Of a stretch of 63,586 bases of DNA, positions 1 to 63,586 are shown piece by piece. Position 1 is the first letter of the stretch; each line of letters starts with the position of its first letter. Below the pieces are notes generated by a model. The model did no database searches and was not told where the DNA came from. It was given only the letters and a program-made list of their open reading frames with translations. Source of the stretch: a bacterium (GTDB lineage Bacteria > JACRDZ01 > JAQUKH01); the NCBI GenBank assembly GCA_028719205.1, contig JAQUKH010000011.1, positions 1 to 63,586 of the forward strand, in the 5' to 3' direction. The position numbers and the translations under genes are program-made.

Positions 1-598
1 GCACATCCTTTTTACCGCCAAAACCCGAACCTTTGCCGCCACTACCGCTGCCACTGCCGCCGCCGCTACCGCCGCCGCTACCCCATGCCGGCCCGCGGCT
101 TTCCGACGAACCTTCATTCGGACGGCCAAATGATGAAGGTAAAGCAATATTTGCTCCACCGCCGAGATCACTTTCTCCCCCACCAGTGCCGATACCACCT
201 TCTCCCCCGCTTAATCCTTCCATTTGCGCGGGCGGCGCCATCCCCCCTAATCTGTCCCTTAACAGATCTCTTTCTTCAACCTGCACCGCATCCATTGGTT
301 TTATTTCTTCCACCTCCATAGACGCCTTGGGAACATCTGTCTGCTGAACATTTGGAGCGTCAACCTTAACTTCTGTCTTTTGAGGCTGAATCTCTTCTTT
401 TGGGGGCTCTGCTTCCGGAGACGGAGGAAGCTTGATCATAGTAAACTTTAAATAAGCCTCTTTGGCTACATCTAACTTCGAAACTTTATTTATATTTAAT
501 ATAATAATAAGAACCAAATGGAAAAGAATAGCGCCAAGAAAAAAGTTATGGAAACCTATCTCTTTTTTTGCTTTTATAGGTTTATTCAAATCCTCCAT
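1..598 (-). CDS. TonB-like energy transducer / Pro- and Gly-rich membrane-anchored protein (partial, 3' end outside window)
   Basis: Open frame from ATG at 598 (MEDLNKPIKAKKEIGFHNFFLGAILFHLVLIII...) to the window edge. It has a single TM helix with a conserved His, then a Pro/Glu-rich and GSGGG-rich linker, and lies immediately downstream of exbD. Absent from the ORF track because it has no stop in the window. Confidence 0.6.
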   Translation of the reverse strand, partial: MEDLNKPIKAKKEIGFHNFFLGAILFHLVLIIILNINKVSKLDVAKEAYLKFTMIKLPPSPEAEPPKEEIQPQKTEVKVDAPNVQQTDVPKASMEVEEIKPMDAVQVEERDLLRDRLGGMAPPAQMEGLSGGEGGIGTGGGESDLGGGANIALPSSFGRPNEGSSESRGPAWGSGGGSGGGSGSGSGGKGSGFGGKKDV

Positions 599-601
599 TT
601 A

Positions 602-1000
602 TTATTCCCTCAATAAAGCCGCTATACCAACATTCTTAATATTTTTATATTTTAAAATTCCCATCACCCTGACTACATCACCATGAGTAATTCTTTTATC
701 AGCCTTAATAATTACAGTCGCATCTTTTCCAACCTCATCCAGTTTTCTCTCAAGCTCCCCATAGGTAACAAGCACACCGTCAAAGAAAACCTGTTTTTCA
801 ACATTTATCTCTACTATATTTGGTTTATGAGTCTGTTTTGATACTGCTCTCGAATCAGGCAGTTTTACATCTAATTTATCGTCAAGGGGTAAAAAATTAT
901 ATCCGATCATAAAAAACGTTAAAAGTAAAAAAACCATATCAGTCATTGAAGTCATCTCAACCCTGGCTTCTTCTTTTGAACGTAAACTTTTTATAGCCAT
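602..1000 (-). CDS. exbD: ExbD/TolR biopolymer transport protein
   Basis: MTSMTDMVFLLLTFFM TM motif with conserved Asp; C-terminal IKADKRITHGDVVRVM motif. Confidence 0.92.
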   Translation of the reverse strand: MAIKSLRSKEEARVEMTSMTDMVFLLLTFFMIGYNFLPLDDKLDVKLPDSRAVSKQTHKPNIVEINVEKQVFFDGVLVTYGELERKLDEVGKDATVIIKADKRITHGDVVRVMGILKYKNIKNVGIAALLRE

Positions 1001-1003
1001 TAA

Positions 1004-1735
1004 TTAATCCCCCAATTCATCCAATAACCGGAGAGAAATTTCTTCCAGCTCTACCGCAATATTATCAAGTTTTCCAACAAAATAAAAATACGCTAAAGTC
1101 AGCGGTATTCCAACAAACAGTCCTGCCGCGGTAGTGATCAACGCTTCTGAAATACCACCGCCGATCAAATCCGGCCTGCCGCTTCCTGCAGCAGCGATAA
1201 CATTAAAGGCTTTTATCATTCCTGTTACCGTTCCAAGAAAACCAAGCAGAGGAGCCAAATTAGATAAAGTTGAAAGCATTCGCAGCCGGTCACCCATATT
1301 CGCTAACTCTAACGCGGCCGCCGATTCAATGGCCTTTTCTACTGCGTCTATCCCTTTCTTATGTTTTAGTAATCCCATACGGATAATTCGCGCTAAAGGT
1401 GTCTTTTTGCTTTCACATAAAGCTATAACCTTTGCTATATCTTTTTTCTTCAAAAGCGTGTCTAATTGGGAAACGAAAGTTGGAGGAAAAATCCTTTTCA
1501 TTCTGAGTTTAATGCCTTTTTCAAGAACTATAGCGAGCCCCAGAACAGATGTCAAAAATATCGGATACATAACCGGGCCACCCTTATCCATCTGGTCGAT
1601 CAGCCATCCGGGAGCATCATCCTTTCCTGCGTTAGGAGGAACATTTGGTAATTCAACATCTGCTGCCAGAGCTGAAAAACCAAACATAATAAAAAGGATC
1701 AAAAATATAATAAAAATTTTTTCTTTTACACCCAT
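1004..1735 (-). CDS. exbB: MotA/TolQ/ExbB proton channel protein
   Basis: GGPVMYPI, APLLGFLGTVTGMIKAF and GISEALITTAAGL motifs. Confidence 0.93.
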   Translation of the reverse strand: MGVKEKIFIIFLILFIMFGFSALAADVELPNVPPNAGKDDAPGWLIDQMDKGGPVMYPIFLTSVLGLAIVLEKGIKLRMKRIFPPTFVSQLDTLLKKKDIAKVIALCESKKTPLARIIRMGLLKHKKGIDAVEKAIESAAALELANMGDRLRMLSTLSNLAPLLGFLGTVTGMIKAFNVIAAAGSGRPDLIGGGISEALITTAAGLFVGIPLTLAYFYFVGKLDNIAVELEEISLRLLDELGD

Positions 1736-1776
1736 AAAACAATTCTCCTTTCTACATTCTTACCCATGATACGTTA

Positions 1777-1805
1777 AGTATATATTAACTGTCTGTAGCT
1801 GTCAA
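1777..1805 (-). promoter_or_regulatory. sigma70-type promoter for exbB-exbD-tonB
   Basis: TTGACA-17 nt-TATACT on the minus strand; AGGAG SD ahead of the exbB ATG. Confidence 0.7.
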
Positions 1806-1821
1806 TTATTTTCAGTTTTAC

Positions 1822-4017
1822 TTATTTCAATCCCTTTTTTTTCCTCAAATACCATTCAGAAGCAAGTAAAGTTATGAATAAACAAAAAATAAAAATATTA
1901 TCCCATAAAGAAAGATCATATAATATTTTTGCCATAATTTCCCGGCCCTTAATATCGTCCTTAAATTTGCTTAGCTTCAAAGGATCCAATTCATTTGCTT
2001 TATAAAATTTACCATGGCTTTTATCTGAAATTTCTTTTAAAAATTTATCATTTATTATGACATTATCCCATTCAGTCAGATCTTTTTTGACAAATATTTT
2101 TTTCACAGCCTTGCCTATAAAACCTTTATTGCCATTGGCTTCAGCCGTGATCTCAAACTCTCCGGATGCCAGAGGTTTATATTCCGCTTTTAACAAACCT
2201 TTATTCCCGCCATACGATATAAAATTAATAATATCTTTATTTTTCGATCGCATTTCCTTAATAAAACCGGTTACCTGGAAGGAAACCAGGTCTTTTTGAT
2301 ACACCAAAGCTGCTAAATTGACTATTTCACCCGGAGAATATATAAATTTATCCGTTTCAATATCAAAGGCATCTCCCTTAACCGAAGTGAGCCACGACAA
2401 TATACGGCTGAAAAAGCGTTCATAATACTCAGAAGTTTTACCTATTCCTGTCATTAAAAAATCCCACCGCCACAGGTCATTTGCCATAATTGCCATTGTT
2501 CTTCCCCTGCCGTAAGACTGTACCGCCCAGATAATATCATTTTTATTAACAGAACGTACTGCCAATACCAGCGCGCCCGGTTTACTTTTATTAATAATAT
2601 TATATCCCTCAAGTACCGGTAATTCTTTCCAGATTTGTGTATTCTTTATCGAATCAGGCATCAGTTGTGTTACAGGATGAACTTTCCCGCTACCGGTCAA
2701 TTCAAACAAAAATTTACCTTCGTTAAATAAAGGCTCTTCTCTGTTAAAAACCACAGGTAAAATATCTTCAAGTGATGAATTATTATATCCGCCTCCCTGA
2801 AAAGAATTCCTGCCTCCAAGCATCAAAACGCCGCCGCCGCGCTCCCCGGCAAATTCCTTTAACCATGGAAACGCGTATTCCGGAATTTTCTTCCTTTCAA
2901 TATCATTAAAAATAATAAGGTCGTATTCAAACAATTCTTCTTTTTTTTCAGGAAAACGGTCTTTCCCCTCATTTTCTTCCAGTTTAATAAAATCATTTTT
3001 ATTTTTTGAGACTAAGAATCTGGCCTTGATATCAGGTTCTTTTATTAAATATTCATGCAAAAATTTATACTCCGGAGACGGAGCGCCGGCGAGAACAAGA
3101 ACATAAAGTTTCTCTTTTTTCACATCCAGATAAAACTCCTCTTCATTATTTTTCGAGATTGCCTCACTCCCCTCAACAGGTATCGATATTAAATAACTAT
3201 GCGGGCCTGTTTTTTTCGGAGTAAATTCCAAAGACAAAATATTTTTACCGGGTAAAATTCTGAATTTTTCTTTTTTAATTTCATTTCCATCCTCTTTGAG
3301 AACACAGAATATAGTTTTTGTCCCAAAACCAAAAGAATTAATAACAAAATTTATAGTTACCTTTTTATCCAGAAATGCCTTTTCGGGCGTATTTTGAAGT
3401 TTAATACTTATATCCCTGAGTATTTTCTCTTCCCCCGGGCTTATTGTAAAAACAGGATACGGAAGTTCTTTAACCAATTTAAGCGTATTTTCAGGATCAT
3501 TATCGATCCCGTCACTTAAAATAAAAACTCCTGAAATAGTTTTTATATTAATTTTCTTATTAATCAGAGATAAAGCGCGATAAAAATCAGTGTTAGAATC
3601 ATTGATCTTAAGCGAATCAATATCATTGAGGCTGATCTCATTCAGCCCATTGGAAAACGAATAAAAAGAGAGGGCACTCTTTTTTGACATTTCACTGAAA
3701 TTTTTCTTTTCCTTAAATAATCCTTTCAGCCTGGACAACCTGTCTTTCCCCGTTTCATCCGCGATTCCCATGCTTCCCGAATTATCAATAAGAAAAATAA
3801 TATTATTTTTTTCGATTTTTTCTTTGATTATTGATATTGACGGCTGAAGCAGAATAAATAAAATGACAAAAATTGCCGCCAGGCGCAGGGACAAAAGTAT
3901 TGATCTTAACCTGCCGGTTAAACGCCAATAAGTATAAAAAGTTATTGCCCCTGCAAGTATAACCAGCGGTATAATTATAAAAACAGGAATTGTGGGTGAA
4001 AAAATAATTTTAGGCAT
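1822..4017 (-). CDS. Membrane-anchored vWA domain protein with class I glutamine amidotransferase-like (DUF1355-type) domain
   Basis: N-terminal TMs, MIDAS DNSGSMG, ILSDG, GGGVLMLGG..SF..GGY, YGRGR, and C-terminal EWYLRKKKGL motif typical of MoxR-associated proteins. Confidence 0.8.
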   Translation of the reverse strand: MPKIIFSPTIPVFIIIPLVILAGAITFYTYWRLTGRLRSILLSLRLAAIFVILFILLQPSISIIKEKIEKNNIIFLIDNSGSMGIADETGKDRLSRLKGLFKEKKNFSEMSKKSALSFYSFSNGLNEISLNDIDSLKINDSNTDFYRALSLINKKINIKTISGVFILSDGIDNDPENTLKLVKELPYPVFTISPGEEKILRDISIKLQNTPEKAFLDKKVTINFVINSFGFGTKTIFCVLKEDGNEIKKEKFRILPGKNILSLEFTPKKTGPHSYLISIPVEGSEAISKNNEEEFYLDVKKEKLYVLVLAGAPSPEYKFLHEYLIKEPDIKARFLVSKNKNDFIKLEENEGKDRFPEKKEELFEYDLIIFNDIERKKIPEYAFPWLKEFAGERGGGVLMLGGRNSFQGGGYNNSSLEDILPVVFNREEPLFNEGKFLFELTGSGKVHPVTQLMPDSIKNTQIWKELPVLEGYNIINKSKPGALVLAVRSVNKNDIIWAVQSYGRGRTMAIMANDLWRWDFLMTGIGKTSEYYERFFSRILSWLTSVKGDAFDIETDKFIYSPGEIVNLAALVYQKDLVSFQVTGFIKEMRSKNKDIINFISYGGNKGLLKAEYKPLASGEFEITAEANGNKGFIGKAVKKIFVKKDLTEWDNVIINDKFLKEISDKSHGKFYKANELDPLKLSKFKDDIKGREIMAKILYDLSLWDNIFIFCLFITLLASEWYLRKKKGLK

Positions 4018-4019
4018 TT

Positions 4020-5942
4020 TTATTCAATAAACTTCGCGTCTTTGTTTGAAATTATATTTTCAAAAATAAGTAAAATTAACACTAAAATCAAGAGTATGCT
4101 GGATATTTCTTCTTTATAATACGAAACCGTACTTATTTTTTTTGAATTACTGCCCGCGCCGGCCAATTTTTTATTTATCTCATCGGCCGGAAAATAAAAC
4201 AGTTCAGATTCTTCCAAAGCTAAATTAAGCGCGATATAGTCATTCGGTTCTTTAATTAAACTGAACCCCGGTTCTCTTTTGTAAAATTCCCCTTCTAAAA
4301 TAAGCTGCCTCTGTTTTAGATCTTTAGGCTGAGCCAGATAGTAAACTGCCTGATGCAGTAAGGGAAGATAATTCGGCCTGAGAGGAAAATCGCTCCAGTT
4401 TGAATCAAGCGATGAGGTAAAAAGCAAAACTTTTCCCTCTCCGTATTTTTTTTCAATAATAAAAGGCGAACCATCATCAAATCCGGCTAAAACCCGGGTA
4501 TCCGGATCCAAAAGATCAACCTTGGCGCTGTAAAATGAATAAAAATGGGATGACGAAAAAGACTCCGACGTGAATATCTTAAAAATCGGATGCAACCTGT
4601 CAAAAGATGTTATTTTAAAATATTTACTGGTTTCTTCCTCGCTTCCGATCTTAAACTGGGGTTTTGCCGGAAAAAGCGGAGAATTTCCGCTATAATCTTT
4701 TATTGAAATATTGTTACCCAGGGTTATTAGTATCCCGCCTCCCGAATTTAAATTTTTCAAAAGCGCGTCCTGCAGTTTCTCGTCTATACGGGATACATTA
4801 TTAAGGATTATTACAGAAAAAGGCTTGAGAATGCTATAATCCTGCCTTTGCAAAGTCAGGGTTTTCAAAACTACAGGCGAATCCTTCGCGGAAAAAAGCG
4901 CCTGTTTAATATAAAAATTCTCTTCCTCGCTGTCTTTACTATCATTAAGCAATAAAACTTGTAATGGATCCCTAACTTCAACACAAAAATAAAACCTGTT
5001 GTCTATTTTCAGGTTATCACTGCCTTCAACTTCCACAAAACCTTTATATACGCCCTTTTCAGGAAAAGAATAAAAGAATACCGCCTCTCCCTCAGAGTTA
5101 CTTTGTAAATCTATTTCTTTTTCTCCGATCTTATTTTTCTCAAGATAGATCGCGGCGCGCGGTTTCTTCTCTCTCCCGGTATTTTTAAGATGGACACTGA
5201 TCCTTGTAGTATTTCTAAAGCTTATATAATTCGGGAATTCGACACCGGTTACCGTTAAATTAGAAACCTCCGGCGGTTGAGTAAACACCGGAATTATTTT
5301 AATCCCTTCGGCAGATTTCATATCAGAAAATCCGTTCTTTTGAAAATCCGAGAAAATATAAAGTAATTTTTCGGGATTTTTCGACTTACCAAACATTTCG
5401 AACGCCAGATTTAAAGCATTCTGCCCTCTGGTTTTAGCTGAGGAAAGTTCCCTCTCCTGCAGGATATTATTTAAGGCTTGTTTATTGTTTGTAAAATCAT
5501 TGAATGAATTTTCCGGTCTTTCATTAAAAAATATTATGTTTGCCTCGTCAATTATGGATATACCGTCAATGATTTCTTTCGCCTTTTTTTTGGCTTTATT
5601 AAAAAGTGTATCCCCGCCATCCCGGTAGCCCATGCTGTAGGAATTGTCAATAAGCAAAATAACAGTTCTTGCTTCTTTTTTCCCTGATCCCAAAAAACCT
5701 AAAGATGTTAAAGGCCTTGCCAGCGCCGCGCAGAATAACAAAATAATAAGGATTCTCAAAAGCAGAAGCAGAAAAAAATCAATATTGATCCGGCTTCTCT
5801 TATTTTCTTCCATTTCTTTCAAAAAGCGGATACTGCCGAAAAATACCTGTTTGGCCTTCCTCTTCGTAAGAAAATGGATGATCAGAGGAATAGCCCCCGC
5901 GATCAAACCAAAAAGCATTAACGGATTTAAAAATGAAAACAT
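4020..5942 (-). CDS. BatA-like N-terminal double-TM plus vWA domain protein
   Basis: MFSFLNP..L.G...IPLIIH....F.S..FL BatA motif; MIDAS DNSYSMG; FSDFQ. Confidence 0.85.
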   Translation of the reverse strand: MFSFLNPLMLFGLIAGAIPLIIHFLTKRKAKQVFFGSIRFLKEMEENKRSRINIDFFLLLLLRILIILLFCAALARPLTSLGFLGSGKKEARTVILLIDNSYSMGYRDGGDTLFNKAKKKAKEIIDGISIIDEANIIFFNERPENSFNDFTNNKQALNNILQERELSSAKTRGQNALNLAFEMFGKSKNPEKLLYIFSDFQKNGFSDMKSAEGIKIIPVFTQPPEVSNLTVTGVEFPNYISFRNTTRISVHLKNTGREKKPRAAIYLEKNKIGEKEIDLQSNSEGEAVFFYSFPEKGVYKGFVEVEGSDNLKIDNRFYFCVEVRDPLQVLLLNDSKDSEEENFYIKQALFSAKDSPVVLKTLTLQRQDYSILKPFSVIILNNVSRIDEKLQDALLKNLNSGGGILITLGNNISIKDYSGNSPLFPAKPQFKIGSEEETSKYFKITSFDRLHPIFKIFTSESFSSSHFYSFYSAKVDLLDPDTRVLAGFDDGSPFIIEKKYGEGKVLLFTSSLDSNWSDFPLRPNYLPLLHQAVYYLAQPKDLKQRQLILEGEFYKREPGFSLIKEPNDYIALNLALEESELFYFPADEINKKLAGAGSNSKKISTVSYYKEEISSILLILVLILLIFENIISNKDAKFIE

Positions 5943-6851
5943 TTATTTTATCCTCGTTCTTCTTTTAGCAAGATAATTCGAAAGAGCGATATCAAACGGT
6001 GTCGAGGTCAAAAGCAGGGAATAATCAATAGCCGCCCCTCCACAATGATATTTAAAATCCTTAATAAATTCTTCGATCCTCTGGCGGTAAGCCGCCCTGA
6101 TCCGGTTTGGATCGGTTTTTAAAACCTCATTACTTTCCATATCAACAAATTCCATGGGATCATTAAAATTAAATTCTTTTTCCTGTGGATCCATTAAATG
6201 GAAAACTATTACCTCATGTTTTTTGTGCCTTAGATGTTTCATCCCGGCTATGACACGATTTGTGTCATCCATAAAATCCGATATGACAATGATAAGCGCT
6301 CTTCGTTTAATTTTATCCGCCATGCGATGAAGCACAAAACTCAGGTCTGTCTTTTCTTCAGGTTTAATATTGCTGAGAGAATTCAAAATTTCTTTTAAAT
6401 AGGCCGGCTGGCCCCGTGGAGGCAGATATGTCCTTATGTCCTTGTCAAAGGTCGTTAACCCGACAGAATCACGCTGGTTGAGCATAAGATAAGAAAGCGC
6501 GGAAGTTAAATAGACACCATACATCAGTTTGCTTACGTTACCGGAAGAATATCCCATGGACGCGCTTTTATCCAAAATTATATGGCATTTGAGGTTAGTC
6601 TCTTCCTCAAACTGTTTTACATAATATTTATCCCTTTTTCCCCAGACCCGCCAGTCAATATAGCGAATCTCATCACCCGGATTATACTGGCGATGCTCGG
6701 CAAATTCCACATTAAAACCGCGGTAAGGGCTTTTGTGCATCCCCGCTACAAATCCCTCTACAACAAGACGCGCTACCAGTTCCAGATTGGATATTTTCGC
6801 GACTACCTGCGGATCAAGATATTTTTTGTAATCGGACACTCTGTACTCCAT
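5943..6851 (-). CDS. DUF58 domain protein (MoxR-associated)
   Basis: G.H.S...G..VEF.EHRQY.PGDEIRYIDW and VKQFEEE motifs. ATG 6851 preferred over the TTG at 6863. Confidence 0.9.
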   Translation of the reverse strand: MEYRVSDYKKYLDPQVVAKISNLELVARLVVEGFVAGMHKSPYRGFNVEFAEHRQYNPGDEIRYIDWRVWGKRDKYYVKQFEEETNLKCHIILDKSASMGYSSGNVSKLMYGVYLTSALSYLMLNQRDSVGLTTFDKDIRTYLPPRGQPAYLKEILNSLSNIKPEEKTDLSFVLHRMADKIKRRALIIVISDFMDDTNRVIAGMKHLRHKKHEVIVFHLMDPQEKEFNFNDPMEFVDMESNEVLKTDPNRIRAAYRQRIEEFIKDFKYHCGGAAIDYSLLLTSTPFDIALSNYLAKRRTRIK

Positions 6852-6856
6852 TAAAA

Positions 6857-6885
6857 TTGACAATAAATTATTAGTGTGTTACTAT
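6857..6885 (+). promoter_or_regulatory. sigma70-type promoter of fadD-ribF (likely leaderless transcript)
   Basis: TTGACA-17-TACTAT, ending 8 nt before ATG 6894; no SD. Confidence 0.65.
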
Positions 6886-6893
6886 TTTTTATT

Positions 6894-8429
6894 ATGATAA
6901 CTACATTGCCCAAAATAACAGAACATCATGCAAATATTTCACAAAATAAAATTTCGATTATCTTCCAAAACAAAGAAATAAATTATACCACATTAAATGA
7001 AAAAAGTAATCAGATTGCCCATAGTTTAATAAATTCAGGGATCCATCCCCATGAGAACGCGGCCATTCTTCTCAAAAACATTCCGGATTATATATATTCT
7101 TATTTTGGAATACTTAAAACGGGCGCGGTTTGTGTTCCTTTGAACACCTTTCTCAAGGCGGAGGAATTAAAATATATTTTAAATGACTGCCGGGCAAAAT
7201 TTATTATCACTATGGATTGTTTCATGGATGAATTAAATAAGATCATGCCTGAACTCCCTCATTTAAGATCCGTGATAATACTCGAACAATCCGCAAAATA
7301 TTTGTCACTGCATAAAATATATTCAACCTGTAATATATCAAATCCGGAAATAGAAATAAAAGAAAATGACACTGCTGTAATTATTTACACATCAGGGACA
7401 ACAGGCCATCCCAAAGGGGCAATGCTGACACATAAAAATATCCTGAGCAACGTAAAAGCTATTATTGAAGTTTTAGAGATTAAAAAAAAGGACAGGGTTC
7501 TCGATATTCTCCCGATGTTCCATTCCTTTACATTAACGGTATGTATCCTTCTCCCTTTATATATGGGAATAAGTATAATCATTGTCGAATCAATTAAACC
7601 ATTTTCCAATGTACTTAAAATAATAGTTAAACACAAAGCCACGATCATCGTTTGTATCCCTAATTTATACCAGATACTGTCTCAAACCAAAATACCGGGT
7701 TTTCTCCTTATGTTCAACCCGATCAGGCTATGCGTCTCCGGAGGAGCGCCGTTACCCCCGGTTGTATTGGAAAATTTCGAGAAAAAATTTAAAATACCGC
7801 TTATCGAAGGATATGGGTTATCAGAGGCGTCGCCGGTCGTTACAATAATGCCGGAACATAAACCCCGGAAATCAGGGTCTATCGGAGTTTCGATCCCGGG
7901 TGTGGATGTTAAAATAGTAAATGAAAATCGCGAAGAACTGCCTAAAGGCGAGATCGGCGAACTTATTGTCCGGGGCCCTAATGTGATGAAAGGTTACTTA
8001 AATCAAACAGAAGAAACAGAGAAAGCAATAAAAGATAACTGGTTATACACGGGTGATCTCGCGAAAATGGACGAAGAAAATTACATCTATATCGTTGACC
8101 GTAAAAAAGACATGATCTTATGCCATGGAGTAAATGTCTACCCGCGGGAGATCGAAGATGTGCTTTACAGGCACCCTAAGATCGCGGAATGCGCCGTAGT
8201 CGGAATCAGAGACAAACACTTGAAGGAAACACCAAAGGTATTTATAGTGCTTAAAGAAGGGCTGACGGCGTCGATAGACGAATTCCACGCGTTCTTTAAA
8301 GATAAAATTGCGGATTATAAGATCCCGCATCATTTTGAATTTATGCAAACCCTTCCCAAAACCTCTACAGGAAAAATATTAAAAAAGGCGTTGCGGGACC
8401 AAACAAATAAAGGAAATACCGGCCTATGA
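6894..8429 (+). CDS. fadD: Long-chain fatty acid--CoA ligase
   Basis: YTSGTTGHPKG AMP-binding motif, EGYGLSE, TGD, PKTSTGKILK. ATG 6894 preferred over GTG 6876. Confidence 0.9.
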   Translation: MITTLPKITEHHANISQNKISIIFQNKEINYTTLNEKSNQIAHSLINSGIHPHENAAILLKNIPDYIYSYFGILKTGAVCVPLNTFLKAEELKYILNDCRAKFIITMDCFMDELNKIMPELPHLRSVIILEQSAKYLSLHKIYSTCNISNPEIEIKENDTAVIIYTSGTTGHPKGAMLTHKNILSNVKAIIEVLEIKKKDRVLDILPMFHSFTLTVCILLPLYMGISIIIVESIKPFSNVLKIIVKHKATIIVCIPNLYQILSQTKIPGFLLMFNPIRLCVSGGAPLPPVVLENFEKKFKIPLIEGYGLSEASPVVTIMPEHKPRKSGSIGVSIPGVDVKIVNENREELPKGEIGELIVRGPNVMKGYLNQTEETEKAIKDNWLYTGDLAKMDEENYIYIVDRKKDMILCHGVNVYPREIEDVLYRHPKIAECAVVGIRDKHLKETPKVFIVLKEGLTASIDEFHAFFKDKIADYKIPHHFEFMQTLPKTSTGKILKKALRDQTNKGNTGL

Positions 8430-9343
8430 AAATAATCCGCGCTATTCATCCGCTTGCCGCCGAGAATAAAATTATTCTGGCTATAGGTAACTTTGACGGC
8501 ATACATCTCGGGCATCAGGCGATATTCAAAGAGATGGAAAAAGAAAAAAACAAAATAAACGGGCAGACCGTAATCCTTACATTCGAACCCCACCCGATCA
8601 AATTTCTTGATCCCGAAAGAGAGCTTTTGCTCCTTACGCCGTTCCATGAAAAAATGGAACTGCTGGAAAAATTCGGGATAGATACGGCAATATGCGTCCC
8701 TTTCACGAAAGAATTCGCCGAAATGTCCGCTGAAATATTTATTAAAAATATACTTCATGATAGTTTGAAGGCGAATTCTATTTTTTTAGGAGAAGATTTT
8801 AATTTCGGAAAAGATAAAAAAGGCTCTTATGATCTATTAAAACAAAATTCCGAAAAATACGGTTTCAAAGTAAATCTGGTTAAAACCATATCTCTGGATA
8901 ATATTACCGTCAGCAGTACCAACATCAGAAAATTTCTCCTGCTTGGAAATGTTGAAATGGCAAATAAATTATTGGGCCGCCCGTATTCCATCAGGGGAAA
9001 GGTAATCCACGGTAAAGGGCTTAAGTTTGAAATTCCCACCGCCACACTTGAACCGCACCATGAGCTTACACCCGGCCAGGGAGTCTATGCCGTTAGAGTA
9101 GAATTTGATGGCAAAAAATATCCCGGTGCCGCGAACATAGGCCTCACCTACCCCTATCAAACCTACAAACCCACCATCGAGATACACATCTTCAATTTCA
9201 ACGAAACCATCTATCACGAATTTATCAAAGTAGAATTCCTGAAATTCATCCGCGGGGAAATAATATTCAAGTCACAGGAAGAATTAAAGGCGCAGATAAA
9301 GAAGGATATTGAAAAGATAAAGGAAGTTCAAGTTAATGAATGA
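8426..9343 (+). CDS. ribF: Bifunctional riboflavin kinase/FAD synthetase (kinase motifs divergent)
   Basis: GNFDGIHLGH, TFEPHP, VSSTNIR, LLGRPY; ATGA overlap with fadD. Confidence 0.9.
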   Translation: MKIIRAIHPLAAENKIILAIGNFDGIHLGHQAIFKEMEKEKNKINGQTVILTFEPHPIKFLDPERELLLLTPFHEKMELLEKFGIDTAICVPFTKEFAEMSAEIFIKNILHDSLKANSIFLGEDFNFGKDKKGSYDLLKQNSEKYGFKVNLVKTISLDNITVSSTNIRKFLLLGNVEMANKLLGRPYSIRGKVIHGKGLKFEIPTATLEPHHELTPGQGVYAVRVEFDGKKYPGAANIGLTYPYQTYKPTIEIHIFNFNETIYHEFIKVEFLKFIRGEIIFKSQEELKAQIKKDIEKIKEVQVNE

Positions 9344-9529
9344 AATAAAAAGATCGAATATAAAGCAAGGCCTTAAAGTCAGGATAGTATTAAAACAAGA
9401 CCAGAAAAGCGGGAAATTAACCGAAGGGGTTGTAAAGATATTTTAACAAATTCTCCTTCGCATCCTCATGGAATAAAAGTAAGATTAATTAGCGGAGATG
9501 CAGGACGGGTCAAAGAGATATGCCTGTGA
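9336..9529 (+). pseudogene. YwbE/DUF2196 family gene with a 1-nt frameshift
   Basis: MNEIKRSNIKQGLKVRIVLKQDQKSGKLTEGVV, then in the shifted frame DILTNSPSHPHGIKVRLISGDAGRVKEICL*. One A is missing in the run at 9434-9436. Confidence 0.85.
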
Positions 9530-10600
9530 CTATTCAATCAATTCATAAACATGGATATAATCATTTCCCCAATATATCAAGTATGGGAAACTATATACTG
9601 GAATATTATTGTCTTTATTATTATCCTTGTGAGATATAGCATAGATTTCCCCGCCCTTATTTGGATCCAAAGCAATAACTTTCTCTTTAGTATTTATAAC
9701 AATTGCATCCCCAAGCATGGCCAATTTTCCATACCCCGGAACACTTTTTAAATCATACGTCCATTCTACTTTTCTTTCATTAATGTTCACTCCGTAAACA
9801 TTGGAATCAGAAGAAGGCACGATCAGCAAATCACCGTAAAAAACCGGAGTATTTATTATTTTTTTTGAACTTATTTTTACTTTCCATAACAATTCACCAT
9901 TTTCGTTATTTATTACGATTATTTCACCGTCATAAGTACAGATATAGATATTATTTTCTTTAATCACAGGTGTTGACTCTACATTAGTTCCTAAGTCCAT
10001 TATCCAATGGACCTCTCCATCGATATAATTTACCGCAAAAACTTTTCCGTTATAAGTAACTCCATATATATTATTATTATTTAGTATTAAGGACGGTGTA
10101 ATATTTCCGCTAAAACCTCTTGGCTCTATCTCAAGCTTCCATATCAGATAGCCTGTCGTTAAATCTATATTATATATTTTCCCGTCAAATCCCAAAAAAT
10201 ATACATTGTGCCCATCTACTACAGGAATAGAATTTACAACACCTTCAGATTGGACCTCCCATTCTCTTTCACCGTCTTTTACCGAAAAAGAGCATAATTT
10301 ATAATTTGCCGAACCAATTAGAACAGAATTATCATCTACAACAGGTGAAGTGCAAAAATTATCATCATACTCTTTAACCCAAAGTGTCTTCCCGGTTTCT
10401 ACATTAACAGCGTAAAGCCTGTATTGTAAAGTATAATACAATACTTTATTGTAAATAACAGGCTCATTTACAAGTTTCGACGCTAATTGTATTTCATTTT
10501 TGACCATTAAATTGTTATAGGCTCCCCCGTTTGCGTATTGTATATTTAATAAAATAATATATAGAAAAACAGCGGTATTCAAATAATTTTTGATCTTCAT
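9530..10600 (-). CDS. PQQ-like/BamB-like beta-propeller repeat protein, secreted
   Basis: Repeated YA.....G...W and S.P.V motifs; N-terminal signal peptide. Confidence 0.85.
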   Translation of the reverse strand: MKIKNYLNTAVFLYIILLNIQYANGGAYNNLMVKNEIQLASKLVNEPVIYNKVLYYTLQYRLYAVNVETGKTLWVKEYDDNFCTSPVVDDNSVLIGSANYKLCSFSVKDGEREWEVQSEGVVNSIPVVDGHNVYFLGFDGKIYNIDLTTGYLIWKLEIEPRGFSGNITPSLILNNNNIYGVTYNGKVFAVNYIDGEVHWIMDLGTNVESTPVIKENNIYICTYDGEIIVINNENGELLWKVKISSKKIINTPVFYGDLLIVPSSDSNVYGVNINERKVEWTYDLKSVPGYGKLAMLGDAIVINTKEKVIALDPNKGGEIYAISHKDNNKDNNIPVYSFPYLIYWGNDYIHVYELIE

Positions 10601-10622
10601 ATATTAAATCCGTTTTTTTTAC

Positions 10623-11375
10623 TCATTTTTCCATGATCTGAATTAAATCAGTTAAATCCAATTCAGGTATATTATTATCAGGTAAAATAAATTTTACATG
10701 ATAGCCGACATTTTCTTTAATTTCAGTCAAATCATATATTAAAAATATCCGGTTATTATTACTTTCCTGCCGTAAAGGCAAGTAATGGAATATTTCAGTT
10801 AATTCCGTCCCTGCGGGAAATGCGAGTATGGTAAAATATTTTTTCAATCCTCTGTAGGGGTCTGAATTGATCCCTACGTGAAATTCTTTATTTGGTATTA
10901 ATTTTTCACGTGTATGTAAATGTGGTAACCGTTTTAACTTATATGCCACCCAAAAACTGCCGGTTTTTACATCTTCATTAGTATCACTAAATTCAAAACT
11001 CATGCTTGGGCAATAATATATAGTACCCCGCCAGCTGTCATCCATAAATTTTATATTATTAAGTTTGATATTTGGAGAATAATTTAAATCATAAAAATCA
11101 CTTGTATCATATTGGCTGGGCCCAACAATGTTTTTCGGGAACATTGTTCTATTAATTATTTGTGAATCAGCAGATAAAGGAACCATATCATAAACATTAT
11201 ATTGAGACACTTTGACATATCCGATATTAAATTCGTATACTTTGTAAGTTTCAGTCACCCGGAAATATTCCGTATCTTTTAATTGTAATTCTGAAGCATT
11301 TGCGTTACTGCTTTTAAAGATTATTATTAAGATAGTTATTAATAATAAAACCCTGGTTTTTCTTTCCATAATCAT
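10623..11375 (-). CDS. Hypothetical secreted protein
   Basis: 250-aa ORF with a signal-peptide-like N-terminus, co-oriented with the PQQ-repeat gene; no recognisable motif. Confidence 0.65.
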   Translation of the reverse strand: MIMERKTRVLLLITILIIIFKSSNANASELQLKDTEYFRVTETYKVYEFNIGYVKVSQYNVYDMVPLSADSQIINRTMFPKNIVGPSQYDTSDFYDLNYSPNIKLNNIKFMDDSWRGTIYYCPSMSFEFSDTNEDVKTGSFWVAYKLKRLPHLHTREKLIPNKEFHVGINSDPYRGLKKYFTILAFPAGTELTEIFHYLPLRQESNNNRIFLIYDLTEIKENVGYHVKFILPDNNIPELDLTDLIQIMEK

Positions 11376-11425
11376 TATTATATTTTACATGTTTCATTTC
11401 TTTTATCAACTTATTTCTTATTTTA

Positions 11426-11473
11426 GTTTATTCGTTGCAATTGCCAAAATTCAGTATTTTTGATAAAATTAAT
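11426..11473 (+). repeat. 48-bp promoter cassette, copy 1 (TTGCCA-17-TAAAAT)
   Basis: 44/48 identical to 11735-11782 by manual alignment. Confidence 0.85.
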
Positions 11474-11476
11474 GAA

Positions 11477-11713
11477 ATGAAAAAAGAGATCGAACGCAAC
11501 CTCGGAGAGCAGCCCATCGCGCGGCTCATGGCGGAAAATGGCCTCAAGGCACAGGACCTTGTAGCTGCTTCAACCAAACAGATTACCCACAAGATGGTAT
11601 CCCGGGCGTGCAAGGGCAGAAGGTTAACGCCCGGCGTCCAATACAAGATCCTTGACGCGTTGAATAAGGCTGCAGGCAAAAATTATTCCATCAAGGAACT
11701 GTTTACCTATTAA
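11477..11713 (+). CDS. Small hypothetical HTH/Cro-like protein
   Basis: MKKEIERNLGEQPIARLMAENGLKAQDLV...THKMVSRACKGRRLT...LF; Xre-like helix pattern. ATG 11477 lies 7 nt after a -10 box. Confidence 0.65.
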   Translation: MKKEIERNLGEQPIARLMAENGLKAQDLVAASTKQITHKMVSRACKGRRLTPGVQYKILDALNKAAGKNYSIKELFTY

Positions 11714-11734
11714 TTACCCCCATCTAAAATTCAG

Positions 11735-11782
11735 GTTTATTCGTTGTAGTTGCTAAAATTCAGTATTTTTGTTAAAATTAAT
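11735..11782 (+). repeat. 48-bp promoter cassette, copy 2 (TTGCTA-17-TAAAAT)
   Basis: 44/48 identical to 11426-11473. Confidence 0.85.
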
Positions 11783-11815
11783 TTTAAGAAGTATCCAAAA
11801 TAGCTGAGGTGTAAA

Positions 11816-12121
11816 ATGGAAGAAAATAAGGACAGAAAAAATATCGCGCAGCATATTCTCCCGACTGCTTCTAATCTCTTAGGGCTTTGCTTTGTTTTAC
11901 TTAGTTTCATCAAGCTCTCAAATATTTCCGCAGAAACGATCATTGACGAGTGCCTTGGAATATTAATAGCCCTATTTCTTGCTTCGTGTATTTTTTCGTA
12001 CGCGTCAATGCGTTCACAAAAACAATCAGAAAAATACGAGAAAATTGCTGACATTATTTTTATCATCGGGCTCAGCAGCCTTGCGCTTATCTCGATAATA
12101 ATTATTTTTGAATTGATATAA
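11816..12121 (+). CDS. Small three-TM membrane protein
   Basis: GAGGT SD; HILPTASNLLGLC motif; three hydrophobic segments. Confidence 0.75.
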   Translation: MEENKDRKNIAQHILPTASNLLGLCFVLLSFIKLSNISAETIIDECLGILIALFLASCIFSYASMRSQKQSEKYEKIADIIFIIGLSSLALISIIIIFELI

Positions 12122-12126
12122 TAAAA

Positions 12127-12987
12127 ATGATAAAAACTAAAATTCCAGAATATATTCGCAAGCTGCCAAAAGTGCTTATCATTATTTTAGGGATTTTGCT
12201 GGTTGCATTTTTTGGTTTTATCGATTATTTTACCGGTTACGAGATCTCGATTTCAATATTTTATTTAATACCTATCTCTTTGATTGCCTGGTTTGCCGGA
12301 AATTTTTCTGCCGCAATTATATCTATTTTAAGCGTGATAGTATGGGCATTGTCTGATCTGGCTTCAGCGAAATATTATTCCCATCCTGTTATTCCTTTAT
12401 GGAATTCTTTTATATTATTGGGGTTTTTTTTAATAATTACTTTTGCTTTGACAGAGATTAAAAGTTTATTAGAGAATGAAAGAGAACTGGCGTTAACGGA
12501 TCCTCTGACAAAAATTGCAAATGCACGGGGTTTATATAAATACATGCAATTTGAAATAGACAGGGCTATCAGGTTTGGGCGGCCTTTGACTATCGCGTAT
12601 ATTGACCTTGATAATTTTAAATTTATTAATGATACGCACGGACATAGCGCGGGGGATAAAGTTTTGCAGGTTGTGGCAGGAACTATTAAGGAAAATATCC
12701 GGTCAATAGACATAGTCGCAAGAATCGGCGGCGATGAATTTGTAATTCTTATGCCGGAAACAGGAGAGGAACACTCCAGGATAGCTATCGATAAAATACT
12801 AAAATACCTTTTGAATATTGTGGAGGAAAACAAATGGCCAATAACTTTCAGTATAGGAGCTGCCATTTATCATAACCCGCCGCGTGATATGGATAAATTG
12901 ATAAAGACAGCGGATGAATTAATGTATTCCATAAAAAAGGCCGGTAAAAATAATATAATGTATAAAATCATTACGGGCACCGTTTAA
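12127..12987 (+). CDS. Membrane-bound diguanylate cyclase (GGDEF)
   Basis: Four N-terminal TMs; TDPLT, DLDNFKFIND.HGH, RSID I-site, RIGGDEF. Confidence 0.92.
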   Translation: MIKTKIPEYIRKLPKVLIIILGILLVAFFGFIDYFTGYEISISIFYLIPISLIAWFAGNFSAAIISILSVIVWALSDLASAKYYSHPVIPLWNSFILLGFFLIITFALTEIKSLLENERELALTDPLTKIANARGLYKYMQFEIDRAIRFGRPLTIAYIDLDNFKFINDTHGHSAGDKVLQVVAGTIKENIRSIDIVARIGGDEFVILMPETGEEHSRIAIDKILKYLLNIVEENKWPITFSIGAAIYHNPPRDMDKLIKTADELMYSIKKAGKNNIMYKIITGTV

Positions 12988-13069
12988 AAAAACACTCTCC
13001 GAATTTCATCGACAAACAAATAAAAATATTATAAAATGAAGTCTCATATAACAAATCAAGGAGGCAATA

Positions 13070-13534
13070 ATGAAAAAAATATCTGTTTTGGGAATAATTT
13101 TAATTCAGTTGCTTTCGATGTCTATTCATGCTTTCGAGTGGGAAACAGATTTTGCAAAAGCCTCGGCTGAAGCTAAAAAAACCGGCAAATATATCCTGAT
13201 GGATTTTGCCGGCTCTGACTGGTGCGGGTGGTGCATCAAGCTGGAAAAAGAAGTTTTCAGCCAGGAGGACTTTAAACAGTTCGCGGATAAGAATTTTGTT
13301 TGTATTCTGGTAGATTTTCCGAATAAAAAAGTTCAAACTAAAGAGCTTAAAGAACAAAATAGTAAACTGGCCGAGAAATATAGAATACAGGGTTATCCCA
13401 CAATTATTATTTTAGATCCTAAAGGGGAATTTGCCGGCCAAACCGGATATCAGGAAGGCGGCGCAAAAAAATATACTGAACATCTTAAAGCTATAGTTGA
13501 TAAATTTAAAGAAAAAACAAAAAAGCAAAAGTAA
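13070..13534 (+). CDS. Secreted thioredoxin-family protein (disulfide isomerase-like)
   Basis: Signal peptide, FAGSDWCGWC, cis-Pro GYPT; AGGAGG SD. Confidence 0.9.
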   Translation: MKKISVLGIILIQLLSMSIHAFEWETDFAKASAEAKKTGKYILMDFAGSDWCGWCIKLEKEVFSQEDFKQFADKNFVCILVDFPNKKVQTKELKEQNSKLAEKYRIQGYPTIIILDPKGEFAGQTGYQEGGAKKYTEHLKAIVDKFKEKTKKQK

Positions 13535-13576
13535 ACAATAAAAATATTATCTGCCAATTAATATAATTTTAATATT

Positions 13577-14743
13577 TTATACGGATCGTATACCTCTACT
13601 TTCCGTATCTTCTGTTATTTTACCTTTAAACAAAATCTTGTTTTCAATTTTTATTTTCAATTCTTTTTCTATTTTCCTCAATAAAGGCATTTCGTAAACG
13701 GTTGCAAGAGAAACAACTATTCCCTTCAGTCCGTTCCTCCCTGTACGGCCGGCCCTGTGAAGATAATCCTTTGATCCTTCAGGAATATCTATATTGAAGA
13801 TGTATGTGATCCCATCCATTTGAAGGCCCCTTGCCGCGATATCGGAAGCGATCAATATCCGCAGCCTGCCTGTTCTGTAATCATCCATAACCCGTTTACG
13901 GTCCATCTTATAATCAGTACCATGCAGGCTTTCAATTTTAATTCCATGAAATTGAAGTTTTCCGGTCAAATTATCGATCTGATCCACATTGTTCAAAAAT
14001 ACCAGGGCTTTTACCGGATCCAGATTTTTGATCAATTTTGTAAGAAGTTCGATCTTATCTCTCTGTTCCGTGATCAAACAGCAATGAGATATCGATTCCG
14101 GTATTGACTCTCCGCCTTCAGATGTCAATAGAACAGGATCAGCCATAAAACTTTTTGCCATATCAATAGTTTTCTGCGGTAAGGTCGCGGATGCGATGAT
14201 AAGCTGGCGTTCTTTTTGAAGGCTTTTAATGATCTTTAGCACAGGCTCAACATTATGCATATCCAAGAGCCTGTCTGCCTCATCGAGTATGATCATTTGT
14301 ATGGTTTGAGCTTTGATCTTATTTTTTTGTATCAGTTCAAGAATCCTGCCGGGAGATCCTACAATTATTTGCGGCTTACCTTTAAGCTTATCTATCTGCC
14401 TTGTTATATTTGTACCGCCGATTATTGGCGTCGAACGGATAGAAAACCCTGAGTTTTGTGAAAGCTTTTCCATCTGGCGCTGGATCTGAATGACCAGTTC
14501 GTGTGTCGGGGCCAGAATGACCGCTTTCATTTCTTTTGAAGTATTTTTTATCTTTTCAAATAGAGGGAGAAGATAAGCGAGAGTTTTCCCTGTGCCGGTT
14601 TCAGACCGCATGATGACATCTTTATTAAGGATGATCTCCGGGATAACCCTGCTCTGGATATCGGTCGGTATTATTATTTTTTCAATTTCCAGGGCTTTGA
14701 CCAGGCAAGGATCCAATCCCAGATCTTCAAAAGACTCTGCCAT
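13577..14743 (-). CDS. DEAD-box RNA helicase
   Basis: SETGTGKT, PTHEL, DEAD, SAT, ARGL and HRAGRTGR motifs. Confidence 0.93.
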   Translation of the reverse strand: MAESFEDLGLDPCLVKALEIEKIIIPTDIQSRVIPEIILNKDVIMRSETGTGKTLAYLLPLFEKIKNTSKEMKAVILAPTHELVIQIQRQMEKLSQNSGFSIRSTPIIGGTNITRQIDKLKGKPQIIVGSPGRILELIQKNKIKAQTIQMIILDEADRLLDMHNVEPVLKIIKSLQKERQLIIASATLPQKTIDMAKSFMADPVLLTSEGGESIPESISHCCLITEQRDKIELLTKLIKNLDPVKALVFLNNVDQIDNLTGKLQFHGIKIESLHGTDYKMDRKRVMDDYRTGRLRILIASDIAARGLQMDGITYIFNIDIPEGSKDYLHRAGRTGRNGLKGIVVSLATVYEMPLLRKIEKELKIKIENKILFKGKITEDTESRGIRSV

Positions 14744-14791
14744 TTAATTCTCCTTTTTTATTTAAAACTGATTATAACACACTAAATTTTA

Positions 14792-14819
14792 TTGACAAAA
14801 ATTAAATTTGTGATATCAT
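14792..14819 (+). promoter_or_regulatory. sigma70-type promoter of glnA
   Basis: TTGACA-16-TATCAT with an extended TGn -10. Confidence 0.65.
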
Positions 14820-14828
14820 TCTGTTTAA

Positions 14829-14912
14829 GATACAAAGAAGTATCAAAGACATTGATGTCTTCCATTGGGTGGAAACCTATGGGAGGCATTTTTTTTTGGA
14901 ACAAGGATGTTC
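14829..14912 (+). promoter_or_regulatory. ANTAR-type dual-hairpin RNA motif overlapping an intrinsic terminator (glnA leader)
   Basis: Hairpins gatac-AAAGAA-gtatc and aagac-ATTGAT-gtctt have hexaloops with A1/G4; the second overlaps the terminator 5' arm. A third hairpin, gaac-AAGGAT-gttc, follows the U-tract. Confidence 0.75.
14855..14897 (+). terminator. Intrinsic terminator/attenuator in the glnA leader
   Basis: atgtcttccat...atgggaggcat stem followed by a run of T. Confidence 0.8.
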
Positions 14913-14982
14913 ACTATGTCTAAATTTATTAACAATTTTAGGAAAATATGTTATTATTGCGTTGAATATATAAGGAGAAAAT

Positions 14983-17079
14983 ATGGAAAATATAGAAATC
15001 CCTGAACTATTTGGAACAAACGTATTTAATGAAAAAATAATGAAAGAAAGGCTTCCTAAGGAAACCTACAAGGCGCTAAAACAAACGATGGAAAAAGGCG
15101 CTCCTTTGAAACCGGAGGTAGCCGATGTTGTGGCTAACGCTATGAAGGATTGGGCTATTGAAAAAGGCGCGACTCATTATACTCACTGGTTCCAGCCATT
15201 AACCGGGTCAACCGCTGAAAAACATGATTCTTTTATATCTCCGACAGATAACGGCGAAATTATCATGGAATTTTCCGGCAGGCAGCTCAGCCAGGGAGAA
15301 CCGGATGCTTCGTCATTTCCAAGCGGCGGAATAAGAGCGACTTTTGAAGCCCGCGGATATACCGCGTGGGATTGTACTTCTCCGGCATTCATAAAAGAAG
15401 ATTCAGCCGGGAACGCAACATTATGTATACCAACGGCGTTTTGTTCATATAACGGCCAGGCGCTTGACAAAAAAACACCGCTTCTTCGTTCTATGAAAGC
15501 CGTTTCACAACAGGCTCTAAGGGTCTTATTCGCGCTTGGTGATACCACCGCGGCAAGAGTTATTTCAACGGTAGGGCCTGAACAGGAATATTTTCTTGTT
15601 GATAAAGAGCTATATCTTAAACGCCTGGATATTATTGTATCAGGACGTTCGCTTTTCGGCGCTCCGGCTCCGAAAGGCCAGGAACTGGAAGACCAATATT
15701 TTGGTGCCCTTAAAGATAAAGTTTCTATTTTTATGAAAGACCTGGATATCGAACTTTGGAAAATGGGGATCTTATCAAAAACAAAACACAATGAAGTAGC
15801 GCCGTCACAGTTTGAAATGGCCCCGGTATTTTCTACCACCAATATCGCGACAGACCAAAACCAGCTTGTTATGGAAACCATGCAAAAAGTCGCTTTGAGA
15901 CATAATATGATTTGTCTGCTCCATGAAAAACCTTACGCAGGCATAAATGGTTCCGGAAAACACAATAACTGGTCTTTATCAACAAATACCGGAAACAACC
16001 TTCTTGAACCGGGTAGTACTCCGCATGAAAACGCGCAATTTCTGGTTTTCTTAAGCGCGCTGATCATGGCAGTAGATAAACATGCTGATATAATGAGGGC
16101 CACCTGCGCGAGTTCGGGAAACGATCACCGGTTAGGCGCGAATGAAGCCCCGCCGGCGATAATCTCTATTTTTCTTGGCGACGAATTGGCCGGGATACTA
16201 AATAATATCGCGCAAGGTGAAAAAAATGTCAAAGCTGAAAAAGTTTATTTGAGAATTGGGGTTGACACGCTCCCTGAATTACCTAAAGACAATACCGACC
16301 GCAACCGGACATCTCCTTTTGCTTTCACCGGTAACAAATTTGAATTCCGGATGGTTGGATCATCACAGTCAATTTCAGGCCCAAATGTAGCGTTAAACAC
16401 AATAGTCGCGGAATCACTGGACGAACTCGCGTCCCGTCTGGAAAATTCATCCGACATAAACACAGAGATCCAGAAAATCGTAAAAGATGTGATAAAAAAA
16501 CACGGCAGAGTTATTTTTAACGGCAATAATTATTCAGAAGAATGGGCCAAAGAAGCGAAAAAACGCGGATTACCGAACAGTAAAAATACTGTTGATGCTT
16601 TGAAAGCTTTTATCACACCAAAAGCCTATGAACTTTTTTCAAAATTTAATGTATTAACCAGAGAAGAACTTCATTCCCGGTATGAAATTTATCTTGAACA
16701 GTATTCAAAACACATAAATATTGAAGCACTGGCTTCTCTGCAGATGGTGAAAAGACAATTTATGCCTGCAATTATGCGTTATATAACGGAATTGGGAAAT
16801 TCTATTAATGCCGCGGGCAAACACAGCACTGTCCAGAAAGAATTGATCGAAAGAATATCCGGCCTTTTGCAGTCTGTAAATAAAAAAGTCAAAAATCTGG
16901 AAAATGAAAACTTAAAGGCAAAGACTTTAACATCTGCTGAAAAACAAGCCGTATGTTATCGTGATAATATTGTGCCGCTTATTTACAGTTTAAGGGTTGA
17001 TATTGATGAACTTGAAACTATTATTCCAAGCGATGTATGGCCGGTACCGACATATAGCGAACTTTTGTTCAAACTATAG
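14983..17079 (+). CDS. glnA: Glutamine synthetase type III
   Basis: 698 aa; [76 protein letters not shown]. Confidence 0.95.
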
Positions 17080-17104
17080 TAATAATTAAAAAACAGGGAA
17101 GGTG

Positions 17105-18049
17105 TCAGCAATGTACCTTCCCTATTTTTACCCTTAATTGCCTTTCAACACTTGACATCAAAACAGCCGTGGCGATCGAATAAAGTTTAGATTTCGCCGA
17201 ATCAACACGCGAAGTCAAAACAACCGGAGCCTGGGCACCCACAATGACTCCGGCAACATTTCCCTTACATAACCAGACATGAGACTTAACCAGAGAATTT
17301 CCGGTTTCGATATTAGGAACAAGAATAATATCGGCGTTCCCGGCCACAGGGCCCGTAATACCTTTATGCTCAGCCGCCCACATTGAGATTATATTGTCAA
17401 AAGCTAAAGGGCCGTCAATCGTTACCTTCCTGCTGAATTGCCCGCGCTTACTCATTTGAGCCAGAGCCGCCGCGTCTAATGTTGCCGGCATTTTAGGATT
17501 AACTAGTTCCACTGCTGCGAGAACACCTACTTTAGGATCTAAAATTTCAAATATATCGGCCATATAAATAGCGTTAAGAATGATCTGGGACTTTTCTTCA
17601 AGCGTCGGCGCGATATTCATTGATCCATCCGTGACAAAAACAAGTTTTTTCAGGTTCACAAGCTCAAGCACAAAAACATGGCTTAAAAAATTCCCGGTCC
17701 TGAGGCCTGTTTCCCTATCTACTATCCCGCGTAAAAAATCATCGGTATGAATGAACCCTTTCATCAGTATATCAGCTTTATTTTTATGGATAAGATCCGT
17801 CCCTCTGCGTATAGCCATAAGGTCGTTAGTTTCATCCAGGATACGGTCTTCTTCAATTAAAATGTTATACTTCTTAGCAATATCCAGAATTTTTGTTTTA
17901 TCTCCTATAAGAAGATAATCGGCGATCTTTAATTTTTTAGCCTCAACTACCGCCTCAAGTACAGTATTATCCTGAGCGCAAACAACAGCTACCTGCTTAA
18001 TAGGGTGAGTTTTAACTTTTTCAAGCACCTGATCAAAACTGGTCAACAT
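17105..18049 (-). CDS. ptb: Phosphate butyryltransferase / phosphate acyltransferase
   Basis: ADILMKG, LSHV, TDG.MNIAP, DGPLAFDN, PNIETGN, PVVLTSR. ATG 18049 fits the AGGAGG spacing better than GTG 18058. Confidence 0.85.
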   Translation of the reverse strand: MLTSFDQVLEKVKTHPIKQVAVVCAQDNTVLEAVVEAKKLKIADYLLIGDKTKILDIAKKYNILIEEDRILDETNDLMAIRRGTDLIHKNKADILMKGFIHTDDFLRGIVDRETGLRTGNFLSHVFVLELVNLKKLVFVTDGSMNIAPTLEEKSQIILNAIYMADIFEILDPKVGVLAAVELVNPKMPATLDAAALAQMSKRGQFSRKVTIDGPLAFDNIISMWAAEHKGITGPVAGNADIILVPNIETGNSLVKSHVWLCKGNVAGVIVGAQAPVVLTSRVDSAKSKLYSIATAVLMSSVERQLRVKIGKVHC

Positions 18050-18082
18050 ATGTTTCACGCCTCCTTTCGTAAAACTCGCGAT

Positions 18083-19930
18083 CTACTGGATTATCATTTC
18101 CCTGACTTTAAGGGCTTTGGCATTTTCAGGTTCTAATTTCAGAACTATATCCAGTTCTTTAACCGCTTCATTTAGCTTGCCTGTTTTAAAATAAGCATAT
18201 GCAAGGTTAAAATGTGAATCGACATGATTTGGATCGATCGATAACGCCTGTTTATAAGCCTGGATAGCTAAATCAATATTACCCAGCGTAAAATGAATAT
18301 TTCCAATATTATTAAAAGGACCCGGATTATTGGAATCAATATTAACCGATTTGATAAGATTTTCTAAAGCTTTATCCCAATTCTCCTGTTTAGCATAAAG
18401 TGTTCCAAGTTTATAATAAAGATCAGCACTAGTAGTGTCTTTTTTAATAATTTCTTCCAACTCTCCTATATTATCCCTCACTATTGGACTCTTACTGAAA
18501 AATTCCTCCGCTTTCGGCATCGAGAACATTGCCTGGAAAGGCTGAGTAAAAGTTTTGACCATTAAAAAAACAAAAAGTATCAACGGAATATAAACTATTA
18601 TTCTGAAAAGAAAATAAGGCATATGAGGCATAAATTTTTCTTTAAAACTTACAGAGAGTCCTGTATATATTTTTTCTTCCTGGCAATACATATTATACAT
18701 AAGGCCTATAATCCCCGCGTAAAGCCAGAACAAAACCGATGAAGACACAAATCTAAGATCAATACTGGTTAAATTAAAAACCAGATCTCCGGCTATTCCT
18801 GAAATAAGGGCAATAGTTAAAAACTGAGATCTTTTTTCTTTATTTTCTTTTATCAATACCATACTTAAATGATATATCAGCCATATAATGGCCAAAAACA
18901 AAATAAGCCCTACTATCCCTAATTCCGCCCATATTTCCAGAAATTCATTGTGGGCGTGCCGCACAAAATTCTTATCCACCGGATGCATGGATAAAAGCCC
19001 GCTTGTCCTGAAATTAGGAAAAACCAAAGGAAAAGAACCAATACCATATCCAAAAAGAAAACGGCTGATAGCCATTCTTACTGTTCCCTGCCAGACAAAA
19101 TACCTTGCTGTAGGACGAGTTAATATACTTAATAAAATATCCCATTTCCAAAAAACTAAACCAAAAAGAGCAACACAGATAACAGTCCCTGCCGGAACGA
19201 TCTTTTTCCAATTAATTTTTTTATCTTTAAAAAAGCCATACTTGATATGCAAATAAACAAATGAAGCAGCCATTGCCAGGAACCCGAGCCAGCCGCCTCT
19301 TGTCTGGGTAACGATCATGTCAAAAAACAAAATAAAAGTAAAAATATAAAATAAATATAATATCCATTTTTTTTCTTCCTGCAATATCACAGTCAGCGCA
19401 ACGGGAAAAATAAAAATTATATAACCTGCAAAAAGAATGGCATTACCAAAAGTCGAAAATATCCTGTCCATATTTGCCCATTGGCTGACATCATAGCCGA
19501 CAAACTGAAAAAAACCATATAACCCCGCGAGAAAACCTGTTAATACAAGAAACATTGCTAAACGATCTATTTTTTTTTGTCCTTCTAAATTATTCATTGC
19601 GGCAAAAAAAAGAATGATCGGGAGGAACAATTGGTATAAATTAACCCACGCGGAACTTTTTGAATCAGAAAATAAGAAGGAAATAAAAGAATATAACAGA
19701 TATAGTAAAACCAAATAATCCAACGGAGTACGGATCAGTTTGAGATCATTTTCTTCAACTAATTTGATCACCCAAAGCACAAAAATAAATAAAATAGCAA
19801 AAAAAACGCCCAGATCCTTCCAGCGTGCCAAATTCATATTGTATAGGACGCTCAGAAAAAAAAGGGCAAGGAAAAAACAAAAGTATATTATCTTATTAAT
19901 AAAATCTGTTGATCGAATTTTTTCAGTCAT
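18083..19930 (-). CDS. O-antigen ligase-family membrane protein with C-terminal TPRs
   Basis: Multiple TMs, STFGN, TQTRGGW, GYGIGSF, HAHNEFLE; TPR repeats at the C-terminus. Confidence 0.88.
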   Translation of the reverse strand: MTEKIRSTDFINKIIYFCFFLALFFLSVLYNMNLARWKDLGVFFAILFIFVLWVIKLVEENDLKLIRTPLDYLVLLYLLYSFISFLFSDSKSSAWVNLYQLFLPIILFFAAMNNLEGQKKIDRLAMFLVLTGFLAGLYGFFQFVGYDVSQWANMDRIFSTFGNAILFAGYIIFIFPVALTVILQEEKKWILYLFYIFTFILFFDMIVTQTRGGWLGFLAMAASFVYLHIKYGFFKDKKINWKKIVPAGTVICVALFGLVFWKWDILLSILTRPTARYFVWQGTVRMAISRFLFGYGIGSFPLVFPNFRTSGLLSMHPVDKNFVRHAHNEFLEIWAELGIVGLILFLAIIWLIYHLSMVLIKENKEKRSQFLTIALISGIAGDLVFNLTSIDLRFVSSSVLFWLYAGIIGLMYNMYCQEEKIYTGLSVSFKEKFMPHMPYFLFRIIVYIPLILFVFLMVKTFTQPFQAMFSMPKAEEFFSKSPIVRDNIGELEEIIKKDTTSADLYYKLGTLYAKQENWDKALENLIKSVNIDSNNPGPFNNIGNIHFTLGNIDLAIQAYKQALSIDPNHVDSHFNLAYAYFKTGKLNEAVKELDIVLKLEPENAKALKVREMIIQ

Positions 19931-19939
19931 ATTATCAAT

Positions 19940-21736
19940 TTACAACTTTTTCTCAATCCTGTCTTTCAGGATCCCGAAAAATTTCTCTGTTTCCATCTGT
20001 CCCAGATTGCCTTCTTTCCGTTCCCTGACCGAAATGCAATTACTTTCGATCTCTTTGTCCCCTATAATAAGCATATATGGTATTTTTTCCTTCTGGGCAT
20101 CACGTACTTTAATATTTATGTTGCTTTCCAGCTGATTAACCTCAACCCTGAATCCCATATTCAATAATTCTTCTTTCAATTTATTCGAATAGTCCAGATG
20201 CGCGTCGGAAATAGGCAATATTTTAATCTGGACAGGTGAAAGCCACAGCGGAAAAGCTCCGCCATAATGTTCAATTAAAACACCCATGAAACGATCCAGA
20301 GAACCCAATAAAACCCTGTGTATCATTACAGGCCGATGCTCTTTTCCGTCACTGCCGGTATATTTGAGCTGAAATCGCTCCGGTAAAGCAAAATCCACCT
20401 GAATCGTGGCACATTGCCAGGTTCGGTTTAAGGCATCACGCAGTTTAATATCAATCTTCGGGCCGTAAAAAGCACCATCACCCTCATTGATCTGGTAAGG
20501 CAGGTTTAAGGCGTCCAGAGTATCTTTAAGGGTATTTGTAGCCTGCTCCCAATCCTCATCTTTACCAATATATTTTTCCGGTTTTGTGCTTATCTCCATT
20601 TCAAATTCAGTAAAACCAAAAATATTAAGCGTGTATTTTATAAAATTTATGACGCCCTTAATTTCATCGGCTAATTGGTCGGGACGGCAAAAAATATGAG
20701 AATCATCTTGCGTAAATGAACGAACTCTGAGTAATCCGTGAAGCACGCCCGCTTTTTCATGGCGATGGACCGTTCCCAGTTCAAAATATCTGATAGGCAA
20801 ATCCCTGTAACTCCTGATCTCAGACTCAAAAATGTAAATATGCCCTGGACAGTTCATCGGTTTTATAGCAAATTCCTGGTTATCGACATTAAAAAAATAC
20901 ATATTTTCTTTGTAATAACCGTAATGCCCGGATCTTTTCCATACATCCGATTTCAAGATCTGGGGCCCGATAACTTCCTGATACCCATGACGGTAATGCT
21001 CTTTCCTTTCAAAATCCTCTATAACCCTGCGAAGCGCCGTTCCTCTTGGATAATACAAAACCAATCCCGCGCCGATCTCATCAATAATATTATATAGTTT
21101 AAGCTCACGTCCCAATTTACGATGATCTCGTTTCTTTGCCTCTTCTATTTGGAACAAATATTTTTTCAGTTCCTTCGGCGTCGGAAAGGAAATACCGTAA
21201 ATTCTCTGGAGCATTTCATTTTTTTCATCCCCGTGCCAGTAAGCTCCCGCGATAGAAATGAGTTTAACCGCTCCTATCTTACCGGTTGATTTTACATGCG
21301 GGCCGCGGCAAAGATCTACAAAATTTTTTCCTTTTCCGAAAGAATCGGAATCGTCACCCTGATGATAAAATGTAGGTTTTTGACCTTGCTTAAGAATTTC
21401 TTCAACTAATTCTGTCTTAAACTTTCCAAAGTGAAACTTTGCATCCAAAACTGAATAATCATATTGAAGATCAAGTTTTTTAAATGGATAATCTGCCTTG
21501 ATAATCTCATTCATTTCCTTTTCGATGGCTTCCAAATCTTCAGGCAGAAACGGTTCTTTCTTATAAAAATCATAATAAAAACCATTCTCGATCGCAGGCC
21601 CTATGGCCAACTGGACCTCAGGGAAAATCGATTTTACCGCCTGTGCCATTATATGAGAAGTACTGTGCCAGTAAATTTCTTTGCCTTCTTTGGTATTAAA
21701 ATCTATGTCTACAACATCTGGATTATTTTTATTCAA
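19940..21736 (-). CDS. thrS: Threonine--tRNA ligase (short form lacking the TGS domain)
   Basis: HSTSH, GFYYDF, DLCRGPH, RDHRKLG, KPMNCP, TIQVDF, MIHR; TTG start with GGAG SD. Confidence 0.95.
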   Translation of the reverse strand: MNKNNPDVVDIDFNTKEGKEIYWHSTSHIMAQAVKSIFPEVQLAIGPAIENGFYYDFYKKEPFLPEDLEAIEKEMNEIIKADYPFKKLDLQYDYSVLDAKFHFGKFKTELVEEILKQGQKPTFYHQGDDSDSFGKGKNFVDLCRGPHVKSTGKIGAVKLISIAGAYWHGDEKNEMLQRIYGISFPTPKELKKYLFQIEEAKKRDHRKLGRELKLYNIIDEIGAGLVLYYPRGTALRRVIEDFERKEHYRHGYQEVIGPQILKSDVWKRSGHYGYYKENMYFFNVDNQEFAIKPMNCPGHIYIFESEIRSYRDLPIRYFELGTVHRHEKAGVLHGLLRVRSFTQDDSHIFCRPDQLADEIKGVINFIKYTLNIFGFTEFEMEISTKPEKYIGKDEDWEQATNTLKDTLDALNLPYQINEGDGAFYGPKIDIKLRDALNRTWQCATIQVDFALPERFQLKYTGSDGKEHRPVMIHRVLLGSLDRFMGVLIEHYGGAFPLWLSPVQIKILPISDAHLDYSNKLKEELLNMGFRVEVNQLESNINIKVRDAQKEKIPYMLIIGDKEIESNCISVRERKEGNLGQMETEKFFGILKDRIEKKL

Positions 21737-21847
21737 TTTTGAACTCCTGATCTTTTATTGGATTTATTAGAAAAAAACAAACCTATTTGAAAATCGATAA
21801 TCGAGATTTTTTTTATCTAATCTCGATTTTCGATTCTCGATTGCTCT

Positions 21848-21871
21848 GATTTTCTGCTTCGGCAGAAAATC
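21848..21871. other. Perfect 10-bp hairpin abutting the tRNA CCA end
   Basis: gattttctgc-ttcg-gcagaaaatc; no U-tract on the transcribed (-) strand. Confidence 0.7.
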
Positions 21872-21948
21872 TGGTGGGCGATACTGGACTTGAACCAGTG
21901 ACCCCTTGCATGTCAAGCAAGTACTCTAACCACCTGAGCTAATCGCCC
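21872..21948 (-). tRNA. tRNA-Val(GAC)
   Basis: GGGCGATTAGCTCAGGTGGTTAGAGTACTTGCTTGACATGCAAGGGGTCACTGGTTCAAGTCCAGTATCGCCCACCA; 77-nt cloverleaf, anticodon GAC, encoded CCA. Confidence 0.97.
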
Positions 21949-21969
21949 TGTATTTTAACTTTTCTTACA

Positions 21970-22053
21970 TGAACCAGCGACTCTCCCGATGTCACATCGG
22001 GACAAGTACTCCCTGCCTGCCGGCAGGCAGGTAACCACCTGAGCTAATCGCCC
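21970..22053 (-). pseudogene. 5'-partial duplicate of tRNA-Val disrupted by two palindromes
   Basis: Matches the tRNA from its 5' end through GGTTCA. Carries a 20-bp CCTGCCTGCCGGCAGGCAGG insertion in the D arm, and the anticodon arm is replaced by TCCCGATGTGACATCGGGA. Confidence 0.85.
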
Positions 22054-22076
22054 CCTGCTGTATTATAGAATTTATA

Positions 22077-22105
22077 ATTATAAAACCACCTTCATCATTT
22101 GTCAA
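22077..22105 (-). promoter_or_regulatory. Consensus sigma70 promoter for pseudo-tRNA/tRNA-Val/thrS
   Basis: TTGACA-17-TATAAT, perfect consensus. Confidence 0.85.
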
Positions 22106-22248
22106 GCATAAGTAAGCAAATCAAAGATTTTAAACGGTATTAATTTTACTTTACGAATAAAAGATTTGTGTATAAATAAGGTATTGGCGGATGGGAAAGA
22201 AAACAATTGAAGCAAAATTGGTTATTCCCCGCGAGAGAAGGTTCAACA

Positions 22249-25200
22249 ATGAAAACATTTCAGGGAAACAAAATCATACAAACGGCTGAAAAAATATTGC
22301 TTTGTGTTTTTCTCATCCTGATTTTTTTAATAAATATTTTTACCCCGGTAAAACTTTTCGCGGAAAGTGCAGTTTTAACAATAAAAGTCAGTCTGATTAA
22401 CCACGCTCCGGTACTGGATCCAATACCGGATATTACTGTCCATGCAGGAGACAAAGTTATTTTTACACCTACAGCTGCAGATGAAGAAGGAAATATTCTT
22501 ACTTACAGCTATTCAGGTTGGATGAACGATTCCGTCTATACAACCAATTTAAACGATGTAATTAATAATGATGCAACTGAACATTTTGTAACCGTGACGG
22601 TCTCTGATGGCGGCTTAACCGACAGCAGGGCAGCAAAGGTAACAGTTTGTGTCAATTACTCTCCTCTAAGAATTATAAATATAAAACCTCGGGGTTTGGA
22701 TGGAATTACTGCCTCAAACAGGATATTCAGAGCTTATCCTGGAATAGAATATAATATCAAGGCAGCTGTCCTTGGCGGAATGTATCCTTACCAATTCACA
22801 TGGGAAGCGAATAAACCTTCGTGGTTATCGATGGACAACAATACCGGTGAAATATCAGGAATTGCTCCTGCCTCAGGTTTATTTAACGATATTAAAATCA
22901 GAATTACTGACAGCAAGGGAAGCTCGATAACAGCCCAGTGGTCAATTGAAGTCACAACTCAAAAATTTATCTTTCTGGATGCTGTTAAAGGCAATCTATC
23001 TATAAGAAACGGGGGAACAGGAACAGGAACAATTGACAATCCTTTCAAAAATGTTAAGGATTGGTATGGCACTGCCTCAAGCGACATATCCGGTTTTAAT
23101 GATTATCAGGATTATTTTGTTTATTATAGAACAGGAATATATTATCTTGACGGTTATCTTGACGCGAATAGAAATATGTCCTGTAACGGAAGTAAACCTT
23201 CCGTTCATTTGGCATATCCCGGAGAATATCCAAAATTTAACATGGAAAACGGAAAAACCTGGGAATCTCCAGTTTATGCCGATGGTTTAGAATTTTACAA
23301 CATGCTTGGATATGGGATTATAACCTTAGCGGGAAACAACTATAATACTTTCAGGAACTTGTATATGCATGGTTTAGATCCCGCGTCCGGAATAAATGGC
23401 CAGGGATTTATCAGCGTATTGGCTGATTCAACGCAGGGTAATTATTGGATTTGGCAGGATTGTAAATTTGACAGTTCAAAACAAAACGGTATTGAAATAA
23501 ATAACCTGGATAATTCGTTGATAGAAAATTGTGTTTTTACCAATTTTTTAACGAATAACTTAGACACAACCTCTAATCCGATTTCAACTGATGTTAAATG
23601 CCGTAATCTTACTATCAGAAATAATATAATTTACGGAAACGAAGGAAAAGGAATTTTTGCTTATTTAGCCGCTGAAAATCCGGATATAAATAATAGAAGC
23701 TCAAATATAGAAATTTGTTTTAATAATATTTTTGATTGCGCTGAAGCAGGCCTATCAATAAACACCGGCACAAACGGGATACAGGGTTTTTACGTTTATA
23801 GAAATACAATACAAAGCAATAATACAGAGGCCTCAATTAATATTGAATATGCCGGAAATAATCCGCCTGAAGGCCCTTATGTTTTTAAAAACAATATAAT
23901 AGTCAATCCTAATTTGAAATATTTTGTTTTTATGGGTTGCAGCGCGGACGTAATGAATTATGTAAAAATAAATGATAACTTGTTTGATTCTACCGCGAAC
24001 AATATTGTTGACCCTGCAGGGAATATTACTTATTTTTACGCGCAATATCTTGGGACTTACGGCTGGCAGAAAACAAATACCCCGCCGGTTTTAAATCCTA
24101 TAGCGGATATTACCTTAAATGCGGGACAAACGGTTACTTTTAATCCGTCCGCGACAGATAAAGAAAGCAGTCTCCTTACTTATGCTTATTCCGGATGGAT
24201 AACCAGTGCAAGTTATGTTACAAATTACAGCGATGCAGGAGTACATTATGTGACCGTAACTGTATCAGATGGCACGCTGACAAACAGTAAAACTGTGAAA
24301 GTAACTGTTATAGACGTAAATACAAACTCAGCCCCGACAGCCATTTCTCAGAATTTCACTACAAACGAAGATACAGTATTAAATATAACACTGTCAGGAT
24401 CAGACCTTGACAAAAACACTTTAACTTACAGCATAGTAAACCAGCCTGTTCACGGGACTGTATCCGGCACAGCGCCAAATGTTACTTATAAACCACGCCC
24501 TAATTACAATGGCAATGATTCTTTTACCTTCAAGACCTTTGACGGAAAATTATATTCAAATACGGCTACAGTTTCAATAAAAATCAATCCGGTTAACGAC
24601 GCGCCGGTATTAAATCCAATAGCGAATATTACTGTAAATGAAGGGAAAAAGGTTACCATTAATCCGTCCGCGACGGATATAGACAGCAATATCCTTACTT
24701 ATACTTATTCCGGATGGATGACCAGCTCAAGTTATGTTACAAATTACAACGACGCAGGAGTACATTATGTGACCGTAACTGTATCTGACGGAGCGTTAAC
24801 AAACAGTAAAACTGTAAAAGTAACTGTGATAAATGTCAACCGTATTCCGACAGCTATTTCCCAATCCCTCATTACAAACGAAGATTCGGCGCTAAACATA
24901 ACCCTGAGCGGAACAGATCCTGATAATGATGCCTTAACCTACAGCCTGGTAACTCTGCCTATTCATGGAGCTTTATCCGGTTCAGCGCCAAATGTTACTT
25001 ATAAACCAAACCTTAACTACAACAGCACTGACTCTTTTACATTCAGGGTCTATGACGGCAAAACAAATTCAAATACTGGAACAGTTTCAATAAAAATCAA
25101 TCCGGTTAATGATGTGCCGGTATTAAATTCTATAGGCGATAAGGTAGTTTTAGGCGCAAAAATGGAATTCACTATTTACGCATCTGATGTTGAGAACAAT

Positions 25201-26247
25201 ACATTGACATATACAGCCGGCAACCTGCCAACAGGCGCTAATTTCAATCCGTTGACACATACATTTACCTGGATACCTGATTATAACCAGGCATCATTAA
25301 ATTATCCAAACGTGCTTTTTACCGTAACTGATAACGGAATCCCGCCGGCAAGCTGTAGTGAAAGTATAACAATAACAACAGGCGCTATAAATCATCCTCC
25401 GGTATTAAATCCGATAGGCAATAAAACAGTTAAGGAAGGAGAACTTCTGGAATTTACAGTAACCGGTTTCGATACTGATGGGGATAACTTAACATATACT
25501 GCCGGTAATTTACCCGCAGGCTCCGATTTTGATCAATTAACACAGATCTTTACCTGGACGCCCGGATATAACCAATCGGCTAATTATACAAATATACTTT
25601 TTACTGTTTCAGATAATAATATTCCGCCGGAAACCGACAGCAAAAGTATTACAATAACAGTAGGAGATATGAATCATCCGCCGGTTTTAAATCCAATAGG
25701 AAATAAAGCGGTAAAGGAAAACGCGCTCCTGGAATTTTTTATAACAGGTACTGATGAAGATAATAATGTCTTAACATACTCCGCTAATAATTTACCGGCT
25801 GGAGCGGCATTCGATTCATCAAGCCAGAAGTTCCAATGGTATCCGCAATACAACCAGGCCGGTAATTATGAAAGTGTATTATTCACGGTAACGGATAACG
25901 GAGTCCCGCCGGTAAGCAGCAGTGAAACAATAACTATAACAGTGGGGAATGTAAATCATCCACCGGTATTAAATCCAATAGGAAATAAAGCGGTAGCAGC
26001 AGGAGAACTTCTTGAATTTGTAATAACGGGGAGCGATGTTGACGGCGATATATTAACTTACACGGCGGCTAATCTGCCTCCGGGCGCTTATTTTAATCCA
26101 TCAACACAGACATTTACCTGGACGCCCGGATACAGCCAATCGGCAATTTATACAAACATAATTTTTACTGTAACGGATAACGGTGCCTCTCCGGCAAGCA
26201 AAAATGAAAGTATAATAATAACAGTCCTTTCACCGGGGGCAATATAA
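22249..26247 (+). CDS. Large secreted protein: right-handed beta-helix (pectin-lyase-like) plus Ig-like/cadherin (tandem-95, He_PIG-type) repeats, paralog 1
   Basis: Signal peptide; NN.I.-type beta-helix repeats; repeated NH.PVL.PIG, T.NED, DSFTF and LP.GA.F...T..F.W.P modules. ATG 22249 preferred over TTG 22207. Confidence 0.85.
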   Translation: MKTFQGNKIIQTAEKILLCVFLILIFLINIFTPVKLFAESAVLTIKVSLINHAPVLDPIPDITVHAGDKVIFTPTAADEEGNILTYSYSGWMNDSVYTTNLNDVINNDATEHFVTVTVSDGGLTDSRAAKVTVCVNYSPLRIINIKPRGLDGITASNRIFRAYPGIEYNIKAAVLGGMYPYQFTWEANKPSWLSMDNNTGEISGIAPASGLFNDIKIRITDSKGSSITAQWSIEVTTQKFIFLDAVKGNLSIRNGGTGTGTIDNPFKNVKDWYGTASSDISGFNDYQDYFVYYRTGIYYLDGYLDANRNMSCNGSKPSVHLAYPGEYPKFNMENGKTWESPVYADGLEFYNMLGYGIITLAGNNYNTFRNLYMHGLDPASGINGQGFISVLADSTQGNYWIWQDCKFDSSKQNGIEINNLDNSLIENCVFTNFLTNNLDTTSNPISTDVKCRNLTIRNNIIYGNEGKGIFAYLAAENPDINNRSSNIEICFNNIFDCAEAGLSINTGTNGIQGFYVYRNTIQSNNTEASINIEYAGNNPPEGPYVFKNNIIVNPNLKYFVFMGCSADVMNYVKINDNLFDSTANNIVDPAGNITYFYAQYLGTYGWQKTNTPPVLNPIADITLNAGQTVTFNPSATDKESSLLTYAYSGWITSASYVTNYSDAGVHYVTVTVSDGTLTNSKTVKVTVIDVNTNSAPTAISQNFTTNEDTVLNITLSGSDLDKNTLTYSIVNQPVHGTVSGTAPNVTYKPRPNYNGNDSFTFKTFDGKLYSNTATVSIKINPVNDAPVLNPIANITVNEGKKVTINPSATDIDSNILTYTYSGWMTSSSYVTNYNDAGVHYVTVTVSDGALTNSKTVKVTVINVNRIPTAISQSLITNEDSALNITLSGTDPDNDALTYSLVTLPIHGALSGSAPNVTYKPNLNYNSTDSFTFRVYDGKTNSNTGTVSIKINPVNDVPVLNSIGDKVVLGAKMEFTIYASDVENNTLTYTAGNLPTGANFNPLTHTFTWIPDYNQASLNYPNVLFTVTDNGIPPASCSESITITTGAINHPPVLNPIGNKTVKEGELLEFTVTGFDTDGDNLTYTAGNLPAGSDFDQLTQIFTWTPGYNQSANYTNILFTVSDNNIPPETDSKSITITVGDMNHPPVLNPIGNKAVKENALLEFFITGTDEDNNVLTYSANNLPAGAAFDSSSQKFQWYPQYNQAGNYESVLFTVTDNGVPPVSSSETITITVGNVNHPPVLNPIGNKAVAAGELLEFVITGSDVDGDILTYTAANLPPGAYFNPSTQTFTWTPGYSQSAIYTNIIFTVTDNGASPASKNESIIITVLSPGAI
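25209..26187 (+). repeat. ~979-bp direct repeat, copy 1 (3' Ig repeats of paralog 1)
   Basis: Apparently identical by eye to 31001-31979 (offset 5792); the two translations match over this span. Confidence 0.9.
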
Positions 26248-26320
26248 AAACCTGCCTCCGCAATTTCTCCAAAATAAAATAACCAATAACAAAGATTATG
26301 ATATAATACCTTTAAAATTT

Positions 26321-28231
26321 ATGAAATGTAAAGTAACCTTTTTACCGGAAAATAGATCTACTGAAGTCCGCAAAGGGACAGACCTTTTGCAGGCGGCAAG
26401 AGAGATCGGGATCGAAATACTTTCAAATTGCGGCGGACAGGGAACCTGCGGCAGCTGCAAGGTAAAAGTGCTTAAAGGCAATCCCGGCGCCAGCCCTTCA
26501 CCCCATCTTTCAAAAAAAGAAATTGCCGAAGGATGGATCCAGGCTTGTCTGGTTCTTGTCGAGGAAGACCTTGAGATCCTTGTTCCTAAAGAACACCGTA
26601 TCGCTAAACCCGCGAAGATCTCAACCGGATTAAAAACAGCAGCCCGGATAGAGATCGGTAAATGGGACATTACTCCAAGCATTAAACGCGTCAAATTAAA
26701 GCTTCCTTCACCAACCATTGATAATAATATAAGCGACCTTACCCGTTTATTCCAGGGATTAGATCATGAAGGTTATCCGTCCGAAAAATTATGGTGCGGC
26801 CTTGATATAATCAGCAGATTAACAAAAACACTCAGGAAAAAAAACTGGGAGGTTACCGTACTCATCCTTGAATCTGAACACGGGTTTGAGATCGTGGATA
26901 TTCAACCGGGCGATACTACCTGCAACCGGCTTGGACTTGCCATTGATATCGGGACAACCTCAGTTGTGGTTTATCTTGTGGACCTGTTAACCGGTCATAT
27001 CATCGGGACTGAATCAGATTACAACAAACAGATCAGCTGCGGGACAGATATTATTTCACGGATTATTTATACGGAAAGAAAAAACGGTTTAACCGTAATG
27101 CAGAAATTAATTATAGAAACAATTAATAACCTTATTAACAAATTATTAGTAAAACACAAGATACACCGGCGGAATATTGACTGTGTCTCCTGCGGCGGGA
27201 ATACAACAATGATGCATCTTTTTCTGAAAATAGACCCTAATAATATCCGGTTTGATCCCTACATTCCAACTTTTACAACCACTCCCCTTCTTTCAGCCAA
27301 AGAGGTTGGAATTAAAACCGGCGCGCATACCTCGCTTTATTGCGTTCCCGGCGTATCCAGCTATATCGGCGGGGATATTACAGGCGGGATTTTGGCGTCC
27401 GGAATGACAAAAGACAATAAACTTACTTTATTCCTTGATGTCGGAACTAACGGCGAGATCGTTTTAGGAAATTCTGAATGGCTTGTTTCGGCATCATGTT
27501 CAGCCGGGCCCGCTTTCGAGGGGGCGGGCATAAAATACGGCATGCGCGCGACCAACGGAGCGATCGACCAGGTAAAGATCGACCGGAAAACTTTTGAACC
27601 AACTGTCACAGTCACAGGGCATGAAAAACCGATCGGTATATGCGGTTCAGGAACGATCGATACAATTGCCGAAATGTATCTGGCCGGTATCATTACCCAA
27701 AAAGGTAAATTTAATAAAGAACTAAAAACACAAAGGGTTCGCGAGGGAAAATACGGATGGGAATATGTTCTTGTATGGAAAAATGAATCAGGCATCGATA
27801 ACGATATTACTATCACCGAACCGGACGTCGATAATATTTTAAGGGCAAAAGGCGCGATCTACGCGGGTTGTTCCCTTCTTTTAAAAGAAATGGGTTATAA
27901 AGCAAAAGACCTGGACCGTTTTCTTATTGCGGGCGGATTCGGGCATTATTTAAATATTGAAAAAGCAATAATCATCGGAATGCTTCCCGATATTGACCCT
28001 GAAAAATATCAGTATTTGGGTAATACCTCGGTTATCGGGGCATATCTCACGCTTCTCTCAAGAAAAATGCAGGAAGAAGTTACACAGATCGCGAAGAATG
28101 TTACCTACCGCGAGCTTTCCGTATCCAACGATTTTATGAACGAATATATGGCAAGCCTCTTTTTACCGCATACGAATATCGAATTATTCCCGACAGTCCA
28201 GGAAATTCTGAAAGAAATCAAACATTTGTAA
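26321..28231 (+). CDS. ASKHA-domain ATPase with N-terminal 2Fe-2S ferredoxin (DUF4445; RACo-type reductive activator of corrinoid proteins)
   Basis: CGGQGTCGSC...QAC, AIDIGTTSV, DVGTNGE, SCSAGPAFEG, GICGSG, AGGFG, GNTS. Confidence 0.92.
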   Translation: MKCKVTFLPENRSTEVRKGTDLLQAAREIGIEILSNCGGQGTCGSCKVKVLKGNPGASPSPHLSKKEIAEGWIQACLVLVEEDLEILVPKEHRIAKPAKISTGLKTAARIEIGKWDITPSIKRVKLKLPSPTIDNNISDLTRLFQGLDHEGYPSEKLWCGLDIISRLTKTLRKKNWEVTVLILESEHGFEIVDIQPGDTTCNRLGLAIDIGTTSVVVYLVDLLTGHIIGTESDYNKQISCGTDIISRIIYTERKNGLTVMQKLIIETINNLINKLLVKHKIHRRNIDCVSCGGNTTMMHLFLKIDPNNIRFDPYIPTFTTTPLLSAKEVGIKTGAHTSLYCVPGVSSYIGGDITGGILASGMTKDNKLTLFLDVGTNGEIVLGNSEWLVSASCSAGPAFEGAGIKYGMRATNGAIDQVKIDRKTFEPTVTVTGHEKPIGICGSGTIDTIAEMYLAGIITQKGKFNKELKTQRVREGKYGWEYVLVWKNESGIDNDITITEPDVDNILRAKGAIYAGCSLLLKEMGYKAKDLDRFLIAGGFGHYLNIEKAIIIGMLPDIDPEKYQYLGNTSVIGAYLTLLSRKMQEEVTQIAKNVTYRELSVSNDFMNEYMASLFLPHTNIELFPTVQEILKEIKHL

Positions 28232-28286
28232 TATTTTTTTAAATAATTGTTGCAATTTAAAAAATATATGTTATTATTTGCCACCA

Positions 28287-31200
28287 ATGAAAATTTCATT
28301 TCGAAATAAAATAAAAATTAAATCAATTTTTATTAATATTTTTATATTATTTCTTCTGGCCCAAAATAAAACTGACTCCTCATCAAATGTAAATTCAAAT
28401 CTTTTTAAAACGATAGCAATAAGAGTCAACCTGGCCAGCCATCCGCCGGTATTGGATCCGATCCCTGATATTACCGTACATGCCGGGAATAAAGTTATAT
28501 TCACGCCTACAGCTACGGATAAGGATGGAGATATTCTCACCTACAGCTATTCAGGCTGGATGAACGATTCTGTTTACACGACAAATATAAATGACGCTGG
28601 TAATAATGACGCGAGTGAACATTTTGTAACTGTGACAGTCTCAGATAGTAAATTAACCGACAGCCAGGAAGTAAAAATAACCGTGTGTAAAGCCTATTCT
28701 CCTCTTAGGTGCGTAAACATAAAACCTGAAGGGGTGGATGGAATGACTTTGTCAAACAGGATATTCCGAGCCTATCCGGGATTAGAGTATAATATAAGAG
28801 CGGCAGTTCTTGGCGGTATGTATCCTTATAAATTCTCTTGGGAAGCAAACAAACCCTCATGGTTATCCATAAATAAAAATACAGGTGAAATATCAGGAAT
28901 TGCCCCTGACGCGGGGTTTTTCAACGATATTAAAATTAAAATTACCGATAGTAAAGGAAACTCAATAACCGCCCAGTGGTCAATTGAAGTCACAACCGAA
29001 AATTTTATTTTTCTGGATGCCGTTAATGGAAACCCGTCTGTAAAAAACGGCGGAACCGCAACAGGAACAATTGATAATCCTTTCAGAAATGTTAAAGATT
29101 GGTATGGCACTGCCTCCAGCGACATATCCGGCTTTAATAATTACCAGGATTATTTTGTTTATTATAGAACAGGAATATATTATCTTGACGGTTATCTTGA
29201 CGCGAATAGAAATATGTCCTGTGACGGAAATAAACCTTCCGTTCATTTGGCATATCCCGGAGAATATCCAAAATTTAACATGGAAAATGGGAAAATATGG
29301 GTGGATCCGATTTATATTGACGGATTAGAGTTTTACAATATGAAGGATTATGGAATTCAAACCAAAGCAGGGAAATATTACTCCACATTCAGAAATTTAT
29401 ATATGCATGGCCTGAATCCCGTATCAGGGATAAACAATCAAGCTTTTATTAATGTAATTGCCGATACAAACCAGGGCAAAAACTGGATTTGGCAGGATTG
29501 TAAATTTGACAGTTCAAAACAAAACGGTATTGAAATAAATAACCTGGATAATTCATTGATCGAAGATTGTATTTTTACCGCGACTAACACCCATCCAATT
29601 TTCCCTAAGATTGCATGCAGTGATCTTACTATCAGGAATAATATTATTTCCGGAAACAAAGGAGATGGGATTTTTGCTTATTTAGCCGCAGACAGCACGG
29701 ATATAAATAAAAAAAGCGCCAATATAGAAATTTGTTTTAATAATATTTATAATTGCGCTGAAGCTGGCTTATCTGTAAACGCGGGATCATACGGGATACA
29801 AGGTCTTTATGCTTATAGAAATACAATACAAGGCAATATCGGGAAGGAATCTATTAAGATAGAAAATGTTGGTAAAAATCCTCCTGAAGGCCAATATGTT
29901 TTTGAAAATAATATAATAGTTAATTCTAGTTTAAAACATATTGTCTTTTTGAATTGCAGTGCGAATGCAATGAATTATATAAAAAATAATAATAATTTAA
30001 TTGGATACGCGGCAAACAATATTGTTGATTCTACGGGAAACATTAAAATATCTTATTTACAATATCTTGGGACTTACGGCTGGCAAACATATACTCCGCC
30101 TGAGATAAAACCACGCGTACCGGATATTACGACAAACGAAGACACCCCGATCACAGTATGTCTTACCGGTTACGAAAATGATAATTATGATTCAGGAATA
30201 AACCTTGACTGGAGCATATCTGGCGTTAATTCGTCTTTATTTACCGCCTTTATAGATATAAATTCTGATCTCTTAACAATAACACCGGTTGCAAATAAGT
30301 ACGGAGCAGATACAGTAACACTTTTGCTCACAAATTCAAAAGGCTTGACTGATACAACAGATATTAAAGTAACCGTTTATCCGGTTAATGACCCTCCGGT
30401 ATTAAATCCAATATCGGATATTATTTTAAATGAAGGGCAAGCTGTTACTTTTAATCCGTCCGCGACAGATATAGACAGCAATATCCTTACTTATACTTAT
30501 TCCGGATGGATGACAAGATCAAGTTATGTTACAAATTACAACGATGCCGGGATACATTATGTGACCGTGACTGTATCTGACGGCGCGTTAGCAAACAGTA
30601 AAACTGTGAAAGTAACTGTATTAAATGTCAACCGAGTTCCGACAGCTGTTCCGCAATCCCTCACTGTAAATGAAGATACACCACTAAACATAACTTTAAG
30701 AGGAACAGACCCTGATGGAGACGTTTTAACCTGCAGCATAACAGCTCTGCCTGTCCATGGAACCATATCCGGTATAGCGCCAAATGTTACCTATACTCCA
30801 AATTTAAATTACAACGGCAATGATTCATTTACATTTAAAGTCTCTGACGGCAAAATAAATTCATATACAGCAACGGTTTCAATAACAATAAAACCTATTA
30901 ACGACAAACCTGTATTAATACCTATAGGCAACAAATCAATTACAAGCGGCGCATTAAGATTTATTATTTACGCCTCCGATGTTGATAATAATATATTAAA
31001 ATATACAGCCGGCAACCTGCCAACAGGCGCTAATTTCAATCCGTTGACACATACATTTACCTGGATACCTGATTATAACCAGGCATCATTAAATTATCCA
31101 AACGTGCTTTTTACCGTAACTGATAACGGAATCCCGCCGGCAAGCTGTAGTGAAAGTATAACAATAACAACAGGCGCTATAAATCATCCTCCGGTATTAA

Positions 31201-32033
31201 ATCCGATAGGCAATAAAACAGTTAAGGAAGGAGAACTTCTGGAATTTACAGTAACCGGTTTCGATACTGATGGGGATAACTTAACATATACTGCCGGTAA
31301 TTTACCCGCAGGCTCCGATTTTGATCAATTAACACAGATCTTTACCTGGACGCCCGGATATAACCAATCGGCTAATTATACAAATATACTTTTTACTGTT
31401 TCAGATAATAATATTCCGCCGGAAACCGACAGCAAAAGTATTACAATAACAGTAGGAGATATGAATCATCCGCCGGTTTTAAATCCAATAGGAAATAAAG
31501 CGGTAAAGGAAAACGCGCTCCTGGAATTTTTTATAACAGGTACTGATGAAGATAATAATGTCTTAACATACTCCGCTAATAATTTACCGGCTGGAGCGGC
31601 ATTCGATTCATCAAGCCAGAAGTTCCAATGGTATCCGCAATACAACCAGGCCGGTAATTATGAAAGTGTATTATTCACGGTAACGGATAACGGAGTCCCG
31701 CCGGTAAGCAGCAGTGAAACAATAACTATAACAGTGGGGAATGTAAATCATCCACCGGTATTAAATCCAATAGGAAATAAAGCGGTAGCAGCAGGAGAAC
31801 TTCTTGAATTTGTAATAACGGGGAGCGATGTTGACGGCGATATATTAACTTACACGGCGGCTAATCTGCCTCCGGGCGCTTATTTTAATCCATCAACACA
31901 GACATTTACCTGGACGCCCGGATACAGCCAATCGGCAATTTATACAAACATAATTTTTACTGTAACGGATAACGGTGCCCCTCCGGCAACCAAAAATGAA
32001 AGTATAACAATAACGGTTTTTTCAACTAAATAG
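28287..32033 (+). CDS. Large secreted beta-helix/Ig-repeat protein, paralog 2
   Basis: Colinear with paralog 1 (SNRIFRAYPG.EYNI.AAVLGGMYPY, etc.). ATG 28287 preferred over TTG 28278. Confidence 0.85.
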   Translation: MKISFRNKIKIKSIFINIFILFLLAQNKTDSSSNVNSNLFKTIAIRVNLASHPPVLDPIPDITVHAGNKVIFTPTATDKDGDILTYSYSGWMNDSVYTTNINDAGNNDASEHFVTVTVSDSKLTDSQEVKITVCKAYSPLRCVNIKPEGVDGMTLSNRIFRAYPGLEYNIRAAVLGGMYPYKFSWEANKPSWLSINKNTGEISGIAPDAGFFNDIKIKITDSKGNSITAQWSIEVTTENFIFLDAVNGNPSVKNGGTATGTIDNPFRNVKDWYGTASSDISGFNNYQDYFVYYRTGIYYLDGYLDANRNMSCDGNKPSVHLAYPGEYPKFNMENGKIWVDPIYIDGLEFYNMKDYGIQTKAGKYYSTFRNLYMHGLNPVSGINNQAFINVIADTNQGKNWIWQDCKFDSSKQNGIEINNLDNSLIEDCIFTATNTHPIFPKIACSDLTIRNNIISGNKGDGIFAYLAADSTDINKKSANIEICFNNIYNCAEAGLSVNAGSYGIQGLYAYRNTIQGNIGKESIKIENVGKNPPEGQYVFENNIIVNSSLKHIVFLNCSANAMNYIKNNNNLIGYAANNIVDSTGNIKISYLQYLGTYGWQTYTPPEIKPRVPDITTNEDTPITVCLTGYENDNYDSGINLDWSISGVNSSLFTAFIDINSDLLTITPVANKYGADTVTLLLTNSKGLTDTTDIKVTVYPVNDPPVLNPISDIILNEGQAVTFNPSATDIDSNILTYTYSGWMTRSSYVTNYNDAGIHYVTVTVSDGALANSKTVKVTVLNVNRVPTAVPQSLTVNEDTPLNITLRGTDPDGDVLTCSITALPVHGTISGIAPNVTYTPNLNYNGNDSFTFKVSDGKINSYTATVSITIKPINDKPVLIPIGNKSITSGALRFIIYASDVDNNILKYTAGNLPTGANFNPLTHTFTWIPDYNQASLNYPNVLFTVTDNGIPPASCSESITITTGAINHPPVLNPIGNKTVKEGELLEFTVTGFDTDGDNLTYTAGNLPAGSDFDQLTQIFTWTPGYNQSANYTNILFTVSDNNIPPETDSKSITITVGDMNHPPVLNPIGNKAVKENALLEFFITGTDEDNNVLTYSANNLPAGAAFDSSSQKFQWYPQYNQAGNYESVLFTVTDNGVPPVSSSETITITVGNVNHPPVLNPIGNKAVAAGELLEFVITGSDVDGDILTYTAANLPPGAYFNPSTQTFTWTPGYSQSAIYTNIIFTVTDNGAPPATKNESITITVFSTK
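31001..31979 (+). repeat. ~979-bp direct repeat, copy 2
   Basis: Apparently identical to 25209-26187. Confidence 0.9.
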
Positions 32034-32158
32034 GCATAAACTCATTTATTTTTCTTCCTTGATAACTCGCAAAATATAACAAAATTTAAATTAAATTTTT
32101 ATTAAAATGAAATTAAAATATTTTAATTTTTTGCGCAGGCAATTATATTGATTTTAAT

Positions 32159-33142
32159 TTATGAATTATAGATATTTGACAGGTGACATGCGGTAAAATG
32201 CCCAAGCTTGGTTTCTCTTAATTCCGGTTCTTTCTCTAAACATATTTTCTCCACAAACGGGCATCGTGACTGAAAACGGCATCCCACCGGCAGGTCGATG
32301 GCGGAAGGGATATCCCCTCTAAGGGCTTTCTTTTCAATGTGTACCCTGATCTCTCCCTCGACGAATGGTTTTGGAATAGCGGCTAATAGACTTTTAGTGT
32401 AGGGATGTTCCGGATTTTTGAATAATTCATCCCTCGCGGCAAATTCAACGATCCTGCCCAGATACATTACCGCGACTTTATCGCTTATAAATTCGATAAC
32501 CCTGAGGTCATGTGAAATAAAAAGATAAGTCAGATTAAATTTTTCTTTTAGATCTTTAAAAAGATTTATGATCTGAGCCTGAATCGAAACATCAAGAGAA
32601 GACACGGGCTCATCAGCCACCAGAAATTCAGGTTCAACGGACAAAGCGCGCGCCAGAGAGATCCTTTGCCTCTGCCCGCCGCTGAATTCATGAGGGTATC
32701 TTTTAAGATAATCTTTATCCAGCCCGACAAGATCCATTAAAGAACTGATCTTCTCATCTTTTTCTTTTTTATCTTTCGCGAGGTGATGAATATTGATCCC
32801 TTCTGATAAAAGGGATCTGACATTCATCCTTGGATTAAGCGAACTGAACGGGTCCTGGAACACAACCTGCAGCCTCTTTCTCCATGTTAAACCCTTCTTT
32901 TTTGAAATATCCTCCCCCTCAAAAATAATATTTCCTTCCGTCGGTTCATAAAGCCCCGCGATCAGCCTTCCCACAGTCGATTTCCCGCATCCCGATTCCC
33001 CGACAAGCCCCAGCGTTTCACCCCGTTTTATGGAAAATGAAATATCATCAACGGCCTTTACCTGTTCAGTCGCCTCTTTCCATATCCCGGTTTTTAGCGG
33101 GAAATATTTCTTTAGATTTTTGACTTCCAAGATTGTATCCAT
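32159..33142 (-). CDS. oppF: Oligopeptide/dipeptide ABC transporter ATP-binding protein (OppF/DppF)
   Basis: [35 protein letters not shown], Cys-rich C-terminus. Confidence 0.92.
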   Translation of the reverse strand: MDTILEVKNLKKYFPLKTGIWKEATEQVKAVDDISFSIKRGETLGLVGESGCGKSTVGRLIAGLYEPTEGNIIFEGEDISKKKGLTWRKRLQVVFQDPFSSLNPRMNVRSLLSEGINIHHLAKDKKEKDEKISSLMDLVGLDKDYLKRYPHEFSGGQRQRISLARALSVEPEFLVADEPVSSLDVSIQAQIINLFKDLKEKFNLTYLFISHDLRVIEFISDKVAVMYLGRIVEFAARDELFKNPEHPYTKSLLAAIPKPFVEGEIRVHIEKKALRGDIPSAIDLPVGCRFQSRCPFVEKICLEKEPELRETKLGHFTACHLSNIYNS

Positions 33143-33245
33143 TTTAGGCCCTTTGCATTCCGATTATTATAAGATAATTATTAAAACCATGCAACACCAG
33201 AATATTTATGCTTGTTTGTCTTGATAGTAAGTTGAAGGGTAAATG

Positions 33246-33575
33246 TTAAAAAAATTTATCCGCAGGCCTTCTTTCGGGCACAAAAAAATGCGGGGTTTTA
33301 TCTTCATTCCACTCTAATGAAACATACAGGCCGCAAAAACATGCCCCGTATTGTTTTACGTCTGCCTCCCTGTATGCGCAGGGGCACATAATATCCCTGT
33401 CTTTTTCACGGTCACCCGCGGCTAATCTGCATGGACACGACATATAACCGTAGCGTTCTTTGTTTTTTACAAGCCCTGCCAGCACATCCAGGGTAAATTT
33501 TTTATCTTTATTGAAATAATATCCCTTGGGCTCGTTTATCTTTTTTAGTATTTCAAAAAGTTCTTCTGTATTCAT
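33246..33575 (-). CDS. Ferredoxin:thioredoxin reductase catalytic subunit-like protein
   Basis: YGYMSCPCR, DIMCPC and GACFCGLY 4Fe-4S/disulfide motifs. Confidence 0.9.
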   Translation of the reverse strand: MNTEELFEILKKINEPKGYYFNKDKKFTLDVLAGLVKNKERYGYMSCPCRLAAGDREKDRDIMCPCAYREADVKQYGACFCGLYVSLEWNEDKTPHFFVPERRPADKFF

Positions 33576-33826
33576 TGCATTCCCATCTCTTTTTTAATTT
33601 CATTCTCGTTAAATCCAACTATAACTTTATTCCCGATTACAATTATCGGAAACGCGATCTCAGTGCTTAATTTCCTGATTTCTTTCATAACGGCGCTACG
33701 CTCCTCCCCCTTAAGCAGATCAACATCCACATAAGTATAATCAGCATTACAGTCATCAAAAAATTTTTTAGTATTCTGGCAATGTATACAGGTGCTTAAT
33801 GTATAAAGTTTTATTTTTGGTTTCAT
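33572..33826 (-). CDS. Glutaredoxin (NrdH-like)
   Basis: LSTCIHC, FP, IVGF; ATGA overlap with the FTR gene. Confidence 0.9.
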   Translation of the reverse strand: MKPKIKLYTLSTCIHCQNTKKFFDDCNADYTYVDVDLLKGEERSAVMKEIRKLSTEIAFPIIVIGNKVIVGFNENEIKKEMGMQ

Positions 33827-33906
33827 TTTACGCCCTCCATTAATAAGTATTCCATATATCCATATTTTTTATTATCCTACTTTATTTTAAATAAAGCAAT
33901 TAAAAT

Positions 33907-34872
33907 TTATGGGTAGAGCCAGCATCTAACCGAAGAATTACCGGAAATATTTTTTAATTGCGGTTCATCTTTACGGCAGATATCCATTACCTTAGAACAG
34001 CGCGGATGGAATTTACATCCTGGAATATTTTCCAGAGGATTCGGGACATTCCCGGGAATAGTCTCTAACCTTGTTTTGCCATACTGCTTCCCCAGTTTTG
34101 GCAATGATTTTAAAAGCCCTACCGTGTAAGGGTGCAATGTATTTGAAAAAAGCCCTTCAGTCAATTGCTCTTCAACGATCCTGCCCGCGTACATTACAAT
34201 GACCCGCTCGCAAACATCATAGACAACGCCCAGGTCATGCGTGATCAAAAAAAGTGACATATTGAATTTTTGTTTTAATTCCCTGAGGAGTTCAAGTATC
34301 TGCGCCTGGATGGTAACATCCAGCGCGGTTGTAGGTTCGTCAGCTATCAAAATATCCGGCCGGCATGCCAGAGCCATAGCTATCATCACGCGCTGGCGCA
34401 TACCACCTGAAAGGCGGTGAGGATACTCATTAACACGCAATTCAGGAGACGGAATACCTACAAGCCTGAGTAATTCTATTATTTCTTTTTTTCTCTCTTC
34501 TTTATTTAATTCTTTGCGATGCAGACGAAAACTTTCTTCTATCTGATTACCGATAGTAAAAAGAGGGTTTAAGGATGTCATCGGTTCCTGAAAGATCATC
34601 GCCGCTTTGTTCCCCCGAAAGGCCGTAAGCTCCTTGGGATTAAATTCCAAAATATTTTTTTCTTTAAACCAGATCTCTCCGGAAACAATTTTCCCAGGCG
34701 GGCTTTGAATTAATTTCAATAAAGACAATGCCGTAACACTCTTTCCGCAGCCTGATTCGCCTACCAGTCCCACGGATTCTTTTTCTTTGATCTGGAAACT
34801 TACATCTTCAACGGCAGGCAAAACCCCTTCATCTATAAAAAAATTTACCGAAAGATTTTTCACTTGTAACAT
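33907..34872 (-). CDS. oppD: Oligopeptide/dipeptide ABC transporter ATP-binding protein (OppD/DppD)
   Basis: [40 protein letters not shown]. Confidence 0.93.
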
Positions 34873-35041
34873 ATTTTAGATTATAGCATCATAAATACAT
34901 TAACCACAATATAAAAGATATATCCTTAAATTCAAAAAAAGAGGAATGGTTATACGGATTATCCTTTTACCTCATAAAATAAATTATTCCCATTATAATT
35001 TTAATGAAAATATCTTTGATAGAAAAGTTTATATTCATTGA

Positions 35042-36172
35042 TCAGCGGCGGTGTTCATATTCTTTTTGGGGAGAAATATTAAAAGGCCGTTGAACTGGCG
35101 CGTTAGGTGCAGTATACGATTTGATTTCTCTCTCGTGCCAATTTTGCAGCAGGTTGCGTTCACGGGACTTATCTTCCTGGAAGGCGTTAAACTCCCTATT
35201 ATGCTGATTTTTTAGCTCTTCATTATTAATGTTACGTGCGGGATTTTGCAATTCCCGCTCATGATCTTCTTTCAATTGGCGTTCGCGATTTTGCTGAATT
35301 TCTTCCAGAGCCCGCATTTCAGACTCATGCCTGTTTTTCAGCTCCGGTGGTTCATTCTGTAAATTAAGAGGTTGTTCGCTGCGCACAGACTCTTTTTTAT
35401 TCTCAGGCTTGAAGATATGCAGTTCATTTCCCTTTACACCATAGTTAATCAGAGAATTTTCTTCAGAGATCTTATAATGATTTACAGGGTGCCCAACCGA
35501 CTTTGTAATATCTTCTTCAAGAGGAAAATGGTTTACAGCGCGATTATTTATTATTTTAATACTATTACGCACAATGTTTGTCTGCTTGAAAATAGTAATA
35601 TTACGCGCAGGTTCAATTATCTTATGCGCTATATCGGCATCAGTAAAATCCTTTTTGCGAACGAAAATAAAAGAGTGCCGGGGCAAATCATCCGCGTCAT
35701 GGTCACTAAATTCCAATCCGATGCCCTCACGCCAAAAAGCCCGCGGCGGCAAAGGAGCCCAGCCGATCCAATCGCCTCCGGTCCGCCAGACAACCCAGTT
35801 CGGAGCCCACATCGTATCCGGGTACCATAGCCAGCCATAGTAATCATCATAAAACCAGCGGCCATAATGAAAACACGCCCAGCCCCATGAATAGTCAGAT
35901 ACCCATACCCAGCCATCATCAGTATACAACCAATGCCCGTTCGTATATGGCCGCCAGTCTATCGGCATATCATAAGGCCGCCATGTCCAGTTATATGTAT
36001 CATGGAATATCCATTCGCCATAAGGATCCAGGTCTCTATAGAAGTAACGTATTCTTTCATCGGCCTTTTCTGGTATTATAGCAGCAGTTTGACTTTTTTG
36101 AATTAACAACTGGATACTGCTAAAAATTAAAACTAAATAAACAACAATTAAAATGACAGTATTTTTTTTCAT
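35042..36172 (-). CDS. DUF6600-like Trp/Tyr/Pro-rich exported protein
   Basis: L.PYG.W, WRPY..GHW, WGWA.FHYGRW, W.GWAPLPP; charged helical C-terminus. Confidence 0.8.
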   Translation of the reverse strand: MKKNTVILIVVYLVLIFSSIQLLIQKSQTAAIIPEKADERIRYFYRDLDPYGEWIFHDTYNWTWRPYDMPIDWRPYTNGHWLYTDDGWVWVSDYSWGWACFHYGRWFYDDYYGWLWYPDTMWAPNWVVWRTGGDWIGWAPLPPRAFWREGIGLEFSDHDADDLPRHSFIFVRKKDFTDADIAHKIIEPARNITIFKQTNIVRNSIKIINNRAVNHFPLEEDITKSVGHPVNHYKISEENSLINYGVKGNELHIFKPENKKESVRSEQPLNLQNEPPELKNRHESEMRALEEIQQNRERQLKEDHERELQNPARNINNEELKNQHNREFNAFQEDKSRERNLLQNWHEREIKSYTAPNAPVQRPFNISPQKEYEHRR

Positions 36173-36419
36173 ATATCACTTTTTTTAATATTTAATTTAT
36201 ATTCTAACTTTAATTTAAAATTAAATCAATTGGCAGAACACACCTTTTTCTGTCTTTTTTGTACCTTCTAAAAATTAGAAAAAAGTTGAAAATAATCAGC
36301 AAAATATTTATTTATAAGGATACTTTTTCTTTAATTTTAAAACTTGCTTCTCAACAGTGGGGAAAAAAATAATTTATTAAAGATTTTTTGCTTGTAACAT
36401 GGCAGGATTAGACTGGATC

Positions 36420-36959
36420 TTACTTATATTGATCGTGATATTTCTCCTTTTGCCGATAAAGAAAACTTATTATTCTGCGGGCATCTTCAATACTGTTATC
36501 AGCAACGGCCTTCTTTAAATCATAAGCCACCTGCTTTAAATGTTCCATTCCCAGAAGCAATTCAGGTTTACTCTGCTTTATTGAAGCATCTATTATATCA
36601 ATTAAATTCTGTGCTTCCCAGTCGGTTAAAATGCTACCGTTGGAAATCTGCAGATTAGCTGCATTTAAAGTATCACGCAATTGTTTTTTGAGCTCTTTAT
36701 AGGAGGCCTGAGGTTTTAGAACATCTAACTGAATTTCAGGTGAACTATCTGCCGAATTATTATTCCACTTGAAGGAAAACTTGAACTTAGAATATCCATC
36801 ATCATTCTTATATTTATACTTAACCTCTAATTTCTTGGGTATTTTTATTTCATTTTTTTTAATTGAGATCTTCCCCCCGGCTAATTGATCAGCTAATCTG
36901 AATAATAATCCGGCTAATTCTTCTCTGGTAGCTGTGGTTTGCTCTTTTAATTTTAGCAT
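36420..36959 (-). CDS. Amphi-Trp domain plus XXXCH-like domain protein
   Basis: REELA..L..LA.QL..G.I...P......Y......KF.F...W N-domain; C-domain YKELKK.L...KEKYHDQYK. Confidence 0.6.
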   Translation of the reverse strand: MLKLKEQTTATREELAGLLFRLADQLAGGKISIKKNEIKIPKKLEVKYKYKNDDGYSKFKFSFKWNNNSADSSPEIQLDVLKPQASYKELKKQLRDTLNAANLQISNGSILTDWEAQNLIDIIDASIKQSKPELLLGMEHLKQVAYDLKKAVADNSIEDARRIISFLYRQKEKYHDQYK

Positions 36960-37057
36960 TTGATTTCCCCCGCTTTTTCAGAAAGTATTAGGAAATATTT
37001 AAATATTAATATAACCACACAAAATTAAGACAGTCAAGAAAAATTTTTTAAATAGTT

Positions 37058-39028
37058 TTATTCATACCGCAAGGCTTCTACCGGATTAAGCATTGAAGCC
37101 TGTTTCGCAGGCCATAGGCCGAAACCAATACCGATAACTACGGAAAAAGTTGTTGAAAGGATTATTGAGAAGGCAGAAATACTTGTCGGCCAGCCGGCAA
37201 TTTTCGCCATTGCTATCGAAACGCCGCAGCCAAATAAAATTCCCAAAAGTCCTCCGAGCGAAGTCATAACTACAGATTCAATTAAAAATTGAGTCATTAT
37301 ATCAATTCTCCGGGCTCCGATTGCTTTGCGAAGGCCGATTTCTTTTGTCCGCTCGGTAACAGAAACAAGCATTATATTCATTATGCCTATCCCTCCGACA
37401 ATCAAAGAAATGGTTGCTATTGACCCTAAAAGCCACGCGAGAGTTTTAGAGGTACTCTCCATTGCTTCCTGGATATCCGCCATGTTTCTGATCTGAAACG
37501 CGTCATCCGTGTTTTTCACGGAAACATGGTGCCGCGTATTAAGTAATTTTTTTATCGCATCCTGAGCCTCAGGCATTAACGCGGGGTCTTTTATTTCAGC
37601 ATCAATAGAATCTATATATTCTTTCCCGAAAAGCCGGTACATCGCTGTTGTCACAGGAATTACAATAACATCATCAAAATCGCGCCAGCCGTTATTACCT
37701 TTCTCCGGTAAAATTCCGATAACCAGAAAATTCTCGTTATTTATTTTTATGGTCGCGTTAAGAGGATCCCCATCTCCAAAAATCTGACGGATAACAGTTT
37801 TCCCGATTACAGCTACCTTCTGCCTGCCAGCTAACTCATCTTTAGAAAAAAATCGTCCCGCCACAGGTTCGGCCGCACGCATCGAGGCATAATTTATGCC
37901 TGTTCCCTGAATAAAAGTACTCCAGTTTTTATCGCCATAAACAACCTGCCCCCTGCCGTTCGATGAGGGAGAAATCATCTTTACAGGTGATAAATTTGCT
38001 ATTAAATCCGCGTCCTGCATAGTCAAACGAGTAACTGCCGCGGCGCCTAAAGATACCCCGCGTATTTCTGCCGAACCCGGCCTTATCATTAAAAGGTTTG
38101 AACCTAAAGAGGCCAGCCTTTTCGCGATTGATTCTTTCGCGCCCTGGCCCAAAGCCAGCATCGCGATAACCGCGGCTACCCCGATAAAAATACCCAGCAT
38201 TGAAAGGGCCGTCCTCATCTTGTGAGAAAGGATTGCCTGCACAGCCTGCCGCAAATGATCCTGAAATTCGGCCCTGCCCACAGGAGAATAATCTTCACAA
38301 ATTTCAGACCCTTCTTCTTTAATTTTACCCGATGGACAAAGTTCAACAGGAGTTGTGGGAATTTTAGTTTCATCAGAGATAATTTTTCCGTCACGCATCT
38401 TTATAACTCTTTTGGCATGAAGGGCAACATCAGGTTCGTGGGTTATCATTACAATGGTTTTACCTTTTTTATTAAGGTCTTTAAAAATCTGCATCACCTC
38501 TTCCTGGCTTTTTGTGTCCAGGTTACCGGTCGGTTCGTCCGCGAATATTAATACCGGGTCATTAACAAGAGCGCGCGCGATCGCTACTCTCTGCTGCTGA
38601 CCACCGGAGAGTTCATTAGTGTAATTCTTTTTTTTATCTCCTAAGCCAACATCCTTCATATTTTTGTCCGCGTTTTTAAATAAATATTTGCGGCCGCCGT
38701 ATATTAAGGGAAGCTTAACGTTTTCAAGGGTAGTTAATCTCGGGATTAAGTGAAACTGCTGGAAGACAAAACCTATCGATTGATTCCTTAGAAATGCCAA
38801 TTCATCTTCAGTTAATTTAGAGGTATCTTTTCCGTTAAAAAAATATTCTCCTGAATCCGGGCGGTCCAGGAACCCTAAAAGATGAAGCATAGTTGATTTT
38901 CCTGAACCCGATGGCCCCATAATGGCAACAAATTCACCCGCTTCAACCTTAAGGTCAACTCCAAGAAGTGCTTTAAACTCAATCTTACCCATCCTGTATG
39001 TTTTTGTAAGATTTTTTATTTCAATCAT
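37058..39028 (-). CDS. macB: MacB-family fused ABC ATPase/permease, copy A
   Basis: [56 protein letters not shown]. Confidence 0.93.
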   Translation of the reverse strand: MIEIKNLTKTYRMGKIEFKALLGVDLKVEAGEFVAIMGPSGSGKSTMLHLLGFLDRPDSGEYFFNGKDTSKLTEDELAFLRNQSIGFVFQQFHLIPRLTTLENVKLPLIYGGRKYLFKNADKNMKDVGLGDKKKNYTNELSGGQQQRVAIARALVNDPVLIFADEPTGNLDTKSQEEVMQIFKDLNKKGKTIVMITHEPDVALHAKRVIKMRDGKIISDETKIPTTPVELCPSGKIKEEGSEICEDYSPVGRAEFQDHLRQAVQAILSHKMRTALSMLGIFIGVAAVIAMLALGQGAKESIAKRLASLGSNLLMIRPGSAEIRGVSLGAAAVTRLTMQDADLIANLSPVKMISPSSNGRGQVVYGDKNWSTFIQGTGINYASMRAAEPVAGRFFSKDELAGRQKVAVIGKTVIRQIFGDGDPLNATIKINNENFLVIGILPEKGNNGWRDFDDVIVIPVTTAMYRLFGKEYIDSIDAEIKDPALMPEAQDAIKKLLNTRHHVSVKNTDDAFQIRNMADIQEAMESTSKTLAWLLGSIATISLIVGGIGIMNIMLVSVTERTKEIGLRKAIGARRIDIMTQFLIESVVMTSLGGLLGILFGCGVSIAMAKIAGWPTSISAFSIILSTTFSVVIGIGFGLWPAKQASMLNPVEALRYE

Positions 39029-39101
39029 TTTATTGCCTTTATTAAATCTGATCTATTAAAGATCCAATTTCAGTCAGATCAGAAGATGAAAGTATTTCCC
39101 C

Positions 39102-41072
39102 CTATTCATACCGCAAAGCCTCGACCGGATTAAGTATTGAAGCCTGTTTCGCGGGCCAAAGGCCGAAACCAATACCGATACCGACGGAAAAAGTTGTTGA
39201 AAGGACTATTGAAAAAGTCGAAATACTTGTCGGCCAGCCGGCAATTTTTGCCATTGCTATCGAAACCCCGCAGCCGAATAAAATCCCTAAAATCCCTCCA
39301 AGCGAAGCCATTACTACCGACTCAATTAAAAACTGGGTCATTATATCAATTCTTCTCGCGCCAATGGCTTTGCGAAGGCCGATCTCTTTTGTCCGCTCGG
39401 TCACAGAAACAAGCATTATGTTCATAATGCCTATTCCGCCGACTATCAGAGATATTGTGGCAATTGATCCTAAAAGCCAGGCAAGTGTCTTGGTAGTACT
39501 TTGCATCGCTTCTTGAATATCCGCCATATTACGTATTGAAAAGGAATCTTCATCTTTTTTACTAAGCCGGTGACGTTTAATTATAAGGTTTTTTATTAAA
39601 TCCTGGGCCTCCGGAATTAAAGCGGCATCCTTTACTTCGACATCGATCGAATTTACATATATTTTCCCAAAAAGCCGGAACATCCCGGTAGTAACCGGAA
39701 TAATTATTATGTCATCATTATCCTCCCAAGCCGATGCCCCCTTTTCAGGTAAAACTCCAATTACATGAAAATTGATGCTGTTTATTTTAATGATCTTATT
39801 GATCGGATCAGTTGTCCCAAAAAGTTCCCTGATAATAGTTTTTCCCACGATAGCTACTTTCTGCCGGCTTATCAATTCTTCTTTTGTAAAAAATCTTCCT
39901 TTTACCGGTACGGCCGCCCGCATTTCCGCATAATTCACCCCAACTCCCCTGACTTGTGTATTCCAGTTTTTATTGCCAAATACCACCTGCCCGCGGCCGT
40001 TAACATTTGGAGAAACCGCCTTTAAAGGCGATAATTGAGAAATCGCGCTGGCATCCTGCAACGTTAAACGTGTAATGGCACCCGCCTGCATAGCCACACC
40101 GTGAGTCCTCGCCGAACCCGGCCTTACCATTAAAAGATTTGAGCCTAAAGAAGCCAGCCTTTTCGCGATCGATTCTTTCGCGCCCTGGCCCAGAGCCAGC
40201 ATCGCGATAACCGCGGCTACTCCTATAAAAATACCCAGCATTGAAAGAGCCGTCCTCATTTTGTGAGACAGAATTGCCTGTATCGCCTGCCGCAAATGGT
40301 CCTGAAATTCTGCCGTTCCTACAGGAGAAACGGTTTCACAAACTTCAGTTTCTTCTTCTTTACTTCTAACCGATGGAGAAAGTTCAACAACCGGAACCGT
40401 GGGAATTTTAGTTTCATCTGAAATAATTTTTCCATCGCGCATTTTTATAACTCTTTTGGCATGATGGGCAACATCCGGTTCGTGCGTTATCATGACAATA
40501 GTTTTACCTTTTTTGTTCAGGTCCTTAAAAATCGCCATTACCTCTTCCTGGCTTTTTGTGTCAAGGTTACCTGTCGGTTCGTCCGCGAATATTAAAACCG
40601 GATCATTAACCAGTGCCCGCGCGATAGCAACTCTCTGCTGCTGACCACCTGACAATTCATTAGTATAATTCGTTTTCTTATCCGCTAATCCCACTTCCTC
40701 AAGATTTTTATCCGCATTTTTGAATAAATGTTTATTCCCGCCGTATATTAAAGGGAGTTTAACGTTATCAAGTGTAGTTAATCTCGGGATTAAATGGAAT
40801 TGCTGGAAAACAAAACCTATCGATTGATTCCGCAAATACGCCAATTCATCTTCAGTTAATTTAGAAGTATCTTTTCCATTAAAAAAATATTCACCTGAAT
40901 CCGGACGGTCCAGGAACCCCAAAAGATGCAGCATGGTTGATTTCCCTGAACCCGACGGCCCCATAATAGCGACAAATTCACCAGCTTCAACTTTTAAGTC
41001 AACCCCCAAAAGGGCTTTAAATTCCACATTTCCTGTCCGGTATGTTTTTGTAAGATTTTTTATTTCTATCAT
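39102..41072 (-). CDS. macB: MacB-family fused ABC ATPase/permease, copy B
   Basis: Same motifs. Start placed at MIEIKNL (41072) by paralog alignment and a GGGGA SD; an upstream ATG exists at 41114. Confidence 0.93.
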   Translation of the reverse strand: MIEIKNLTKTYRTGNVEFKALLGVDLKVEAGEFVAIMGPSGSGKSTMLHLLGFLDRPDSGEYFFNGKDTSKLTEDELAYLRNQSIGFVFQQFHLIPRLTTLDNVKLPLIYGGNKHLFKNADKNLEEVGLADKKTNYTNELSGGQQQRVAIARALVNDPVLIFADEPTGNLDTKSQEEVMAIFKDLNKKGKTIVMITHEPDVAHHAKRVIKMRDGKIISDETKIPTVPVVELSPSVRSKEEETEVCETVSPVGTAEFQDHLRQAIQAILSHKMRTALSMLGIFIGVAAVIAMLALGQGAKESIAKRLASLGSNLLMVRPGSARTHGVAMQAGAITRLTLQDASAISQLSPLKAVSPNVNGRGQVVFGNKNWNTQVRGVGVNYAEMRAAVPVKGRFFTKEELISRQKVAIVGKTIIRELFGTTDPINKIIKINSINFHVIGVLPEKGASAWEDNDDIIIIPVTTGMFRLFGKIYVNSIDVEVKDAALIPEAQDLIKNLIIKRHRLSKKDEDSFSIRNMADIQEAMQSTTKTLAWLLGSIATISLIVGGIGIMNIMLVSVTERTKEIGLRKAIGARRIDIMTQFLIESVVMASLGGILGILFGCGVSIAMAKIAGWPTSISTFSIVLSTTFSVGIGIGFGLWPAKQASILNPVEALRYE

Positions 41073-41106
41073 ATTATTCCCCAATTCCATTCTCAAATTT
41101 GAATTT

Positions 41107-43080
41107 TTATTCATATCGTAAAGCTTCGACAGAATTAAGCATTGAGGCCTGTTTCGCGGGCCATAGGCCGAAACCCACTCCTACCCCAATGGAAAAAGTT
41201 GTCGAAATTAATATTGAAAAAATTGAAATACTTGTCGGCCAGCCGGCAATTTTTGCCATTGCTATCGAAACCCCGCAGCCGAATAAAATCCCTAAAATTC
41301 CTCCAAGCGAAGTCATAACGACCGATTCAATTAAAAATTGAGTCATTATATCAACTCTCCGGGCTCCAATGGCTTTACGAAGGCCAATTTCTTTTGTCCG
41401 TTCCGACACAGAAACTAACATTATATTCATGATGCCGATTCCGCCAACTATTAAAGATATAGCCGCGATAGATCCCAAAAGCCATGCGAGTGTTTTAGTT
41501 GTACTCTCCATTGCATCCTGAATGTCTGCCATGTTCCTGATCTGATACGCGTCATTCGCGTTTTTCACGGAAACGTGATGCCGTGTATTGAGTAAATTTT
41601 TTATTGAATCCTGAGCCTCGGGAATCAGCGCGGGATCTTTTATTTCAGCATCAATTGAGTCAACATATTCTTTACCAAAAAGCCGATACATCGCTGTTGT
41701 GACAGGAATTACAATAATATCATCATTATCCCGAAAGCCGCTGGCCCCCTTCTCCGGCAAAGTTCCGATCACCTGGAAATTATCGCCATTTATTTTTATG
41801 GTCGCGTTAACAGGATCCTCATCTCCAAAAACCTGCCTGATAACTGTTTTCCCGATTACAGCTACCTTCTGCCTGCCAGCTAACTCATCTATTGTAAAAA
41901 ATCGTCCTGAAACAGGTTCGGACGCCCGCATTGGAGCATAATTAATACCTGTCCCCTGGATAGAAGTATTCCAGTTTTTATTGCCATAAACAACCTGCCC
42001 CTTGCCGTTACTTGATGGGGAAACCCTCCTTACAGGTGATAAAGTAGATATTAAGTCCGCGTCCTGTAAAGTCAAACGAGTAACTGCCGCGGCGCCTAAA
42101 GATACCCCGCGTATTTCTGTTGAACCCGGCCTTATCATTAAAAGGTTTGAACCTAAAGAAGACAGCCTTTGTGTGATTGATTCTTTCGCACCCTGGCCCA
42201 GGGCCAGCATTGTAATAACCGCGGCTACTCCGATAAAAATACCCAGCATTGAAAGGGCTGTTCTCATTTTGTGAGAAAGAATTGCCTGTATGGCCTGCCG
42301 CAAATGATCCTGAAATCCTGCCTTACCCGCAGAAGAAGCGCCTTCGCAAACTTCCGTTCCCTCTTCCTTTATTTTACCCGATGGACAAATTTCAACAACA
42401 GGAACCGTGGGAATTTTAGTTTCATCCGAAATAATTTTTCCATCGCGCATTCTTATAACTCTTTTGGCATGAAGGGCAACATCCGGTTCGTGAGTTATCA
42501 TTACAATGGTTTTACCTTTTCTATTAAGGTCTTTAAATATCTCCATCACCTCATCCTGGCTTTTTGTGTCCAGATTACCGGTTGGCTCATCCGCAAATAT
42601 AATAAAGGGATCATTAACAAGAGCACGCGCGATCGCTACTCTCTGCTGCTGCCCCCCTGAGAGCTCATTTGAATAATTCGTTTTCTTATCCGCTAATCCC
42701 ACTTCCTCCAGATTTTTATCCGCGTTTTTGAATAAATGTTTGTTACCGCCGTATATTAAAGGGAGTTTAACGTTATCAAGTGTAGTTAATCTCGGGATTA
42801 AATGAAACTGCTGGAAGACAAAACCTATCGATTGGTTCCTTAGAAATGCCAATTCATCTTCAGTTAATTTAGAGGTATCTTTTCCGTTAAAAAAATATTC
42901 TCCTGAATCCGGACGGTCCAGAAACCCTAAAAGATGAAGCATAGTTGATTTTCCTGAACCCGATGGCCCCATAATGGCAACAAATTCACCTGCTTCAACT
43001 TTAAGGTCTACCCCAAGAAGGGCTTTAAACTCAATCTTGCCCGTCCGGTATGTTTTTGTAAGATTTTTTATTTCAATCAT
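41107..43080 (-). CDS. macB: MacB-family fused ABC ATPase/permease, copy C
   Basis: Same motifs. Start placed at MIEIKNL (43080) rather than 43197. Confidence 0.93.
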
Positions 43081-43087
43081 ATTTTCA

Positions 43088-44551
43088 TTATCTTCCCCCG
43101 AATAAACCCATAGTAGGCCTTCTGGTAGTATCAGAACCTTTTGCAGCCTTTGGCTCAGATTTACTAATGACATCTCCTTCTTCCAACCCTGATACAATTT
43201 CCGTAAATTCCCAGTTATTAACCCCGGTTTTTACTTCACGTTCCACAGATTTATCATCCTTGATCACATAAACAATTTTAGTTTTATCCTTATCTTTGAT
43301 AGAATCATTCGGAATGAATAAAACATCTTTGCCTTCCGAAGTTATCATTTCCAGTGACGCGTTCATTCCCGGTTTAAGTATTATACTTGGATTTTTAATC
43401 TCCACCCTGACGTTGAAAGTCGTCACATTCTGTACAATAACTCCCAGGGGCGCTATTCTTATTATACGGCCTTCAAAATTCTTCTTAGGAAACGCGTCAA
43501 CTGTAATCTTTACTGATTGCCCGACTTGGATTTTACCTATGTCTGTTTCATCCACGTCCGCGTCAATATATACCTTTGTCAGGTTAGCCATAACCGCGAT
43601 AGTTGTACCTATGGAATTAAGAGACATACCTGATGATATTACAGTTCCTTCTGCCACATTCGTTTGCAGAATGGTCCCTGCCATCGGCGCGGTAACTCTT
43701 GTATCTTTCAAATTATCTTCAGCTAATTGTAAAGCCACTTTATCTTTAACAACATCTGTCTGTGCCGTAATAATATCCTGTTCTCTTGATTCTTCCGAGA
43801 CTACCTTTTGCTGTGCTTTCTGAAGGTCCAATTCAGCCTGCGTTATTTGAAACCTTGCCATATCAAGGTCTTCTTTTGTGGCGGGTGTTTTTGTAAGCTC
43901 TAAACTTTGAAGAGCCTGTTCATAATCTGATTGCGCCGATTCAAGTTTTGTTTTCGCGGATTCAATATCATCCTTTGAAACAAAACCCTTTTCATTTAAC
44001 TTGGATAACCTTTCATATTGGCTCTGGGCTAAATCCAGATTTGATTTTGCTTTTTCAAGATTAGACTGGGCGCGTTTTATTTCTTCAGGCCGTGACCCGA
44101 TTTGTAATTGAGTAAGTTTCAGCTTAGATATATTCAGATTATTTTCAGCAGTCTTCACCGCGCGGTCATTATCTTCTTTTTCATATTTAACATCTATTTT
44201 TATTTTTTCCAGTCTGGCCATTGAAGCATCCAAATCCGCCTTTGCCTGATCCACAACAGGCTGGGTAAAGGTCTTTTCAATCTCCGCGATGAGATCCCCA
44301 TTTTTCAGATAATCACCCTGTTCAACCGGCATATTAATGATTTTACCGCTGGCCTTTGACTTAACTTCAACTGTAGTATAAGGCTCAATGGTTCCGGTTA
44401 CATTGACCGAAACAATGAGCTCTCCCCGCTTAACCGTAAATATACTTTCCTTAGGTTTACTGCTGGATTTATTTTTAATTAAAAATTTGTATGCCAAAAA
44501 AATAATTCCAGCAATAATAATAATAGCCGCTATCCATTTAATTTTTTTCAC
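43088..44551 (-). CDS. MacA-like periplasmic adaptor (membrane fusion protein) with long coiled coil
   Basis: VEVKSKASGKI, APMAGTIL, VDETDIG, LKPGMNA, V.TG...EI.SGL.EG. Confidence 0.9.
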   Translation of the reverse strand: MKKIKWIAAIIIIAGIIFLAYKFLIKNKSSSKPKESIFTVKRGELIVSVNVTGTIEPYTTVEVKSKASGKIINMPVEQGDYLKNGDLIAEIEKTFTQPVVDQAKADLDASMARLEKIKIDVKYEKEDNDRAVKTAENNLNISKLKLTQLQIGSRPEEIKRAQSNLEKAKSNLDLAQSQYERLSKLNEKGFVSKDDIESAKTKLESAQSDYEQALQSLELTKTPATKEDLDMARFQITQAELDLQKAQQKVVSEESREQDIITAQTDVVKDKVALQLAEDNLKDTRVTAPMAGTILQTNVAEGTVISSGMSLNSIGTTIAVMANLTKVYIDADVDETDIGKIQVGQSVKITVDAFPKKNFEGRIIRIAPLGVIVQNVTTFNVRVEIKNPSIILKPGMNASLEMITSEGKDVLFIPNDSIKDKDKTKIVYVIKDDKSVEREVKTGVNNWEFTEIVSGLEEGDVISKSEPKAAKGSDTTRRPTMGLFGGR

Positions 44552-44612
44552 CGATCGAATCCTCCGTTAATCTGATTTAATTTTATATTATTGTAATATA
44601 CACTAAAAAGAT

Positions 44613-46043
44613 TTATTTCTGCCGTTCAGGTTTACTTATAATCTCTCCTTCATCCAAACCCAACATAATTTCAGTAAAATCCATGTTGCTTAATCCTGTT
44701 TTAACTTCACACGGTATTGGTTTACCATCCCATAAAACAAATACTTTTTTCTTATTATCCACATTTTGGATTACATTGTTCGGCACGAATAAAACATTAT
44801 GCGCTTCTTTTACTATTACTTTAAACAGCAGGTTCATATCGGGTTTAAGCAATTTATCCGGATTTGCTATTTCAACCGTTATTTCAGAAGTTTTTGTATT
44901 TTTCACCGGTGCCTCTTCAGGCATTATTTTTGTCACAAGGCCTGTAAAATTATTTTCCGGAAATATGTCTGCTGTAATCTTTAACTGTTTGCCTTCTTTT
45001 AAATCTGCTAAATCATTGTTATTAATCTTGGCATTTATATATACTTTTGAAATATCCGCCATTGTCGCTACAACAGCCCCCGCGGAACTAAACAGCATTT
45101 CTGATGATATTTTCTGTCCTTTTTCAAAATTCTTCTGTAAAATAGTCCCCGCTATCGGGGCAGTGACCATTGTAGCCTTCAAATTTTCTTCAGCGATTTT
45201 AAAAGCCTCCTGTTTTTTTGAAACTTCAGATCCAGCGGCAATAACATCCTTTTCCCTGGCTTTCTGGGCATTTATCTTTTCTTCGGCTTTTGCAAGTTCC
45301 AGTTCCGCCTGTTTTATCCCAAATTTTTCCACATCAACTTTTTCTTTCACAATAGGATTTTTTATTAATTCTAAATAATTTAGCACTAATCCATATTCAG
45401 ATTCCGCGGATTCCAAATTCAACTTTAATAAGGCTAATTCCTTAGTCGGAACAGGTTTTCTTTTACTTAATTCACTGATCTTTTTCTGTAGATCATTTAT
45501 AGTAAGCTTAAAGTCCACTTCCTGTTTTATAAGTTCCGATTCAGTTGCAACATTATCTTTTCTATATGCCTCCTTTATTTTTTCTCTTTCAATTGCATTT
45601 TTTAGCTCGAGTTTTCTTACCTCCAAATTATCTTCAGCAGCTTTTAAAAATTTTTGATTTCTTTCTTTTTCAACCTCAACTTCAGTTTTTATTTTTTCAA
45701 ATCTGGCTTTCGCGGCGTTTAACTCCCCCCCAACTTTAGCTGCAGCTGATCTAATTACAGCATTTTCAATTTCCGCGACAAGCGCGCCTTCTTCCATAAA
45801 ATCACCTTTTGCTACAGGCATTTTTATTATTTCACCTGTTGCTTTGGATTTTATTTCCACAACATTTAAAGGCTTAATAGTTGCCAACATATTGACGGAA
45901 AAAAGGACATCGCCGCGCTTAACCTTAATTATGCCCTCTTCGTCTTTTAAATAAAGCTTTTTCCGGGTTAACAGTTTGCCTGCAAAAAAAACAACTCCGG
46001 CAAAAATAATGATAATTATTAGAATTTTATATTTCTTCACCAA
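44613..46043 (-). CDS. Second, divergent MacA-like periplasmic adaptor
   Basis: VEIKSKATGEI, APIAGTIL, LKPDM, VKTGL...EI..GL.EGE. Confidence 0.85.
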   Translation of the reverse strand: MVKKYKILIIIIIFAGVVFFAGKLLTRKKLYLKDEEGIIKVKRGDVLFSVNMLATIKPLNVVEIKSKATGEIIKMPVAKGDFMEEGALVAEIENAVIRSAAAKVGGELNAAKARFEKIKTEVEVEKERNQKFLKAAEDNLEVRKLELKNAIEREKIKEAYRKDNVATESELIKQEVDFKLTINDLQKKISELSKRKPVPTKELALLKLNLESAESEYGLVLNYLELIKNPIVKEKVDVEKFGIKQAELELAKAEEKINAQKAREKDVIAAGSEVSKKQEAFKIAEENLKATMVTAPIAGTILQKNFEKGQKISSEMLFSSAGAVVATMADISKVYINAKINNNDLADLKEGKQLKITADIFPENNFTGLVTKIMPEEAPVKNTKTSEITVEIANPDKLLKPDMNLLFKVIVKEAHNVLFVPNNVIQNVDNKKKVFVLWDGKPIPCEVKTGLSNMDFTEIMLGLDEGEIISKPERQK

Positions 46044-47304
46044 TTGCGTCTTCCCATTCAGCTAATTTAACTTTGTAATTATAGTACGCGTCCAAAAGAT
46101 TTAATTTGGATTGTGTATAAACAACTTCCGCATCGATAAGATTTAAGGATGAAACCAGTCCATTCTGATACTGAACTTTTACGATGTCATAATTTTCTGT
46201 AGCCAGTTCCAGATTTTTCCTGCTTATCTCAAGCGAATTCCTCAAATTTTCCAGGTCATTGTATATCTTCTGGACATTTAAAATAATTTGCTTTTCAAGT
46301 TTCATGTATTCTTCTTCTGTCCTATTTTTATTTATTTCCGCCTGGCGAATTGAAGTTTTTGTTAAACCGGCATCGAAAACCGTCCAGGAAAGGTTGACCC
46401 CAACTCTCCATTCTCTGTTATTAAATTGAGGTTTGTCATCACTCCAGCCTAAACTTCCCGAACCGCCGATCACCGGCAGATAGCCGGTACGCGCGATATC
46501 AATATTTGCCTTTGAGATATTCATATCATAATCTTTTACTTTTAATTGATAATTATTTTTTTTAGCTCTTTCTGCGTATTCCTCAAGCGCAAAATGTTCC
46601 GCTAATATTTTTTTGGTTCCATCATCTATGCTTTCTTTTGATGTAAATTGAAAATCTTTTTCCAGAGGAATATTCAAAAGATTATTTAAAATCATTTTCG
46701 CGGACCTAAGATCATTCTGGGTCGTATTCAGATTCTGCCGGGTTCCCTCTAATGTAATTTCTGCCCGGAGTATATCGGTTTTTATTGCTTTCCCCTGCTC
46801 CAGCAAATTCTGTGAATATTTCAGCTGTTCTTCATCACGCGCGAAAGTATCTTTATAGAAATCCAGTTTTGATTGTAAACCCAGGACGTTATAGTAGGCC
46901 GTCTTAACCGCTAAAATAATTGCGTGTCTTACCTGGTAATCGATATACCTGGTTTGTTCAATGGACAAATCCGTTTGGTTAATCAGTAAATTAAGCTTAC
47001 GGTTAAAAATGTTCTGTGTAAGGCTTATTGAATTACTATAGTTATCCTGGGGGCTAATCACTCCTATAGAACCGGCGTCAGTGCGGGAATAATTGCTTCC
47101 CAAATTAAAAGACGGGAATAATGATGACTGGTTTTTCCTTTTTTGCAGAAATGTATTTTCTTTGTTTTTCTGGGCAATCTTCCAGTCAGAATTATTCTGA
47201 AGCGCGATTTCAACCGCCTTTTCCAGCGTTAAATCTTCACCATATATTTTTTGTCCAATGAGACAGAAAATAAACATAAATAATAAAATTTCCCTTGTTT
47301 TCAT
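46027..47304 (-). CDS. TolC-family outer membrane efflux protein
   Basis: LTLEKAVEIAL.NN, two OEP repeats, Y..G....L..IDAE. Start at 47304 or 47316. Confidence 0.9.
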   Translation of the reverse strand: MKTREILLFMFIFCLIGQKIYGEDLTLEKAVEIALQNNSDWKIAQKNKENTFLQKRKNQSSLFPSFNLGSNYSRTDAGSIGVISPQDNYSNSISLTQNIFNRKLNLLINQTDLSIEQTRYIDYQVRHAIILAVKTAYYNVLGLQSKLDFYKDTFARDEEQLKYSQNLLEQGKAIKTDILRAEITLEGTRQNLNTTQNDLRSAKMILNNLLNIPLEKDFQFTSKESIDDGTKKILAEHFALEEYAERAKKNNYQLKVKDYDMNISKANIDIARTGYLPVIGGSGSLGWSDDKPQFNNREWRVGVNLSWTVFDAGLTKTSIRQAEINKNRTEEEYMKLEKQIILNVQKIYNDLENLRNSLEISRKNLELATENYDIVKVQYQNGLVSSLNLIDAEVVYTQSKLNLLDAYYNYKVKLAEWEDAIGEEI

Positions 47305-47334
47305 AAAATTGTTCACCTTTATCTAACTAAAGAA

Positions 47335-47356
47335 GGGCGAGACCACGCTCGCCCTA
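47335..47356. other. GC-rich hairpin upstream of tolC
   Basis: agggcgag-accacg-ctcgccct 8-bp stem. Confidence 0.55.
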
Positions 47357-47431
47357 GATTTATATCAAAAATATCATAAAAAAACCATAGGCAAATCCCA
47401 CTTTTTTCTGACTTTTCTTCACATAAAAGTA

Positions 47432-47968
47432 TTATTTTTTCCCATGTTCATGCTTTTCTTGCTTTTCACCATCTTTACTTGCCTTTATCAATTCATGCAG
47501 TTTTTTTGTCTGTTCCTCAGTTAACACATTTTTGACTTTAACGGAAGTTTCTATACAATTATATTCTATTTCACCTTCCAATACCGCTATTTTCTCTATT
47601 ATCTTTTTCACCTCCGCCAGATCAACATTATCTTTTTTAACAAGAGCTTTCTTATCAATTTTAAGAGTGTCTACTTCAGCCTGTTTTTTAATAGCATCTT
47701 TTTTGCAATTTATTTCCAATTCCCGTAATTTTGTGATTTGCTCTTCTTTTAATTCGATTTCTTTAGAATGCTTTACTATTTTCTCGATCTTCATACAGGC
47801 CGCGCATTCTTTTTTATCCCCGTGCATCATTTTTTCCGGTCCCTTTTGCATCATGGTCGGACAGGTTTTATCTTTACCTGTTTTTTCACACTCCTCATGC
47901 GCGAACGCTGCACCGGCAGACAGCAATAAAACTAGAAAAGAAATAATAATTTTTGATTTGTTTTTCAT
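47432..47968 (-). CDS. Spy/CpxP-like periplasmic protein, Cys/His/Met-rich
   Basis: Signal peptide (AAFA), L.EEQ and VLTEEQ motifs, CAAC, HEHG tail. Confidence 0.75.
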   Translation of the reverse strand: MKNKSKIIISFLVLLLSAGAAFAHEECEKTGKDKTCPTMMQKGPEKMMHGDKKECAACMKIEKIVKHSKEIELKEEQITKLRELEINCKKDAIKKQAEVDTLKIDKKALVKKDNVDLAEVKKIIEKIAVLEGEIEYNCIETSVKVKNVLTEEQTKKLHELIKASKDGEKQEKHEHGKK

Positions 47969-47986
47969 GGCCTTTACCTCCTTATT

Positions 47987-48448
47987 TTAATGTTTGGTTT
48001 TATTTCCATCCAGAAAATGTCCTAAGATAACAGTAAAAAATTTCTCTTGTTGTTCCGGCGTAAGAATCTCTTTATCCGCCAGAAGATGCTCCACTACTTC
48101 CCGCTGAAGTACAGATTGAGATGAATCAATCAGGCTAAGCATATCTTCAACACGAGTAGAATCAGGAGATTCTTTCATTAATTCTTTAACAAGTGTATGT
48201 CTTTTTTCTTTTAATTCCTGAGACAGGGCTTCAATTTTCGATTCATACTTTTCCCTGGAGCTTTTCATCCTGGAAACCTGTTCATCAGTAAGATGGAACT
48301 GTTTTTTCATGTGAATAAAATGTTCTTCTCTGCCAAGGGGGAAAAATCCTCTTTTATGATAAACACGTTTAAATATAAATGTTCCAAGTATAGAAAGATT
48401 GATGATCGTAAGTATAACAAGAATAATCATAAACCATTTTTTATTCAC
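47987..48448 (-). CDS. Spy/CpxP/CnrX-like periplasmic sensor
   Basis: N-terminal TM; LTDEQ and ILTPEQ LTxxQ motifs. Confidence 0.8.
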   Translation of the reverse strand: MNKKWFMIILVILTIINLSILGTFIFKRVYHKRGFFPLGREEHFIHMKKQFHLTDEQVSRMKSSREKYESKIEALSQELKEKRHTLVKELMKESPDSTRVEDMLSLIDSSQSVLQREVVEHLLADKEILTPEQQEKFFTVILGHFLDGNKTKH

Positions 48449-48948
48449 GGTAATATTTCCTCCCCATTTTCATTAGAAGCAATAGTCATCGCGTTGCTGA
48501 TATGCTCAGTTTCCAATCTATCCAGATAAAATACCCTGGCAACCTGTTCATTATTGGATATAACCTGATTCCCATTTATTTCTCTTGATAAAAAGTTTCC
48601 TCCAAAATATCCGGTAAGGACTGAGATAAACACCAAAATCACCATTACTGCCGGCTGGAAAATATAAGCGAACTTTTTTCTACTATAAAAAATATCGAAC
48701 AAAACAGGATTATGTTCATATTCTTTTATTTCCGCCGCCAGCCTCGTCCAAATATATCGCGGGGCTTCCTGTTTTTGCACTTTTTCTAACCTCCATAAAC
48801 CGGAAATTACTGTTAAATGTTCCCTGCAATCCGCGCAAACATCAATATGAGTTTTAACTTCCATCATTTCAGGTTGTGATAGTTCATTATCAATGTAAAG
48901 CAATAATTTTCCTTTAATATTTTTGTGTTCCATATTTTTGCCTTTCAA
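48445..48948 (-). CDS. zf-HC2 anti-sigma factor
   Basis: YIDNEL...HIDVCADC zinc motif; single TM. Confidence 0.88.
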   Translation of the reverse strand: MKGKNMEHKNIKGKLLLYIDNELSQPEMMEVKTHIDVCADCREHLTVISGLWRLEKVQKQEAPRYIWTRLAAEIKEYEHNPVLFDIFYSRKKFAYIFQPAVMVILVFISVLTGYFGGNFLSREINGNQVISNNEQVARVFYLDRLETEHISNAMTIASNENGEEILP

Positions 48949-48982
48949 TTATTTAGACAAAGAAAAAAGAAAATACTTGCGG

Positions 48983-49540
48983 TCAATAATCAATTAATTT
49001 TTTAGACAGGTTCTGTTTCGCCCGGAAAAGATAGGATTCCACTGAAGAAATTGAACATTTCATTATTTTAGCAATTTCCTCGTAAGGCAATGCTTCATAA
49101 CGGCTGAGTATAATAGCGACACGCTGATTATCAGGCAGTGTATTAATCGCTTTTTGGACAATTCGTTCAAGTTCAGATTTTTCCAGCTCCTTAAGAGGAT
49201 TATACGCCGGGCTATGAGGTATTTCATCCGGTTTATTCTCCAATAAAAAATCCAAAGAAAGCCACTGGTTTAATTTCTTTTTGCGCTGGAAATTCAGGGC
49301 TTTATTAACCGCGATGCGATACAGCCATGTTGATAATTTTGATTCAGCACGAAACTCTTTTAGCGATTTATACGCTGTAAAAAAAACGTCCTGGGTGATT
49401 TCTTGCGCGTCTTCACTGTTCCCGGAAATCCTGAAAGCCGAGCTGTACACAAAACCTGAAAACGCCTTATAAATCTCCTCAAAAGCTTGTATATCGCCCT
49501 TTGATGCTTGTTTCAGAATGTCATCTGAAATATCCTGCAT
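48983..49540 (-). CDS. ECF RNA polymerase sigma factor
   Basis: GD..AF, A.EITQDVF, STWLYRIAVN, LP.NQR, Y.EIA, VESYLFRAK. Confidence 0.93.
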   Translation of the reverse strand: MQDISDDILKQASKGDIQAFEEIYKAFSGFVYSSAFRISGNSEDAQEITQDVFFTAYKSLKEFRAESKLSTWLYRIAVNKALNFQRKKKLNQWLSLDFLLENKPDEIPHSPAYNPLKELEKSELERIVQKAINTLPDNQRVAIILSRYEALPYEEIAKIMKCSISSVESYLFRAKQNLSKKLIDY

Positions 49541-49632
49541 TTCAACCTCTGTATGTTAAACAACAAATTTAAATGAAAACCATATGAACATTATACTTTA
49601 AAACATACATTGAAGAATGACTTTTTTTAAAC

Positions 49633-49682
49633 AAAAAAAAGGTGCTCTTTTAATATCTTAGTGTCTATTAAAAAAGCACCTT
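49633..49682 (-). terminator. Intrinsic terminator after the 49706-50374 gene
   Basis: aaggtgc...ttttaata/tattaaaa...gcacctt stem followed by a T-run on the minus strand. Confidence 0.75.
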
Positions 49683-49705
49683 AAAATTTTTATTCAAATA
49701 TATAA

Positions 49706-50374
49706 TTATTGGACTTTAACTGAAGCGTCTTCAATAATTATTCCATATTTATATCCGGCGCCAAAATCTTTATCAGTAGCGACTGTTCCGGTAATAGATA
49801 TTTTGTCATTAGGCTTCGCGGTATCCGCTGTTGTTATAGTAATATCGTTTGTCCCTTGAGCGCCCGTACCATCCTGCAAATGTATCCAGTTTTTTCCCAT
49901 AACTCCCATATTAACTTTTATAACATTTCCAAATACCGTGACATTTTTACCATTAAGTTCAGCTTTTTTAGCATAAATTTCAGCAACTGATAATGTTATA
50001 GGTGAACTTGCTTCTTTATTTTCAGTGCTTGGCGCAGTTACTGCCGGAACTACCGGCGCTGTTACTGTTGCGTCTGCTGGTACTGGTGCTGTCTCTGTTG
50101 CATGTGCCGGTGCTGCTGCTGGAACTGTTGCTTCTGCTGGAACTGTTGCTTCTGCTGGCGCTGCTGCCGGAGCTGTTACTTCTGCTGGCGCTGCTGCCGG
50201 AGCTGTTGCTTCTGCTGGCGCTACTGCCGGTACTGCTGCTGGAGTTGTTACTTCAACTACAGGAGCTTTTACTTCTGCAGCCGGTGCTACCTCTTCTGCT
50301 TTGCTGCCCTTCTGCCACCCGGTTAGCAAAACTCCGGTTATTACTAATCCTAATACTGTTTTAGAAATTTTCAT
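49706..50374 (-). CDS. Exported protein with Ala/Pro/Thr-rich linker and C-terminal OB-fold-like domain
   Basis: Signal peptide; APAEAT repeats; VIKVNMGVMGKNWIHLQDGTG and DKDFGAGYKY..IIEDA motifs. Confidence 0.8.
   Translation of the reverse strand: MKISKTVLGLVITGVLLTGWQKGSKAEEVAPAAEVKAPVVEVTTPAAVPAVAPAEATAPAAAPAEVTAPAAAPAEATVPAEATVPAAAPAHATETAPVPADATVTAPVVPAVTAPSTENKEASSPITLSVAEIYAKKAELNGKNVTVFGNVIKVNMGVMGKNWIHLQDGTGAQGTNDITITTADTAKPNDKISITGTVATDKDFGAGYKYGIIIEDASVKVQ
50105..50240 (-). repeat. Intragenic tandem repeats (30-bp and 18-bp units) encoding APAAAPAE[AV]T / VPAEAT
   Basis: ctgctgccggagctgtt(a/g)cttctgctggcg units and tgctggaactgttgcttc x2. Confidence 0.8.
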
Positions 50375-50515
50375 GTAAAATATCTCCTTTCAAGATGTTT
50401 AAAAAACGTTAGAATTATATCATAATATTCGGAATATAATACAAAATATTAGAATAAAAGTCAAATAAAATAATTCCTGACTAAAATAATCCTTGACCTT
50501 AATAAATTTTACTTA

Positions 50516-50583
50516 TAAACTTGAGTTAAACGGTTCCGATTTATCGGGATCCGCTTTTACTCATTGTTATCCTCGTAGGGGAT
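50516..50583 (+). repeat. 68-bp dispersed two-hairpin element, copy 1
   Basis: 63/68 identical to the reverse complement of 62484-62551. Confidence 0.9.
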
Positions 50584-50596
50584 ATTATCTAAAATT

Positions 50597-51526
50597 ATGC
50601 GGACCGGACTAATTTATCACCCCGATTTTTTAAAACACGATACAGGGCATCACCCGGAGAACAAACTTCGTTTAACAAAAACACTGGAATATTTAGATAA
50701 AATTGGATTATTAAATAAATTAGCGAATATTCCTTTTGATACCGCGAATGAAAAAGATTTAGAACTTATCCACAGCAGGGAACAAATTGAAACAGTCAAA
50801 AATGCCTATTCTCAAGGAATAAATCTTCTCGATCCGGATACTCCAATATGTGAAAAATCGTTTTCCATTGCTTTGCTGGCAGTAGGTGGAGTTTTAAAAG
50901 CAGTAAAAGAAGCCGCCGAAGGAAAATTGAAAAATGCCTTTTGTCTTGTCAGGCCTCCGGGGCATCATTCTACACCTTCACGCAGTATGGGTTTTTGCCT
51001 TTTTAATAATGTGGCAATTGCCGCAAGATATCTTCAGAAAAATCTTGATCATCAAAGGATTTTAATTATTGACTGGGATGCCCATCATGGCAACGGCACA
51101 CAAGAAGCATTCTACAACGACCCGTCGGTCTTATATTTCTCTACCCACCATTATCCCTTTTATCCAGGAACAGGAAGTTCTGAAGAAAAAGGTTCTAAAA
51201 GTGGTTTTGGCTACAATATAAATGTTCCTTTATCTTCCGGAAGCGGTGACAAAGAGTATGTTTCAGCCTTTGAAAAAATTCTGGTTCCGGCCGCGGAAAA
51301 TTTTAAACCGGAATTTATCCTGATATCTGCCGGATTCGACGCGCATATTGAAGACCCCCTGGGAGGTATGGCCGTGACAGACGAAGGATTTAAAACTTTA
51401 ACTGAAATTACGCTGGATATTGCTGATAAATACTGCAATAATAAAATAGTCTCTGTTTTGGAAGGAGGATACAATTTGAAGACTCTGCCAAAAACGATCG
51501 CGGCGCATTTAGAGGTTTTAATATGA
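50597..51526 (+). CDS. Histone deacetylase family (class II-like) protein
   Basis: HPE..R, RPPGHH, GFCLFNN, DWDAHHGNG, SAGFD, LEGGY. Confidence 0.95.
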   Translation: MRTGLIYHPDFLKHDTGHHPENKLRLTKTLEYLDKIGLLNKLANIPFDTANEKDLELIHSREQIETVKNAYSQGINLLDPDTPICEKSFSIALLAVGGVLKAVKEAAEGKLKNAFCLVRPPGHHSTPSRSMGFCLFNNVAIAARYLQKNLDHQRILIIDWDAHHGNGTQEAFYNDPSVLYFSTHHYPFYPGTGSSEEKGSKSGFGYNINVPLSSGSGDKEYVSAFEKILVPAAENFKPEFILISAGFDAHIEDPLGGMAVTDEGFKTLTEITLDIADKYCNNKIVSVLEGGYNLKTLPKTIAAHLEVLI

Positions 51527-51747
51527 TAAAAGAATTTACATATCAAACAATTCTGGGACGTCCTATACTTTTGTGGCTTGGGCTTGGAACATTTTCCAGT
51601 GTTTATTTCACTGCCTCAATCGCATTTTTAAATAAAAAAGGAATTCATAGAATTCCTTTTTCTCTGCATCCTAAAATGGCGTTATTCTCACTTATTCTCG
51701 CATTTTTCCACGCACTGCTGGCTCTTTCACTTTTTTTAAATTTCTAA
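51523..51747 (+). CDS. Small two-TM membrane protein
   Basis: ATGA overlap with the HDAC gene; two hydrophobic helices with His residues. Confidence 0.65.
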   Translation: MIKEFTYQTILGRPILLWLGLGTFSSVYFTASIAFLNKKGIHRIPFSLHPKMALFSLILAFFHALLALSLFLNF

Positions 51748-51758
51748 AATAATTTGTC

Positions 51759-52757
51759 TTATTTCAAATTTATTTCAAATTTTTTTGAATCCTTATAAAG
51801 ATATTCCGCGAACATCTTACTGTAATTTGTCCATGAGGAATCATTGTCGACCGTATAACTATTAGTAAACCAATGGAAACCGTTGACCTTTGCGTCAATA
51901 TTATCAATATGGTGGAGCATAACAGCCTCCAGGCATTTGGGGCGCCGCGGCGAACCCCATTCATATTCTCCGTGATGGCTTAAAATAAGATGAAGTATCA
52001 GATCCCTTAATTCCCCGGGAAACCCGGTAATTTCAGATATTTTTTTTTCAATAATTCCCGCGCCGATAACAATATGGCCGATAAATTTTCCGCGGTCGGT
52101 ATAGTTAAAAGAACGCTCGTAACTTAACTCTTCGGTTTTTCCGATATCATGAAGGATACAGCAGGTTAATAATAATTCCTCATTAACCGCGTTCGGATAA
52201 TGGTTTATTATTGCCTTTGCCAATTTTACAAGGCTCAATGAATGTTCCAGCAATCCGCCCAAATATGGATGATGGAAATCGGTAGCCGCCGGGCATTTCT
52301 TAAAAACCTCAGTGAATTTTTCATTCGCGAAAATATTTTCCAGAAGTTTCCGGCAAAAAGGATTTTTTATTCCGGCAATGATCTCCTGAAGTTCATTGTA
52401 CATTTTCCCGGTATTAAAAGGTGAAACCGGCAAATAATTTTCCAATTTAACTGTTTTCTCTTCTTCCTCATTCAAAGGACGGCATGACGTAACCTTTATC
52501 TGGGGATAACCTTTAAAAAAATCGACCGAACCTTCTATACCCAAAAACTTATCCACCAATAATTTTTTATAAAATGCTTCGCTGGCGTCCCAGACCTTGG
52601 CATCAACCTTCCCTGTTCTATCCACCAGTTCAAGTGAAGCATAAAAATCGCCTTTTTTTGTCAAACCGCTTGTTTTTTCCCTTAAAAGATAAACAGATAT
52701 GACCTTCTCTCCTTCTTTTAAATCCTTAATAAAACGATGTTCTTTAATTTCTGACAT
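51759..52757 (-). CDS. yhaM: 3'-5' exoribonuclease YhaM/Cbf1 family (OB + HD)
   Basis: D.TG..DAKVW, PAA..FHH...GGLLEHS, LHDIGK, ILSHHG..EWGSP, D.IDAK. Confidence 0.9.
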   Translation of the reverse strand: MSEIKEHRFIKDLKEGEKVISVYLLREKTSGLTKKGDFYASLELVDRTGKVDAKVWDASEAFYKKLLVDKFLGIEGSVDFFKGYPQIKVTSCRPLNEEEEKTVKLENYLPVSPFNTGKMYNELQEIIAGIKNPFCRKLLENIFANEKFTEVFKKCPAATDFHHPYLGGLLEHSLSLVKLAKAIINHYPNAVNEELLLTCCILHDIGKTEELSYERSFNYTDRGKFIGHIVIGAGIIEKKISEITGFPGELRDLILHLILSHHGEYEWGSPRRPKCLEAVMLHHIDNIDAKVNGFHWFTNSYTVDNDSSWTNYSKMFAEYLYKDSKKFEINLK

Positions 52758-52783
52758 TTTTACTCCCCATTAAACTATCCCAG

Positions 52784-52812
52784 ATTATATCTGATAAAAA
52801 TTTAACCGTCAA
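52784..52812 (-). promoter_or_regulatory. sigma70 promoter of yhaM
   Basis: TTGACG-17-TATAAT on the minus strand. Confidence 0.75.
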
Positions 52813-52821
52813 TGTATTAAA

Positions 52822-52866
52822 ACCACCCCTAATCCCCTCCTTGGCAAGGAGGGGACAAGGGGAGGT
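52822..52866. repeat. REP-like GC-rich palindrome
   Basis: acc-a-cccct-aa-[tcccctcctt-ggc-aaggagggga]-ca-agggg-a-ggt. Confidence 0.75.
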
Positions 52867-52877
52867 AATTAAATCCC

Positions 52878-52906
52878 TTGACGTCATATAAAATGTTTAC
52901 TATAAT
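52878..52906 (+). promoter_or_regulatory. sigma70 promoter of the nuoEFG-like operon
   Basis: TTGACG-17-TATAAT. Confidence 0.75.
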
Positions 52907-52958
52907 GAATATTAATCTATATTTGCGGTTGGATTATATCTATTTTACTGTTAAATTT

Positions 52959-53510
52959 ATGGAAAATATAAATATCCCGCTTTCCGAAATAACAGCTATT
53001 AATGAGATCATTAGTACCCACCAAAACGGCATAGGGCCGTTAATCCCTATTTTACAGGATATCCAGGATAAATTTAATTATATATCAGAAGAGGCTTTAG
53101 AAATCATCTCAGAAAAACTCCAGCAGCCGATCGCGCATATTTACGGTGTAGCCAGCTTTCACTACCAGTTCAAATTAAAAATGAAGGGCACAGAAATAAC
53201 TCAGGCGGAATTTTCAGTGAAAATATGTTCAGGATCTCCATGCCATGTACGGGGGGCAAATAAAATAATAGAAAGAATTGAAAAATGTTTAGGAATAAAG
53301 CCCGGCGAGGTCACGAAAGATCACATGTTCAGCTTTGAAATGGTTGACTGCCTCGGCGCCTGCGGAATTTCCCCCGCCATAGCGATCAATGACAAAATAC
53401 ACGGGAAATTAACTCCTGAATCTACAGAGATCCTTTTAAGCAAAATAAAACACCAGGCTGAAATTATTGATATTAAAAAAAGAGCCGCGGAACATAAAAA
53501 TAATGAATAA
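52959..53510 (+). CDS. NuoE/HydC-like 2Fe-2S subunit
   Basis: LIPILQ.IQ..F.Y, CSGSPC, CLGAC..SP. ATG 52959 chosen because the TTG at 52878 is the -35 box. Confidence 0.9.
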   Translation: MENINIPLSEITAINEIISTHQNGIGPLIPILQDIQDKFNYISEEALEIISEKLQQPIAHIYGVASFHYQFKLKMKGTEITQAEFSVKICSGSPCHVRGANKIIERIEKCLGIKPGEVTKDHMFSFEMVDCLGACGISPAIAINDKIHGKLTPESTEILLSKIKHQAEIIDIKKRAAEHKNNE

Positions 53511-55308
53511 TAAAAACTCATTAGACATTCAGATCCTTGTCTGCATGGGAACAAATAGTATCGCTTCCGGCGGGAAGGATGTGTTAGCCGAATTTGAGTC
53601 TCTTTTAAAAAATGATAAGATAGCAGCAACCCTTGGAAAAAGGCCCTGCCATACCGGCCGGACAGGCTGCAGGGGATTATGTTCCAATGACGTGCTGGTG
53701 GATATTATTATGCCTCCCTTCGGCCGGACTACATACGGGCATGTCAGTAAAGAAATGGTCCCAAAAATATTTGAAGAACATATTATTAATCAAAAACCGG
53801 TAAAAGAATGGCTTATCTATACTGAAAAAGAAGAAAGCCCATATGCCTCGTTCTACAATAATCAGACCCGGCTGATCCTGGAACATTGCGGCTATATTGA
53901 TCCCGAAGATATTAATAGTTATATAAAGGCCGGCGGATACAGCGCATTTAAAAAAGCGCTGACAATGCAGCCAAAAGATATTGTCGAGGTTATTAAAAGA
54001 TCCAGGCTTCGCGGGCGGGGCGGAGCGGGATTTCCAACCGGTGAAAAATGGGAAATTACTTTAAATACCCCATCGGACCAGAAATATGTAATTTGTAACG
54101 CGGAAGAATGCGATCCCGGAACGTTTAAAGACAGGAGCTTACTCGAAGGTGACCCGCACCAGGTAATTGAGGGAATAATTATCGCGGGTTTCGCAGCGGG
54201 AGCTGATACAGGATTTATTGTTATCAATCCCGACTACAATCTCGCGATCGAACGAGTCGACAAAGCCATCCGGCAGGCTGAGGAAATGAATTTTCTAGGG
54301 GAAAAAATACTTAATACGGGTTTTAATTTTAAACTTATACGCAGGCGCGGGGTAAAAACTTTTATCTGCGGAAAATCCACGGCGCTCATTAAAACCTTAG
54401 AAGGCGAACGCGGTTTTCCGGAGCTTACCCCTCCCCATTCCGCGGAAAAAGGCCTGCTCGGGAAACCTACAATCTTAAACAATACAGAAACCTTTTCCAA
54501 TATCAGCATAATTATTTCGAAGGGCGCTGATTTTTACGCGAATATAGGAACAGAAAAAAGTAAAGGGACTAAAATATTTTCTCTGGCAGGCAAAGTAAAA
54601 AATGTAGGCCTCGTGGAAGTCCCAATGGGAACAACTCTGAAAAAGATCATTTATGATATCGGAGGCGGAACCATTAAAAGAAGAAAATTCAAAGCGGTTC
54701 AGGTAGGCGGGCCTCTAGGCGGGTGTTTTCCGGAAAGTATGCTTGAAACTGTTATTGATTATGAAGCTTTAAAAGAAGCAGGAACCACCATAGGTTCAGG
54801 CGGGCTGGTCGTAATGGATGACAAAACCTGTATGGTGGATCTCGCTAAACACTACCTTGAATTTACACAGGAACAGTCCTGCGGAAAATGCGCCACCTGC
54901 CGCCTCGGAACTGAAGTCCTTTTTGAAACACTTAAAAAAATAACTGAGGGTAAGGGAACTCCCGAGGATATTCAGGTCTTAAAAACCTTAAGTAAAGACA
55001 TACAGGATTTTTCTTTGTGCGGTTTGGGAAAAACCGCCCCTAATCCGGTTCTAACCACTATTAAATATTTTTATGAAGAATATGAAGAACATATAAACAA
55101 TAAAATATGCCGGGCCAGAACCTGCAGAAGCCTTTTAAAATTTAAGATCGATGAAACCTTATGCAGGAAATGCGGACTTTGTTTCAAAAAAGCCTGCAAA
55201 TTCAATGCTATTGAATGGGCACCAAAAAATTCCGCGCGGATAAAACTGGAAAATTGCGTAAGATGCTGCGCGTGCGTGGATATTTGCGAATATAACGCGA
55301 TATATTAA
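53503..55308 (+). CDS. NuoF/HydB-like FMN/NAD(P)H-binding subunit with 2x[4Fe-4S] C-terminus
   Basis: LRGRGGAGFPTG.KW, CNAEECDPG, NNTET, GGPLGG, SCGKC..C, LCGLG, two CxxCxxC motifs. Confidence 0.92.
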   Translation: MNNKNSLDIQILVCMGTNSIASGGKDVLAEFESLLKNDKIAATLGKRPCHTGRTGCRGLCSNDVLVDIIMPPFGRTTYGHVSKEMVPKIFEEHIINQKPVKEWLIYTEKEESPYASFYNNQTRLILEHCGYIDPEDINSYIKAGGYSAFKKALTMQPKDIVEVIKRSRLRGRGGAGFPTGEKWEITLNTPSDQKYVICNAEECDPGTFKDRSLLEGDPHQVIEGIIIAGFAAGADTGFIVINPDYNLAIERVDKAIRQAEEMNFLGEKILNTGFNFKLIRRRGVKTFICGKSTALIKTLEGERGFPELTPPHSAEKGLLGKPTILNNTETFSNISIIISKGADFYANIGTEKSKGTKIFSLAGKVKNVGLVEVPMGTTLKKIIYDIGGGTIKRRKFKAVQVGGPLGGCFPESMLETVIDYEALKEAGTTIGSGGLVVMDDKTCMVDLAKHYLEFTQEQSCGKCATCRLGTEVLFETLKKITEGKGTPEDIQVLKTLSKDIQDFSLCGLGKTAPNPVLTTIKYFYEEYEEHINNKICRARTCRSLLKFKIDETLCRKCGLCFKKACKFNAIEWAPKNSARIKLENCVRCCACVDICEYNAIY

Positions 55309-55312
55309 AACC

Positions 55313-57979
55313 ATGATAAATTTAACAATAGATAACAAAAAAATTTCAGTCCCAAAAGGAACAAAGATCATTGAAGCCGCGAAAAAAGCGGGTATCGACA
55401 TCCCCCATCTGTGCCACCATACCGGGCTTGAACCGTTCGGCGGATGCCGGCTATGCGTAGTGGAAGTTGAAGGCACGCATGAACTGGTGTCTTCCTGTGT
55501 TATGCCCGTCGAAGAAAATATGGTTGTTTTAACTTCTACTCCAAGGATCAATAAAGCCAGACAAACAATAATAGAACTTCTGCTTTTAAACCACCCGATG
55601 GACTGCCTGGTATGTGAACGATGCGGCGACTGCCGCCTGCAGGACCTGGCATACCGCCTTAAAGTAAATTTTAATGTTTATAAAATGGAAAAACGGGTCA
55701 CTCCAGCTGCTCAAATAAAAGGAATAATAGAGATCAATCCTAAAAAATGCACGCATTGCGGCCTTTGCGTCCGCGCCTGCAGGGAGATCCGCATGGTCGG
55801 CGCGATCGATTTTTCTTACCGCGGATTTAAAACTGAGGTCGGAACACCTTTCAGGAAAAGTATTGACTGTGAATTTTGCGGACAATGCATATCGATCTGT
55901 CCTGTCGCGGGGGTTATCAGCACCCTTTCAAAATACGACGCGCGCGTTTGGGAAATAGGAAAACATAATACCATCTGCCCTTACTGCGGATGCGGGTGTT
56001 CTATCTCCTTAAATGTAAAGGATCATAAAGTTATTTCTGTTTCTTCCAGAGAGGACCTTGGAATAAACAACGGCAATCTTTGCGCGAAGGGAAGGTTTGG
56101 ATATGATTTTCCGAACAGCCCGTTAAGGCTGACAAATCCGCTTATAAAAAAAGAAGGAATACTTATTGAAACATCCTGGGAAGAAACAATAAAATTCAGC
56201 GCGAATAAATTCCGCGAGATAAAAGAAAAATACGGGCCTGATTCCATAGCGGGAATAATATCCGCCAGGTGCACTAATGAAGAGGTATATCTTTTCCAGA
56301 AATTTATGAGAATTGTCATCGGAACAAATAATATAGATAATTCTTCGCGCCTTGAGAACGGAGCTAATATTGATATTCTTAGCTCCATGCTTGGTTATCC
56401 GGCTATGACTAATCCGATGAATGACCTCTTGATATCAGAGGTTATTGTTGTCATAGGCGCCAATCCGGTTGAAAGCCAGTCTATCGCCGCATTAAAAATA
56501 AAAGGCGCCGTTAAAAGATCCAATGCCAAACTCATTTTGATAGATCCGAGAAAAACTAAACTTAATTCTTTTGCCAGACTTTGGCTCTCTCCCAATATTC
56601 AAACTGACTCTATTTTACTGAACGTGATCTCAAAAATTATAATTGATGAAAACCTGCATAATAAAGAGTTCATTAAAGAAAACAGCACAGGATTTGAAGA
56701 ACTAAGATCATCTATTAATAATATTTCGATAAAAGATGTTTCTAAAATCACTGATATTCCTGAAGAAAAAATATTCGAGGCCGCGAGGCTTATAGGAAAA
56801 AGTAAAAAAACAGCATTTGTTTACGGTTCAGGCGTTACACAGCAAAAATATTCTACTGAAACTGTAAAAGCAATTGTTAACCTCAGCCTCCTGACCGGAA
56901 ATATAGGAAAAGAAGGAACCGGAGTTTATCCTTTAAAAGGTTATAATAACTCACAGGGAGCCTGTGATATGGGCGCGCTGCCTGAATATCTTCCCGGGTA
57001 CCGGAAATTTGACGATCCGGCGGCACAAACAAAATTCAGTTCTATCTGGGGAAAAGAGCTCCCAAAAACTCCGGGGATAACTTACCATCAGATATTCGGC
57101 AAGATCATGGAGAAAAAGATCAGGGCGGTTTACATTATAGGCGACGACCCTATCGCGTCTTTCCCTGACACGGAATTCCTGAAACTTACATTGATTAAAC
57201 TTGATTTTATTGTAATGAATGATCTGTTCCTGAACAATACCACCCCTTACGCGAATATAGTTTTTCCAGCAGCAAGTTTTACGGAAAAAGAAGGAACATA
57301 CACAAATATGGAAAGGCGCGTTCAAAACTTTAAATCCGCGCTAAAACCCGGAAAAAATATAAAAACAGATTCCGAAATAATCGGGCTTCTTTCAAAAGAA
57401 CTCGGTTATCCGCTGGATCCTTCAGTTAAAAATATAAGAAAAGAGATTTCCGAACTGGTGCCGGACTACCAGGGATTAGATGTTAATCCATTTCCCCAAA
57501 AAGGGATCCAATGGCCCTTTTCTAAAACAAATACTGACGGAACACCTGTTCTTTATACTGACAAAAAAAACAAATTCACTTTTATTATCCCTGAGAATTT
57601 ATCTTTTGTTCAAAAAGAAAATACAGAATATCCGTTTATACTTTTATCCGGCGGATCATTGTTCCACAGCCACAGCGGCGCGATGACGAGAAATTCCAAA
57701 GGGCTGCATGAAGTTTGCCCTGAAGGATTTGTCGGTATAAATCCAAATGACGCTGAAAACCTTAAGGCTATAGATTCTGAATTGATCCGGATCAGCTCAG
57801 GATCAGGCTCAACAACAGTAAAAGTTCATTTGGATAATAATATACCGCGGGGCATATTATTCGCGCCCGTGCATTTTTTTGAAGAAATGCATATCAATAA
57901 CCTTTTCCCCTGGGAACTAAATCCTGTATCCAAAAGCCTTATAAATAAATCAACCCGGGTAAAAATAGAAAAAATATAA
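55313..57979 (+). CDS. NuoG/FdhA-like molybdopterin-oxidoreductase-fold subunit, apparently non-catalytic
   Basis: N-terminal 2Fe-2S, HxxxCxxC, 2x4Fe-4S, CPYCGCGC/LCAKG, EKEGTYTN.ERR. The catalytic position reads SRLENGA rather than ARL[C/U]H. Confidence 0.88.
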   Translation: MINLTIDNKKISVPKGTKIIEAAKKAGIDIPHLCHHTGLEPFGGCRLCVVEVEGTHELVSSCVMPVEENMVVLTSTPRINKARQTIIELLLLNHPMDCLVCERCGDCRLQDLAYRLKVNFNVYKMEKRVTPAAQIKGIIEINPKKCTHCGLCVRACREIRMVGAIDFSYRGFKTEVGTPFRKSIDCEFCGQCISICPVAGVISTLSKYDARVWEIGKHNTICPYCGCGCSISLNVKDHKVISVSSREDLGINNGNLCAKGRFGYDFPNSPLRLTNPLIKKEGILIETSWEETIKFSANKFREIKEKYGPDSIAGIISARCTNEEVYLFQKFMRIVIGTNNIDNSSRLENGANIDILSSMLGYPAMTNPMNDLLISEVIVVIGANPVESQSIAALKIKGAVKRSNAKLILIDPRKTKLNSFARLWLSPNIQTDSILLNVISKIIIDENLHNKEFIKENSTGFEELRSSINNISIKDVSKITDIPEEKIFEAARLIGKSKKTAFVYGSGVTQQKYSTETVKAIVNLSLLTGNIGKEGTGVYPLKGYNNSQGACDMGALPEYLPGYRKFDDPAAQTKFSSIWGKELPKTPGITYHQIFGKIMEKKIRAVYIIGDDPIASFPDTEFLKLTLIKLDFIVMNDLFLNNTTPYANIVFPAASFTEKEGTYTNMERRVQNFKSALKPGKNIKTDSEIIGLLSKELGYPLDPSVKNIRKEISELVPDYQGLDVNPFPQKGIQWPFSKTNTDGTPVLYTDKKNKFTFIIPENLSFVQKENTEYPFILLSGGSLFHSHSGAMTRNSKGLHEVCPEGFVGINPNDAENLKAIDSELIRISSGSGSTTVKVHLDNNIPRGILFAPVHFFEEMHINNLFPWELNPVSKSLINKSTRVKIEKI

Positions 57980-57993
57980 AATATTATTTTTAT

Positions 57994-58545
57994 TTATGGT
58001 TTTATTTTTTCCGTCATAATATAATCAGCGTTTTTCGCTTTGCTGTGACAATCAATACATTCTTTTACTTTGCCTTCAGCAAGTATTTCAAAAGCAGGAT
58101 CATATTTTATCCATAGCCAATCACCGGCGGCAGGATCAAAACCTTTAACTTTATACATAACAGTAATTGCCATTAATTTTTTATCAGCTGAATAATTTTC
58201 TTTTACTATCATAGCCCCGTCCTGCATATCTTTTTTTTCAGTCAGTGAATCAAGCGCAATTTTATTTACATAAAGTGTTAAAAAAGAGCCGTGAGGTTCC
58301 TTACCCGCGTAAAGCTTTTCTTTACCTGGCCACATTTCCCAATTAGTATAAGTGCCGCATTTTGTTATAAAATACCGGACATCACCAGCTGACGGGCGCG
58401 GCCTGTCCATGATCAAACAATAATATGATTTCCCTTCTTTGGTTTTCGCATCCATTCCATGGCTTAGGCCTATATCTGCGGAAAATACCGCTAGCTGCAC
58501 CCCTAAAACCAAAATTAATAATAAACCCAGCATATACTTTTTCAT
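57994..58545 (-). CDS. Cytochrome P460 family c-type cytochrome
   Basis: Signal peptide; GAMIVKENY (putative cross-link Lys), VMYK, GDW.W, C-terminal CIDCH. Confidence 0.8.
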   Translation of the reverse strand: MKKYMLGLLLILVLGVQLAVFSADIGLSHGMDAKTKEGKSYYCLIMDRPRPSAGDVRYFITKCGTYTNWEMWPGKEKLYAGKEPHGSFLTLYVNKIALDSLTEKKDMQDGAMIVKENYSADKKLMAITVMYKVKGFDPAAGDWLWIKYDPAFEILAEGKVKECIDCHSKAKNADYIMTEKIKP

Positions 58546-58674
58546 ATTTCTGCCTCCTTATATTTTTCCCTCAGTCTTAATTTTATAACATATTTATTAT
58601 TTGTAAAGCTTTTTTATTCCACATTTTATTGATAAAAAACCAGGATCTATAGTATACTAACAATAAAAACTATT

Positions 58675-59550
58675 ATGATAAACTTTGATATTGATAAAAG
58701 AATCAAAGACGCTTATGAAATTTTCAACTCATGCCAGCTTTGCCCAAGGGAATGCGGCTTAAACAGAAACGATGAAATACTGGGTTATTGCGAGACCGGA
58801 AAAGAATTAATAATTTCAAGTTCCGGCCCTCATTTCGGGGAAGAACCTGAATTAACCGGAACAAACGGATCAGGAACAATATTTTTCACGGGCTGCAACC
58901 TCGGATGCTGTTTCTGCCAGAATTTTGAAATAAGCCAACTGCAGAAAGGACAAAAAACCACGCCGGAAGAACTTGCCGGTATAATGATCTCTTTGCAGAA
59001 TAAAGGGTGCCATAATATTAATCTCGTTACTCCAACGCATTTCACGCCGCATATCATCCAGGCATTTAAACTGGCTGAAGAAAAAGGGCTTAAAATCCCT
59101 CTTGTCCATAATAACAGCGGGTATGAAAATGTGTCCACTTTAAAATTTTTTGAGGGAATAATAGACATTTACATGCCTGATATCAAATACGCGGAAAGTG
59201 AAACCTCCTATAAATTCGCACACGCGCATGATTATCCTGAAAAAATGAGACTCGCCGTTAAAGAAATGCACCGCCAGGCCGGCGACCTTGTTTTGGACGA
59301 AAATGGATTGGCGAAAAAGGGATTGATCATACGGCATCTTATGCTTCCGGATAAGATCTCGGAGACAGAAAAAATAGCTAAATTTGTCGCTGAAGAAATT
59401 TCAAAAGATACATACTTTAACCTGATGGATCAATACCAGCCTTACTATAAAGCGGCTAATTTCCCTGAAATAAACCGGAAGGTTACAAAAGAAGAACACG
59501 AAAAGGCTTTAAAACTTGTCCGTGCGACGGGGCTGCACAGAGGATTTTAA
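58675..59550 (+). CDS. PflX-like radical SAM protein
   Basis: CQLCPREC, HFGEEP, GSGTIFF.GCNLGC.FCQN, HNINLVTP, DIYMPD.KY, RHL.LP. Confidence 0.92.
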   Translation: MINFDIDKRIKDAYEIFNSCQLCPRECGLNRNDEILGYCETGKELIISSSGPHFGEEPELTGTNGSGTIFFTGCNLGCCFCQNFEISQLQKGQKTTPEELAGIMISLQNKGCHNINLVTPTHFTPHIIQAFKLAEEKGLKIPLVHNNSGYENVSTLKFFEGIIDIYMPDIKYAESETSYKFAHAHDYPEKMRLAVKEMHRQAGDLVLDENGLAKKGLIIRHLMLPDKISETEKIAKFVAEEISKDTYFNLMDQYQPYYKAANFPEINRKVTKEEHEKALKLVRATGLHRGF

Positions 59551-60578
59551 AACTTTATTGCCCTGCCGTCTTTAATGAAATAATCATTCTCCCAGCGAAA
59601 ACCAATATTTTTAGTATAAAATCCGGGTTCAAAAGCAAAAGCTACGCCGTCCCGGAATTTATGTTTATTAAAGATATTTTTTGACAGGGAAAGATTGGGG
59701 TAGATGTCATGCACTGCCGTGCCTATACCATGGCCGTAGGCATGCTTTTCATAAATATCAACCTTATATTGTTTGGCAATAATATTCATTTTTTCAGTTA
59801 ATTCGAAAGGGTATATTTTTGAAAGGTCCATTGATTCCATTTCCATGAACATCGCTTGCGCGGCCTTGTAAAATTTGTGTTCGCGGATATCCCCCCCGAT
59901 AAGAAAAGTTCTCGTAATATCCGAGGTGTATCCGTAAAAACTTACACCCATATCGATGATAAAAAACTCGCCGTTCTTTAATTTTTTATCCGTAGTCCTG
60001 ATAGGATGAGGATTAATAGCACGTTTACCAGATGCTGTGATCGTCTTAAATGAATTCTCCGCGTGCTTTTTACGAGTTTCAAAATATATAAGATCGTAAA
60101 TATCCATTTCTGTCACGCCTGCTTTTATTTCACTTTTTAACTTTTCAAGGATCTCAAAAGTGGCATTCACGGATCTTTGTATAAGCTTGAGCTCAGACAC
60201 GGTTTTGACCATGCGTAACGGGAAAATAACATCCTGCGCGGGTTTTAAAATAAACTCCTTTTTTAACTTCTTCAGCCATGAATATTTAATAATATCAAAA
60301 TTATAATTATCAGAATACTCAGCCAGTATAATTTTATTTTTTTTTGTGGCTTTTTTTATAAATGGAATTATTTCCGCGCTTGACAAATAAGCTATTATTT
60401 CGATCTTATCTTTTAACGCCGAAAGGAGGCTTGTCTCAATGGGAGATACAAAGGCGTATATTTTGCCGTTTGGAAATATCAATAAAAAAGCGGGAGCCGC
60501 GTGATCCGCCTGCAGAGTAAACATCCGGTAGTTTTCGTTTAACCCGTCGAAATTCGTGATCAATAAAGGCGACGACAA
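59547..60578 (-). CDS. M24 (Xaa-Pro aminopeptidase) family metallopeptidase
   Basis: IDMG....Y.SDITRT, H..GHGIG..VHD, FEPG, RWEND. The true start may lie further upstream (ATC 60638). Confidence 0.85.
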   Translation of the reverse strand: MSSPLLITNFDGLNENYRMFTLQADHAAPAFLLIFPNGKIYAFVSPIETSLLSALKDKIEIIAYLSSAEIIPFIKKATKKNKIILAEYSDNYNFDIIKYSWLKKLKKEFILKPAQDVIFPLRMVKTVSELKLIQRSVNATFEILEKLKSEIKAGVTEMDIYDLIYFETRKKHAENSFKTITASGKRAINPHPIRTTDKKLKNGEFFIIDMGVSFYGYTSDITRTFLIGGDIREHKFYKAAQAMFMEMESMDLSKIYPFELTEKMNIIAKQYKVDIYEKHAYGHGIGTAVHDIYPNLSLSKNIFNKHKFRDGVAFAFEPGFYTKNIGFRWENDYFIKDGRAIKF

Positions 60579-60622
60579 ATCAGGTAAAAGCTGCGATATT
60601 TTTTCAGCAAACGCCTGCCTTA

Positions 60623-61585
60623 CTATCTTTGGCTCGATGATATCCTCCTGAAACCGGAACAGGCAATAACATTCAGTTTTTCTTTTTTCTCAAGCGCGTC
60701 CAAAACAAGGTTAACGCCAATGGTATCTGAAGCCATATGCCCAGCAATAATAACGCTGATATGGCTCTTTTCAGCCTCTTTACGGTTATCATCGGAGATA
60801 TGCATGCAAATTATAGTTCCGACATCCGTATGTGAAAGTTTTTCATAAATATCCTTTGACCCGCTTGTTCCGCCTGTCATATCTATCATTACCCTGCCTG
60901 CCCTGTTTTTCTCGTTTCCGCAGACCGTTTTTAATCCGGTATTATTTTTTTCCGCCTCTTTATATTCCGGTATTTTTCTTAAAATATCGAGACAATCCGA
61001 CACGCGGTAAGGTTTTTCTTTGTCAAATATCTTCTGCAGATAATTCGTGACTGAATTGTCGGCCGGCGTATGAATACACATTAAAGGAATATCCAGCAGT
61101 TTTGCCATATCCACTGTCCGGGTATGGTTGGTCGGCAGTAATCTTCTCTGGACTTCAGTTATTCTCTCATTCATCAATGCCTCAGCAACATTGATCGGAA
61201 CTCCAAACATGTTAAAAATATCGGATTGCACTCCCATTACCTGATATAAATTTGCCAGCGCATACCCTTCAGGGTGATGCGATACAACGAGGTCGATCTT
61301 CTGCCCTTTTTGCTTTAACCTGTCCGCGAGCATGATCTCCGCACCTTCTATATCCACTCCGACAAGAATATTTTTCACATCAAGGCTGTCAGTTCCGTGT
61401 AAAATTCTTGTATCCGCGTAGGGATTAGTCAATTTTTCAAGGTCAAAATCTTTTTTCTTATCTTCCTTCAGGTCGTCATATTCCTTTTTCACCCGTTGTA
61501 ATTCTTTTTCAACTAGATCTTTTCCCCGAGGATCGCTCTTCTTCCCCTGATCAATGGCCATGGTATAGAATTCTTTTAATTTCAT
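60623..61585 (-). CDS. NIF3/NGG1p-interacting-factor-like protein
   Basis: NPYADTR, GVD, SHHPEG, HTPADN, DMTGGT, CMH, AGHMASD. Confidence 0.85.
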   Translation of the reverse strand: MKLKEFYTMAIDQGKKSDPRGKDLVEKELQRVKKEYDDLKEDKKKDFDLEKLTNPYADTRILHGTDSLDVKNILVGVDIEGAEIMLADRLKQKGQKIDLVVSHHPEGYALANLYQVMGVQSDIFNMFGVPINVAEALMNERITEVQRRLLPTNHTRTVDMAKLLDIPLMCIHTPADNSVTNYLQKIFDKEKPYRVSDCLDILRKIPEYKEAEKNNTGLKTVCGNEKNRAGRVMIDMTGGTSGSKDIYEKLSHTDVGTIICMHISDDNRKEAEKSHISVIIAGHMASDTIGVNLVLDALEKKEKLNVIACSGFRRISSSQR

Positions 61586-61588
61586 TCT

Positions 61589-62188
61589 TTATTCCCCTAT
61601 AAAATCTTCAATAGATTTATTATATTTCCCTAATTCTTTAACGGCTCCATTTTTCCCCGCGCCATTATCGCTGTTTAAGGTTTGATCAAAACTTTCGAAC
61701 CTGTTCCAGGAAAAAATGTCAATTATCAGGTTATAAACTTTTGGAGTATATACGGCAATAGGTTTTACTATTATTGTCTTTTTAAGTTCTTCTCTGTACT
61801 TGGGTATTAATGGAAATTTCATTAAACTTATTACAACCAATCCGGTAATAAAAAAACCTTTAAGGAATCCCAAAGCAGCACCGCCAAATTTATCCACCCA
61901 TTCTAAAAGCATCAGTTTAACAACATTCTGCAAAAACATCCCGCAAAAAAACATCAAAACATAAATAAATATCCATATCAAACTGAACGCGGCCGCCTTG
62001 CTGTTTCCGTATGACAGCCCTAATAAATTCCTAAAAATATCAGCCAGGCCGGGGCTAAGTTTTACCGCTACAAGCCCTCCGCCAAATATGCCGAATAAAT
62101 TAAAGGCCTCCCGTAAGAGGCCTCTAAAATATCCCCGTATAACAATATACAGGAAAAATACTAAAGCAATAATATCGAAAAGATGCAT
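61589..62188 (-). CDS. cvpA: CvpA (colicin V production) family membrane protein
   Basis: D........G..RGL.RE and DK.GGA..G..KG motifs. Confidence 0.85.
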   Translation of the reverse strand: MHLFDIIALVFFLYIVIRGYFRGLLREAFNLFGIFGGGLVAVKLSPGLADIFRNLLGLSYGNSKAAAFSLIWIFIYVLMFFCGMFLQNVVKLMLLEWVDKFGGAALGFLKGFFITGLVVISLMKFPLIPKYREELKKTIIVKPIAVYTPKVYNLIIDIFSWNRFESFDQTLNSDNGAGKNGAVKELGKYNKSIEDFIGE

Positions 62189-62202
62189 TGTTTATCCTCA
62201 GG

Positions 62203-62403
62203 CTATTCGTTTTCTATTGTCTCTTGTTCTTTTCTGATCTTTTTTAAAGCTGCGTAAGTCTTTCGCTTCTTTTTAACGCTAGGTTTCTCATAATGTTCGC
62301 GTTTTTTTATTTCAATCAGTAGGCCTGACTTCTCGCATTTTTTCTTAAATCTTCTTAAAGCGCTTTCCAGAGATTCATTATCTTTTATCTTAACTCCAAG
62401 CAT
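62203..62403 (-). CDS. rpsU: 30S ribosomal protein S21
   Basis: [21 protein letters not shown]. Confidence 0.96.
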
Positions 62404-62483
62404 ACTTTTTTAGTCCACCTCCCCACTATAAAATAGTTTGGGATATTATAACACAGCTTTATCTAAATTCAAATAAAAAAATA

Positions 62484-62551
62484 ATCCCATACGAGGATAA
62501 CAATGACTAAAAGCGAATCCCGATAAATCGGGACCGTTTAAGTCAAGTTTA
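62484..62551 (-). repeat. 68-bp dispersed two-hairpin element, copy 2
   Basis: Begins at the hinT stop codon and is followed by a T-run on the minus strand; 63/68 identical to copy 1. Confidence 0.9.
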
Positions 62552-62890
62552 ACCCGGGGGCCAGTTCATCTTTCTTCCGCCTAAAACATGCATATGAATA
62601 TGATAAATAACCTGTCCGCTGTCGGGATTACAGTTAAAAACCAGCCTAAATCCGCGCAGGTCGATCTTTCTATCCCTGCATATTTTATTCGCGACTGAAA
62701 CCATATGCCCGATAAGTTTTTTGTCTTCCTCTTTAATATCCAATACCGTAGGAATGTGTTTTTTCGGAACAATCAGAAAATGCACAGGAGCTTGAGGATT
62801 TATATCATTGAACGCTATACATTCCTTATCATCGTGAATAATATCACTTTTTATCGTCTTATTAATGATCTTGCAGAATAAACAATCCAT
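62549..62890 (-). CDS. hinT: Histidine triad nucleotide-binding protein
   Basis: DCLFCKI, DINPQAPVH, HIHMHVLGGR, WPPG. Confidence 0.95.
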   Translation of the reverse strand: MDCLFCKIINKTIKSDIIHDDKECIAFNDINPQAPVHFLIVPKKHIPTVLDIKEEDKKLIGHMVSVANKICRDRKIDLRGFRLVFNCNPDSGQVIYHIHMHVLGGRKMNWPPG

Positions 62891-62905
62891 ATGTTCCTCT
62901 TGTTT

Positions 62906-63586
62906 TCACATCCAATCGAACTGATACTTAATAATAGATAATGCTACCAGTCCCGCTATCTCCGTACGGAAAATAGTCTTTCCTAAACTTACGGGTACCG
63001 CGCCGATCTTTTTAGCTGCATTTACTTCTTCACCTGTCAATCCGCCTTCCGGCCCTATAATTATAGCAATTTTTTTATTATTTGTGCAATTATTTAAAAT
63101 ATCCTTCATTTTCTTTGATTTTTCTTCTTCCCAGGGTATAAGTATCAGATCAAATCCCTTTAAATTACATACAGCGTCGCTAAATTTTTGGATTTCAGAT
63201 ACCTTCGGTAAAATTTCTATTCCGGCCCGTTGCGCCTGCTCTTTCGCGATCTTTTGAAAACGGCATAAAAGTTTCTGTGCCCTATCTTCATTTACACGGG
63301 GAATACTTCTTTCGCTTATAACCGGGATTATATTTCTCAAACCTAATTCAACACAATGCCCGACCACAAAATCCATCTTATCTTTTTTCGGCAGGCACTG
63401 GATCAGGGTTATTTCCTGATCAGATCGTATTTTTTCCCTGTCAATAATTCTCGCCTCAATATGTTTACCGAGAACGGACATTATTTTTACCTTAAATTTC
63501 TCCCTGTCATTGGTAACAAAAATCTCCTCACCGGCCGCACATCGAAGAACATGAGCTAAATGGTGGAAATTGACGCAGGATATTTT
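62906..63586 (-). CDS. rsmE: 16S rRNA m3U1498 methyltransferase (5' end outside window)
   Basis: Frame open to the window edge (..HHLAHVLR..); ELG, IGPEGG, SLG.TIFRTE.A. Confidence 0.93.
   Translation of the reverse strand, partial: KISCVNFHHLAHVLRCAAGEEIFVTNDREKFKVKIMSVLGKHIEARIIDREKIRSDQEITLIQCLPKKDKMDFVVGHCVELGLRNIIPVISERSIPRVNEDRAQKLLCRFQKIAKEQAQRAGIEILPKVSEIQKFSDAVCNLKGFDLILIPWEEEKSKKMKDILNNCTNNKKIAIIIGPEGGLTGEEVNAAKKIGAVPVSLGKTIFRTEIAGLVALSIIKYQFDWM

Follow-up and report, generated by a model that had tools for sequence, protein, structure and literature searches.

Two copies of a short sequence that can fold into a pair of hairpins lie in opposite orientations on one bacterial contig, and the few differences between them leave the fold intact. 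Does this reflect an RNA retained for a function in the host, or a DNA element whose own movement depends on its fold? The initial annotation of the locus had proposed both, namely a new cis-regulatory or non-coding RNA motif, or a non-autonomous mobile unit. The present analysis, which covered the whole 63,586-nucleotide stretch (hereafter the window) and related loci in other genomes, favors the second answer: the element is real, it is mobile and it resembles the attC sites of integrons.

Two inverted copies in the window

The two copies constitute the longest inverted repeat of the window. Copy 1 is located at 50516-50583 on the plus strand and copy 2 at 62484-62551 on the minus strand, and they are identical at 63 of 68 positions. 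The five differences, at element positions 10, 20, 36, 45 and 63, had been described as fold-preserving, and each of them indeed fits the two-hairpin fold: positions 10 and 45 form a G-C to C-G double change, position 20 is a U-G/C-G and position 36 a G-C/G-U substitution, and position 63 falls in the loop of hairpin 2, all as first reported. The folding z-scores are -3.6 for copy 1 and -3.3 for copy 2, values equalled by 1 and 2 of 200 shuffles, respectively. No third copy was detected in the window by BLAST or by an unfiltered model search, where the next score was 12 bits against 74 and 68 for the two copies. The 68-bp extent first assigned to the element was correct at its left end, but comparison with the family described below moves the right end 2 nt further, to give 50516-50585 and 62482-62551. 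Compared with this family, both window copies share one pair-breaking change (an A.C at pair 3 of stem A2) and both have imperfect right ends, so these two particular copies may be inactive.

Copy 1 sits between divergent genes, 12 nt ahead of a histone-deacetylase-family gene (50597-51526, plus strand). It had been read as starting at the -10 box of this gene and forming its leader. A promoter-like match does exist at 50493-50521 (9 of 12 positions), but 56 such matches were counted in 49500-63586, with 42 expected, and a -35 box precedes the TAAACT motif in only one of the nine full copies of the family. Copy 2 lies downstream of the HIT-family gene hinT (62549-62890, minus strand) and begins at its stop codon, as originally noted; the U-run that had been placed at its other end belongs to the flank and not to the unit. 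A separate promoter-like site (10/12) for rpsU (62203-62403) follows copy 2 at 62445-62472 on the minus strand. The -10 box of copy 1 and the hinT stop codon at copy 2 are simply the TAA end of the unit.

Several other features of the window were recorded on the way. A decayed copy of tRNA-Val at 21960-22053 (minus strand), just upstream of the intact gene (21872-21948), contains a 20-bp palindrome inserted after the D-loop, and its anticodon arm now forms a palindrome in which the native TGACAT is retained. In both element copies, a palindrome seems to have overwritten the apex. It had been equated with that of the pseudo-tRNA; the arms are shared, but the loop differs. Since the arms are the same in both places, something in this genome appears to write short palindromes into existing hairpins. 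Elsewhere, three tandem MacB-type ABC transporter paralogues (37058-43197, minus strand) share blocks that are 82-88% identical, and two large Ig/cadherin-repeat proteins (22207-26247 and 28278-32033, plus strand) with identical 300-nt blocks flank a RACo-type gene.

A dispersed family and its ends

A single scan of the GTDB genomes was performed with a pattern that specified the linker, hairpin 2 apart from its loop and, from hairpin 1, no more than the foot. It returned 21 loci, of which 11 carry the family. These hold 12 copies, since locus L001 contains a second one (L001b), and they are distributed among four genomes of environmental bacteria (JAIQZQ, JACZYU, JABMQM and JAQYVG records), two planctomycetes and two Desulfobacterota: seven loci in a Ca. 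Anammoxibacter genome, which therefore carries the element eight times, two in a Planctomycetota genome and one in each of the Desulfobacterota. Seven copies are full length and five are partial or decayed. The ten remaining loci (L002-L005, L009, L011, L013-L015 and L019) were set aside as chance matches, without family sequence beyond the pattern and with model scores of at most 21.5 bits. This upper value, obtained for L004, overlaps the scores of two partial copies, 23.5 for L016 and 19.8 for L018; both were retained, as 9 bases outside the pattern, and the terminal AA as well, agree with the family. The window's own copies are at none of the 21 loci, and a protein search for relatives of the window gave four matches at 83-93%, the next being at 63% or less. 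No full-length match was found in the plasmid and phage sets by BLAST of window copy 1 and of the L008 and L006 copies.

The invariance of the linker and of hairpin 2 is partly a product of the scan pattern. The left end TAAACTTG is found in all nine full copies (seven from GTDB and two from the window) although it lies outside the pattern, and the right end GATAA is present in 12 of 12 GTDB copies, its last AA being likewise outside the pattern. The apex varies in length, and the palindrome seen in the window is absent from all seven other full copies. Near-identical copies occur in unrelated contexts in two genomes (L006 and L020). Across copies, the shared sequence stops at a TAA on the left and at a TAA on the right, with constant orientation, and there are no terminal inverted repeats; the ends inside the TAA triplets are not complementary, which separates the element from DDE-type MITEs.

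Movement is seen in L017, in which the element lies antisense inside a reverse-transcriptase (RVT_1) gene and splits it at R-L-Y|E-Q-G. An intact homologue (L022, from a Vibrio aquimaris record) reads RQLYEQG at this place. By TBLASTN, query residues 1-299 and 293-337 align in different frames on both sides of an 80-nt net insert with TAA at each end. This empty-site comparison is a single one, made through protein homology at 40% identity; a second homologue, L023, aligned to the first stretch only. Such an 80-nt block with TAA at both ends identifies the element as a mobile insertion. Together with the sharp ends shared in unrelated contexts, it bears out the earlier proposal of a non-autonomous mobile unit: the element moves as a unit of 60-80 nt and lands at TAA in one fixed orientation. 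No significant preference beyond TAA was observed among the 12 copies. The base after the right TAA is A in six, C in four and T in two of them (A or C, P = 0.07, not significant), and the base equivalent to that of the attG consensus GWT fits in 4 of 12.

Based on ORF calls, seven copies are in the sense orientation in tandem gene pairs, five are in divergent regions and two, L001b and L017, are antisense to host genes. A Pfam search of 149 of the 162 ORFs called in the 11 family loci revealed neither a neighbor function common to the copies nor an adjacent transposase or integrase, and no left end that could denote an autonomous partner was found upstream of the partial copies within their loci.

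Constraint on the stem was also examined across the family. In stem A, 95.7% of the cells are paired, compared with 41-56% in slid controls. Both sides change in 2 of 13 pairs, and the covariation score was reached by none of 500 shuffles, a test which involves nine related sequences and depends mainly on one pair; the pair-count measures are not significant (138 and 91 of 500). This covariation is in agreement with the structural constraint on single-stranded DNA suggested at the outset. On the plus strand, the 189 stem cells include 10 G.T against 4 A.C, and 6 other mismatches. The compensatory change of the window corresponds to the first pair of the L box. Such a change can result from selection for mobility or from template switching, and the latter has seemingly taken place in L007, where an inverted copy of the right arm replaces the left arm of the element (9999-10075), as template switching would give.

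Some individual loci deserve description. An apex piece common to two genomes (L012, 8506-8530, and L016, near 10035-10060) points to apex subfamilies, the L016 copy being devoid of its left arm. The decayed L018 copy begins at the stop codon (TAG, 10079-10081) of hflX, as window copy 2 does at that of hinT. Dispersed repeats, made of TTTAT-loop hairpins and hexamer-repeat runs, are found near three copies (L008, 9900-9960; L006, 1870-1920; L017, 8680-8750 and 9945-10010). In L017, the reverse-transcriptase gene is bracketed by a 60-nt direct repeat and an IS66 gene is situated 7 kb from the element. In L020, a flagellar hook-type gene is preceded by a c-di-GMP-I riboswitch (1788-1877, plus strand), whose start lies 13 nt beyond the element. 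Among the loci set aside, two Bacteroidota genomes share a conserved stretch of more than 100 nt around the pattern match (L009, near 1590; L019, near 6669), with a hairpin that differs only in its loop; it does not belong to the family (model score of 16 bits for L019), and that of L009 has no Rfam match.

Comparison with integron attC sites

The plus strand of the element, which is the folding one, was compared with attC bottom strands. Recombination at attC is described as taking place between the R-box A and C, on the bottom strand in its folded form, structure outweighing sequence (PMC7439510, PMC2727003). The order of boxes is the same, R' (7 nt), a 5-nt spacer, L' (7), a variable apex, L'' (8, with one extra base), a 5-nt spacer and R'' (7), and all nine full copies can be parsed in this manner; in attC the first spacer measures 5-6 nt, and the reference geometry was taken from 12 sites. 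The closest site among those tested is the aadA1 attC of plasmid R100 (L024:13475-13534), to which the copies are identical at 10-12 of 12 positions over the first spacer and L', and at 13-14 of 20 over L'', the second spacer and R''.

In copy 1 (50516-50585 with both terminal triplets, the right one being TAT instead of TAA), the R'-equivalent box occupies 50513-50519; its first 3 nt belong to the flank and its last base is A where attC has C. It includes the left TAA (50516-50518), the target or core triplet, whose counterpart in the alignment is the TAA immediately preceding the attC crossover. The 5-nt spacer and L' box follow at 50520-50531, identical to aadA1 attC at 11 of 12 positions, and then the apex at 50532-50552, with its lineage-specific palindrome at 50534-50549. 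The L'' box, in which an extra T stands at the position of the attC extrahelical G, extends with the second spacer over 50553-50565. The R''-equivalent box GTTATCC (50566-50572) is also the 5' arm of hairpin 2, and the tail (50573-50585), consisting of the whole cargo and the complement of R'', closes this hairpin and, in a circle, would restore the R box. Copy 2 shows the same boxes on the minus strand (62482-62551): left TAA, the hinT stop codon, at 62549-62551, spacer and L' at 62547-62536, apex at 62535-62515, L'' and spacer at 62514-62502, R'' at 62501-62495 and tail at 62494-62482.

This resemblance was quantified with an attC profile devoid of any pairing term. Of 21 gene ends tried for it, 15 were kept, and these supplied 12 unique class 1 sites. 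Among 803,396 positions, the nine full copies rank 1-6, 10, 11 and 17, and the two window copies are first and second within the window. The copies score 19-29, in comparison with 13-42 for true sites in leave-one-out, and the best positions outside the family, at 21.4 and 21.0, exceed three element copies. L020 and L008 each attain their own highest score with a different right arm. For each of four copies, 0-1 of 1000 fold-keeping shuffles scored as high, also when the aadA1/aadA2 sites were left out of the profile, and the opposite strand scored only 2-6 against 17-24. For L008 and window copy 2, a simple local alignment with the aadA1 site gives a weak result, with scores reached by 35 and 16 of 2000 shuffles, respectively.

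The boundaries of the unit concur with this alignment. The boundary deduced from the reverse-transcriptase gene falls at the aligned attC crossover, and the unit begins with bases that can pair with R'', by which the R box is restored once the unit is circular. The resulting 6-bp GGATAA/TTATCC helix, between R'' and the terminal bases of the unit, is found in seven of seven full GTDB copies and is imperfect in the two window copies; in the five copies tried, the joined ends fold as one rod. The plus strand thus has the geometry and the sequence of an attC bottom strand, and its joined ends would give a single rod with a 6-bp R box. The resemblance to attC, which had escaped the initial annotation, accounts for both hairpins and for both boundaries.

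The element nevertheless departs from canonical attC sites at several points. The base after TAA is A in nine of nine copies, against C in 12 of 12 reference sites; an AAC triplet can be found in the element only with a 4-nt spacer, in a register that is one base off the single empty-site comparison. With IntI1, the two partners must share their first base, and sites changed from G to T recombine 20-fold less well (PMC2811028); the variable base next to the right TAA strictly matches neither of these rules. The extra base of L'' is rightly placed, but it is T in eight of nine copies and C in one, in contrast to G in 9 of 12 references, an exchange of the extrahelical G for T having only a 1.8-fold cost (PMC2727003). 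The central spacer, unpaired in attC, pairs over 3 bp in the element and leaves a 3x3 loop beside the R box, and full spacer pairing lowers attC recombination (PMC2727003). The second spacer begins with T instead of the G of 12 of 12 references, and the L box contains a T.T mismatch. Unlike attC cassettes, the element has no ORF, its cargo forming the hairpin that closes the circle into a rod. No integron integrase was identified among the 51 ORFs of the window or the 149 of 162 ORFs examined in the 11 family loci, and neither a cassette gene nor a cassette array was found near the element in these regions. Both host phyla, Planctomycetes and Deltaproteobacteria, have chromosomal attC sets, but the consensus ends of these, with C followed by GTT, are of the canonical type and resemble the element no more closely (PMC8352920). 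In view of these departures, the claim made here is that the element works like a cassette and not that it is a standard attC; the altered crossover base and the partly paired spacer suggest a variant enzyme and not IntI1 itself.

Candidate mechanism and alternatives

Integron recombination exchanges one strand only and is resolved by replication. The element would correspond to about one attC-type recombination site plus 7-8 nt of cargo. Its plus strand would fold when single-stranded, during replication or transfer, and an integron-type tyrosine recombinase of the host, encoded elsewhere, would release it as a small circle of single-stranded DNA through exchange at both TAA. This circle would then enter the genome at TAA sites elsewhere, in the way IntI uses attG sites, and the one-strand exchange would be resolved by replication, allowing copies to accumulate. 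Every change that keeps the stem would keep the copy mobile, which would explain the compensatory substitutions without any function for the host. IntI1-3 are known to insert cassettes genome-wide at short attG sites, and the inserts can excise (10.1101/2022.09.11.507474). We infer the recombinase, the circle and the gain of copies, and we consider it rather probable that the element is a mini-cassette devoid of an ORF, which an integron-type recombinase, probably a variant one, cuts out of single-stranded DNA in trans and places again at TAA. That it is moreover selfish, a 60-80-nt cassette reduced to its attC which hijacks a recombinase of shifted specificity and whose single-stranded rod has spread into TAA sites in at least three lineages, appears to us as plausible as its contrary; the same even balance applies to its description as a non-autonomous integron parasite, about the smallest cassette possible.

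Another single-strand enzyme could have moved a sequence derived from attC. This may be a HUH Y1 transposase, the element then being PATE- or REPIN-like and cut and rejoined at both its TAA, or a recombinase of the IS110/IS1111 type for which TAA is the core. The lack of terminal inverted repeats, the oriented short target and the two strand-biased hairpins are reminiscent of non-autonomous IS200/IS605 elements (PMC4810608, PMC7290912, PMC6006769), and the departures from attC at the crossover base would then present no difficulty. This explanation, which we regard as unlikely, does not account for the attC geometry and sequence and the boundary at the aligned crossover. PATEs have subterminal hairpins with guide tetranucleotides, a target of 4-5 nt and a cognate TnpA element that shares their ends; the present element shows hairpins and an oriented 3-nt target, and no partner was found in the 11 loci or in the plasmid and phage sets. 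The GTAG/GTGG foot of REP and REPIN hairpins (PMC6006769) is absent from the element consensus. A decayed gene at L010 (6355-7650), split by two similar inserts, resembles by eye a RAYT/TIRYT tyrosine transposase, with no Pfam match for the piece scanned; this lone remnant is not flanked by the element. IS608 recognizes its targets by pairing through guide tetranucleotides, and none is evident by eye. An IS608-type right end on the reverse strand, an IS91-type target, a DDE MITE, a CRISPR repeat, a dif site and a riboswitch were considered as well and dropped by eye.

It is more doubtful that the copies are mere relics, a normal cassette having lost its gene once and the scattered copies being dead-end single attC sites without integrase instead of a family that spreads. 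Such single sites are indeed common (3400 in 21,105 genomes; 10.1101/2022.09.11.507474), and five of the 12 GTDB copies are partial or decayed and the ends of the window copies worn, but the same gene-less unit recurs with the same ends in three lineages and eight times in one genome, it entered a gene as an 80-nt block, and its tail remains complementary to R''. A little less probable still is that the element is retained as a structured RNA, be it a leader, a terminator or a small RNA, for a function in the host. The excess of G.U-type changes favors the plus strand, sense copies in tandem pairs outnumber the antisense ones, and copy 1 completes a promoter match; this ratio of seven to two is however within chance, five copies lie in divergent regions and an antisense insertion breaks a gene. 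The scarcity of the -35 box, the antisense copies and the diversity of neighbors argue against the cis-regulatory or non-coding RNA motif first proposed, and the lack of a common neighbor function and of any Rfam match makes a regulatory RNA unlikely. The Rfam comparison called for in the initial annotation covered the window, both copies and 8 of the 11 family loci, without a match on the element; a rimP-leader match (16 bits against 47) was rejected, as it rests on the apex palindrome. Copy 1 could still have been co-opted locally as a promoter or leader. Finally, retro-insertion of a small RNA by a reverse transcriptase through TAA microhomology is very improbable. Several copies lack their 5' part, the circle is rod-like and one copy lies inside a reverse-transcriptase gene, but the scan required the 3' part and only 5' losses could be seen, there is no ribozyme or Rfam match, the reverse-transcriptase gene is the target and on the other strand, and the attC likeness would be unexplained.

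Besides attC sites, the preferred reading, that of an ORF-less cassette mobilized in trans, can be compared with the isolated cassettes called SALINs and the cassettes inserted at attG, which are also attC-bearing units at scattered chromosomal sites with a very short target and a capacity to disrupt genes (10.1101/2022.09.11.507474). A SALIN, however, combines a CDS with attC and targets GWT (10.1101/2022.09.11.507474); the element has no CDS, uses TAA/TTA with a free neighboring base and is multi-copy across phyla. ORF-less gene cassettes similarly have no reading frame, but they are found within arrays and bring promoters or small RNAs with them (PMC6557892), whereas the element is dispersed and its cargo amounts to 7-8 nt. 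PATEs, REPINs and TIR repeats, associated with HUH Y1 enzymes, are short, non-autonomous, hairpin-based and scattered in intergenic regions with an oriented short target (PMC4810608, PMC7290912, PMC3116915, PMC3733652, PMC6006769). The element differs from them by the absence of a GTAG/GTGG/CGTC tag and of a detected partner transposase, by unlike hairpins at its two ends and by its attC geometry. A dispersed element limited to attC was not encountered in the accessible literature on attG, SALINs, ORF-less cassettes, PATEs, REPs and MITEs (including the accessible text of PMC3072357, PMC3733652, PMC3116915, PMC6006769, PMC4810608, PMC7290912 and PMC6557892), a body of work mostly outside subscription journals, and bioRxiv supplements may list such sites. 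The element motif gave no match in the literature searched, and the apex palindrome a single unrelated one.

Integron cassettes are regarded as vehicles for genes, and an attC site on its own as a leftover. If the mechanism proposed here is true, the integrase system has its own miniature parasite, which multiplies over the chromosomes of unrelated phyla, and its copies offer natural empty and filled sites on which genome-wide insertion of the attG type can be tested beyond laboratory conditions. An integrase variant able to use a crossover other than AAC and a spacer that is paired would be indicated in addition, and families of this kind may escape attC finders tuned to AAC. More generally, compensatory changes in dispersed hairpins can mean recombination of single-stranded DNA, and not the function of an RNA.
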